Part shown: piece after piece, positions 1-64,000 of the stretch | How the letters are laid out: every line of letters starts with the position of its first letter | How positions within the stretch are numbered: position 1 is the first letter of the stretch | Source: Eledone cirrhosa | Lineage: Eukaryota | Length of the DNA: 64,000 nt | Assembly: GCA_964016885.1 (NCBI GenBank) | Contig: OZ024741.1 | Span: 314,960,001-315,024,000, forward strand | Direction of reading: 5' to 3' | Notes under the pieces: generated by a model | What the model saw: the letters and a program-made list of their open reading frames with translations, nothing else | What the model was told of the DNA's origin: nothing | The model's database searches: none | Program-made: the position numbers and the translations under genes

Positions 1-43
1 ACTATCCACAAGTGTTTTTTAGCCTTCATATCATGTTCTCCTG

Positions 44-110
44 TTTTATCTGATGAAAACACAAATATTATTGCATGATGATGTTTGTTTTTGAAATGCG
101 CATAATAAAA
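44..110 (+). ncRNA. Minimal type I hammerhead ribozyme (PLE pLTR/retrozyme type)
   Basis: Stem I TTTTAT(44-49)/ATAAAA(105-110); core CTGATGA(50-56); long imperfect stem II; GAAA(93-96); palindromic stem III ATGCGCAT; NUH=AUA. Followed by (AT)n. Confidence 0.7.
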
Positions 111-142
111 TACATGGAACTCCTTTAACCATCTTTTGATCT

Positions 143-954
<812 letters not shown>

Positions 955-1045
955 GAAGAGAGAAGGGGAGGGAGAAAGAGAGAGTAAGAAATGTGTGTGT
1001 GTGTGTTTGGTACACGTCTATCTATCTATATATCTATCTCTCCAA

Positions 1046-1095
1046 TAGGGGGCTCAAACATACGGCCCGCAAACTACTTTTCTATGGCCCGTGGT
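1046..1095 (+). mobile_element. Possible hAT-type MITE terminal fragment
   Basis: AGGGGGCTCAAACATACGGCCCGC resembles CAGGGGTGTCAAAC..CGGCCCGC hAT termini; no partner end seen. Confidence 0.3.
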
Positions 1096-1135
1096 AGAAC
1101 CAATATTTCAGATTCCATTACAACTGGTGAAAAAA

Positions 1136-1350
1136 AGGCGGTGAGCTGCTGGAATCGTTAGCACATCTGGCGAAAGGCTTAGCAGTACCTCTTCCGTGTT
1201 TATGTTCTGAGTTCAAATTCCGCCAGTCTCAACTTTGCCTTTCATCCTTTTGGGGTCGATAAACTAATTACCAGTTGTGAACTGGGATCGATGTAATCGA
1301 CGGGACCCTAAACCCCATATTTCATGCCTTGTGCCTATAGTAGAAATTAT
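1136..1350 (+). mobile_element. tRNA-derived SINE (Octopus OR/CORE-like)
   Basis: Head GGCGGTGAGCTG..GAATCGTTAGCAC; B-box GAGTTCAAATTCC; body GCCTTTCATCC..GGGGTCGATAAA..TACCAGT; tail GCCTTGTGCCTATAGTAGAAA. Confidence 0.85.
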
Positions 1351-1639
1351 TGTAATTGGTGAAAATCATCACCCACCACCACGTTTGGCCCACTGTGCCT
1401 ATCCTACAGGACGTAATGGCCCTTTTATGTCCCTGAGTTTGAGACACCTTTTCTACACACACATACACACACATATATATATATACACTTTACTTTTTTT
1501 CTGTCCCTGGACTACGCCCATGCTGGAGTATCACATTGTTAAGTTATGGGGTCGTCAAGAAACCAACAAGCATTGGTGGAAGGGCAAACGCAAACGCAAA
1601 GACACACAGAGACATATATACATATATGCGACGCGTTTC

Positions 1640-1742
1640 TTTTAATTTCGGTCTATCAAATCCCCTACGGGGCTTTAGTCGGCCAGGGCAGTGGGACTGA
1701 ACCTGGAAACATGTGGTTGGGAAGCAAGCTTCTTGTCGCACT

Positions 1743-1747
<5 letters not shown>
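1640..1747 (-). mobile_element. tRNA-derived SINE fragment (OK-like), internally deleted
   Basis: Reverse strand reads AAGCTTGCTTCCCAACCACATGTTTCCAGGTTCAGTCCCACTGC (B-box GGTTCAGTCCC). Confidence 0.65.

Positions 1748-1834
<87 letters not shown>
1748..1834. repeat. (AT)n(AG)n compound microsatellite
   Basis: Seen directly. Confidence 0.97.
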
Positions 1835-1839
<5 letters not shown>

Positions 1840-3213
1840 ATGAATATAAAATGAAAGTGCTTTTTTTAAAAAAAAGGAATTTATTAGGTATTGACATATG
1901 ATTCTGTAACAGACGGAATACCTATGTATCGCTGCTTGCGTAATCATATAATGTTAGCAAGTATTCGATAGCAAATGTATAATCAGTTGTCACTTCTTCA
2001 GAGATTTTGGATAAATTGGAAAAAATCAGAAAAATTGAAGTATTTATATTAGTTGTAATAGAGGAAGAAGAGAGGGGATAGTATGTGACAGATGGTAATT
2101 CAATTTACTGCTAAACAAGTATATAAAGGGTTTCTAATGAGAATACAATGAGTAAATGGTTTATTTTATCTAAATAAGAATTTTTGGGAGTGCCTATTTT
2201 AATCTATACTTGACCAATTGATTGAAGTGGTACTATGTGGGATCTACAGCCACCTCCTTCAAATCACGCCTTTATAGACATCGTTACTCGATAAAACATG
2301 AAAACCAGCGTTATGTAACAACACTCGCAGACAAGGCTTGGCAGCTGCGTGAAAATAACCAACAATTTAACCTAAAATGGGATATAATAGTAGGGCCCCT
2401 CCATATAACCACGGACAGGAATTTTGTAAATTATGTAATATGGAATTATTTTGTATTATGAAATCCAAAAACATTTTATTAAATAACAGAATAGAGCGAT
2501 CGTTATACTGTAACCATCGCTTAAAATCTACATTTTCATATTACAAATACTACCAGGATTGAACGCCTGTCTCCATCTCCGTTTGATTGTCAAAATACAT
2601 ATTAACATTCTCTATTAGTCTTAATTCTATCAACTCTTCTATTATTTACCATTTAATATAAACTGCTATAGATAAAATGAGATTTCTTAATTCAATTCCC
2701 TAATGCATTAACCAGCTGGCTTCTAGCATTGATGTTATTCAGTAGCAGTCGAAATCTCCCCCTTCCTCAATTGACACTTTATAATTAATACTACTACACC
2801 AAATGACCAGCCCTGTCCATTGTTCAATTGGTCAAGTATAGATTAAAATAGGCACTCCCAAAAATTCTTATTTAGATAAAATAAACCATTTACTCAGTGT
2901 ATTCTCATTAGAAACCCTTTATATACTTGTTTAGCAGTAAATTGAATTACCATCTGTCACATACTATCCCCTCTCTTCTTCCTCTATTACAACTAATATA
3001 AATACTTCAATTTTTCTGATTTTTTCCAATTTATCCAAAATCTCTGAAGAAGTGACAACTGATTATACATTTGCTATCGAATACTTGCTAACATTATATG
3101 ATTACGCAAGCAGCGATACATAGGTATTCCGTCTGTTACAGAATCATATGTCAATACCTAATAAATTCCTTTTTTTTTAAAAAGAGCACTTTCATTTTAT
3201 ATTCATCTTTTCT
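1833..3213 (+). mobile_element. 5'-truncated Penelope-like element with inverted 3' pLTR segment
   Basis: About 390-bp near-perfect inverted repeat 1833-2221 / 2824-3213 flanking a GIY-YIG C-terminal coding piece. Confidence 0.85.
2222..2562 (+). pseudogene. PLE GIY-YIG endonuclease fragment (frameshifted)
   Basis: YYVGSTATSFKSRLYRHRYS..LADKAWQLRENN..KWDII, then RAPPYNHGQEFCKLC..E..LLNNRIE..CNHR: typical Penelope endonuclease C-terminus. Confidence 0.85.
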
Positions 3214-3342
3214 ACATTTTCTCCGGAATATAATTTATACTCGTTGAGCAAACCTACACGTACGCTGTTCGTCTCTAACGTAACGATATATTATCACTAC
3301 ATTATTGATAACCTGAAATGTTATATATATATATATATAAAA

Positions 3343-3975
3343 TAAAATGTTCGCTCTACATGGCTCAGTTTTATAGAATGAACCCTTCATTCTTGCTTAT
3401 GTGTTGGCATGTGATCAGAACTGCAGACACTAATGTTTGAAGGGTTCATTCTACTGACATGGCTATTAGATTGAGGCTTGTTTGCATAATTGCACACGAA
3501 TCGAATGTTATTATTAATATTCGAAAAACTCAGATTACATTTATTGTATTCAGCCATGTAGAGCGAACATTTTCTATTTTATTTGAATGTGGCAAAGCCG
3601 GCCATTTATTGCTCGTATACAGCAAACTGACTGGCCAGTCTGCTGATATGCAAATCTGGCTGATCAGTGGATCTGCTAATATGCAGATCTGAATGATCAG
3701 CCAGTCTGCTAATATGCAAATCAGGCCGATCAGTCACTGTGTATTTTTGAAAATAGCATATATTTTCACTAGCTCTGACAGTTTGGCAGGTGAACAGTGA
3801 GCCGTACTGATGAAGGGTGATACCCAGAAATATTAGTGTCTGCAGTTCTGTTCACATGCCAACACATGAACAAGAATGAAGGGTTCATTCTATTCACATG
3901 GCTATAAAATCGAGGCGTGTTTGCATAATTTCAAACGAATCGAATGTTATTATTAATATTCGAAAAACTAAGTTA
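3343..3975 (+). mobile_element. Non-coding HHR-bearing element with nested direct and inverted duplications
   Basis: IR 3345-3366/3552-3573; IR about 3373-3438/3828-3893; direct repeat about 3438-3530/3877-3970; three CTGCTRATATGCARATC units; related copy at 47060-47310. Confidence 0.65.
3799..3848 (+). ncRNA. Minimal type I hammerhead ribozyme
   Basis: Stem I GAGCCGTA/TGCAGTTC (one mismatch); CTGATGA(3807-3813); stem II GGG-TGATA-CCC; GAAA(3827-3830); near-palindromic stem III TATTAGTG; GUC cleavage triplet (3838-3840). Confidence 0.65.
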
Positions 3976-4092
3976 TAAAGTAACTTGACTTTGTTGTTGT
4001 TATTTTCATTGTTAATTTAATACCATATATGTATATATGTGTGTGTGTGTGTGTTTGTGTGTTTTATATATATATATATATATATGCGACGA

Positions 4093-4328
4093 TGTTGCAG
4101 ATGTGCAACGAAAGATTTATGATAAACTACATATATGTGTTTGTGTCTATATTGCATCTGTATTATTTTTGACCGTCGGTCAGTCAATGGCAACATTGAG
4201 GACCGAGTAAGTTAGATTACCGATATAAAAGACACAGCAGCGAGAAGCGAAAACCAACCAAACAGTGAGTGTGTTCTGTTATTAATTCTGGCAATATTAC
4301 ACAAATATGAGCCTCCCCAAGTATAACA
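4093..4328 (+). mobile_element. Possible solo LTR
   Basis: TGTT...AACA termini and internal TATAAAAG; no convincing TSD. Confidence 0.25.
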
Positions 4329-4338
4329 ATATATATAT

Positions 4339-4371
<33 letters not shown>

Positions 4372-4503
4372 AGTTGAAAAAATTGAAAACGAAATTTCAT
4401 TTCTCACTCTTAGTATGGCACTTACTTAAATGTAAGTATGTATGTATACGTACATACATATATGTATACAGACGTACAGTAGCATGCATATATATATATA
4501 TAT

Positions 4504-4550
<47 letters not shown>

Positions 4551-4727
4551 CATACACACACATATGCATACAGGTACACATACATATATGCACGCATCAG
4601 TTTAGCCGACGTTTATTATAACGCCGGCCGCTTTGTTCGTTTGTTTGTCAACAAACCGAACAGCCTGAATTTATGCCATACGGTGTTAAGGCAACCACGT
4701 CACCTTTTTGTTCAACACTGACACAGG

Positions 4728-4772
4728 AACGATGTACTAGTTTCAAGCTTGTTAGCTATCATCAGCACCGTT
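4728..4772 (-). ncRNA. Minimal type I hammerhead ribozyme
   Basis: Reverse complement of the 5424-5468 motif. Confidence 0.8.
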
Positions 4773-5027
4773 TACCCATCTGCCAGATAGTTGAACGTTC
4801 GAAAGTATATACTTTCTTTATGAAAATTAACGGCTGAGCAGCCTAATTTGCATATTGAGTGAGTTAAATCTGTCAGGCATACCGAAAACGATAAGTTGAA
4901 AAAAATGAAAAAAATGAAAAAAATGAAAACGAAATTTCATTTCTCACTCTTAGTATGGCACTTACTTAAATGTAAGTATGTATGTATACGTACATACATA
5001 TATGTATACAGACGTACAGTAGCATGC

Positions 5028-5141
<114 letters not shown>

Positions 5142-5423
5142 ATACATACACATATGCATACAGGTACACATACATATATGCACGCATCAGTTTAGCCGAC
5201 GTTTATTATAACGCCGGCCGCTTTGTTCGTTTGTTTGTCAACAAACCGAGGAGCCTGAATTTATGCCATACGGTGTTAAGGCAACCACGTCACCTTTTCA
5301 CCTTTTCACGTCAGCTTTTTGTTCAACAATAACTCACTCAATATGCAAATTAGGCTGCTCAGCCGTTAATTTTCATAAGGAAAGTATATACTTTCGAACG
5401 TTCAACTATCTGGCAGATGGGTA

Positions 5424-5468
5424 AACGGTGCTGATGATAGCTAACAAGCTTGAAACTAGTACATCGTT
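5424..5468 (+). ncRNA. Minimal type I hammerhead ribozyme
   Basis: Stem I AACGGTG/CATCGTT; CTGATGA(5431-5437); stem II AGCT-AACA-AGCT; GAAA(5452-5455); palindromic stem III ACTAGT; NUH=GUA. Confidence 0.8.
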
Positions 5469-5747
5469 CCTGTGTCAGTGTTGAACAAAAAGGTGACGTG
5501 GTTGCCTTAACACCGTATGGCATAAATTCAGGCTGTTCGGTTTTTTGACAAACAAACGAACAAAGCGGCCGGCGTTATAATAAACGTCGGCTAAACTGAT
5601 GCGTGCATATATGTATGTGTACCTGTATGCATATGTGTGTGTATGTATGTGTGTATATATATATATATATATGTATGTATATATATATATATATGCATGC
5701 TACTGTACGTCTGTATACATATATGTATGTACGTATACATACATACT

Positions 5748-5806
<59 letters not shown>

Positions 5807-6046
5807 CTACATACGTACATATAATTATACATACATTTACCTATGAGTATAACTATACATTTATATATGTGTATATATATGAATGCATTTATATTAAATC
5901 TGTGTATATGTGACAAGATTTATATTATTTTGGAAGGAAAGAATTTTGTCTCCAGATTTTATTACCTAGGGAGATTAACTACAACAGTTTTTCAACCACA
6001 TCGAACACCAACGCCGGCCTGTGACTGTATACATGTGTATGTGTTC

Positions 6047-6105
6047 ATGTATGTATGTATGTATGTATGTATGTATGTATGTATGTATGTATGTATGTAT
6101 GTATG
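6047..6105. repeat. (ATGT)n microsatellite
   Basis: Seen directly. Confidence 0.95.
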
Positions 6106-6139
6106 CTTTTGGCACGGATCCAGCGACTGGTCCAGCGCA

Positions 6140-6250
6140 TCACTGGTACTCTCTTTTGTTGACTCCGTGGGGATGAAAGGCAGGGTTGACTTCGGCGGGA
6201 TTTAAGCTCAGAGCGTGGAGAGCCATAACTCTATGCTGTAAAGCAATTAT
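6140..6250 (-). mobile_element. Diverged tRNA-derived SINE fragment
   Basis: CTGGTACT..GACTCCGTGGGGATGAAAGGCAGGGTTGACTTCGGCGGGATTTAAGCTCAGA is the reverse of the SINE core. Confidence 0.75.
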
Positions 6251-6348
6251 AATAATACTGGACTGTAATAGGAACGGCTTCAACTATACAAACTCTTGAA
6301 AGTCAACAGTTGACATAATCTTGTAATCTTGTATCAGTAATGACGGTA

Positions 6349-6388
<40 letters not shown>

Positions 6389-6529
6389 AAGTGATTAGCG
6401 TGTGTGTGTTTGTTTGTATGCATGAGCGTTGCTGTGTGCGCGCGTATGTATGCATGTGTGTGCGCGCATATGTATGCGCGTGTGTGTATGTCGTACGTAT
6501 AAGTGTCAATAAGTGATTATTTTTTTTTT

Positions 6530-9500
6530 GCGCGGGGACATAGAAATAATCGGGCAGGATGCCCGATCGCTTAGTTAAACCACTGGGAGTGAAGAACCCC
6601 TAGCCCTTGTCAGGGCATTCTTCTGGGAGAAGGCATCTCAGGAAACTGGGTTAACTCCGACATAAAACCTGCGGCTCAGTAGTTACCGATGATGTTGATC
6701 TTTTCTTCTTTTCGGGTTATAGCTACTGTCGCTCAGAGAGTGGGATTGGCTCAGTGCACAGTCTGTCCTCTCTTTAACAATATTCGTCACGCACAGGCAT
6801 TGCACGAGTGCATTAATAATTATTAATAGTGTACTATTATTATTATTATTATTGTTACTATTATTATTACTCTTTTTTTCTTTTTTTTTTTTCAAATTCA
6901 ATGATGTTCCAGAACAATATAAAAGAGATAATTGGCAATTTAGATTCTGGAACAAAAAGGATAATTGGCAATAAGGGCAGGGTCCCAGGTTATCACAGCC
7001 TGGGCCCGCTCGTCATCGTGCCATTGTAATAAAGCCAAACAAGGCATTTAGTCTTGGCTGCTGGAACGTACGGACGCTGCTTGACAGGGATTCCTTGCAG
7101 CGTCCTGAACGAAGGACCGCTCTTGTTGCAAAGGAGCTTCGACGTTACGATCTTGACATCGTGGCTTTATCTGAGACGAGGTTAGCTGGAGATGGTTATC
7201 TTACAGAATTTTGTGGAGAATATACATTCTTCTGGAAAGGAAGAGATGAAGGAACCAGAAGAGAGGCTGGGGTAGGATTTGCTGTTAAGACTGTACTTGT
7301 GAATAAATTAGAAGAATTCCCAGTAGGGATTAGTGAGCGTCTCATGTCCATGACAATTCCGCTGGACAGAGGAAGATATGCGACCCTGGTGAGTGTGTAT
7401 GCTCCAGCTATGAATTCTGTCGATGAAGAAAAAGTGCCTTGAAAGGTGTTTTAAGAAATATCCCTCAGGCAGACAAAGTCATCGTGCTTGGTGACTTTAA
7501 TGCTAGAGTGGGTAGGGATTTTAACACATGGAATGTAATCGCAAGGCATGGGGTGGGAAAGTGTAACAACAATGGTATGCTCCTGCTGCAGATGTGTGAG
7601 GAGCTGGATCTGTGTGTTACCAACACAGTGTTCCAACAAAAAACAAATTCAAGACCACATGGATGCATCCTGCATCTAAGGAATGGTATCTTTTGGACTA
7701 CGTCCTAGTCAGAATGCGTGACAGACAGGATGTGCAGTGTGTTCGTGCTGTTCGTGGAGCTGAGTGCTGGACGGACCACCGCCTCGTACGCGCCAAAATG
7801 AACTAATCACTAAACGTAAAATCCGGGCTCCTGGTGTTGCCCTGCCCAAAAGATTGAATGCTGCTCGTCTTAAGGATAAACATGTGAAGATGACATTGGA
7901 AGAAGAGATGCAGGCTGCAGATCTTGGTGAGGATTGGCCGACCCTTAAAAAGTCGGTTTATGATGTAGGCAGGCGTGTTTTGGGATTGGTGCAGAGAAAA
8001 CATAACGGCTGGTTTAATGAGAATGATGTACATATAGAAGACTTGTTGGCTGATAAGAGGCGTGCTCTGTCACGCTACATGACGGCAAAACCACAGGAGA
8101 GGAATACGTTGCATGATGAACTCAAGGATGTAAAATCACGTGTTAGGCGGAGTCTTTCTCAGATGAAGGATCAGTGGTGGAGTGAGAAGGCTGGTGAGAT
8201 ACAAACTGCGTCAGATTCCAATAACACAAAGCTGTTGTAGAGTATCTTGCGTGAGGTTTATGGACCGTCTTCTTCTCTGGTGACACCGCTTCGCAGCAAG
8301 GATGGCAAAGAACATCTTCGTGACTCACAAGGAATTCTACGAAGGTGGCGAGAGCACTTTGATGATCTTTTGAATCAGCCGTCTGTCGTCAGTGAAGATT
8401 TCCTCAATCTCATTCCAGAAAGTTCTGTGAAAGTATCTCTCGCAGAACCTCCGACGCTTGTGGAGGTTGCAGTGGCTATTTCGAAGCTGAACAGTGGAAG
8501 ATCTCCAGGTATGGATGGCATACATGCTGAGCTCCTACAATATGGTGGTGAGAGACTTCTGCAACATCTTCACTCTTTGTTTGGCAGGATATGGTCTAAT
8601 GAATCCGTACCTGAGGACTGGAGAGATGCAGTAATGGTGGTCTTGTACAAGGGAAAGGGTAACAGGAATGATTGTGGGAACTACAGAGGTATATCATTGT
8701 TTTCTGTCGTAGGGAAAGTTTTATATAGGGTGCTTCTGGACCGTCTGCTGACACACATTGCAGATTGTGTTCTTCCTGAAAGTCAATCTGGTTTTCGTGC
8801 TGGACGCGGCACTACTGATATGATCTTCTCAGCTAGACAGCTCCAGGAGAAGTGCATGGAACAAGGCTTGGATCTGTATCAGGTTTTTGTCGATCTGACA
8901 AAAGCTTTCGATACTGTTAACAGAGATGCATTATGGAAGATTCTCCAGAAACTTGGTTGCCCTGATAAGTTCCTTGCTTTAGTTAGGTTTTTCCATGACG
9001 ACATGAAGGCTTGGGTTAATGTCGGAGGTAACATATCGGAGCTTATCTCAGTAAAAAATGGAGTGAAACAGGGGGATATTCCAGCACCGACCCTGTTTGC
9101 CATATACTTTGCAGTGGTTTTCTGTATTGCATTCAGGAATTGCGACCATGGTGTTTACATCCGATATCGAACGTCAGGCAGCATATTTAACATCAGGGGC
9201 TTTGCTGCAAAACAAAAGTATTTACATCAATCATAAGAGACCTCTTCTATGCAGATGATTGCGATCTTGTAGCGCACACAGAGAGTGATATACAGCACAT
9301 TTTGAATGCATTTTCTGACGCTTGCACTGCTCTAGGATTGACTGTCAGTCTCAAGAAAACCGTCGTCATGTACCAACCTGCCCCTGGTGGGTAGTACACT
9401 GAACCAAATATCTATGTGTATGGTAAACGACTTGGAGTGGTTGATCAGTTTGTCTACATGGGAAGCACTGTCAATCGATACAGCAACCTTGACAGTGAAA

Positions 9501-10440
9501 TCTCGCTTAGGATTAGGAAAGCAAGTGATGCTTTCGGAAAACTAGAAAGGCGACTCAGGGGTCGGCGAGACATATGCAGGAGGACAAAGGTAAAGGTGTA
9601 CAGGGCATGTGTGCTCTCTTGTCTTCTTTATGCCTGCGAGACCTGGGTCACATATCGACACCGCCTTAAGCAATTGGAGCGTTTCCATCAGATGTGTCTC
9701 AGACGGATCCATGGCGTTCACTGGAGGGACCACATCAGTGATGTCGAGATTTTGGAAAGCTCTATTTGTGACAGTATAGAAGCTCTTGTACTTAAGCAAC
9801 GATTCCGTTGGAGTGGTCACCTTGCCAGGATGAAGGATTCTAGAATACCAAAACAACTCTTTTATGGAGAGTTGGTTAAAGGAAAACGACCTCCACATAA
9901 ACCAAAAAAGAGGTATAAGGATTCCTTGAAAGCCTCTCTGAAAGACGCTAACATCTCTGCTGATACATGGGAAAATATTGCTGCTGATCGTAATAAATGG
10001 TGAAAGACTGTATATGAGGGAAAAGTTGCCTTTGAGGCATCTCGAATCGCATACGAGAAAGTAAAGCGGGATGTGAGGAAGGGCATTGCTGTTGCAGTTC
10101 CAGACGGCGAGGCTCCTCCTATGGTGCTGACATGCAGCGTCTGTGCGAGACTCTGCCTAAGCAAAGCTGGACTCGAAAGTCATCTTCGCAGTCACAAAGT
10201 AAGACCAGTGGTTGACTACCAGGCTGCTGTTGGAGATGCTACTCATCATGCCTGCCAAGCATGTGGTAGAGAATGTAAATCAGCAGGAAGGCTCAAACAA
10301 CATGCAAAAGTACATCAACTCCAGCCACAGCCGGCTATTCCCAGTGAATGTTTTGGTTGCCGACTCTGTGCAAGACATTTTAGATCATTGGCTGGGCTAA
10401 AAGGCCACATTTGATCGCAGCGCTGTTAGTTGCTATCATG
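6530..10440 (+). mobile_element. RTE-clade LINE, near full length, decayed
   Basis: Structured 5' region with GGGAGAAGG..AACTC..AAACCT; single APE-RT frame; ends in (TG)n. Confidence 0.9.
7045..10414 (+). pseudogene. RTE APE endonuclease / reverse transcriptase ORF with frameshifts and stops
   Basis: GCWNVRTL, DIVALSETR, GVGFAV, LGDFNARVG, LDYVL, TDHRLV, SPGMDGI, NYRGISL, ESQSGFR, DLTKAFD, GVKQGD, LFYADD (about 9242), RWSGHLARM; three C2H2-like fingers at 10130-10414. Confidence 0.93.
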
Positions 10441-10508
10441 TGTGTGTGCGTGTAGATATGGTTATGTGTGTGTGTGTATATTTATACATATATATATATA
10501 TATATATA

Positions 10509-11940
10509 TACATTAAAATAGATTAAAATATATGATAAACACAAAACGTGTTTGCATTGCAACAGACAGTCAGCTATTAATGAAATAAACTAATTAAAGT
10601 GAATACAATTTGTCTGTCTCGATATAAGTCAATAAAGACAATCTTATATTGGCAACTGCCATGATTCCTGGACAGATTTAAATTTCAAAATCCAAACCTG
10701 TTCTGTAGACGAATTTGAACCTCGAAACCTAAATCCGTTTCGCAATGGTGGTATGTGAATTTAAAAAATAAAGAGAATCGAAATGGAATTGAAATAAAAA
10801 GTGATATATCCAAATCTTCTGTGCATATCAACAGGAATCCAGTAGAAATTAGTACATTTCACATCAAAAGATTTTGCAAATCAGACTACACGTGTATAGC
10901 CAGACCAAACTAGCCGTCCCGCATTAACGGTGCTAGAAATAACAGCCATATATGCGGGATTAAATATCAGCTCTAACATTTAAGGAGCAATATACTATAT
11001 AATATTTTGAGAATAAGCTCTCAGTCCTTTACAATAATTAAGCTCCAGGAAAGGGTCATTTCCGAGCAGTTAAGTACATTAAAATACATTAAAATATATG
11101 ATAAACACAAAACGTGTTTGCATTGCAACAGATAGTCAGCTATTAATGAAATAAACTAATTGAAGTGAATACAATTTGTCTGTCTCGATATAAGTCAATA
11201 AAGACAATCTTATATTGGCAACTGCCATGATTCCTGGACAGATTTAAATTTCAAAATCCAAACCTGTTCTGTAGACGAATTTGAACCTCGAAACCTAAAT
11301 CCGTTTCGTAATGGTGGTATGTGAATTTAAAAAATAAAGAGAATCGAAATGGAATTGAAATAAAAAGTGAAATATCCAAATCTTCTGTGCATATCAACAG
11401 GAATCCAGTAGAAATTAGTACATTTCACATCAAAAAATGTTGTAAGTCTGACTACACGTGTATAGCCAGACCAAACTAGCCGTCCCGCATTAACGGTGTT
11501 AGAAATAACAGCCATATATGCGGGATTAAGAATCAGCTCTAACATTTAAGGAGCAATATACGATATAATATTTTGAGAATAAGCTCTCAGTCCTTTACAA
11601 TAATTAAGCTCCAGGAAAGGGTCATTTCCGAGCAGTTAAATACATTAAAATACATTAAAATATATGATAAACACAAAACGTGTTTGCATTGCAATAGACA
11701 GTCAGCTATTAATGAAATAAACTAATTAATGTGAATACAATTTGTCTGTCTCGATATAAGTCAATAAAGACAATCTTATATTGGCAACTGCCATGATTCC
11801 TGGACAGATTTAAATTTCAAAATCCAAACCTGTTCTGTAGACGAATTTGAACCTCGAAACCTAAATCCGTTTCGCAATGGTGGTATGTGAATTTAAAAAA
11901 ATAAGGACTGAGAGCTTATTCTCAAAATATTATATAATAT
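10509..11940. repeat. 566-bp tandem repeat (about 2.5 copies) capped by a short inverted segment
   Basis: Units start at 10509, 11075 and 11641; 11902-11940 is the reverse complement of about 10992-11029; flanked by (AT)n. Confidence 0.92.
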
Positions 11941-12008
11941 ATATATATATATGTATATTATTATTGTTGTTGTCGTTATTATAATTGTTGTTGTCGTTAT
12001 TATTATTG

Positions 12009-12043
<35 letters not shown>

Positions 12044-12081
12044 GTTATTAATGTATATGTGTGTATATATATGTGTGTGTG

Positions 12082-12162
<81 letters not shown>
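11941..12162. repeat. (ATT/GTT)n and (AT)n microsatellites
   Basis: Seen directly. Confidence 0.95.
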
Positions 12163-12164
<2 letters not shown>

Positions 12165-13984
12165 CTTTTTTATTTTTATTTTATTGTTTATTTATTTATT
12201 AATTTTTTTTTCTCCTCGTGCAATGGCCATACTCGATAACGAGGGGGCAGCTATCATGTATGTACGTATGCATACGTATGTATGTTCGTATGTATAAGTA
12301 TATACCCACACGTTTCATCACCATTGCTTCTTTTTTTTGTAATTTCTGTTGAAGTTGTTCTTGTAACTGTTGTCATAGTTGACGTTGCCCTTAGTTTCAT
12401 TCTCTTTGATTTCCTTCATTTTTCTTTTATCTCGTTAGGGAATTCGTTGACAAGCTTCTTTTATTTATTTTCTTCGTTTTCTTCATTCAAATGCATTCAC
12501 ACTAGCTGTCTCAGAGACGTAAAAATATGGCTTATAAAATTTACTAAAGTAAAGAGCCTTCCAGCCCCCCGCCCACAATGCTTCAAATGCCCCCAACTTG
12601 CTCCCAAACACCCCTCCTGGAGCTCCGACCACGCCCCTTGGGGGTGTATATGCTCCTCATTGAGAACCTTTCGGTTAGACAGATAGCATATTTAATTGTA
12701 TAATCAAAATCATCGATTCGGCAGAACACCAGACAATTCCAATGGGGATGAAATTGTTTAAAACTAACGCAGAATAAACAGATAATTTGAAGAACACAAT
12801 TCAAGAACACAAATTTTAGGGAGAGCTAGATGTAAATATAACAAGTTCACTACTCATAGAAAGTTTATCAGGGACGAAAGAATAGATGTCAAGTTTCTAC
12901 TGAATGAGATATAAACTGTATATGTGAAAGGATAAATGTCATTACAACATGTCATTAACAACAGCATGCTACTGCCTCTGCTAACTAAAAAATTTCAGAA
13001 ATTAAATAATATCTTAATTATGAAGAAACCAAATGTAATATTCTATTATAGCTTTTCACTACTACATTAGTCCATGCTCAAACCCATCTGGAGATAATTT
13101 CCTGTTTAATAACTGTATAATAACTGTATAATTTATCGCTCTTCTGTTGTTATTTAAGCTCAGGTCAGTCATAACTGAGGACACGTATCATCAAAAACAC
13201 TTCAGTCATCTCCATAGTAACATTGAGCTGTCTTACGAACAACATTATGAGTTTTTGACTGCTTTCTTTAGCAGGTCGAGCGGCCATAAAGAAAGTTTCT
13301 CATCCCACTTTTAATAAATATATTAACCATTCAAATAACTTTCTAACAAATAGATTCGCAGAACCAATTAGATATACCCTGGTCTAAGACATTTGCATCT
13401 GTCAGGTTTTGACTGATACAAGACACTCAAATACCATTACTTCATGCATTATCTTATTCAATAGATCATGTTATAGATATTATCTCGATAACTATATATT
13501 TCCCAAACCCAGTTAAAATAAAATTTGAAATACCTCATAACACTCAATCTGATAAAGTCTCAGACGCGTAACATCAAATATATTATCCAGAAATCAAATT
13601 ATATAAGAAGATTAACTATATATTAAATAGTTACGAATTTGCATCAGCCTTGATATATATACCTAAGGCATATATTGCCTATAAGAAATATGACTTACAT
13701 GGCCACGATAATATAAACTGTCATGACATATGTATTGAGAAACCGAACCGATTCGCAATACAAGACTGTTACTTATTCTATCGACTAAGGGTGAAAATCA
13801 CATTTGTACAGAACATAAATGAGTGAAATTAAATGACACAAGAACATATTTTATATTGGTTAAAATAATTATCTTAGCTAGGTAAATTGTTTCAATTATA
13901 TAAGAATGGAGGATTTAGATTGTTCGATGGGAATATATCTCTGGAAATTAGTAGTGATACGAGAAGTTGTCTTCGATGAGAAAT

Positions 13985-14163
13985 AAATAATTGTTTCTAC
14001 TTTTGGCACAAGGCCAGCAATTGCCAGTACAATACTGGTACTTTATTTTATCGACCCCGTAAGGATGAAAGGCAAAGTTAACCTCGGCGAGATTTGAACT
14101 CAGAGCGTTAAGGGAGGTAACTACGCTGGAAAGCATGTCTGACCCTCTACCAATACTACCAAG
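13985..14163 (-). mobile_element. tRNA-derived SINE (first of 11 copies amplified in the macrosatellite)
   Basis: Reverse complement closely matches the SINE at 37677-37860. Confidence 0.9.
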
Positions 14164-14512
14164 TGTTATAGATATGACTAAATATGAGATTGTAACCAAG
14201 TCGTCATTCCCTCGGCAATTATTTTAATTTAAGTACTATGTTATTTAATTTTTAAATTTCCATTTGCTGTAATAAAATTAATAATTAATTTGTAATTTAA
14301 CTGTAACATGTTTTTTGCCTGAACCTGAAAAACATAGTTCCAACACTATATTCTAGTTCTCATTTTTACCACCCACTTGTTTAAAATATAGCTAGTCTTA
14401 CAGAAACCAGGTACCATGATTGCACTAACATATGTAGGCGATAGAGTAAACATGATACGTTGTAATTAGGATACATACTAAATTGTAATGAAATATTTAC
14501 ATCCAGTTTCAG

Positions 14513-15470
14513 GAAGAAAAGACGAACAAATAAAAACATAGGAGAAGACAGCGGAAAAAACGGAGCAGAAGACAGAGATACAGCCAGCGGAAAATACCAC
14601 GGAAAAGACAGTGGAAAAGATGGAGAGAAAGACAACGAAGTCAGTGGAAAAGACAGAGTAAAAGAGAGCGTAGAAGACAGTGGAAAAGACAGATTAAAAG
14701 ACAGCGGAGAAGACAGTGGCAAAGACAGGTGGAAAGACCGAAGGGAAGACATCGGAGAAGACATCGAAGGAGACAGTGGAAAAGACAGAGCTAAAGACAG
14801 CGGAGAAGACAGTGGAAAAGACAGAGCTAAAGACAGCGAAGTCAGTGGAAAAGACGGGGAAAATGACCGAAATAAAGACAGTGGAAAAGAGAGAGTAAAA
14901 GACAGCGGAAAAGACAGCGGAGACAACAGCGGCAAAGACAGAGGAAATGACCGAAGTGAAGACATCGGAGAAGACATCGAAGAAGACAGTGGAAAGACAG
15001 AGAAGACAGAGTAGAAGACAGTGGAAAAGACAGGGGAAATGACCGAAGACAGAGCTAACGACAGCGGAGAAGACAGTGGAAAAGACAGAGCTAAAGACAG
15101 CGAAGGAGACAGTGTAAAAGACAGAGCTAAAGACAGCGAACGAGACAGTGGAAAAGACAGAGAAGACGACAACGTAGAAGAGAGTGAAAAAAAAGGGGAA
15201 ATGACCAAGGTGAAGACATCGGAAAAGACAGCGAAGAAGACAGTGCAAAAGTTAGAGCTAAAGACAGCGCAGTCAGTGGAAAAGACAGCGGAGAAGACAG
15301 AGGTAAAGACAGTCGAAAAGACAGAGAAAAAGACAGCGGAGAAGACAGCAGAAAAGTCAGTGGAAAGGCAGTGGAACAGACAGAGGTGAGAGAGCAGAAA
15401 AGACAGCGGAAAGGACAGCGGAAAAGACAGCGGAGAAGACAGCAGAAAAGTCAGTGGAAAAGGCAGTGGA
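14513..15470 (+). other. Candidate low-complexity exon (KDSG/EDSG/KDRA repeats), repeated in each macrosatellite unit
   Basis: TACTAAA branch-like motif and TTTCAG acceptor (14507-14512), then an open frame KKRRTNKNIGEDSGKNGAEDRDTASGKYHGKDSGKD..; frame shifts occur mainly at A-runs. Confidence 0.3.
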
Positions 15471-18400
15471 ATGGAGGATTTAGATTGTTCGATGGGAATA
15501 TATCTCTGGAAATTAGTAGTGATACGAGAAGTTGTCTTCGATGAGAAATAAATAATTGTTTCTACTTTTGGCACAAGGCCAGCAATTGCCAGTACATTAC
15601 TGGTACTTTATTTTATCGACCCCGTAAGGATGAAAGGCAAAGTTAACCTCGGCGAGATTTGAACTCAGAGCGTTAAGGGAGGTAACTACGCTGGAAAGCA
15701 TGTCTGACCCTCTACCAATACTGCCAAGTGTTATAGATATGACTAAATATGAGATTGTAACCAAGTCGTCATTCCCTTGGCAATTATTTTAATTTAAGTA
15801 CTATGTTATTTAATTTTTAAATTTCCATTTGCTGTAATAAAATTAATAATTAATTTGTAATTTAACTGTAACATGTTTTTTGCCTGAACCTGAAAAACAT
15901 AGTTCTAACACTATATTCTTGTTCTCATTTTTACCACCCACTTGTTCACAATATAGCTAGTCTCACAGAAACCAGGTACCATGATTGCACTAACATATGT
16001 AGGCGATAGAGTAAACATGATACGATGTAATTAGGATACATACTAAATTGTAATGAAATATTTACATCCAGTTTCAGGCCGAAAAGACTAACAAATAAAA
16101 ACATAGGAAAAAGACAGCGGAAAAAACGGAGGAGAAGACAGAGGTACAGCCAGCGGAAAATACCACGGAAAAGACAGTAGAAAATATGGAGAGAAAGACA
16201 ACGAAGTCAGTGGAAAAGACAGAGTAAAAGAGAGAGTAGAAGACAGTGGAAAAGACAGATTAAAGGACAGCGGAGAAGACAGTGGCAAAGACAGTGGGAA
16301 AGACCGAAGGAAAGACATCGGAGAAGACATCGAAGGAGACAGTGGAAAAGACAGAGCTAAAGACAGCGGAAAAGACAGTGGAAAAGAGAGAGTTAAAGAT
16401 TGCGAAGTCAGTGTAAAAAAAGGGGGAAAATGACCGAATTGAAGACAGTGGAAAAGAGAGAGTAAAACACAGCGGAAAAGACAGCGTAGAAGACACCGGC
16501 AAAGACAGAGGAAATGACCGAAGTGAAGACATCGGAGAAGACATCGAAGAAATCAATGGAAAAGACAGAGCTAAAGACAGCGGAGAAGACAGCGGAAAAG
16601 ACAGGGTAAATGACCGAAGTGAAGACATCTGAGAAGACATCGAAGAAGACAGTGGAAAAGACAGAGAAGACAGAGTAGAAGACAGTGGAAAAGACAGGGG
16701 AAATGACCGAGACAGAGCTAAAGACAGCGGAGAAGACAGTGGAAAAGACAGAGCTAAAGACAGCGAAGGAGACAGTGCAAAAGACAGAGTTAAAGACAGC
16801 GAAGGAGAGAGTGGAAAAGACAGAGCTAAAGACAGCGAAGAAGACAGTAGAAAAGACAGAGCTAAACGCAGCGGAGAAGACAGTGGAGAAGACAGAGAAG
16901 ACGACACCGTGGAAGAGAGTGAAAAAAAAGGGGAAATGACAAAGGTGAAGACATCGGAAAAGACAGCGAAGAAGACAGTGCAAAAGTTAGAGCTAAAGAC
17001 AGCGCAGTCAGTGGAAAAGACAGCGGAACAGACAGAGGTAAAGACAGTCGAAAAGACAGAGAAAAAGACAGCGGAGAAGACAGCAGAAAAGTCAGTGGAA
17101 AGGCAGTGGAACAGACAGAGGTGAGAGAGCAGAAAAGACAGCGGAAAGGACAGCGGAAAAGACAGCGGAGAAGACAGCAGAAAAGTCAGTGGAAAAGGCA
17201 GTGGAATGGAGGATTTAGATTGTTCGATGGGAATATATCTCTGGAAAGCTGTAGTGATACGAGAAGTTGTCTTCGATGAGAAATAAATAATTGTTTCTAC
17301 TTTTGGCACAAGGCCAGCAATTGCCAGTACATTACTGGTACTTTATTTTATCGACCCCGTAAGGATGAAAGGCAAAGTTAACCTCGGCGAGATTTGAACT
17401 GAGAGCGTTAAGGGAGGTAACTACGCTGGAAAGCATGTCTGACCCTCTACCAATACTGCCAGAGGTAAAGACAGTGTAAAAGATGGAGAAAAAGACAGCG
17501 ATGTCAGTGGAAAAGACAGAGTAAAAGAGAGCGTAGAAGACAGTGGAAAAGACAGGGGGAAAGACCGAAGGGAAGACATCGGAGAAGACACCGAAGGAGA
17601 CAGTGGAAAAGACAGAGCTACAGACAGCGGAGAAGACAGTGGAAAAGACAGAGAAGACGACACCATAGAAGAGAGTGAAAAAAAGGGGGAAATGACCAAG
17701 GTGAAGACATTGGAAAAGACAGCGAAGAAGACAGTGCAAAAGTCAGAGCTAAAGACAGCGCAGTCAGTGGAAAAGACAGCGGAACAGACAGAGGTAAAGA
17801 CAGTCGAAAAGACAGAGAAAAAGACGGCGGAGAAGATAGCAGAAAATTCAGTGGAAAAGGCAGTGGAACAGACAGAGGTGAAGAGAGCAGAAAAGACAGC
17901 GGAAAGGACAGCGGAGAAGACAGCAGAAAAGTCAGTGGAAAAAGCAGTGGAATGGAGGATTTAGATTGTTCGATGGGAATATATCTCTGGAAATTAGTAG
18001 TGATACGAGAAGTTGTCTTCGATGAGAAATAAATAATTGTTTCTACTTTTGGCATTACTTTGGCATTACTGGTACTTTATTTTATCGACCTCGTAAGGAT
18101 GAAAGGCAAAGTTAACCTCGGCGAGATTTGAACTCAGAGCGTTAAGGGAGGTAACTACGCTGGAAAGGATGTCTGACCCTCTACCAATACTGCCAAGTGT
18201 TATAGATACGACTAAATATGAGATTGTAACCAAGTCGTCATTCCCTTGGCAATTATTTTAATTTAAGTACTATGTTATTTAATTTTTAAGTTTCCATCTG
18301 CTGTAATAAAATTAATAATTAATTTGTAATTTAACTGTAACATGTTTTTTTGCCTGAACCTGAAAAACATAGTTCCAACACTATATTCTAGTTCTCATTT

Positions 18401-21400
18401 TTACCACCCACTTGTTCAAAATATAGCTAGTCTCACAGAAAAAAGGTACCATGATTGCACTAACATATGTAGGCGATAGAGTAAACATGATGCGTTGTAA
18501 TTAGGATACATACTAAATTGTAATGAAATATTTACATCCAGTTTCAGGAAGAAAAGACGAACAAATAAAAACATAGGAGAAGACAGCGGAAAAAACGGAG
18601 GAGAAGACAGAGGTACAGCCAGCGGAAAATACCACGGAAAAGACAGTGGAAAAGATGAAGAGAAAGACAACGAAGTCAGTGGAAAAAACAGAGTAAAAGA
18701 GAGCGTAGAAGACAGTGGAAAAGACAGATTAAAGGACAGCGGAGAAGACAGTGGCAAAGACAGGGGTAAAGACCGAAGGGAAGACATCGGAGAAGACATC
18801 GAAGGAGACAGTGGAAAAGGCAGAGCTAAAGACAGCGGAGAAAACAGTGGAAAAGACAGAGCTAAAGACAGTGAAGTCAGTGGAAAAGACGGGGAAAATG
18901 ACCGAATTGAAGACAGTGGAAAAGAGAGAGTAAAACACAGCGGAAAAGACAGCGTAGAAGACACCGGCAAAGACAGAGGAAATGACCGAAGTGAAGACAT
19001 CGGAGAAGACATCGAAGAAATCAGTGGGAAAGACAGAGCTAAAGACAGCGGAGAAGACAGCGGAAAAGACAGGGGAAATGACCGAAGTGAATACATCGGA
19101 GAAGACATCGAAGAAGACAGTGGAAAAGACAGAGAAGACAGAGTAGAAGACAGTGGAAAAGACAGGGGAAATGACCGAAGACAGAGCTAAAGACAGCGGA
19201 GAAGACAGTGGAAAAGACAGAGCTAAAGACAGCGAAGGAGACAGTGCAAAAGACAGAGCTAAAGACAGCGAAGGAGAGAGTGGAAAAGACAGAGCTAAAG
19301 ACAGCGAAGAAGACAGTGGAAAAGACGGAGCTAAAGACAGCGGAGAAGACAGTGGAAAAGACAGAGAAGACGACACCGTAGAAGAGAGTAAAAAAAAAGG
19401 GGAAATGACCAAGGTGAAGACATCGGAAAAGACAGCGAAGAAGACATTGCAAAAGTCAGAGCTAAAGACAGCGCAGTCAGTGGAAAAGACAGCGGAACAG
19501 ACAGAGGTAAAGACAGTTGAAAAGACAGAGAAAAAGACAGCGGAAAAGACAGCAGAAAATTCAGTGGAAAAGGCAGTGGAACAGACAGATGTGAAGAGAG
19601 CAGAAAAGACAGCGGAAAGGACAGCGGAAAAGACAGCGGAGAAGACAGCAGAAAAGTCAGTGGAAAAGGCAGTGGAATGGAGGATTTAGATTGTTCGATG
19701 GGAATATATCTCTGGAAATTAGTAGTGATACGAGAAGTTGTCTTCGATGAGAAATAAATAATTGTTTCTACTGTTGGCACAAGGCCAGCAATTGCCAGTA
19801 CATTACTGGTACTTTATTTTATCGACCCCGTAAGGATGAAAGGCAAAGTTAACCTCGGCGAGATTTGAACTCAGAGCGTTAAGGGAGGTAACTACGCTGG
19901 AAAGCATGTCTGACCCTCTACCAATACTGCCAAGTGTTATAGATATGACAAAATATGAGATTGTAACCAAGTCGTCATTCCCTTGGCAATTATTTTAATT
20001 TAAGTACTATGTTATTTAATTTTTAAATTTCCATTTGCTGTAATAAAATTAATAATTAATTTGTAATTTAACTGTAACATGTTTTTTGCCTGAACCTGAA
20101 AAACATAGTTCTAACACTATATTCTTGTTCTCATTTTTACCACCCACTTGTTCACAATATAGCTAGTCTCACAGAAACCAGGTACCATGATTGCACTAAC
20201 ATATGTAGGCGATAGAGTAAACATGATACGATGTAATTAGGATACATACTAAATTGTAATGAAATATTTACATCCAGTTTCAGGCCGAAAAGACTAACAA
20301 ATAAAAACATAGGAAAAAGGCAGCGGAAAAAACGGAGGAGAAGACAGAGGTACAGCCAGCGGAAAATACCACGGAAAAGACAGTAGAAAATATGGAGAGA
20401 AAGACAACGAAGTCAGTGGAAAAGACAGAGTAAAAGAGAGAGTAGAAGACAGTGGAAAAGACAGATTAAAGGACAGCGGAGAAGACAGTGGCAAAGACAG
20501 TGGGAAAGACCGAAGGGAAGACATCGGAGAAGACATCGAAGGAGACAGTGGAAAAGACAGAGCTAAAGACAGCGGAAAAGACAGTGGAAAAGAGAGAGTT
20601 AAAGATTGCGAAGTCAGTGTAAAAAAAGGGGGAAAATGACCGAATTGAAGACAGTGGAAAAGAGAGAGTAAAACACAGCGGAAAAGACAGCGGAGAAGAT
20701 AGCGGCAAAGACAGAGGAAATGACCGAAGTGAAGACATCGGAGAAGACATCGAAGAAATCAATGGAAAAGACAGAGCTAAAGACAGCGGAGAAGACAGCG
20801 GAAAAGACAGGGGAAATGACCGAAGTGAAGACATCTGAGAAGACATCGAAGAAGACAGTGGAAAAGACAGAGAAGACAGAGTAGAAGACAGTGGAAAAGA
20901 CAGGGGAAATGACCGAAGACAGAGCTAAAGACAGCGGAGAAGACAGTGGAAAAGACAGAGCTAAAGACAGCGAAGGAGAGAGTGGAAAAGACAGAGCTAA
21001 AGACAGCGAAGAAGACAGTGGAGAAGACAGAGAAGACGACACCGTAGAAGAGAGTGAAAAAAAAGGGGAAATGACCAAGGTGAAGACATCGGAAAAGACA
21101 GCGAAGAAGACAGTGCAAAAGTTAGAGCTAAAGACAGCGCAGTCAGTGGAAAAGACAGCGGAACAGACAGAGGTAAAGACAGTCGAAAAGACAGAGAAAA
21201 AGACAGCGGAGAAGACAGCAGAAAAGTCAGTGGAAAGGCAGTGGAACAGACAGAGGTGAGAGAGCAGAAAAGACAGCGGAAAGGACAGCGGAAAAGACAG
21301 CGGAGAAGACAGCAGAAAAGTCAGTGGAAAAGGCAGTGGAATGGAGGATTTAGATTGTTCGATGTGAATATATCTCTGGAAAGCTGTAGTGATACGAGAA

Positions 21401-24400
21401 GTTGTCTTCGATGAGAAATAAATAATTGTTTCTACTTTTGGCACAAGGCCAGCAATTGCCAGTACATTACTGGTACTTTATTTTATCGACCCCGTAAGGA
21501 TGAAAGGCAAAGTTAACCTCGGCGAGATTTGAACTGAGAGCGTTAAGGGAGGTAACTACGCTGGAAAGCATGTCTGACCCTCTACCAATACTGCCAGAGG
21601 TAAAGACAGTGTAAAAGATGGAGAAAAAGACAGCGATGTCAGTGGAAAAGACAGAGTAAAAGAGAGCGTAGAAGACAGTGGAAAAGACAGGGGGAAAGAC
21701 CGAAGGGAAGACATCGGAGAAGACACCGAAGGAGACAGTGGAAAAGACAGAGCTACAGACAGCGGAGAAGACAGTGGAAAAGACAGAGAAGACGACACCA
21801 TAGAAGAGAGTGAAAAAAAGGGGGAAATGACCAAGGTGAAGACATTGGAAAAGACAGCGAAGAAGACAGTGCAAAAGTCAGAGCTAAAGACAGCGCAGTC
21901 AGTGGAAAAGACAGCGGAACAGACAGAGGTAAAGACAGAGAAAAAGACAGCGGAGAAGATAGCAGAAAATTCAATGGAAAAGGCAGTGGAACAGACAGAG
22001 GTGAAGAGAGCAGAAAAGACAGCGGAAAGGACAGCGGAGAAGACAGCAGAAAAGTCAGTGGAAAAAGCAGTGGAATGGAGGATTTAGATTGTTCGATGGG
22101 AATATATCTCTGGAAATTAGTAGTGATACGAGAAGTTGTCTTCGATGAGAAATAAATAATTGTTTCTACTTTTGGCATTACTTTGGCATTACTGGTACTT
22201 TATTTTATCGACCCCGTAAGGATGAAAGGCAAAGTTAACCTCGGCGAGATTTGAACTCAGAGCGTTAAGGGAGGTAACTACGCTGGAAAGGATGTCTGAC
22301 CCTCTACCAATACTGCCAAGTGTTATAGATACGACTAAATATGAGATTGTAACCAAGTCGTCATTCCCTTGGCAATTATTTTAATTTAAGTACTATGTTA
22401 TTTAATTTTTAAGTTTCCATCTGCTGTAATAAAATTAATAATTAATTTGTAATTTAACTGTAACATGTTTTTTTGCCTGAACCTGAAAAACATAGTTCCA
22501 ACACTATATTCTAGTTCTCATTTTTACCACCCACTTGTTCACAATATAGCTAGTCTCACAGAAAAAAGGTACCATGATTGCACTAACATATGTAGGCGAT
22601 AGAGTAAACATGATACGTTGTAATTAGGATACATACTAAATTGTAATGAAATATTTACATCCAGTTTCAGGAAGAAAAGACGAACAAATAAAAACATAGG
22701 CGAAGACAGCGGAAAAAACGGAAGAGAAGACAGAGGTACAGCCAGCGGAAAATACCACGGAAAAGACAGTGGAAAAGATGAAGAGAAAGACAACGAAGTC
22801 AGTGGAAAAAACAGAGTAAAAGAGAGCGTAGAAGACAGTGGAAAAGACAGATTAAAGGACAGCGGAGAAGACAGTGGCAAAGACAGGGGTAAAGACCGAA
22901 GGGAAGACATCGGAGAAGACATCGAAGGAGACAGTGGAAAAGACAGAGCTAAAGACAGCGGAGAAAACAGTGGAAAAGACAGAGCTAAAGACAGTGAAGT
23001 CAGTGGAAAAGACGGGGAAAATGACCGAATTGAAGACAGTGGAAACGAGAGAGTAAAACACAGCGGAAAAGACAGCGTAGAAGACACCGGCAAAGACAGA
23101 GGAAATGACCGAAGTGAAGACATCGGAGAAGACATCGAAGAAATCAGTGGAAAAGACAGAGCTAAAGACAGCGGAGAAGACAGCGGAAAAGACAGGGGAA
23201 ATGACCGAAGTGAATACATCGGAGAAGACATCGAAGAAGACAGTGGAAAAGACAGAGAAGACAGAGTAGAAGACAGTGGAAAAGACAGGGGAAATGACCG
23301 AAGACAGAGCTAAAGACAGCGGAGAAGACAGTGGAAAAGACAGAGCTAAAGACAGCGAAGGAGACAGTGCAAAAGACAGAGCTAAAGACAGCGAAGGAGA
23401 GAGTGGAAAAGACAGAGCTAAAGACAGCGAAGAAGACAGTGGAAAAGACAGAGCTAAAGACAGCGGAGAAGACAGTGGAAAATTCAGTGGAAAAGGCAGT
23501 GGAACAGACAGATGTGAAGAGAGCAGAAAAGACAGCGGAAAAGACAGCGGAAAAGACAGCGGAGAAGACAGCAGAAAAGTCAGTGGAAAAGGCAATGGAA
23601 TGGAGGATTTAGATTGTTCGATGGGAATATATCTCTGGAAATTAGTAGTGATACGAGAAGTTGTCTTCGATGAGAAATAAATAATTGTTTCTACTTTTGG
23701 CACAAGGCCAGCAATTGCCAGTACATTACTGGTACATTATTTTATCGACCCCGTAAGGATGAAAGGCAAAGTTAACCTCGGCGAGATTTGAACTCAGAGC
23801 GTTAAGGGAGGTAACTACGCTGGAAAGCATGTCTGACCCTCTACCAATACTGCCAGAGGTAAAGACAGTGTAAAAGATGGAGAAAAAGACAGCGATGTCA
23901 GTGGAAAAGACAGAGTAAAAGAGAGCGTAGAAGACAGTGGAAAAGACAGGGGGAAAGATCGAAGGGAAGACATCGGAGAAGACACCGAAGGAGACAGTGG
24001 AAAAGACAGAGCTACAGACAGCGGAGAAGACAGTGGAAAAGACAGAGAAGACGACACCATAGAAGAGAGTGAAAAAAAGGGGGAAATGACCAAGGTGAAG
24101 ACATTGGAAAAGACAGCGAAGAAGACAGTGCAAAAGTCAGAGCTAAAGACAGCGCAGTCAGTGGAAAAGACAGCGGAACAGACAGAGGTAAAGACAGTCG
24201 AAAAGACAGAGAAAAATACAGCGGAGAAGACAGCAGAAACGTCAGAGGTAAAGACAGTCGAAAAGACAGAGAAAAAGACAGCGGAGAAGATAGCAGAAAA
24301 TTCAGTGGAAAAGGCAGTGGAACAGACAGAGGTGAAGAGAGCAGAAAAGACAGCGGAAAGGACAGCGGAAAAGACAGCGGAGAAGACAGCAGAAAAGTCA

Positions 24401-27400
24401 GTGGAAAAAGCAGTGGAATGGAGGATTTAGATTGTTCGATGGGAATATATCTCTGGAAATTAGTAGTGATACGAGAAGTTGTCTTCGATGAGAAATAAAT
24501 AATTGTTTCTACTTTTGGCACAAGGCCAGCAATTGCCAGTACAATACTGGTACTTTATTTTATCGACCCCGTAAGGATGAAAGGCAAAGTTAACCTCGGC
24601 GAGATTTGAACTCAGAGCGTTAAGGGAGGTAACTACGCTGGAAAGGATGTCTGACCCTCTACCAATACTGCCAAGTGTTATAGATATGACTAAATATGAG
24701 ATTGTAACCAAGTCGTCATTCCCTCGGCAATTATTTTAATTTAAGTACTATGTTATTTAATTTTTAAATTTCCATTTGCTGTAATAAAATTAATAATTAA
24801 TTTGTAATTTAACTGTAACATGTTTTTTGCCTGAACCTGAAAAACATAGTTCTATCTCTATATTCTAGTTCTCATTTTTACCACCCACTTGTTCACAATA
24901 TAGCTAATCTCACAGAAACCAGGTACCATGATTGCACTAACATATGTAGGCGATAGAGTAAACATGATACGTTGTAATTAGGATACATAATAAATTGTAA
25001 TGAAATATTTATATCCAGTTTCAGGCCGAAAAGACGAACAAATAAAAACATAGGAAAAGACAGCGGAAAAAACGGAGGAGAAGACAGAGGTACAGCCAGC
25101 GGAAAATACCACGGAAAAGACAGTGAAAAAGACGGAGAAAAAGACAGCGAAGTCAATGGAAAAGACAGAGTAAAAGAGAGCGTAGAAGACACTGGAAAAG
25201 ACAGAGGTACAGGCAGCGGAATTGACAGACTTAAAAACAGTGGAAAAGAGAGCTGGAGCGTCAGAGGTAAAGACAGTGGAAAAGATGGAGAAAAAGACAG
25301 CGAAGTCAGTGGAAAAGACAGAGTAAAAGAGAGCGTAGAAGACAGTGGAAAAGACAGATTAAAAGACAGCGGAGAAGACAGTTGCAAAGACAGGGGGAAA
25401 GACCGGAGGGAAGACATCGAGAAGATATCGAAGGAGACAGTGGAAAAGACAGAGCTAAAGACAGCGGAGAAGATGACACCGTAGAAGAGAGTGAAAAAAA
25501 AAGGGTAAATGACCGAGGTGAAAACATCGGAAAAGAAAGCGAAGCAGACAGTAGAAAAGTCAGAGCTAAAGACAGCGAAGTCAGTGGAAAAGACGGGGAA
25601 AATGACCAAAGTGAAGACAGTGGAAAAGAGAGAGTAAAGACAGCGGAAAAGACAGCGGAGAAGACAGCGGCAAAGACAGTGGAAATAACCGAAGTGAAGA
25701 CATTGGAGAAGACATCGAAGAAATCAAAGGAAAAGACAGAGCTAAAGACAGCGGAGAAAACAGCGGTAAAGACAGGGGAAATGACCGAAGTAAAGACATC
25801 GGAGAAGACATCGACGAAGACAGTGGAAAAGACAGAGTTAAAGACAGCGGAGAAGACAGCGGAAAAGACAGGGGAAATGACCGAAGTGAAGACATCGGAG
25901 AAGACATCGAAGAAGACAGTGGAAAAGACAACGCAAATGACAGCGGAGAAGACAGCGCAAAAGACAGCGGAGAAGACAGAGAAGACAGAGTAGAAGACAA
26001 TGGAAAAAAGAGAGAAGAAGACAGCGTAGAAGACAGTGGAAAAGAAAGTGGAAATGACCGAGGTGAAGACATCGGAGAAGACATCGAAGAAGACAGTGCA
26101 AAAGACAGAGCTAAAGACAGCGGAGAAGACAGTGGAAAAGACAGAGCTAAAGACAGCGGAGAAGACAGTGGAAAAGACAGAGCTAAAGACAGAGAAGACA
26201 ACACCATAGAAGAGAGTGAAAAATAAAGGGGGAAAGGACCGGGGCGAAGACATCGGAAAAGACAGCGAAGGAGACAGTGGAAAAGACAGAGCTAAAGACA
26301 GCGGAAAAGAATGCGGAAAAGACAGAGCTAAAGACAGAGCTAAAGACAGCGGAGAAGACAGTAGAAAAGACAGAGCTAAAGACAGTGAAGAAGACAGTGG
26401 AAAAGACAGAGCTAAAGACAGCGGAGAAGACAGTGGAAAAGACAGAGCTAAAGACAGCGGAGAAGACAGTGGAAAAGACAGAGAAGACGACACTGTAGAA
26501 GAGAGTTAAAAAAAGGGAAAAATGACCAAGGTGAAACATCGGAAAAGACAGCGAAGAAGACAGTGCAAAAGTCAGAGTTAAAGACAGCGAAGTCAGTGGA
26601 AAAGACAGCGGAACAGACAAAGGTAAAGACAGTCGAAAAGACAGAGAAAAAGACAGCAGAGAAGACAGCAGAAAAGTCAGTGGAAAAAGCAGTGGAACAG
26701 ACAGAGGTGAAGAGAGCAGAAAAGACAGCGGAAAGGACAGCGGAAAGGACAGCGGAGAAGACAGCAGAAAAGTCAGTGGAAAAGGCAGTGGAATGGAGGA
26801 TTTAGATTGTTCGATGGGAATATATCTCTGGAAATTAGTAGTGATACGAGAAGTTGTCTTCGATGAGAAATAAATAATGGTTTCTACTTTTGGCACAAGG
26901 CCAGCAATTGCCAGTACATTACTGGTACTTTATTTTATCGACCCCGTAAGGATGAAAGGCAAAGTTAACCTCGGCGAGATTTGAATTCAGAGCGTTAAGG
27001 GACGTAACTACGGTGGAAAGCATGTCTGACCCTCTACCAATACTGCCAAGTCTTATAGATATGACTAAATTTGAGATTGTAACCAAGTCGTCATTCCCTC
27101 GGCAATTATTTTAATTTAAGTACTATGTTATTTAATTTTTGAATTTCCATTTGCTGTAATAAAATTAATAATTAATTTGTAATTTAACTGTAACATGTTT
27201 TTTGCCTGAACCTGAAAAACATAGTTCCAACACTATATTTTAGTTCTCATTTTTACCACCCACTTGTTCAAAATATAGCTAGTCTCACAGAAACCAGGTA
27301 CCATGATTGCACTAACATATGTAGGCGATAGAGTAAACATGATACGTTGTAATTAGGATACATACTAAATTGTAATGAAATATTTACATCCACTTTCAAG

Positions 27401-30400
27401 AAGAAAAGACGAACAAATAAAAACATAGGAAAAGACAGCGGAAAAAAACGGAGGAGAAGACAGAGGTACAGCCAGCGGAAAATACCACGGAAAAGACAGT
27501 GGAAAAGACGGAGAAAAAGACAGCGAAGTCAATGGAAAAGACAGAGTAAAAGAGAGCGTAGCAGATACTGGAAAAGACAGAGGTACAGGCAGCGGAATTG
27601 ACAGACTTAAAAACAGTGGAAAAGAGAGCGGGAGCGTCAGAGGTAAAGACAGTGGAAAAGATGGAGAAAAATACAGTCAAGTCAGTGGAAAAGACATTAA
27701 AAGAGAGCGTAGAAGACAGTGGAAAAGACAGATTAAAAGACAGCAGAGAAGACAGTGGCAAAGACAGGGGGAAAGACCGAATGGAAGACATCGGAGAAGA
27801 CATCGAAGGAGACAGTGGAAAAGACAGAGCTACAGACAGCGGAGAAGACAGTGGAAAGGACAGAGGAGAAGATGACACCGTAGAAGAGAGTGAAAACAAA
27901 ATGGAAATGACCGAGGTGAAAACATCGGAAAAGAAAGCGAAGAAGCCATGGAAAAGACAGAGCTAAAGACAGCGAAGTCAGTGGAAAAGACGGGGAAAAT
28001 GACCGAAGTGAAGACAGTGGAAAAGAGAGAGTAAAAGACAGCGGAAAAGACAGCGGAGAAGACAGCGGTATAGACAGAGGAAATGACAGAATTGAAGACA
28101 TCGGAGAAGATATCGAAGAAATCAATGGAAAAGACAGAGCTAAAGACAGCTGAGAAGACAGCAGAAAAGACAGAGGAAATGACCGAAGTGAAGACATCGG
28201 AGAAGACATCGAAGAAGACAGCGGAAAAGACAGGGGAAATGACCGAAGTGAAGACATCGGAGAAGACATCGAAGAAGACAGCGGAAAAGACAGAGCTAAA
28301 GACAGCGGAGAAGACAGCGAAAAAGACAGGGGAAATGACCGAAGTGAAGACATCGGAGAAGACATCGAAGAAGACAGTGGAAAAGACAGGGGAAATGACC
28401 GAAGTGAAGACATCGGAGAAGACATCGAAGAAGACAGCGGAAAAGACAGAGCTAAAGACAGCGGAGAAGACAGTGGAAAAGACAGAGCTAAAGACAGCGG
28501 AGAAGACAGTGGAAAAGACAGAGAAGACGACACTGTAGAAGAGAGTTAAAAAAAGGGAAAAATGACCAAGGTGAAACATCGGAAAAGACAGCGAAGAAGA
28601 CAGTGCAAAAGTCAGAGTTAAAGACAGCGAAGTCAGTGGAAAAGACAGCGGAACAGACAAAGGTAAAGACAGTCGAAAAGACAGAGAAAAAGACAGCAGA
28701 GAAGACAGCAGAAAAGTCAGTGGAAAAGGCAGTGGAACAGACAGAGGTGAAGAGAGCAGAAAAGACAGCGGAAAGGACAGCGGAAAGGACAGCGGAGAAG
28801 ACAGCAAAAAAGTCAGTGGAAAAGGCAGTGGAATGGAGGATTTAGATTGTTCGATGGGAATATATCTCTGGAAATTAGTAGTGATACGAGAAGTTGTCTT
28901 CGATGAGAAATAAATAATGGTTTCTACTTTTGGCACAAGGCCAGCAATTGCCAGTACATTACTGGTACTTTATTTTATCGACCCCGTAAGGATGAAAGGC
29001 AAAGTTAACCTCGGCGAGATTTGAATTCAGAGCGTTAAGGGACGTAACTACGGTGGAAAGCATGTCTGACCCTCTACCAATACTGCCAAGTCTTATAGAT
29101 ATGACTAAATTTGAGATTGTAACCAAGTCGTCATTCCCTCGGCAATTATTTTAATTTAAGTACTATGTTATTTAATTTTTAAGTTTCCATCTGCTGTAAT
29201 AAAATTAATAATTAATTTGTAATTTAACTGTAACATGTTTTTTGCCTGAACCTGAAAAACATAGTTCCAACACTATATTCTAGTTCTCATTTTTACCACC
29301 CACTTGTTCAAAATATAGCTAGTCTCACAGAAACCAGGTACCATGATTGCACTAACATATGTAGGCGATAGAGTAAACATGATACGTTGTAATTAGGATA
29401 CATACTAAATTGTAATGAAATATTTACATCCACTTTCAAGAAGAAAAGACGAACAAATAAAAACATAGGAAAAGACAGCGGAAAAAAACGGAGGAGAAGA
29501 CAGAGGTACAGCCAGCGGAAAATACCACGGAAAAGACAGTGGAAAAGACGGAGAAAAAGACAGCGAAGTCAATGGAAAAGACAGAGTAAAAGAGAGCGTA
29601 GCAGATACTGGAAAAGACAGAGGTACAGGCAGCGGAATTGACAGACTTAAAACAGTGGAAAAGAGAGCGGGAGCGTCAGAGGTAAAGACAGTGGAAAAGA
29701 TGGAGAAAAATACAGTCAAGTCAGTGGAAAAGACATTAAAAGAGAGCGTAGAAGACAGTGGAAAAGACAGATTAAAAGACAGCAGAGAAGACAGTGGCAA
29801 AGACAGGGGGAAAGACCGAATGGAAGACATCGGAGAAGACATCGAAGGAGACAGTGGAAAAGACAGAGCTACAGACAGCGGAGAAGACAGTGGAAAGGAC
29901 AGAGGAGAAGATGACACCGTAGAAGAGAGTGAAAACAAAATGGAAATGACCGAGGTGAAAACATCGGAAAAGAAAGCGAAGAAGCCATGGAAAAGACAGA
30001 GCTAAAGACAGCGAAGTCAGTGGAAAAGACGGGGAAAATGACCGAAGTGAAGACAGTGGAAAAGAGAGAGTAAAAGACAGCGGAAAAGACAGCGGAGAAG
30101 ACAGCGGTATAGACAGAGGAAATGACAGAATTGAAGACATCGGAGAAGACATCGAAGAAATCAATGGAAAAGACAGAGCTAAAGACAGCTGAGAAGACAG
30201 CAGAAAAGACAGAGGAAATGACCGAAGTGAAGACATCGGAGAAGATATCGAAGAAGACAGCGGAAAAGACAGGGGAAATGACCGAAGTGAAGACATCGGA
30301 GAAGACATCGAAGAAGACAGCGGAAAAGACAGAGCTAAAGACAGCGGAGAAGACAGCGGAAAAGACAGGGGAAATGACCGAAGCGAAGACATCGGAGAAG

Positions 30401-33400
30401 ACATCGAAGAAGACAGTGGAAAAGACAGGGGAAATGACCGAAGTGAAGACATCGGAGAAGACATCGAAGAAGACAGCGGAAAAGACAGAGCTAAAGACAG
30501 CGGAGAAGACAGCGGAAAAGACAGGGGAAATGACCGAAGTGAAGACATCGGAGAAGACATCGAAGAAGACAGTGGAAGAGACAGGGGAAATGACCGAAGT
30601 GAAGACATCGGAGAAGACATCGAAGAAGACAGCGGAAAAGACAGAGCTAAAGACAGCGGAGAAGACAGCGGAAAAGACAGGGGAAATGACCGAAGTGAAG
30701 ACATCGGAGAAGACATCGAAGAAGACAGTGGAAAAGACAGGGGAAATGACCGAAGTGAAGACATCGGAGAAGACATCGAAGAAGACAGCGGAAAAGACAG
30801 AGCTAAAGACAGCGGAGAAGACAGCGGAAAAGACAGGGGAAATGACCGAAGTGAAGACATCGGAGAAGACATCGAAGAAGACAGTGGAAGAGACAGGGGA
30901 AATGACCGAAGTGAAGACATCGGAGAAGACATCGAAGAAGACAGCGGAAAAGACAGAGCTAAAGACAGCGGAGAAGACAGCGGAAAAGACAGGGGAAATG
31001 ACCGAAGTGAAGACATCGGAGAAGACATCGGAGAAGACATCGAAGAAGGCAGTGGAAAAGACAGCGGAGAAGACAGTGGAAAAGACAGAGAAGACGACAC
31101 CGTAGAAGAGAGTGAAAAAAAAGGGGAAATGTCCAAGGTGAAGACATCGGAAAAGATAGCGAAGAAGACAGTGAAAAAGTCAGAGCTAAAGACAGCGAAG
31201 TCAGTGGAAAAGACAGCGGAACAGATAGAGGTAAAGACAGTCGAAAAGACAGAGAAAAAGACAGCGGAGAAGACAGCAGAAAAGTCAGTGGAAAAGGCAG
31301 TGCAACAGACATATGTGAAGAGAGCAGAAAAGACAGCGGAAAGGACAGCGGAAAGACAGCGGAGAGGACAGCAGAAAAGTCAGTGGAAAAGGCAGTGGAA
31401 CAGATAGAGGTAAAGAGAGCAGAGAAGACAGCGGAAAGGATAGCGGAGAAGACAGTAGAAAAGACAGTGGAAAAGGCAGTGGAACAGCGGAAAAGACAGC
31501 GGAAAAGACAGCGAAAAAGACAGAGAAGACAGAGTAGAAGACAGTGGAAAAGAAAGGGGAAATGACCGAGGTGAAGACATCGGAGAAGACATCGAAGAAG
31601 ACAGTGGAAAAGACAGAGTTAAAGACAGCGGAAAAGACAGTGCAAAAGACAGAGAAGACGACCGTAGAAGAGACTGAAAAAAAAGGGCGAAATGACCGAG
31701 GTGAAAACATCGAAAAAAACCGCGAAGAAGACAGTGGAAAAGATAGAGCTAAAGACAGTGGAGTCAGTGGAAAACACAGCGGAACAGACAGCGGAAAAGA
31801 CAGAGGTAAAGACAGTGGAAAAGACAGAGAAAAATACAGAGGTAAAAACAGTGGTAAAGAGAGCGTAAAAGACAGTAGAAAAGATAGCGGAAAAGTCAGA
31901 GCTAAAGACGGCGAAAAAGACAGGGGAAAATACAGCGAAATAGACAAATACAGCGAAAAAGACAATGGAAATGAGGGTGGAACAGACAGTGGAACAGAAA
32001 GTGGAAAAGACAAAGGTAAAGGCAGCATAAAAAACAGCGTAAAAGACAGCGGAAAAGACAGAGGTAAAGACAAACCTAAAGACAGCGGAAATGCAGCCGG
32101 AAAGACAGAGGAAAAGGACAGCGGAAAAGACAGGAGAAAAGACAGTGGAAAAGACGGCGGAACAGACAGAGGTAAAGACACCGGAAAAGACAGAGGTAAA
32201 GACAGAGGTAAACACAGCAGAAAAGACAGCGGAAAAGACATTGGAAAGGACGTCGGGAAAGACAGAGGTAAAGACAGCGGAAAACACAAAGAAAAAGACA
32301 GCCGTTAAGATAGCGGAAAAGACAGCGGAAAAGATAGCGGAACTGACAGAGGTAAAACGAGTGGAAAAGACAGCAGAACAGCCAGAGGTAAAGACAGCGG
32401 AAAAGACAGCGGAACAGACAGGCGTAAAGAGAGAGGTAAAGACAACGGAAAAGACAGCGGAAACAGAGGTAAAAACAGCGAAAAAGACAGACGTATAGAC
32501 AGCGCGAAAAGACAGCGGGAAAGAGAGAGGTAAAGACGGTGGAAAAACGAAAAAGGACAGCGGAAAAGGCAGCGGAAAATACAGCGGAACAGAAAAGTGT
32601 AAGGACAGCTGAAAAGACAGCGGAAAAGACAGTGGAAGAGACAGCGGAACAGACAAACATAAAAGCAACGGAAAAGACAGTGGAAAAGACATTGGAAAAG
32701 ACAATGGAAAAGACAGCGGAACAGACACACGTAAAGACAGCAGAACAGACAGCGCGGAAAACAGAGGTAAAGACAGAGGAAAAGACAATGAAAAAAGACA
32801 GCGGAAAAGAATGCGGAAAAGACATTGGAAAAGACAGTGGAAGAAACAGACGTATAGAGAGCGGAAAAGACAGCGAGAAAGACAGCGGAAAAGAGAGCGG
32901 TAAAATTCTCCGGAAAAAAATAGCGGAAAAGGCAGTGGAAAAGACAATTGTAAAGACACCCTAAAAGACAGAGGTAAAGTCAAGGGAAAAGACAGTGCAA
33001 AAGACAGATGTGAATAGAGCAGAAAAGACAGCGGAAAGGACAGCGGAAAAGACAGCGGAGAAGACAGCAGAAAAGTCAGTGGAAAAGGCAGTGGAACAGA
33101 TAGAGGTAAAGAGAGCAGAGAAGACAGCGGAAAGGATAGCGGAGAAGACAGTAGAAAAGTCAGTGGAAAAGGCAGTGGAACAGATAGAGGTAAAGAGAGC
33201 AGAGAAAACAGCGGAAAAGACAGCGGTAAAGACAGCGGAAAAGACAGAGAAGACAGCGGAAAAGACAGTGCAAAAGACAGAGAAGACGACCGTAGAAGAG
33301 ACTGAAAAAAAAAGGGGGAAATGACCGAGGTGAAGACATCGAAAAAGACCGCGAAGAAGACAGTGGAAAAGATAGAGCTAAAGACAGTGAAGTCAGTGGA

Positions 33401-36400
33401 AAAGACAGCGGAACAGACAGCGGAAAAGACAGCGGAAAAGACAGAGGTGAAGACAGTGGAAAAGACAGAGAAAAATAGAGAGGTAAAAACAGTGCTAAAG
33501 AGAGCGTAAAAGACAGTAGAAAAGATAGCGGAAAAGTCAGAGCTAAAGACGGCGAAAAAGACAGGGAAAATACAGCGAAATAGACAAATACAGCGAAAAA
33601 GACAATGGAAATGACGGTGGAACAGACAGTGGAACAGAAAGTGGAAAAGACAAAGGTAAAGACAGCATAAAAAACAGCGTAAAAGACAGTGGAAAAGACA
33701 GAGGTAAAGACACCGGAAAAGACAGAGGTAAATTCAGAGGTAAACACAGCGGAAAAGACAGCGGAAAAGACATTGGAAAGGACGTCGGGAAAGACAGAGG
33801 TAAAGACAGCGGAAAACACAAAGAAAAAGACAGCCGTTAAGATAGCGGAAAAGACAGCGGAAAAGATAGCGGAACTGACAGAGGTAAAACGAGTGGAAAA
33901 GACAGCAGAACAGCCAGAGGTAAAGACAGCGGAAAAGACAGCGGAACAGACAGCCGTAAAGAGAGAGGTAAAGACAACGGAAAAGACAGAGGTAAAGACA
34001 ACGGAAGAGACAGCGGAAAACAGAGGTAAAAACAGCGAAAAAGACAGACGTATAGACAGCGCGAAAAGACAGCGGAAAGACAGTGGAAGAGACAGCGGAA
34101 CAGACAAACGAAAAAGCAATGGAAAAGACAGTGGAAAAGACATTGGAAAAGACAATGGAAAAGACAGCGGAACAGACACACGTAAAGACAGCAGAACAGA
34201 CAGCGCGGAAAACAGAGGTAAACACAGAGGAAAAGACAATGAAAAAAGCAGCGGAAAAGAATGCGGAAAAGACATTGGAAAAGACAGCGGAAGAAACAGA
34301 CGTATAGACAGCGGAAAAGACAGCGAGAAAGACAGCGGAAAAGAGAGCGGTAAAATTCTCCGGAAAAAAATAGCGGAAAAGGCAGTGGAAAAGACAGAGG
34401 TAAAGACACCCTAAAAGACAGAGGTAAAGTCAAGGGAAAAGACAGTGGAAAAGACAGAGATAAAGACAGTGGAAAAGAGAGGGGAAAAGACAGTGGAAAA
34501 GACAGCGGGAAAGACAGCGGGAAAGACAGAGGTGATGACGGTGGAAAAGACAGCAGAAAAGACAGATGTAAATACAGCACAATAGACAGAGGTAAAGAGA
34601 GTGGAAAAGACAGCGGAACAGACAGACGTAAAGGCAGCGGGAACAACAGAGGTTAAGACAGTGGAAAAGAAAATGAAACAAGACACCTGAAAAGAGAGCG
34701 GAAAAAACAGAAGTAAAGACATCGGCAAAGACTGCGGAAAAGACAATGGAAAAAAAACGGAACAGACAGACATACAGACAGCGGGAAAGACAGAGGTAAA
34801 GGCAGAGGAAAAGACAGAGAAAAAGACAGCGGAAAAGACAGCGGCTCAGAGAGAGGTAAATACCCCAGAAAAGAAAGAAGTAAAGACAGCGGAAAAGTCA
34901 GCGGAAAAGAAAGTGGAAAAGACAGCGAGGCAGGCGGATGTAAAGACTGCGGAAAAGATAGCGATAAAGACAGCGGAGGAGAAAGCGAAAAAAAAGAGAG
35001 CTAAAAACAGTGGAAAAAACTACGGATAAGACAGAGGTAAAGACAACGGAAATGACAGGGGAAAAGCTAGGGAGGAAAAGACGGCGGAACAGACAGTGGT
35101 AACGACATCGGAAAAGCAGCGGAAGAGACAGACGTAAAAACAGCGGAAAAGACATCGGAAAAGACAGAGGTAAAAACAGTGGAAAAGATAGAGAAATGGA
35201 CAGCGGAAAAGGCAGCTGAAAATAGAGCGGAACAGACAGAGTTAAGGACAGCGGAAAATAGAGACTTAAAGACAGCGGAAAAGACAGCAGGAAAGACATG
35301 TGAAGACGGCGGAAAAGATAGATGTAAAGACAGTGAAAAAGACAGAAGAAAAGAGAGTGGAAAAGACAGTGGAACAGACAGAGATAAAGACAGCGGAAAA
35401 GACAGACTTAAAGACACTGGAAAAGACAAAGGTAAAGACAGTGGAAAAGGCAGCGGAACAGACAGACGTTAAGACAGCAGTACAGACAGCGGGAAAAACA
35501 GAGATAAAGACAGTGGAAAAGACAATGAAAAAAGACAGCGGAAAAGACAGAAGTAAAGGCAGCGGAAAAGACTACGAAAAAGACAGTGGAAAGGAGAGCG
35601 TGACAGGCAGACGTAAAGACAGCGGAAAGACAGCGGTAAAGACAGAGGTAAAGACAGAGGTAAAGACAGTGGAAGAGACAGTGCAAAAGACAGCGGACGA
35701 GACATTGCAAAAGACAGCGGTAAAGGCAGCGGAAAAGACAGACGATAAGACAGCTGAAAAGACAGAGGTAAAGACGGTGGAAACGACAGAGAAAAGGACT
35801 GCGGAAAAGGCAGAGGAAAAACAGTGGAAACGACAGCGGAACAGACAGAGGTAAAGACAGCGGAAAATACAGAGGTAAAGACAGCGGAAAAGACAAAGGT
35901 AAGAACAGCGGAAAAGACAGCGGCACAGACAGACGAAAAGACAGCGGGAAAAACAGAGGTAAAAACAGTGGACAAGACAATGAAAAAAGACAGCGGAAAA
36001 GACAGCGGCAAAGACAGTGGTAAAAACAGCGGAAAAGACATAGGAAAAACTGGGGCAAAGACAAAAGAGAAGATAGAGGAAAAGAGAGAGGGAACCTCAG
36101 TGAAAAGACAGTAGAACATACAGCGAAAAGACAGCGGCACAGAGAGTGGTAAAGACCCCGGAAAAGACAAAGGTAAAGACAGCGGGAAAGACAGCGGAAA
36201 CGAGAGTGGAAAAGACAGCGGAGCTGACAGAGGTAAAGAATGCGGAAAAGACAGCGATAAAGACAGACGCAAAGACAGTGGAAACGACAGCGGCAAAGAT
36301 AGAGGTAAAGACATTTGAAAAGACTGCGGAAAAGACAGAGGTAAGCACAGTGGAAAAGATAACGGAAAAGGCAGAGGTAAAAAACAGCGGAAATGACAGG

Positions 36401-36894
36401 AAAATATCTGGAAAGAAGGGAAATTAGACCATCTAAAAGATATTTCTAAAGATACGGGTGAATTCATTGTTTTATTAATTCTTCAATGTCTATACTTAGT
36501 TTGGTAAAACTATAATATTCTCGAAAACGAAAGAAATTGCTTTATTACAGTCTCTGTTATGTGACTTTTACACATATGTTTTCCCTAAATGTCATGAATT
36601 TACGTAGATAAGACCTGTAGATTATAAGGATATCCACCGAGCGAAATCCAGAGGAATATATATTCTGGAGGAAATGGACTGTATGTTATGATGTATGTGC
36701 GTACTATGATGGAGGACGTCACGCATTTTCTTTTTAAAATCCTCTAAATTTGTATTCTGTGGCGTGTTATTGCTAGACTTAAATTAACTCGTCAATTCAA
36801 GCGCGTATGAAGATCAGCAAGGAACGGAAATTTTACCTTACATGAGGAAACCGGAATTTCGTAGTGAACTGACTGAAGTATAACTTTAAATAAA

Positions 36895-37080
36895 TACACA
36901 TATACACACACACAGACACACACAGACACACATACACACATATTTCCACCCACCCACACACACACACACACACACTCACTCACACTCACACATATACACA
37001 CACTCACGCACACGCACATACACACATATATATATAAACATAAGCACACGGACACACATATATATATACATACATATGTA
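36895..37080. repeat. (CA)n-rich compound microsatellite
   Basis: Seen directly. Confidence 0.9.
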
Positions 37081-37480
37081 TAAGAAGAGACAGGACCCCT
37101 ACGGCTGAGCTCCGGCCATTTCGACAGCTAAATCCTAACTAAGCCACCAGTATTAGAACGTTTGTGTGTGTGTGTGGGGGGGGGGGGTTATTTATACATT
37201 TATACAAATGAACACACTTTAAAATATTTATAAGAAAATATATCATCACGTGACAACATGTTTGCGCTTGTTTAGTTTGGGAAGTCTTAATTCATGCTGG
37301 GCGCATTTCGATATATTGGGTCCTCCATCTATCTCCCACACACTGTTGACATGAAATATCCATCTGCATAGAGTTATAGCACAGCTATTTTTATATGTAT
37401 CTATATCTCTTTAAATAATAAACGCAACATATATATCTCGGTTTATCTATTTAGCTGCAGTTCATCTATCAATTTGTTTG

Positions 37481-37547
<67 letters not shown>
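37481..37547. repeat. (TCTA)n microsatellite, 5' flank of the Tx1 element
   Basis: Seen directly. Confidence 0.97.
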
Positions 37548-37548
<1 letters not shown>

Positions 37549-37676
37549 GATAGAGTGAGACACGCTTCACATCGGTTCTGCTATTCTATCGGAATTTACC
37601 CTTACTATAGTAAGTAGCAGTGAATTTTTTCAGTACAACACATTTGGAACACTTACCCCTGTTATTTAGGGAAACA

Positions 37677-37860
37677 AATGGTGGATTGGCAGTATCGGTA
37701 GAGGGTCGGACGCCATGCTTTCCAGCACAGTTACGTCCCTTTACGATCTGAGTTCAAATCCCGCCGAGGTTGACTTTGTCTTTCATCCTTACGGGGTCGA
37801 TAAAATAAAGTACCAGTAATGCACTGGGTAATTGCTGGCCTTGTGCCTAAAGTAGAAACA
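37677..37860 (+). mobile_element. tRNA-derived SINE with 16-bp TSD inside the Tx1 5' UTR
   Basis: TSD GTTATTTAGGGAAACA at 37661-37676 and 37861-37876; A-box-like TGGCAGTATCGG; B-box GAGTTCAAATCCC. Confidence 0.92.
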
Positions 37861-37960
37861 GTTATTTAGGGAAACATTTTTACATTTACCCCCTTTTTAG
37901 GGGGTAAAATAAATAACTATTTTTCTGTAAAACTTCTTTCTTGGACGCATCGCGGGAAAG

Positions 37961-39796
37961 ATGGCAGACATGTCTGCCATTAGCTCTGCCACGCCCCCCA
38001 AGTCTGAAGAACAAAAAATGGATACAACAAAACTAGACAACGAAACAAACAAGGAAAATGAAAAAAACAAATGTTACGGAAAATGAGCAAACGGAAAACA
38101 AACAAACAGAAAATAAGAATACAAAAAACAACAAGGCAACTTTCGCCCAGACAACAAAAGAATCTATACTATATACACCTATTGACTTAATTGCCGCCAG
38201 AGAGAAACTGGCAGAAGCAAAAAAGCACATAGTCTTGGGGGAGAACGGAATGTTTTCCATTAATTCCCCCCCAGAATTCAAGAAAACGAGACTAGAAAAC
38301 ACTGTTCTGTTTAGAACAATTCTAAACCACACGAGAAAGCCAGCAAAGCCCGGCCAAATGGAGATAGAGTTGGTCCTAAAAGACTATATGAAGAATATTC
38401 TCTTCATACGAAAGGACCGACTCTATGGCAGCATTTCTGTTTTAACAAAAGACAAGGAAACAGCACAGAGGCTTTCCCTAAGCCCACTCTCATCAACAGC
38501 ATACAGTTTCTATCCCTCCTACATGGGTAGAAGAACTCAGAGAGTCAAAATACAGACAATGCTGCCCACAATGGACTTCTGGTGGGCTATTGCTGGCTTC
38601 ATAGACATGGGCGAGGACACAGTGCTGTCAATGGGGAAGGCATCTGGAGATGCGTTCCTGGGAATGGGCCTCGACCTACTAGTCCAAATGAGGCCCGAAA
38701 GAATAGCGCAAATCCCGGATCGCATCTGGCTGGATAACCTCACCCCAATATATATAATTGTAGAGGGGAGAAGACCAGCATGCTATTCATGCACGGAAAG
38801 GGGACACGTTAAGGCTAACTGCCCGAATCGTATCCCCCAAAAAAGAATATTGCCCACACCCACCACAAACAATACACCAACACCACCCACCTCCAAAAAT
38901 ACACTAATACCACACATAGCAAACAAAATACAGACACCACCAACCACTAGCACAACACAAACATCACCATCACCAGCACCAAACACAAGCACGACACAAA
39001 AATCACCACCACCATCACCAACCACAACACAAACATCACCACCACCATCACCAACCACAAGCACGACACAAACATCACCACCACCACCACAAAACACATT
39101 CCAAACTAATAATAATAAAAACAGCAACAAATCTACCCCTCCCGCAAAAAAAACAACCAGACACCACGTCCCTCCCACCTAGCGCTGAAGAGTTTCCCCC
39201 AACTTCTGAAGAAGAAGGAGGAGAAGCCTTCAGACAAGTTAAAAGAAAAAAACGAAAGAACACACCCAGCACACCACAACAACAAATAACCCACACACAA
39301 ACACCAACTCCAATCAAAAACACCCCACCCTCCACAAACAAAAATAAATCTGCGCCTCCCCCCTTCGAAACATTGACAGCATCACAAAAAAAGACTTTGC
39401 AATACACATATATAAATAAAGAAAACAAAAAGCTGTTTAAATTAATAAACAATAGCCTTTGGTGCAGACCGAAGGGCCAAACTTTATCTCAACAGAGAAC
39501 TTCACCCATTTAAAAATGATAAAGGTCCCTCTGGACCTTTATCGTTCCTTAAAAGAACAATTTAAACAGGACGTGAGCCCCCCCCCTGTTTAAAACCGTT
39601 AAATCGCGTCCTCTTGAAAGATTTCCCCGTAACCTCCCCTCTCCCTGACACAACTCCAAATACCTCAACCCCACCACACTCGGATACCCCCACACCACCA
39701 CAAAACATCCCTCCACCCAACACACCCGACCCCATGGAAATTACACAATCCGGAGAGGTAGGTGCTTTTCTTTCTTCACTTTCAACACCAAAATAG
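37961..39796 (+). pseudogene. Tx1 ORF1 (gag-like, CCHC knuckle, Pro/Thr-rich tail), frameshifted
   Basis: ATG at 37961 (MADMSAISS..); main frame 38058-39182 with IIVEGRRPACYSCTERGHVKANCP. Confidence 0.85.
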
Positions 39797-39801
39797 ATCA
39801 A

Positions 39802-42800
39802 TTGAGAGTTGGCTGTTTGAATGCGCGTGGCCTGGGCTCAGCTTGGAAGCAAGCAAAGCTTCTAAGTGACCTCAGGTCACGAAGTATAGATGTGATGGTT
39901 GTTTGCGAGAGTCAGATCAGCAGCGTGCGACAGCTGGCTCCCGCCTTCGATGACTTTGAGATGCACGCATCTCTCTGTCAACCCGGAGGCGGGGGTGGGG
40001 TTGCTGTACTGCTGGATAAACGTCTGGCTCTCGACGTACAGATTGTTCACTCGGACCCGGGGGGTCGATTACTGGTGCTGGACGTCGGAGGCGGTGAAGG
40101 CGGGGCTTTCAGACTGGTCGGTCTTTATGCCCCCTTCGGGGCTGAAAGAGCCGACTTCTTCCAGCGTCTGGAGACTTTTCTAGGAACGTCGCGTTCCCTG
40201 CTTTTAGTGGGGGACTGGAATGGAATCCTAGATGCGCGTTGGGACTATGCAGGGGCATGTCCCGATAGAGGGGGGTGTAGCAGCCTCAAGGTGTTACTCC
40301 ATCGATTCGACCTGGTCGATAGATTTCGACTAGATTTTCCAACTGTGCCAACCTGGACCTGGACAAACCGCAGTGGTCAATCTAGATCGTACCTAGATAG
40401 GTTTCTGGTTAGGTGTAAGGATAGGGACGTATTTAGTTGTTCAGAATTGCTCATGGTTGGCTATTCAGATAACAAATTAGTGACCTGCGTGGTCAACCTT
40501 GATAGAAAGCATAGACAGGGTCCCGGTTACTGGAAGATGAACTTGTCCTTGCCGGCAAAGGAAGCTTACAGGAACCGGATTAGTAGCTTAGTTAAGATGC
40601 GGTTGACGGGAGCGATCGTCAACAGCAGGTGGTGGGTATCTCTAAAGAGAGAGATTAAAGTAAGTTCGATAGGTTACAGTAAGGAACTAGCGGCGAATAG
40701 AAATAGGAGGGAAAGGGAGTTAACAGATAAACTAGAAGAGGCGATTAGGAGCGGAGACGTGGCCAGAGTGTTAGCGTCGAGAACGGCGTTGAGCCAGTTC
40801 TTTGACGCGAAGCACGAAGGCTGCGTTGTCCGAAGTAAAATACGTGCTTTAGGAAACGAGGGGACCAAAACTGTTAGCTGGGCCCGCGTGACAGAAGCCA
40901 AGAGTGGGATTAAATCCACCATTCGGTCTTTACGAGACCAGGATGGACGGGTGATCCTTGAACCTGAGCGGATGTGCGAGGCCTTTCAAAGGCACTTTGC
41001 TCGACTGTTCGGAGGGGGCGGGGGGCCGGACGGGGATGTGGACTTCGGTCCATACCTCGACGGTCTACCGCGTCTTTCGAGCGGCGAAGCGGAGTGCTGC
41101 GAAAGGCCAATCACAGCCACTGAAATCGGTGAAGCGCTCAGCCAATGCAGCAGACGCAAATCTCCGGGTCTCGTTGGTCTGTCTACCATACGAACTTTAT
41201 TTAGCTATGCCGGTCTTGTTCTCCGAACTCCTCGAGGCTGTCTATTGCAACAGGCAACAGAACGGGAGAATTCCCTGTTCTGTGACCAAGGGCGTAGTCA
41301 CGCTAGTGAGGAAGGACGAGAGCAAGGGGGACGACTTAAGTAACTTTAGGCCCATAACTCTGCTAAATGCAGAGTTACAGATTTTGGCCAAGGTGTTGGC
41401 GAAGAGGTTGGCGCATGTGGTGGGTGATTTGGTGGGAGCCGCGCAGACATGCGCTATCCCGTCCAGATCCATTCACGACAACCTCCACCTCATGCGATAC
41501 ATCGTAGAGAGGGTTGGGACCGAACCCGGCTTTGGTGGGGCCCTGATCATCTTAGATCAATCTAAGGCGTTCGATAGGGTCGACCATGGTTACCTGGATG
41601 CGGTGCTAGCGGCGGCGAGCTTCGGATCCGTTTTCAGGGGCTGGATTTCTGCCATGCACAGTGGCAACGTCTGCTCTAGGGTTAAAGTAAACGGCTACCT
41701 CTCGGAGCCGTTTCAAATCACCCGGTCCATCAGGCAGGGGTGCCCCCTCTCCTCCCTTCTGTACGTATTGGCTCTCGAGCCACTGCTGCGGAAGTTGGAG
41801 TTGCTGCGGGGCATACCCCTGGAACCGGGATTGCACAAAGCGGTCTCGGCCTATGCCGACGACGTAACAGTAATGGTGGCGGACGCCTCGGAAATCGGGG
41901 CGATGGCCACCCTACTGGAGGAATACGAAAGGCTGACGGGGGCTAGGCTGAACCGGGACAAGTCAGTCGGTTTGCAACTCGGAACGTGGAGGGGCAAACC
42001 GATGCCGTTAGACGGTGTCGTCGGGCGGTGGACGGAGGGCCCGGTGTAGCTGCTCGGGGTCTGGTTCGGACCGGACCTCCAGGTGGAGAAGAATTGGGGC
42101 GAGGTGACGAGCAGGGTGTTTGCACTGACCCAGAAGTGGGCCAAGTGCAAACTATCACTGAAAGGTCGGGCGGAGGTGACGAACGCTTACATAGCGTCCG
42201 TCATCTACTACCTCCTGACCGTCGTGCCTTGCCCCAAGGAAACGCTCACCATCATGGAGCGCATGCTCTTCCAGTTCCTCTGGAAGAAGCGGCCTCCCAT
42301 GGTGAGGAGATCCATCTGCTGCCAGCACCCTTCGAAAGGAGGGCTGGGTATGCCGTGGCTGTTGATGCGTAGGCACGCATTGAGGCTACGGCATCTACAG
42401 GTATTCCTCACCGGTCAGCCGGTGTGGGCCCCGTTTGTGAGGCGAGCCTTCCCATAGCTCGTCTCGCTCACCGAGCTGCAATCCTGGGTGAAGCAAAGAC
42501 CGAGAAAACTGGGCAACTGGCACACTGAGTGTGCCCAGGCGCTCACGGCTCTCTGGCAAGCGGACCCGACTATCAGTGGAGAATCCACCTCGACATTCTA
42601 TAGAGGGCTGGTGGCTAGCAGGAGCGACGACACCCTTGGAGAGTCGCTAGGCATGGAGGAGGACGAACTGGCCAGCCTGTTCGGTAGAACTTTCGGCCCG
42701 GGACCCATGGACAACTTCCAGAGGTCCCTAGCCTGGCAGTGCTACCGGGGGGCTGTGCCCGTTCGAGAAAAGCTCTACAGATACGGGCGCCCGATCAGGG

Positions 42801-43234
42801 ATCCCGCGAAAAAGATCTGTCCCAGATGCGTGCGCGACGAGGAAACCGTTGCGCACGCACTAGTACACTGCCCGGACGTTGCCAATCTGTGGGGCTACGT
42901 CGAACGACTGCTGTCGCGTGTGGCGCCGATTCGATTGGCCGCCGAGTCTGTGGTGAACATCAAGCCCCCTCCTCCCTTCAGAAATGAAGCAGAGGCGGTC
43001 TTTCTGTGCGTAATAGCCATGATGAAAGAGGTTGTGTGGTGGACGCGCCTGAAAGGTCTGAGGTCGGGTGACTTTCTCTCCGGCCAACACCTGGTTTACT
43101 TCTTCCGATACCACTTCGGAAGAAGGATCAGGATGGAGAGAGAAGTGCTTGGCCCCAGACAGTTTTATGAAAGGTGGGTGAAAGAAGCGAGAATGGCTCG
43201 TGTAAATGGGCCTTCTCTCTACATTGTTCTGTAG
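39802..43234 (+). pseudogene. Tx1 ORF2 (APE + RT + zf-RVT), one frameshift and two in-frame stops
   Basis: GCLNARGL, LVGDWNG, SYLDRF, GYWKMN, FRPITLLN, LDQSKAFDRVDH, RQGCPLS, AYADDV, GGLGMP, CPRC..ETVAHALVHC; frameshift near 41180; TAG at 42047 and 42455. Confidence 0.93.
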
Positions 43235-43480
43235 GTGAAGAAGTGAAGAGGAAAGGGGGAGCGCCTCGTCTCTGGGCTTCCCCCGCGAAAAGGGTTGCAC
43301 ACTTTTCGGGGGTATGTGCAATCCCCAACACGCCCCCTCCCTTTTGAGGACTTTTTATTATTATATTATTCTTATTGTTATGCCTTTTTCTTTACTCGCA
43401 TTTATGTAAACTTCCCCCTGTGTATTTGTCCCTTTCTCTTGTGCCCTAGTGGCAAATAAAGAAATCTATCTATCTATCTA

Positions 43481-43600
43481 TATTTTATTTAATTTTAATA
43501 TCTTGTTATTGCCTCCTCCTTATTGAGGACGCCTTTTTATGTAAACTCCCCCCATTGTACTTGTCCCATTTTTGATGCTCTGGTGGCAAATAAAAAGAAA
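43481..43600 (+). mobile_element. Severely 5'-truncated Tx1-family 3' end #2
   Basis: TTTATGTAAACTCCCC..TTGTCCC..GTGGCAAATAAAAAGAAA, then (TCTA)n. Confidence 0.8.
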
Positions 43601-43654
43601 GTTATCTATATATCTATCTATCTACCTATCTACCTATCTATCTATATGTCTGTC

Positions 43655-43765
43655 CTTATATATTTTATTGTTATTTATTAATGTTAAAGTCATTTTTATG
43701 TAAAACCCCCGCTTTCACATCTTGTAATGTTCCACTTTTGTACGCCCCTGTAGCAAATAAAGAAA
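43655..43765 (+). mobile_element. Severely 5'-truncated Tx1-family 3' end #3
   Basis: TTTATGTAAAACCCCC..GCCCCTGTAGCAAATAAAGAAA, then (TCTA)n. Confidence 0.75.
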
Positions 43766-45149
43766 GATATCTATCTACCTATCTATCTATCTATTTATAT
43801 GTCTGTCCTGTCAGCCCATGCTTCTTTCCATCTATTCGTCCGTCTATCCATCCATCCATCCGGCTTTTTAGCGTATTGTTTATTGTCAATTATGTGCGTT
43901 GACGCTGTTAAATTAAATTTACGTAAATTCCAAAAAAAATGCAAGGCACACAATGATTCGAAAAATCATACTGAGAGATTAATCTGATGTCTGTTAATAA
44001 ATGCAGAAATATCTTCCATCTTTACTGATTTTTAAAAAGTAGGAAACATTGGTCGATAGACTACAATAGGCACGACGAGCTAAAAAAAACATTGTTTTGT
44101 AATCTTCTCTACGTATGCTCACTTCTTATTTTTTCATTTCTTTCTCTTCACTTATTTTGACTTTCACTTTTCCTATTTTTCTTTTTCTTACCCATCTCTC
44201 CTTTTTTAACATCATGCCTTCTCGTAGTCTTTGAGAGACTACTTCATTGATTGCCTTGCAAACTTGTAATTAACTACTTAGAATAAGCATGACATCTTCA
44301 GCTAAATCTGTATATATCTGTCAATAAATCACATAAGAGAGACGAAATGTGGCTCGAGATCAGTGAAATAAAATATCTTGTGCTGGTACCATTTGAAATA
44401 GTATATCTCTTTATACATTTTTGTGGGTTGCTCAGATGTCTAGCCACCCTATGTAAGACCCGAATGTTATTATTGGGTACAATTAACGTATTTCACATGA
44501 TTAAACATTTTTGGACAAAGGTTTCAGTGTGAGAATAACATGAGAGCTTGCCGTGTTCCTCTCAGGATCATCTTCTACTTCCACTGACTTCATAGATCCA
44601 CTGACTTTCAAGGAGGGCAAAGATAAAATATCTCCCATTGGATATTTTTAGCTAGACAAACCAGAACTATACAATGTACGTCACCTTTTGGAAGACTATA
44701 TTTTCTGATAGGGCTTTCTTTTGACTCATGTTTTCTTTCAATCATTACAGGCTTTCGATAGAAGAATGTAGTCTACTACAGTTTTCCAGCGGGCTGATCT
44801 ACAGATATCAAAGGAAGGGTTAATTGCAACTCAAATATGTCGCATTTCTCTTTCTATATTTATAATATTAATAATGGAAACTATCAAAAATTCAAATTTA
44901 TTAAACAATAATAAAAAAGCTGAGGATCAGATTCTCACATTTTTTTCTTTAAAAATTATCAAAATCAGAGAGAAATCACACATGACACTCTCGTCTGAAT
45001 TTCTTTTTTGATGTTCAAGTTGAACATCTGTAAATCACTGTTAAAACATGAGCCGGGATATAAAACTAGACGGGCATTGTTCTGGACAGGAGGGATTATA
45101 GGAATCATTAAATTGGGAGAGAATAATATTAAGAAGAAAAGTATGTGAG

Positions 45150-45800
45150 TTGGCTAGGATACGATGAATACGCATAAGGTGAAAAAGTTATGCAAATATC
45201 TACAGCAGAGCAACAGATCATTATACATGTGATGTAAACAGAACGAAGAATAACAGACGGCAAGTCTATGACTGTCCTTTCTGATTTGCTTAATAATGAT
45301 TGTGTGTAGCAGTAGCATTGTTGTGTAGATTTGAGCTGTAGTCTAATGTGGGTTTAAGTTGAACCTTGTAGAGTGTTAGAAATTGATCGGGATTGATGTA
45401 TTTTCTGGCTCTATATAGGGAATTTAATGTGTGTGAAACAATTTGTTCATGTGTTATTTCTTAGGTTTCATCAGATATTCCAATATTTGTATCAATGTTG
45501 AAAGTCTTAAGTGTATGTTAATCATAATTAGAGAGTACAAGGTACGACATTATGTAACAGTTGTATGTAATGACAATTGTTTCTTTTGGAGAACGTTATC
45601 TTCTTCATATTGACAGATGTTCTTAAAACCATGACTCACTTTATGTTGGTGTGAATTATTGGTATTGTGTACAAGTGACACATGTATGTGACAATCTAAG
45701 CAGGAGTAGAATGTAGCAAATGTTGAGTTGCAGAGTGCCTCATTAGAGGCAATTAAAATGTAGAGCATCAAGGAATGGGTAAATGCGGGAGACACTAATG
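45150..45800 (-). pseudogene. Old CR1/L2/Jockey-group LINE RT C-terminal remnant
   Basis: Minus strand near 45300-45420 reads LYRARKYINPDQFLTLYKVQLKPTLDYSS, like the LLTLYK..RP.LEY motif. Confidence 0.55.
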
Positions 45801-46536
45801 AAACGTGAAGAACACAATATTTGATAAAGTGTCACTTATGAGAGGGCATACATTATTAAGTCTACAATTATGTTATTGATTAAGCATTTATGTGGGTAAA
45901 GATGTGAAGAGTTATTTGAATTAGATATATGAGTGCTGCAATTGCTATTAATATTTCTAGATAATAATGTATTATGAGAGTGGTTACTAGTAGTAGGTAC
46001 AATATTGTTAAGTGTATCTACTGGTTGTGAATTGTTATTTAAGTTACAAGAAATAAAATATTTATTAAATTTCTTATTATTACTACGCGCTATGTGATTA
46101 GCAATGTTTGGTGTTGTTGAATAAATATTTTAATTGTATTTTTATTAATTAAATAATAGTATTTGAGTTTAAGTGGGAATATTTATTCAATAATAGAGAA
46201 GAATATGTATATTAGTAGATACATTTAAGTTGGAAGGTGGATTAAAATATGAATTAAGCCATCTTCTATTATTTTTATTTTTGTTACTAATAAGTATACT
46301 TAAAGTGATTAAGATTAAAACTATTTTGATTATTACCTTCAGTTTTATATTTAGTATTATAGATGTTAGGTTTAGTGTTATTACTATCCTCTTTATTCAC
46401 AATATTTTTCTTATCATTAAGATGTTTTTGTTATAGAGAAAATGGCCGTTAGGAGGAATTGTAGAATGGTGCCTGTCATTATGTAATCTACTGTTTCCAT
46501 TAATAATATTGTTATCGTTATTATTTATAGGTCTGT

Positions 46537-46932
46537 TCATAGCCATATTATGTGAAATAATATTAGGTTGTTTATCGTAGTAAGCAAAGGAGTTTTCAAG
46601 CATAAACTCAATTTTATGTTTATAGCCAGAACGTGATAAAGCTTCATTATAATAATCTGTATTTGGTTAAAGATAGATTCATTATAGGATAAATTACTAA
46701 TTATATTTGATACAGCTTTAATAATTGGATTTAAAACAGTTCTGGGGTGGTTAGAATTGGTATCAACGTAAAATAGTTTTTCATTAGATTTAAGGGAAAG
46801 TGTAAATGTTTTCGTATCTAAGCATAGGGTAACGTCAGGAAAATTAACAGTTTTGGTGTTCTTATCCAAAGTAATACTTCTAAAGAATCTATGTAGTTCT
46901 TTCCTAGTTCTTTGAAAGCTATCAAAGTTATG
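46537..46932 (-). pseudogene. Penelope-like RT C-terminal fragment
   Basis: SITLDKNTKTVNFPDVTLCL..LFYVDTNSNHPRTVL..ISNLSYNESIFN matches PLE motifs (FLDV, SNHP). Confidence 0.8.
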
Positions 46933-46981
46933 TATGTATATATATATGTACACCCCCCCCCCCTACACACACACACACACC

Positions 46982-47043
<62 letters not shown>

Positions 47044-47059
47044 GTTATCTCTCTATATG

Positions 47060-47310
47060 GATGAATACAATAAATGTAATTTGAGTTTTCGAATATTAAT
47101 AATTGTTTCTATTTTAGGCACAAGGCCAGCAATTGCCCAGTACATTACTGGTACTTTATTTTATCGACCCCGTAATATTAATAATGATATTCGATTCATT
47201 TACAATTATGCAAACGGACTCTTTTCAGCCATGTCAGTAGAATGATCCCCTTATTTTTGTTCTTGTGTTGGCATGAATATGGCAAAGCCGCCCATTAATC
47301 GCTAGTATAC
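47060..47310. mobile_element. Diverged copy of the 3343-3975 element interrupted by a SINE 3' fragment (47100-47173, minus)
   Basis: Shares GAATACAATAAATGTAA..TTTTCGAATATTAATAA, AGCCATGTCAGTAGAATGA and GGCAAAGCCG..GTATAC..AAACTGACT. Confidence 0.7.
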
Positions 47311-48970
47311 TAAAACTGACTTACACCCACAAGCCAAGAAGCATAGCCTTCGCTGCTGGTCACACCCAGCACCAGCGACTTTCCTTCTGGGTCCAGGAAG
47401 ATGGTCCGTATCACGAGATCCCGACCTGTCTGAAATAACACAGTAACTTCGCCTCCTGTTCGCGGTCGGCTTGGAGATGCGTACACATCGTAACCACCGA
47501 AGATGAGTGCAAAGGCATGTGCCTCGGAATTCTGGTCTTGCTGATGGGCACCACATCTATTTTCATTGGCCTGAGGTCATTGAGCATGCTTCCAGGACGA
47601 ACCCAGGCCACGTGTATTTATGTCACTTATTCTGAGTAAGGTGATGTTGAAAAGGAGTGGCAAAAGATGGAAAAGTCCACTTGCCTCAGTTCTTGTGGGG
47701 GAAGGATGGTTTTTCCGCCCTTCTCACTGCGTGTGGCCCCCTCCAGAAGGATGTCTTTATATATTATCCTGGAATGTGTTTGTCGGAAATCTCCGATGAC
47801 TTTGGTGAATTTGATTTGTGGTGGTGGTGTTGGTCTTACTACTGTTGTTGCTACAGTTGCTGCTGTCGTTGCTACTAGAGTTGCTGTTGCCATTTCTGCT
47901 GCTGATTTTGTTTATCGAGCCAGTAGGATGGCCGGAGAGTTGGCCTTAATTTTTTAGTCATCCCCTGAGGGCAGAATGCCTTTATGTGGGTTCCCTCGCC
48001 ACAAACGACACACCTAGGCCTTCTACTTTCAACAATTATAGTGAGGTGTTCGCCTTCATCGAGGTCTATGACCTCTGGAATTTCTTGGATGTTCTTCTGG
48101 TCCGTTTGGATCAGCAGCTCCATTCCATATCCGGACCATTTCTCCTGTTTTTATCTGATCACTTCAATCACTTTGTGTCGGCCTCGATGTCGGCGAGGAC
48201 GGCAGCCATCAGCCAGGGAATTTCAATGGCCGACAAAACCTGGGTCACCTTTACTCTTACGAGCCTTTGCCCATAGTAGATTGGGCTGATTGTGAACTCG
48301 TCACTTTTTGGTGGGACCATGGAGTGCTCTCTGACTTCCTGTGGGGTTCCAAAGAACACGCTCACGCTCCCATATCTTTGTCCATGTCTGAAGTGGGTTT
48401 TTTGAGCCCACACATGTCCTAAAGCATTTTGTATCTGGGATTCGGATGCCCGTTCCACTCGGCGTGTTTTATATTAATCGTGTGGAATGATACAGAACAT
48501 AGGCGGCGATGCTGCATGGTATTTGATGGGGGAGTGAGGCTGACACTGTTGCCACTTTTTTCACCATTCGCTTGGACTTATTCATTTCTTCCTGGCTTAC
48601 CTCAATCGTCTTGTTCGCCACTTTAGTAAAAGTCACGTCTGTTTTCGCGCTGGTGTTGGTGTTGTTGTTGTTATTCTTATTGTTGCTTTTGCTGTTATTG
48701 TTATTTTTGTTATTATTTTTGTTTTAGTTGTTGTTGTGGTGGTGGTGGTCGTGGTGTCTGTTCGACGTGGAAGAATCAATTGTGGGAGAATGCATTTTCG
48801 TACACGAGATAATCTTTTTATTTCAGTTGTTGCTGCGGTTGTTGTAGTGGTGGTATCACTGGTGTTGGATGTACTCTTCGACATTGTGGTGGTGGAGATG
48901 ACGGCTTTAACACCTGTAGACATTGGCAAAGGCGGGAACTCTACGTCTGCACGTGGCAAAATTTGCGTAA
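47311..48970 (-). mobile_element. Decayed Tx1/L1-clade element (ORF1 plus start of APE)
   Basis: RYGSVSVFF, IIVESRRPRCVVCGEGTHIKAFCP (homologous to ORF1 at 38058); RGLGSSWK..LNDLRPMKIDVV matches the ORF2 N-terminus. Confidence 0.82.
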
Positions 48971-49049
48971 ATGTATTTTATATATTTTCCCAATGCAATC
49001 GTTGTTTACAATTTATTTCGACCCTAATGCATTATATTGACAGCTTCTG

Positions 49050-49262
49050 GTTGTGTGTGGTTTTTAAGTCTACCCCTATTGATGTGCCACATTTCGTGTG
49101 GTAGAATACGAGAGTTTCAAAGTGTCTGTTGAAGATCTTGCGTAATATATAGTCCCTGGGGAAGCATTTATCTAGTGCTCTAAAGAATGAACGGGTCATG
49201 CTGTTCTTTAGGGCCGCTGAGTAGGGTGGCTTGTACCACGTGATTTTTCTGCGTCTACTCCT
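49050..49262 (-). pseudogene. Penelope-like RT-EN linker fragment
   Basis: Minus strand RRRKITWYKPPYSAALKNSMTRSFFRALDKCFPRDYILRKIFNRH, frameshift, LKLSYS; compare PLE WFNPPYS..DKHFP..KIFNR..K.SYS. Confidence 0.8.
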
Positions 49263-49280
49263 ATGTGGGTTGGTTTATAT

Positions 49281-49316
<36 letters not shown>

Positions 49317-49317
<1 letters not shown>

Positions 49318-50450
49318 CGGCATGCCGAAGCTTCTCTATATCCTTCGCAGCGCTACGTGCTATACCCACGCATCTCTCCTTGCTGACCTCGAAAGTTGTA
49401 TCCGAGCGGCAGCCGAGGAGATATGCAACGTCAGGTTTGACGACATTGGATGGCAACAGGCCACTTTATCTGTCAGATATGGTGATTTTGGCCTCCGGTC
49501 CTCGATCTCCCTGGTTTTGCCGGCGTTTCTTTCATCGGTAAGCTCATACCGCTTCCTCATCAGCAGGGTTCTACAAAGCACAATGGAACACTCTGTGATC
49601 AGCGAACATGAGGTCGCCTGTGAGACGTGGGACCGACTGGGACTTAGCCCAGTAGACTCCCACCTCTTTCACTCCTGCTGACGTCAAGTCCTCCCAAAGT
49701 ATATGGGATGCCATCCAGTGCAGACTGACCTCACCAGGCTCACGCGCCAGCTCGACCATCACCGCCTTGCCTGTTTTCGTGCGGCCTCCAGACCCCACAG
49801 TGGTGCCTGGCTCCATACCTTGCCCTCCTTCTCCACTGGCACGCAGCTGGATAACAATAGCCAGCGCATCGACGTTTCCTTGAGGGTTGGGTCCTGATCT
49901 ACGAGCCACACCAATGTTGCTGTGGAACCACCATGGACTCTTTCGGCCTCCACTCGCTTTCCAGTCGCCACAGTGCCGACCGCCTTCCACGCCATGCTGC
50001 CCTCAACGAAGACATAAAGCATGGCTTGGACGCTTCAGGCTTTTCTTCCCAGCTCGAGCCGGTGGGGCTGGACTGATGGGATGGCAAATGGCCAGACGGC
50101 ATGACTGTCTTCCCGTCCCTCGGTGGCAAACCCTCGTCTGGGATGTCACTTGCATCGACACTTTCTCCAGCCGCAACCTGGTGCAGTCTGCGACTAACCC
50201 AGATTCTGCTCGCGTCGGGCTGAGCAGTACAAACTCTCCAAACACCGGTCGCTCTCCGACAGGTTTGCGGTCGTGCCCTTGGCACTGGAGTCTTCTGGTG
50301 TCCTCGGCTTTATGTTTAACTCCCTACTCACCACCATATGCGCGAGTTGGAATGGCTCTTCCAGTGCATCTCCCTGACCACCCTCCGGGGAAACGCCTCC
50401 TCCACTCTGTCCGCCGGGGCTGTGGGGAGGCGATCAATATGTTTATTTAA
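49317..50450 (+). mobile_element. 5'-truncated CRE-clade (RLE) non-LTR retrotransposon, decayed
   Basis: PKLLYILRS, WQQATLSVRYGDFGLR, SGAWLHTLP, DGKWPDGMTVFP..LVWDVTCIDT, RGNA; flanked by (AT)n. Confidence 0.8.
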
Positions 50451-50522
50451 CCTTTTTATATGTCGAGACTGAATTATGTTTTATTCTCCCCTTTATATAT
50501 ATATGTGTGTGTGTGCGTGTAA

Positions 50523-50660
50523 AGGCGCATGGCTTAGTGGTTAGAGCATTGGGGTGGCAATCAAAAGGTTTTGAGTTCAATTCTCGGACCCGGTGTTGTT
50601 TCCTTGAGCAAGACACTTTATTTCACGTTACTCCAGTTTACTCAGCTGTAGAAATGAGAT
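50523..50660 (+). mobile_element. tRNA-derived SINE
   Basis: A-box TGGCTTAGTGG; B-box GAGTTCAATTC; core TCCTTGAGCAAGACACTTTATTTCAC. Confidence 0.85.
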
Positions 50661-51149
50661 GATAGGACTGGGGTCCCTATCATTAAATTACTCAAGACAC
50701 CTCCAACGAGATATACCTTGGAAGAGGCCAGCTAAACCTGCATAGGTGTGAGCTGTCACACACACATATATATATATGTGTGTATGAATATGCATCAGTC
50801 GCAAATGAAACAACAAACTAAAAACTACTAATAACTCCATTTATACCTCACACTCAATAACAATACTATAAAATACAAAACAAAATATAACGAAAGAGAA
50901 GCAACTCCAATAAGCTAGAATACCACACTCCCCGCTACCACCACCAACACCACTCTTACCACAGGAACAGTTGAGAAAATTCTCATACACATCTTACAGC
51001 TTCAACCATCACATCACCTCAATAAACAATTGCAATGGCTATAACTATATTGTTGTTACAATGGTAATAATGATTTCTCCGATAGCTACCCAATGCACTA
51101 CCCGGCATTGCCGGGCAACATTCCAAGGACTATCAACTCCATCGGTCAC

Positions 51150-52680
51150 GCAAGCATGAATTGCGGGAAAACAAATAAAAATTAATACAGAACACCAAAT
51201 CGCTTGGCCTATGGTTAATCAGAAAGCGCGTCCCTCAGGAAGGTGCCAACTTCAGATGGAAAAGTCTTCCTCTGGCACAAACTCTTCTCCTAGAGTTCAC
51301 TTAAACGGAGATTGCCCCAACTCGAGCTCCCCCACCAAACCCACCACTAAAAAAAATGTAAAAGAATGAAATGGACCCGAGAAGAGTTTAAAGAAGTAAT
51401 ATACGCATATTACTATGCATTCGGTAAGCCATCACAAGGCAGATACACCGCAAACTCTCACAAAATTTGGAAAACACGAAATCAAGCTAGCAGACGTTAT
51501 CTGGATGAAAATAAGTTAGCAAATGTTAGGACGGATCTTTTCAGAAATAATATACTCACAGATACTGAAATAACTGCTATCAAGCGAGCTGTGGAGAATG
51601 ACATATATATAATTCATGAAAAAACTGAAGAATCTCCTGGAGATAGTAACTAGTCACAAGTCTTTATCGAAAGACAACCATCTGACCAAATCTCAAATAG
51701 GTTTGTAGGAGATGAAAAGTCCTATTGAACTTACTGAAAATAGCTAGGAATGGGGCAAAGAAACAGTACTTGAAGACCAAATTTTTTTTCTGAAGAACAC
51801 AGAGAGTCTATGAATTAATTGAAACAGAAAATACTGAATGAGCTTGCAGTTGTAAGACTAGTATAAATGATAGAGAATCACTTCAAAAACTACCAAATAC
51901 AATCCAAAACAAATAATGATTAGTAACTCTGTAACAAAAGAAATCATAGATGAATTAGGATCTGATCTTACTAGGTTAAATGAAATCATTTATGCATCTG
52001 CTAGAGTAATTGAAACAAGTTGTTTACCACCAAAAACCAAAGAAGTCTAACTTGAGAAGTAAACCAATTTGGAGATGTAGAATTGAAAAGGAGATTAATT
52101 TAATGAGAGGGTCAAATATCTTTACTGAATGAGCTAATCACTAGAAATGATGTAAGATCCAGGAAGGGAAGAAAGCTAAAGAGAAAATATGTACTTTCTT
52201 TCAGAAAAGTATTAATATCAACAAAGGACACTCTGAAGCAAAAAATAAAAACCCAACGAATTCGTAGATTCAAGAAGCGAAAGAACTTCTTCAGGCAAAG
52301 TAAATTGTTTACATCCAATGCGAAGTCATTTCATAGAGAAATAGGGAAGGAAAAAATAATTATTGAATACTTCCATTCCATAGAAGTTGAAAACTTTTGG
52401 AGAAAGATTTGGACTGATGAGAAGTCATATAATGCTAATGTAGATTGGAATAGTCGCTTGGAAAAATCCTACACAAATTTACAAGAACAAGCATGGGATG
52501 GCATCTCTAGAGCACACTTAAGGATGACACTCAATAAAGCTGATTTGGGGAAATCTCCTGGTAGAGATAGGGTGCCATATTTCTGGCTTTCCTAACTCCC
52601 GTGTATTCAAAATATATTAGTTAATCTGTTCAACGGAATAATGAAAGATAAAAAAACAACACTTGACTGGATAGCAAGTG

Positions 52681-52682
<2 letters not shown>
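51150..52682 (+). mobile_element. R4/Dong-like element D1, decayed and 3'-truncated
   Basis: MKWTREEFKEVIYAYY..NKLANVR; FHREIGK..FWRKIW..KSPGRDRVPYFW, homologous to D2; breaks off at W-I-A-S-G into (TAA)n. Confidence 0.82.

Positions 52683-52743
<61 letters not shown>
52682..52743. repeat. (TAA)n tract
   Basis: Seen directly. Confidence 0.98.
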
Positions 52744-55700
52744 GGGAAGGGAAGAAGACGCACGAGGTGGTAGGAGGTCATGAAATCGCTCCCGTAAGTT
52801 TTTGATTTTTAACATATTTAAATCAATTGTGGAATAACAATTCTTAGTACAAATGTTGCATAAACCACCGAATGAAGTCCCATAAAATTTCGAATCCATA
52901 TTATATTGTTATATCGCTCAAATATTCAATTTTCTATTATATATTTTGTATTCAAAAAAAAGAAAATGGTTATAAATGGAAGAAAACACCCTCTGTTTAC
53001 ACTATATAGAACAGCCAAATAACAGCAATTTCACCAACACCAGAAACTTGATACACCACCTATCCCATCACACTAAATATAACAGCCAGATAACGGCAAT
53101 TTCACCACCACCACCATCAATCCCAGCATCATAATAATAATTACTATTATTATTGTCTCAAATTGTAACAAAATGTTTAATTCCAATTTTACGAGAATAT
53201 GTCAACACAATATATATTAAACATACGAACACAAACTCATAGATACTACATATCACAAAACCCAGTAACCACAACGCCACCGCCGCCACCACCCCATCCA
53301 TCATTGCTACCACTATCCCATCGCCGCCGCCACCACTCCTTCATTGCTACTACCACTATTCCCCTGTTAACTTGAGAGAGAAAGGGGAAGGTGGCGGTAT
53401 CACTAGACAAGGGAGAGGCTAGCAAAAGATATAAATAGATTGACTTAGTGACCTGGCCACCGGCCAAACGTCAACATCAACAACTATGGGACTGCTGGCT
53501 CACCCCTTCCTCACCAACAATATAAAAAGCCCCGGCACCACCACCGACATAGCCAACTAAAATAACAGGCAACTACAGGAAAAAGTATATTATATTATTG
53601 TAATGCACTGGGTGATTGCTGGCCTTGTGCCTGGAGTGGAGACAATTATTAATAATTTCATTCTTAAGCCACGCAATGCTCACATTAAGGAACCACTCAT
53701 GATAATAACAATTTTAAAAAAACAACAAAAAGAAAACCCCGTGACCAAGAAATACCGGGATGGCGGCCGGCGGGGAATAGCCGTGTCTCTAGGGGAGAAC
53801 GACCCCTCTAGTCTTGGTTGACACTCGTTCTAGAAGTGGTAACACGAAATGATTACCCCTTGGCGGATAAGGATAAAACGCGACAAAATAAAGTAAATGT
53901 CTAATGATAAAATCTCATACCGGATCGGCCGTCCCCCGTGTAAAAAAGGGCCGCGTCCCTCAAAGAGGAACCAGACTGGAGTCGAAAAATCAGCTAATGG
54001 TTCAAACCTTCCCATCACTTCGGAGCTGGAGACCTCCCATAACCGGAATACTCCTACTGTTGGCCCTCCATGCTCACCACCAAGAAATCCAAAGAAAAGG
54101 AGAGAAAATGATCAAGGGAAGATAATAAAGAAGTCCTTGAGGCTTTCTACACTGCCATGTACTACCCATCAAATACATCGAATACAGAACAGACATATAT
54201 CAACTGGAAAAAGAAACAACCCGAAAACAGAGGCTATATTGACAGTAACAAACTAGCCAATATACGAAGAAATATTGTAAGAAAAAAGTTACTAACTGAT
54301 ATAGAAATTGATCAGATCAAGCTATTAGCACAAAGTCAGCGAAGGGAAAATGAAACATGTGTCAGTGAAAACGAGGTAAACTGTAACACTTCGAATCCCA
54401 GGGTTGGGGCAGAATCACTGGCAACAGAACAAATTAAAGAAAGGATCGAAAAAGTGGAGGGAGTGCATGCTCAGGGTGAAACTCCAAATGAAAATAATGA
54501 GATCGTAAATGATAAAGAAATGAATGAGAATGAACTTGCCAACTTGAAGGATGAAATTATGATCGAATGGATGAAAATGAAAGAATCTGACATGGGGCAA
54601 CGAGACACCCTCCCTAAGATCCAGAACTCCAAACAGAACCAAAAGATAATGCACAAGACTAACATAATTCTCAAAAACATTATCATCACAAACAAACTAA
54701 ACATTACTGATTTAAATCATCTCTATTATGCATCGGCGAAAGTCACCACTCACTTATGTGGAGTGAAGATGAAAAAATAAAGGAATTCCCACAAGAAATT
54801 TACTTGCCAAGAGAACATCAATCGCCAAATAAACCTTCTCCGATCTGACATAGAAATTTTAACAAACTATAAAGAAGGTGAACATGTTAAACAAACTAAA
54901 CTTAGAAAATTGAAAAAAAAGTACAGTATAAAATCAACATGTGACATAGACATGCTGATAGAAATAATCAAGCAAAAAGTGTCGGCCAAAGCTGCTCGTA
55001 TAAGGCGCTTTGAAAAACGATCTAGATTCTATAAGGACAATAATATGTTCAAAAACAACCAAAGAAACTTCTACAGAAAAATTGGTAAGTCAACAATAAC
55101 TGCTAAATCAATACCACCCAAGGAGGAAGTGCAAGAATTCTGGGAAAAGATCTGGGCCGAAGAAAAAGTTCATAACATACATGCCCCATGGATAGACAGA
55201 CAAATGAAAGATATGGCTCACCTTGAGGAACAAACATGGGAAAATATAACAGTTGAACAGTTGCGCTTGGGTCTAAGAAAAACCAGCAAATGAAAATCCC
55301 CAGGAAAAGACAAAGTACAAAACTTTTGGATAAATGCCTTCACAGAGTCTCATGAGCTGTTAGCCCAACTTTACAATGAAATAGTTAAGGAGCCAGAAAA
55401 GATACCATCATGGCTAGTTAACGGCATTACATTCCTGCTTCCGAAGAATGATGAGACAAACAATCCCAAATATTACAGACCGATAACTTGCTTGACCACA
55501 ATGTATAAAATGTTAACATCAGTCCTAACTGAATACACATATGACCACCTGATAACAAATGGCATATTTCCCATTGAGCAGAAAGGGTGTAAACGAGGCT
55601 CATATGGCTGTAAGGATCAGCTTCTGGTTAACAAAATGATACTGGAAGATTGTCATAATAGACACAAAAATCTATCGATTGCTTGGTTAGATTATAAAAC

Positions 55701-57690
55701 AACATTCGATAGTTTGCCACACAGTTGGATTGAAAAATGTTTAGAGATTTTCAAAATATCCCCCGTTATCAGGAGGTTTTTGTCATTCAGTATGAAGACA
55801 TGGAAAACGACACTCCTTTTGAATAGTGAAACAAAATCACTGGAAGCTGGAGAAGTTAATATTAATTGTGGAATTTTTAAGGGTGACTCTTTATCACCGC
55901 TTTTATTCTGCATCGCACTTATACCATTAAGTAAAATGCTCAATGAAACAAAACATGGATATAAAGTCTATGACAAAACCATTAATCACTTGTTCTACAT
56001 GGATGACCTGAAATTATTTGCAAAAAATGATGAACAATTGCAAGGGCTATTATCCACTGTGGAGCAGTTCAGTGATGACATTAAAATGGAGTTTCGACTA
56101 GATAAATGCGCCAAAGCAACGTTCACCAGAGGAAAGCTGCTGAAAAGTTCAGACATTAATCTTGATCAGGGGAACGTGATAAGAAAACTTGATCAAGAAA
56201 AAACTTACAAATATCTAGGTGTTTGTGAAGGAGACGGAATCAAGCACTCGACAATGAGGGAAAGGATAAGGAAGGAATGTTACCGCAGAGTAAGAGCAAT
56301 CTTAAGAACGGAATTGAATGCAAGGAATAGGATCGATGCCATAAACACGCTTGCCATACCAGTAGTAACCTACAGTTACAATGTCATCAACTGGTCAAGC
56401 ACAGAGATCCGTAGGCTCAATACAAAAATTCGAAAATTCTTAACCATCCACAGAATGGATCACCCTAAGGCAGATATAGATAGAATATATCTCCCTAGGA
56501 AAGAAGGAGGACGTGGGTTAATCCAGTTAGACATTGCGTTGAAAACTGCAACAATTGGATTATCTACATATCTAAGGGAATCACATGATTGGATGATCAA
56601 ACTCGTTTTGAAACACGAAAGCATCAAAAGATCACATTCCATTACAAAAGATGCACAAAGATACAGTAATGGACTACAAATTTCAGAAGTCCCATTTACT
56701 GCTGAAATGGAAAACACAGAAAAAGCAAAGCAGGTAAAAGTAACTGCAAAGAAAGAACTGCTACAGAAACTGGCTAAGAAATGGCAAGAAAAGCCTCTGT
56801 ATGGAAAATACCCAGAGCGAGCTAACAATCCTGATGTTGACAAAACTTTAACCCATCAGTGGTTGGCATCCTCAGGACTGAAATCGGAGACTGAAGGACT
56901 GATTATATTAGCACAAGATCAGTGTCTGCCAACAAAAAATTACCAAGCCAACATAATAAAAAATGGGTGCAGCCCATTATGCCGTGTATGCAAAAAACAA
57001 CCAGAGACAATTGACCATATAATTTCAATGTGCGGTCCTATAGCTCCAACCGAATACCTAAACAGGCATGACAGAGCTGCACAATACATACATTGGATAA
57101 TGTGTAAGCATTTTGACCTGCCCCATCAAAAGAATTGGTGGGAGCATCAACCACCTCCCATACTTGAAAAAGATCACATCTCAATCTTGTGGAACTTTAG
57201 CATCCAAACAGACCGAAAAAATAGATGCAAACAGACCTGATATAATATTGAAGGACTTTAAAAAGAGGGTATGCCTGCTAATTGATATGTCTGTTCCAAT
57301 AGACAAGAATGTATCTATAAAAACATTTGAAAAATTGAGCAAGTATAAGGACCTGGGGATAGAAATTGGAAAAATGTGGAAATTGAGAACTAAAACAATA
57401 CCAGTGGTTGTAGGCGCTCTGGGAATGATACCTAAGGGGTCTAATGATTAATTATCGCAAATCCCAGGAAACCCGCGTATAGCAGAAATACAAAAGATAG
57501 TACTAATGGGAACTGCCCATATACTAAGGAAGATTCTGTCAATATAAGTACATCACAAGTCTAAACACTAAAGATGCATGTGTGAGTATGTATGTTCTTC
57601 CTTGAACATGGCGGACCTTGTTGTCTCTTGAGGTCACTGGTTATGACTTGGTGATAACTCGTATGAACATAAAGCAAGGTAAATGCAACT

Positions 57691-57691
<1 letters not shown>
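52744..57691 (+). mobile_element. R4/Dong-like element D2 (leader + RT-RLE ORF + 3' UTR)
   Basis: Bounded by (TAA)n on both sides; ORF motifs listed in the next feature. Confidence 0.9.
53897..57547 (+). pseudogene. D2 RT + CCHC + restriction-like endonuclease ORF (few stops/frameshifts)
   Basis: YRPITCL, EQKGC, KDQLL, GIFKGDSLSPLLF, HLFYMDDLKLF, YKYLGV, GGRGL, CRVC..ETIDHIISMC, RHD, RPDIILKD..LIDMSVP..KY; stops at 54778 and 55291; frameshifts near 54110 and 57220. Confidence 0.92.

Positions 57692-57758
<67 letters not shown>
57692..57758. repeat. (TAA)n tract
   Basis: Seen directly. Confidence 0.98.
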
Positions 57759-57759
<1 letters not shown>

Positions 57760-60700
57760 GGAAGAAGACGCACGAGGTGACGGAGGTCATGAAATCGCTC
57801 CCGTAAGTTTTGAATTTTTAACATATTTAAATCATTTGTGAAATAACAACTCTTAGTACAAATGCTACGTAAAGCACCCGGCTTGAGCCCCAAAAAAATT
57901 CGGACCCAAAATATATTGTTATAAGGCTCAAATATTCAAATATTCAACTTTGTATTGTACACTGTATATCCAAAAAAAAAATGGCTATAAATGGAAGAAG
58001 AAGAACCCCCCCCCCCCTCCTCTCCTCTGGCTACACTATATAGGACAGCTAAACTCACCAACACCAGAAACTAGATACACCACCCACCCCATCATCTGTG
58101 TACACTGAACACAACAGCATTTTCACCTTCACCGCCACCGCTCACTACGGCCATCATTACCACCACTATCCCATCACCGCTGCCACCACCCCTTGACTCC
58201 TTCACTGCTGCTGCCACCGCTACAGCACCATCACTACAGTAATACGGCTCAAATATTCAAATATTCAACTTTGTATTGTACACTGTATATCCAAAAAAAA
58301 AAAAAATAAATAAATAAATAAATAAAATGGCTATAAATGGAAGAAGAAGAACCCCCCCCCTCCTCTCCTCTGGCTACACTATATAGGACAGCGAAACTCA
58401 CCAACACCAGAAACTAGATACACCACCCACCCCATCATCTGTGTACACTAAACACAACAGCATTTTCACCTTCACCGCCACCGCTCACTACGGCCATCAT
58501 TACCACCACTATCCCATCACCGCCGCCACCACCCCCTGACTCCTTCACTGCTGCTGCCACCGCTACAGCACCATCACTACAGTAATACGGTCGCATCACC
58601 GCCACCACTGTCTCGGTATCGACATCACCACCACCACTGTCTCAGTATCGCCAACGCCGCCACCACCCCCTGACTCCTTCACTGCTGCTGCCACCGCTAC
58701 AGCACCATCACTACAGTAATACGGTCGCATCACCGCCACCACTGCCTCGGTATCGACATCACCACCACCACTGTCTCAGTATCGCCAACGCCGCCAGTCT
58801 CTGCTGGCTACCACTTCCACATTATAGAATTCCTACTACTAACAAAGAGGAAGGCATCAAAATATATAGATAGACTCAAAAGAAAAAAGAAAAAACAAAC
58901 AACAAAAGCAGCACAGCAACAACAGTAAAAAACGAGAAAAACAGAGAAAAACAAAAACAAAAAAAGAAACCCAAAAAACGTAAAGAAAATAAGAATGAAG
59001 AGAGAAGCAGGCGGACGGACAGAGAAGAGGGGGGAAAAAGTAAAACTTAAAAAACAAAAACTAAGTCAGACATTCGAATACTACATTACAATGAAACTTA
59101 TGCTTATTCATTTTTGGGGCCCTTTCTGCCCGTGTGTTTGCTTGTTTATGTGTGTCCGTATACAGCGTGGTGATAATGCCACACAAGGGCCAAGTGGGAT
59201 GGCGGATCCACAGATGGCTATGTAAACATACATTCGCCAATCCTCGATAAGAGTGTTTAAATATCGAACATAAACAGTTCGAATAACGGTAAAATGGAGA
59301 CTAGAACGTCATGTGACAGACTCTCACCCAACAGGTGCCCCCTGGCTCAGCAGCAGGAACCTGACTGTCAACCAAATACTGCTGATGTTGGAGGAAGAAG
59401 AAGAAGGAAAGGGGCCAGAACCAACTGGACGAAAGAATTGAATAGAACTGTTATGCAATGCTACCTGAAAAGTAACCCCAAGGAGAGGGGCTACAGGAGA
59501 CGGATGCATAACATCTGGAACGAGATTGGTTTATTTAAATTAGATGAACAAAAATTGGCCGGGCAGGCTCGGGTAATAAGAACTAATGGGTGGATAAGCG
59601 AGCTGGAACTGGAGGAACTGAGCAGAGAGAATGGCTTGGAGATGGCGGGTGTAGTATGCCAGACAAGCGAGCCGGCGGGAAATGAAGGTGAGGAGGTCCT
59701 GAGAACGGAGGAACCACCCGAAGCAGACAATGATCTGAATACTGAGATAAATAATACCTGGAACAGAGAAACGGCCACTGAGGAGATGAATGCTGACGGG
59801 CTAGGACAAGATTCGGTTGACATCCTAAATTTAGTGGTAGATGAGTTGAACAATGATAGTGGGAGACCTATGAACCTAAGATTTGTAGACAGGAAAAAGT
59901 TAAAAGAAACAACAGCTAAGGTAAACAAAGTCATCCCATACCTTGAGGCGAGGAGTCTTCACCAGTGCAACAATATCCTCAAAGCAACAGCAAATACGGT
60001 GAGGAAACTACTTGGTATAAAAGCGAGAGGAAACAACAGACAAGAAAGAGCAGAGCCGTGGTGGAAGAAGCGACTGAGTGGGCAAATCGGGGAAATGAGA
60101 AATGACATAGGAAAGCTTGAGTCACTACTGAATGGGACACTAAAAAACATAGGCACTAAAAATAGACTGGAAATAAAATACAAAACTAGGAGTAAAAAGC
60201 TAAATATTATCATAGAGGAATTGAAGCAACGCATTGTAGCAAAGAGTGCCAAAATCAGGCGATACGAGAACAGAGTCAGTCAGTATAAACAGAACCGCAT
60301 GTTCGACAACAACCAGAAGATGCTGTTTGGACAGCTTGAGGGGAAAGAAAGAGGCAACGACTTGATCCCTGGGGCGGAACAAGCTAAAACATTCTGGAGA
60401 GGAATATGGGAGCAGGATGTTAGACACAATGCCCAGGCAGGGTGGATTGAGACAGTACAGAGGGAGATCGGTGAGCAGGCACAGCAACAGACTGATTTGA
60501 GTATCACAGTTGAAACTCTTAAGGGGCAAGCCAAAAAACTAACCAACTGGAAATCACCAGGCCCAGATGGTGTGCAGGGGTATTGGATTAAACATTTAAC
60601 ATCCCTCCACCCGAAGCTGACGGCCATGTTCAATGACTGCTTGGTGTCGGGTGAGGTGCCAGAGTGGTTGACAAAAGGTACCACAGTTCTGATAATGAAA

Positions 60701-62760
60701 GACCGAATCAAGGGTAATGATGTTACCAACTATAGACCTATCACATGTCTGCCCGTAATGTGGAAACTGTTGACGAGCATTGTGTCTGAGGAAATCTACC
60801 ATCACCTCCACACAAACAACTTGTTGCCGGACGAACAGAAAGGATGCCGAAAGAAGTCACGTGGTACAAAGGACCAGTTGCTTATTGATAAGATGGTAAT
60901 GGGGAATTGCAGGAGGAGACACACTGATCTTGCCATGGGATGGATAGACTACAGAAAGGCATTTGACATGGTGCCTCATTCCTGGATCACCAAAAGCCTG
61001 GAGATCTTCAGGGTGGCAGATAACATCAGACAGTTGCTGGGCAGGAGTATGGGGTCCTGGGAGACAGAGTTGACATCAACTGGAGTATCCTTGGGAAGCG
61101 TGAAGATCAAGAGAGGTATCTTCCAGGGAGATAGCCTGTCCCCTCTGTTGTTTGTCCTTGCCCTGATGCCCTTGACCATTATGCTGCGAAAAGTGAGAGC
61201 AGGATACAAGTTGGGAAGGGGAGAGCTTACCATCAATCACCTCCTCTTCATGGACGATCTTAAGCTCTTCGGGAAAAGTGAGAAGGAGTTGGATGTGCTT
61301 GTTGACACTGTCCGTATTTTCAGCAGTGATATATGTATGCAGTTTGGTATTGGTAAATGTGGAGTCATTGTGATGAGGAGGGGTAGGTTGAGCAGAAGTA
61401 ACGGGATCCAGATACCAACAGGTGAGATGATAAAGGAAATTGACTCTGAGGAAGGATACAAGTATTTGGGCGTTCTGGAGGCTGATGGCATAAAGAACAA
61501 AAAAATGAAGGAATTGTTAAGAACTGAATACATTCGGAGAGCAAGGAGCGTATTGAAGTCACATCTGAACAGCAGAAATGCCATAAGCGCAGTAAATTCC
61601 CGAGCTGTGTCTATTATTAGGTACAGTGCGGGAATTCTGAGATGGAATGTTGCTGAACAAAAAGAAATGGATAGGAAGACTAGGAAGCTATTGACTATCT
61701 ACAACATGTTCCACAAGAGGAGTGATGTCGATAGACTCTACCTAAGGAGATCTGAGGGTGGAAGAGGTCTTATCAGCATAGAGGACTGTGTTCAGATGGA
61801 GAAAAACAACCTATACAAATACGTGACCTATAGTAAGGAGCCAATGCTCAGAGCTGTACTGAAGGAGGGGACAGTAGGCCAGGGGATACCCAAGGAGGAA
61901 ATAACATCAAGGAGGAAGAGCAGCCTTAAGGGAAAATCCCTTCATAGTACCTTCTTTGAGAAAACTGAATTTAGAGATCCACAGACATGGAACTGGTTGA
62001 GAAGAGGAGACCTCAAAAAGGCTACAGAAGGAATGCTAATGGCTGCGCAGGAGCAGGCCCTCAAAACGAAGTGGTTGAAGCACCATATCTACAAGGAGGA
62101 GGCTAGCCCACTGTGCAGGATCTGTGGAGAGAGAGAGGAGACTGTGGCTCACATTGTGTCCGAGTGTAAACACCTAGCCCAGACCCACTATAAGGGCTGG
62201 AGACACGATGTGATGGGCAGGGTGATCCACTGGCACCTGTGCAAAGTAAACAATCTACCACATTCTGAGAAATGGTATGAGCATAGGCCAGAGGCGGTGA
62301 TGGAGAACAGTCAGGTGAAGGTGCTGTGGGATTTTAGGATACAGACGGACAAAAAACTGGAACACAATAGACCTGACCTGGTGGTTGTGGACAAAGAAAA
62401 AAGATCGTGCCTGATTGTGGATGTGGCCTGCCCGTTCGACACGAGAGTGCAAGAGAAGGAGAGGGAGAAAATTAACCGATACCAGGACCTAAAGTGGGAG
62501 GTGAAAAGGATTTGGAACTGCCATGAAGTCAAAGTGATCCCGATTGTCATAGGCGCACTGGGGACTATCTCCAAAGGTTTCCAGGGATGGTTAAAGAAAA
62601 TCGGCCCCTTCACGCTTTTTGGAACGCTTCAAAAGGCATGCTTGCTTGGAACGGCAAGAACCCTCCGATACGTCCTGAATATCTGAGGCTGCAGGTAGTG
62701 GCTTGATATTCAATCCAACGGACTTTCCAGTTAACCAACATCAATGACTGAGATTCAAGG
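57759..62760 (+). mobile_element. R4/Dong-like element D3, apparently intact
   Basis: Leader with internal duplications (about 57925-58245/58246-58590 and 58535-58660/58661-58795), uninterrupted ORF, 75-bp 3' UTR, (TAA)n at both ends. Confidence 0.93.
59294..62686 (+). CDS. R4/Dong-clade retrotransposon protein (RT, zinc knuckle, PD-(D/E)xK RLE), 1130 aa
   Basis: WKSPGPDG, NYRPITCL, EQKGCRK, DYRKAFDMVPH, GIFQGDSLSP, LFMDDLK, YKYLGV, CRICGEREETVAHIVSEC, RHD, RPDLVVVD..IVDVACP..EKINRY, PIVIGALG; no stops. Confidence 0.96.
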   Translation: METRTSCDRLSPNRCPLAQQQEPDCQPNTADVGGRRRRKGARTNWTKELNRTVMQCYLKSNPKERGYRRRMHNIWNEIGLFKLDEQKLAGQARVIRTNGWISELELEELSRENGLEMAGVVCQTSEPAGNEGEEVLRTEEPPEADNDLNTEINNTWNRETATEEMNADGLGQDSVDILNLVVDELNNDSGRPMNLRFVDRKKLKETTAKVNKVIPYLEARSLHQCNNILKATANTVRKLLGIKARGNNRQERAEPWWKKRLSGQIGEMRNDIGKLESLLNGTLKNIGTKNRLEIKYKTRSKKLNIIIEELKQRIVAKSAKIRRYENRVSQYKQNRMFDNNQKMLFGQLEGKERGNDLIPGAEQAKTFWRGIWEQDVRHNAQAGWIETVQREIGEQAQQQTDLSITVETLKGQAKKLTNWKSPGPDGVQGYWIKHLTSLHPKLTAMFNDCLVSGEVPEWLTKGTTVLIMKDRIKGNDVTNYRPITCLPVMWKLLTSIVSEEIYHHLHTNNLLPDEQKGCRKKSRGTKDQLLIDKMVMGNCRRRHTDLAMGWIDYRKAFDMVPHSWITKSLEIFRVADNIRQLLGRSMGSWETELTSTGVSLGSVKIKRGIFQGDSLSPLLFVLALMPLTIMLRKVRAGYKLGRGELTINHLLFMDDLKLFGKSEKELDVLVDTVRIFSSDICMQFGIGKCGVIVMRRGRLSRSNGIQIPTGEMIKEIDSEEGYKYLGVLEADGIKNKKMKELLRTEYIRRARSVLKSHLNSRNAISAVNSRAVSIIRYSAGILRWNVAEQKEMDRKTRKLLTIYNMFHKRSDVDRLYLRRSEGGRGLISIEDCVQMEKNNLYKYVTYSKEPMLRAVLKEGTVGQGIPKEEITSRRKSSLKGKSLHSTFFEKTEFRDPQTWNWLRRGDLKKATEGMLMAAQEQALKTKWLKHHIYKEEASPLCRICGEREETVAHIVSECKHLAQTHYKGWRHDVMGRVIHWHLCKVNNLPHSEKWYEHRPEAVMENSQVKVLWDFRIQTDKKLEHNRPDLVVVDKEKRSCLIVDVACPFDTRVQEKEREKINRYQDLKWEVKRIWNCHEVKVIPIVIGALGTISKGFQGWLKKIGPFTLFGTLQKACLLGTARTLRYVLNI

Positions 62761-62801
62761 AATAACAATAACAATAATAATAATAATAATAATAATAATA
62801 A
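62761..62801. repeat. (TAA/CAA)n tract
   Basis: Seen directly. Confidence 0.97.
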
Positions 62802-64000
62802 GGGAAGAAGACGCACGAAGTGGTAGAACGTCACGAAATTGCTCCCGTAAGTTTTTTGATTTTTAACATATTTAAATCAATTGTGAAAGAACAATTCTTA
62901 GCACAAATGTTGCATAAAGGCACCGAATGAGGTCCCATAAAGTTTCGGATCCATATTATATTGTTGTATCGCTCAAATATTCAATTTTGTATTATATATT
63001 TTGTATTCAAAAAAAGAAAATGGTTATAAATGGAACAAAACACCCTCTGTCTACACTATATAGAACAGCGGCAATTTCAATTTCACCAACACCAGAAACT
63101 TGATACACTACCTATCCCATCACACTAAATATAACGGCAACTTCACCGGCATCATAATAATAATTACTATTATTATTGTCTCAAATTTTAAAAAATGTTT
63201 AATTCAAATTTTACGGGAATATGTCAACACAAAATATAATGAAAATATATATTAAACATACGAACACAAACTCATAGATACTATATCAGTAACCACAACA
63301 CCACCGCTGCCACCACCCCACCACATCCATCATCGCCGCCACCACTCATTCAATGCTACTGACACTATTCCCCTGTTAACTTGAGAGAGAAAAGGGAAGG
63401 TGGTGGTAGCACTAGACAAGAGAGAGGCTAGCAAAAGATATAAATAGATTGACTTGGTGACCTTGCCACGGACAAACGTCTACATCAACAATTATGGGAC
63501 TGCTGGCTCACCCCTTCCTCACCAACAATATAAAAAGCCCCGGCACCACCACCGACATAGCCAGCAGCAATAACAGCCAACTACAACAAAAAGTATATTA
63601 TATTATTGTAATGCACTGGGTGATTGCTGGCCTTGTCCCTGGAGTGGAGACAATTATTAATAATTTCATTCTTAAGCCACGCAATGCTCACATTAAGGAA
63701 CCACTCATGATAATAACAATTTAAAAAAACAACAAAAAGAAAACCCCGTGACCAAGAAATACCGGGATGGCGGCCGGCGGGGAATAGCCGTGTCTCTAGG
63801 GGAGAACGACCCCTCTAGTCTTGGTTGACACTCGTTCTAGAAGTGGTAACACGAAAAGATTACCTCTTGGCGGATAAGGATAAAACGCGACAAAATAAAG
63901 TAGATGTCTAATGATGAAATCTCATACCGGATCGGCCGTCACCCGGGTAAAAAAGGGCCGCGTCCCTCAGAGAGGAACCAGACTGGGGTCGAAAAATCAG
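62802..64000 (+). mobile_element. R4/Dong-like element D4 (D2 family), 5' part; runs off the window
   Basis: Colinear with 52744-53993; ORF start ATGTCTAATGAT at about 63904. Confidence 0.9.

Follow-up and report, generated by a model that had tools for sequence, protein, structure and literature searches.

An intron-bearing leader shared by two (TAA)n-targeting LINE families of Eledone cirrhosa, and its apparent exchange between them

How do two retrotransposons with very different proteins come to begin with nearly the same non-coding sequence? The question is raised by a window of 64,000 nt (the whole stretch of DNA analysed) from contig OZ024741.1 of the Eledone cirrhosa assembly GCA_964016885.1, in which the elements D2, D3 and D4 follow one another (Table 1). 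The original prediction held that a near-identical start follows each (TAA)n, and this is borne out, with leaders starting at 52749, 57759 and 62802 and a (TAA)n directly 5′ of each. Partial start duplicates like the one before D2, as well as (AAG)n runs, are present at many copies.

Table 1. Features of the D2, D3 and D4 elements in the window.
Feature	Position	Strand	Remark
(TAA)n tract	52682..52743	+	D1 tail and D2 target
Partial duplicate of element start, 5 nt	52744..52748	+	5′-junction by-product
D2 leader exon 1, 45 nt	52749..52793	+	Exon 1 end as in spliced copies L231, L235
Shared-leader GT-AG intron, 169 nt	52794..52962	+	Exactly absent in L231, L235; X1 joint 52793->52963
Remainder of D2-to-D3 module	52963..53409	+	Junction of the 194-copy chimeric D3 subfamily at 53409
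tRNA-type SINE 3′ tail	53598..53645	+	Later insertion, fixed in younger D2; X1 joint 53598->53645
D2 ORF	53897..57547	+	RT, CCHC, RLE motifs; window copy with stops and a frameshift
(TAA)n tract	57692..57758	+	D2 tail and D3 target
D3 leader exon 1	57759..57802	+	Donor GT at 57803
D3 leader body	57803..59293	+	Front from D2, rear from old D3, internal duplications
Candidate far acceptor (pyrimidine tract and CAG), D3 leader	ends 59165	+	Putative
D3 ORF, intact	59294..62686	+	RT, CCHC, RLE motifs
(TAA)n tract	62761..62801	+	D3 tail and D4 target
D4, young D2-family copy	62802..64000	+	Extends past window end
D4 exon 1	62802..62846	+	
D4 intron	62847..63016	+	
D4 ORF start	63904	+	

Two families and the leader they share

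D2/D4 and D3 represent two LINE families with RT and RLE, both autonomous and (TAA)n-targeting. Compared over 1168 aa, an intact D2 ORF (1216 aa, in L131) and D3 share 36% identity, and the codon-aligned DNA is 49% identical overall and 32% at third positions. The bodies give no blastn match (word 7, E<1e-3), as expected from the claim that the ORFs lack evident nucleotide identity; the proposed alternative, that they are close relatives at the nucleotide level, does not hold. The closest outside relatives of D3, among the matches listed, are 60-64% identical to it, and the tree does not place D2 and D3 as sisters.

Both families insert into (TAA)n and end in (TAA)n, as is characteristic of the TAA-specific Dong elements, and AAT/AAG repeats lie upstream of 66 of the 68 scorable starts (80 starts, 12 unscored). 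Because new copies land in the TAA tails that older ones left, the two families build head-to-tail stacks. Their single long ORF carries an RT followed by motifs that, read off the translation, we take to be CCHC and PD..D..K, the arrangement of R4/Dong-clade RLE LINEs. The R4/Dong label is a putative one, given by resemblance. Pfam RVT_1 scores above its cut-off and zf-RVT below, the best solved-structure matches are R2 proteins, and informative names are found for none of the 120 homologs listed nor for the Protein atlas clusters. The single ORF with RT, CCHC and RLE, the TAA-repeat flanks and the precise 5′ end are all like those of Dong (Bombyx mori) and the R4 clade. In coleoid cephalopods, Dong-R4 is among the expanded LINEs, according to PMC8967140 and PMC9115989.

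Against this divergence of the bodies (49% in coding DNA, 36% in protein), the D2/D4 and D3 leaders are 83-86% identical. Over the first ~330 nt, gaps excluded, identity is 266/308 for D2-D3, 256/309 for D4-D3 and 296/319 for D2-D4. The homology of about 330 bp originally described is thus real and its extent was underestimated: in older subfamilies it reaches ~700 nt, with patches to about 53480, and the window D3 has a shortened and duplicated version of it. The whole leader is 1.1-1.5 kb long in both families.

Does the leader belong to these elements, or is it an independent non-autonomous TAA-associated element, or a host repeat, that happens to stand before their ORFs? In a position-ordered sample of 80 leader starts, 77 lead into a D2 (21) or D3 (56) body, so that the leader is neither mostly alone nor a stand-alone SINE- or SIDE-like unit. 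All 30 of the best D4-type matches continue into D2 sequence, and leader and body change together along the subfamilies. The 3 starts without an ORF might have spoken for independence; two, however, are internally deleted elements with a family 3′ tail and the third is interrupted after ~100 nt. Within this sample we regard the idea as refuted.

The original prediction also took a SINE tail in the D2/D4 leader as a sign of how the leader was assembled. The tail is there, and matches a tRNA-type SINE at 37680-37865, but it is missing from older D2 copies (L124, L373, L376, L379); it is therefore a later insertion, and uninformative on assembly.

As for where the leader came from, its ultimate source could not be traced: among the copies sampled, even the oldest of both families already have it. 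No third family carries it among 80 + 41 starts (within 1.5 kb, L358 and L362 are ambiguous), the D1 family is without a homolog, and no leaderless old D2 turned up when an old D2 piece served as query, the matches being mostly young copies. One candidate for the ancestral D2 start, GGGAGAGG just after 53409, was rejected, as it has a single genomic match and old D3 is homologous past 53409. We found no description of this leader in the literature searched, a scope without Repbase, most subscription journals and supplements.

Leader exchange

A tree of 65 leaders mixes D2 and D3 bodies. It implies 7 body changes, 4 of them forced by well-supported branches, and 0% of bootstrap leader trees have 1 body change. 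In the chimeric subfamilies, the first part of a leader from one family is joined, out of register, to an element of the other that is truncated at its 5′ end. In one direction, L116, L117 and L164 have an old D2 leader to nt ~699 followed by an old D3 leader from nt ~171; this chimera, in which a truncated old D3 carries about 700 nt of D2 leader, is represented by 194 exact copies of its junction. In the other, L114 and L140 match a mid D3 leader (96-97%) before passing, over a 4-nt overlap, into D2 at nt ~373-391; this junction, which puts a D3 leader in front of a truncated D2, has 57 matches at about 33 loci. Near 53321 there is another D3-to-D2 junction (L107, L111 and the second element of L172). 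Comparison of the copies thus supports a leader swapped between D2 and D3 in both directions and more than once, in line with the prediction of a promoter or 5′-processing module swapped between lineages.

Could the leaders instead have been homogenised by gene conversion or homologous recombination among genomic DNA copies? With >1,800 copies in the genome there would be many partners. But the junctions link non-homologous sites (D2 nt 699 to D3 nt 171, and D3 nt ~600 to D2 nt ~390), and each was inherited by many copies from one master, so we disfavour this route as quite improbable.

A different question is whether the exchange took place through DNA or RNA. At L262/L263, a full-length D3 has the same 279 leader bases on either side; its junction shows a GGGAA overlap, and the duplicated leader piece derives from the adjacent DNA, private variants included. 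The alternative is that the reverse transcriptase left its own RNA for an RNA of the other family, with no capture of neighbouring DNA. Such a jump predicts the same chimeric junctions as capture does. It would suit out-of-register junctions with short overlaps, and also L167 and L184, short internally deleted copies in which the leader is joined straight onto the family 3′ tail; the observed exchanges link subfamilies of similar age, and in vivo jumps of R2 are reported in PMC3414825. It accounts poorly for a piece copied from adjoining DNA at L262/L263, and head-to-tail stacking sets a leader beside many target sites. We therefore consider the RNA jump possible and rather unlikely, and exchange of the intron-bearing leader between D2 and D3 by capture from a neighbour probably the best explanation as a whole.

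Neighbour capture would likely occur during formation of the 5′ junction in head-to-tail arrays. Reverse transcriptase would prime in a TAA tract directly upstream of another element, the cDNA end would anneal by microhomology within the leader of that downstream element, and the new copy, landing behind a working promoter, could found a subfamily. It counts against this reading that the capture step seems visible at a single locus, where the captured piece precedes a full-length, not a truncated, D3.

A spliceable leader, probably in place of a ribozyme

The original prediction missed that the shared leader consists of a 45-nt exon and a GT-AG intron, and that there are genomic copies from which the 169-nt intron has been precisely removed. 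Two such copies, L231 and L235, belong to two subfamilies and show the identical exact removal. In run X1, the contig splice joint 52793->52963 has a depth of 107 versus 12-33 at the other listed joints; in runs X5 and X6 the leader is barely covered. Spliced copies are rare, about 99.8% of copies retaining the intron. In 48 copies picked without regard to the donor, the donor GT is intact in all 47 that align there (1 is gapped), and positions 41-50 are the best-conserved 10-nt window of the leader, a slight excess (0.96 vs 0.93-0.94 elsewhere).

These copies resemble SpIREs, spliced L1 retrocopies that, by PMC5860796, are rare, have lost an intron within the 5′UTR and do not expand, with a conserved donor near the 5′ end kept within a RUNX3 site. 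Here too an otherwise normal insertion has precisely lost a GT-AG intron from its 5′UTR, the donor near the 5′ end is conserved, and the spliced copies do not expand. The SpIREs of that source are from APE-type L1, another clade. Spliced copies would be dead ends, and the donor may be retained because it supports transcription.

Splicing may, on the other hand, be incidental, since the searches turned up no spliced copy with a D3 body, and the near acceptor AG has been lost from the young D3 subfamily, the window D3 included. A putative far acceptor of D2 lies at 53668. Splicing of D3 copies to the candidate far acceptor was considered and rejected: 8 of 8 matches are point changes, and none of the listed joints is of this kind. 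The near-misses are not exact splices: L229/L230 join 5 nt short of the AG, and the joint of L382 falls about 10 nt past a far AG.

Is the precise start cut rather than transcribed? The 5′ end might arise when a read-through transcript, which tandem arrays would permit, cleaves itself or is cut in some other way, the leader then being a ribozyme-like processing module and no promoter. HDV-like ribozymes cut at the 5′ junctions of silkmoth Dong and Ascaris R4 (PMC3774820). An Rfam scan of 50000-64000 gives chance-level matches and no ribozyme. An HDV descriptor that fires on a built control finds, in 9 leaders, none starting in the first 22 nt and no strong match anywhere, so that computationally these leaders lack the 5′ ribozyme of the B. 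mori type. Leader folds are no better than shuffles (z-scores 0.2-0.7), and across 23 diverged copies 0 of 13 pairs have a compensatory change, which lends no support to the proposed GGGA/TCCC, GAC/GTC and CAC/GTG stems. Together with an intron that can be spliced, 45 nt into the RNA, these results make self-cleavage improbable. Dong and R4 differ in that no ribozyme was found here, and in place of it stands a leader of 1.1-1.5 kb, with a spliceosomal intron, common to two families.

Because the starts are precise and the leader is spliced, we infer a promoter with its start at +1. D2 exon 1 is likely the transcription start and core promoter, and the leader the likely promoter of both families, in place of the self-cutting RNA of their relatives. 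A DPE-like GGTCA moves from +27 to +29 by subfamily and is altered in D4, and is not claimed as a promoter motif.

A possible promoter pool in the TAA tracts

How does this compare with known exchanges? In mouse L1, PMC3600994 describes promoter-bearing 5′ ends that move among co-active families, with 11 replacements estimated and template switching or annealing to a genomic copy as proposed routes. The partners there belong to one L1 lineage; here they have 36% protein identity, the exchange is two-way and repeated, and a common target stacks them side by side. The R2/R1 hybrid SIDEs, by PMC3414825, combine the 5′ module of one lineage with the 3′ part of another sharing its locus, and are likewise 5′/3′ hybrids of two lineages; short internally deleted copies exist here too. 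SIDEs are non-autonomous and have a ribozyme, whereas the chimeras here keep a whole ORF and founded large subfamilies.

More speculatively, and as a whole doubtful, the common TAA tracts may hold a shared promoter pool, in which swaps of a neighbour's leader launched successive waves, the leader replaced an ancestral ribozyme, and the intron acts as a switch, unspliced RNA becoming DNA and RNA spliced to the far acceptor, near the ORF, being translated.

Replacement of the 5′UTR is known to have driven the success of mammalian LINEs, in cases confined to one lineage. Here there are two lineages and exchange in both directions; the junctions can be counted, the subfamilies ranked by age, and the event is apparently caught at one locus, so that capture from a DNA neighbour and an RNA jump can be tested against each other from one genome. 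Repeat libraries that keep a single sequence for each family will join D2 and D3 elements wrongly or misdate them. Finally, these results suggest that a Pol II leader that is spliced, and not a ribozyme, serves some Dong-like RLE elements.

One leader, two kinds of element

The four non-LTR elements D1-D4 are arranged head to tail from 50.8 kb to the window end (C2:314960001-315024000 within a 3.0-Gb assembly), with (TAA)n between them. SINE and other repeat features hint at an octopus-like cephalopod as the host. D2 and D4 belong to one family and D3 to another, and the non-coding leader that the original prediction saw at the front of all three is indeed common to them, with a between-family identity of 83-86% over about 310 aligned bases. 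The bodies that follow are as unlike as had been proposed: D2 and D3 bodies have no blastn match, an intact D2 ORF (copy L131) has 36% protein identity to D3, and their codon-aligned DNA shows 49% identity overall and 32% at third positions. Outside relatives of D3 are at 60-64% identity, and D2 and D3 are non-sisters in a 42-row tree whose rows were recruited by D3, D2 being a long branch. So close a leader match cannot be explained by shared descent.

Positions of the leader and other features in the window (nt)
Feature	Position	Remark
Leader start, D2	52749	
Leader start, D3	57759	
Leader start, D4	62802	
GT-AG intron	52794-52962	
Far AG (candidate acceptor)	53668	
Last D2-leader position before old D3	53409	old D3 follows from nt ~171
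D2 after mid-D3 leader	from ~53139	4-nt overlap
Additional D3-to-D2 junction	near 53321	
Young D3 leader repeats	57918-58796	~330-nt internal duplication and 134-nt tandem repeat, copy-variable number
D1	50780-52682	RLE-type
Broken RT element	6975-10003	N-terminal endonuclease
Higher-order array	14400-36500	large; 12-bp GGAAAAGACAGC unit; long open frames, both strands
(TCTA)n-flanked element	37550-43650, 47900-49000	

The leader is part of the D2 and D3 elements. Exact matches to a 26-nt leader motif number 1,547, and those to its older version 310. When we asked what follows each leader start (the first 80 of 100 matches listed, all on contig C1), 56 led into a D3 body and 21 into a D2 body, which speaks against a stand-alone unit; of the three short ones, one is interrupted and the other two have the leader fused straight to the 3′ tail of one of the families. 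Conversely, among 30 copies selected by the D3 ORF start, 17 extend to the leader start motif, and those of the other 13 that are among the matches listed start within the same leader. AAT/AAG repeats precede 66 of 68 scorable leader starts, with varied flanks upstream. The two fused copies, L167 and L184, are short and internally deleted, with 345 and 92 nt of leader ahead of a D2 or D3 3′ tail.

Exchange of the leader between families

An older leader type is found in old copies of both families, those of D3 being at 82-93% identity to the window D3 and those of D2 at 88-95%. A tree of the first ~230 nt of the leader, with 65 rows (35 near-identical young D3 rows and rows without the end motif being omitted), has seven changes of body label, four of them forced; an earlier 46-row tree had five, three forced. 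Rooted by midpoint only, the 65-row tree has the D2 leader lineage enclosing mid and young D3 leaders, and D3 leaders enclosing some young D2 copies.

The direction of exchange is revealed more directly by the junctions. Three copies (L116, L117, L164) run from D2 leader into old D3, a junction with 194 exact copies; two others (L114, L140) run from mid-D3 leader into D2, with 57 matches, counted as 33 loci, versus 1 for the control. These junctions and the additional one near 53321 all join non-homologous positions. With chimeras in both directions, the proposed swapping of a module between lineages is borne out, and we regard repeated exchange of the leader as well shown and very nearly certain.

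How the exchange may work is suggested by one locus (L262/L263), where a full-length D3 has on both sides (AAT)n(AAG)n and the same D2 leader, 279 bases being identical, and where GGGAA of the target is replaced by the D3 start. The simplest reading of this locus would be priming inside the TAA tract, followed by annealing of the cDNA end some 300 nt downstream, in the leader of the neighbouring element; a 5′-truncated cDNA taking the same route would give exactly the observed chimeras. The junctions are explained equally well by a template jump between RNAs, of the kind reported for R2 (PMC3414825).

Splicing, probable promoter function and the search for a ribozyme

The leader contains a spliceable intron. 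Its first 45 nt (exon 1) end at the boundary CCC|GTAAGT, and a genomic search for exon 1 followed by any base but G found 21 places, 17 of them point changes and four joins. Exactly the GT-AG intron is missing from L231 and L235, which are of different subfamilies, while L229 and L230 are a single duplicated event that joins 5 nt earlier, where there is no known AG. For the older leader type, one of 22 (L382) joins exon 1, inexactly, about 10 nt beyond the far AG. In sequencing run X1, whose pattern looks DNA-like, one contig carries the GT..AG joint of L231 and L235 at a depth of 107, versus 12-33 for the other listed joints of that run. Some 0.2% of all copies are spliced. An intact donor GT is present in each of 47 aligned copies whose selection made no use of the donor, and the near acceptor AG is lost in young D3. 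D3 has a pyrimidine tract and CAG ~130 nt upstream of the ATG, kept even in copies at 85% identity; a search for copies spliced to it found none. Because the start is fixed, the flanks vary, splicing occurs and the chimeras succeed, the leader is likely to have promoter function.

Self-cleavage at the 5′ junction is reported for silkmoth Dong and Ascaris R4 (PMC3774820). The stems originally predicted in the leader fared poorly, with none of 13 predicted pairs covarying across 23 diverged copies and the first 55-150 nt folding no better than shuffles. An Rfam scan of the window DNA with the leaders gave no ribozyme, and an HDV descriptor had no match at the start of nine leaders (a built control fires). 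Judged from sequence, the leader is not a recognisable ribozyme; it is possible that it is one of unknown class.

Neighbours and known relatives

Both D2 and D3 encode RT, and their translations show CCHC and PD..D..K motifs; R2 proteins are the best solved-structure matches. Third-codon GC is 0.39 in the D2 ORF (L131) versus 0.54 in D3, within one genome; a different past host of one family is possible. D1 (L195-L214) is a third family with an unrelated 5′ region, its protein 36% identical to D2 and 28% to D3 over short stretches only. (TA)n/(TG)n often adjoins D1 copies, and the closest are grouped at C2 311-315 Mb. Another RLE-type family lies on the opposite strand at L246:1875-3888 (~47% amino acid identity to D3). 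The broken RT element, which we take to be RTE-like, is separate from D1-D4. Two ~6-kb two-ORF RT families (L250-L254 and L255-L261), presumably Tx1-like, occupy the same TAA tracts upstream of leader starts; they run on the opposite strand, facing the leader head to head, and have a relative in the (TCTA)n-flanked element of the window.

At 5′ junctions, partial start duplicates and (AAG)n runs are common, the latter lying between TAA tract and element start (e.g., L003, L017, L029, L184). The (AAG)n apparently comes from repeated copying of the GAAGAAG start, and leader-bearing elements may seed new microsatellite in this way.

The D2 and D3 elements might be likened in their working to TAA-targeting Dong, with a 5′ end that would act like an L1 5′UTR, but computational searches did not find the 5′ ribozyme of Dong in their leader. 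The L1 5′UTR, like this leader, is reported to be swapped between families (PMC3600994) and occasionally spliced (PMC5860796). A literature search outside Repbase and most subscription journals found no earlier account of the leader. Not described before in the literature searched, the leader is a real feature and a variant of a known arrangement.
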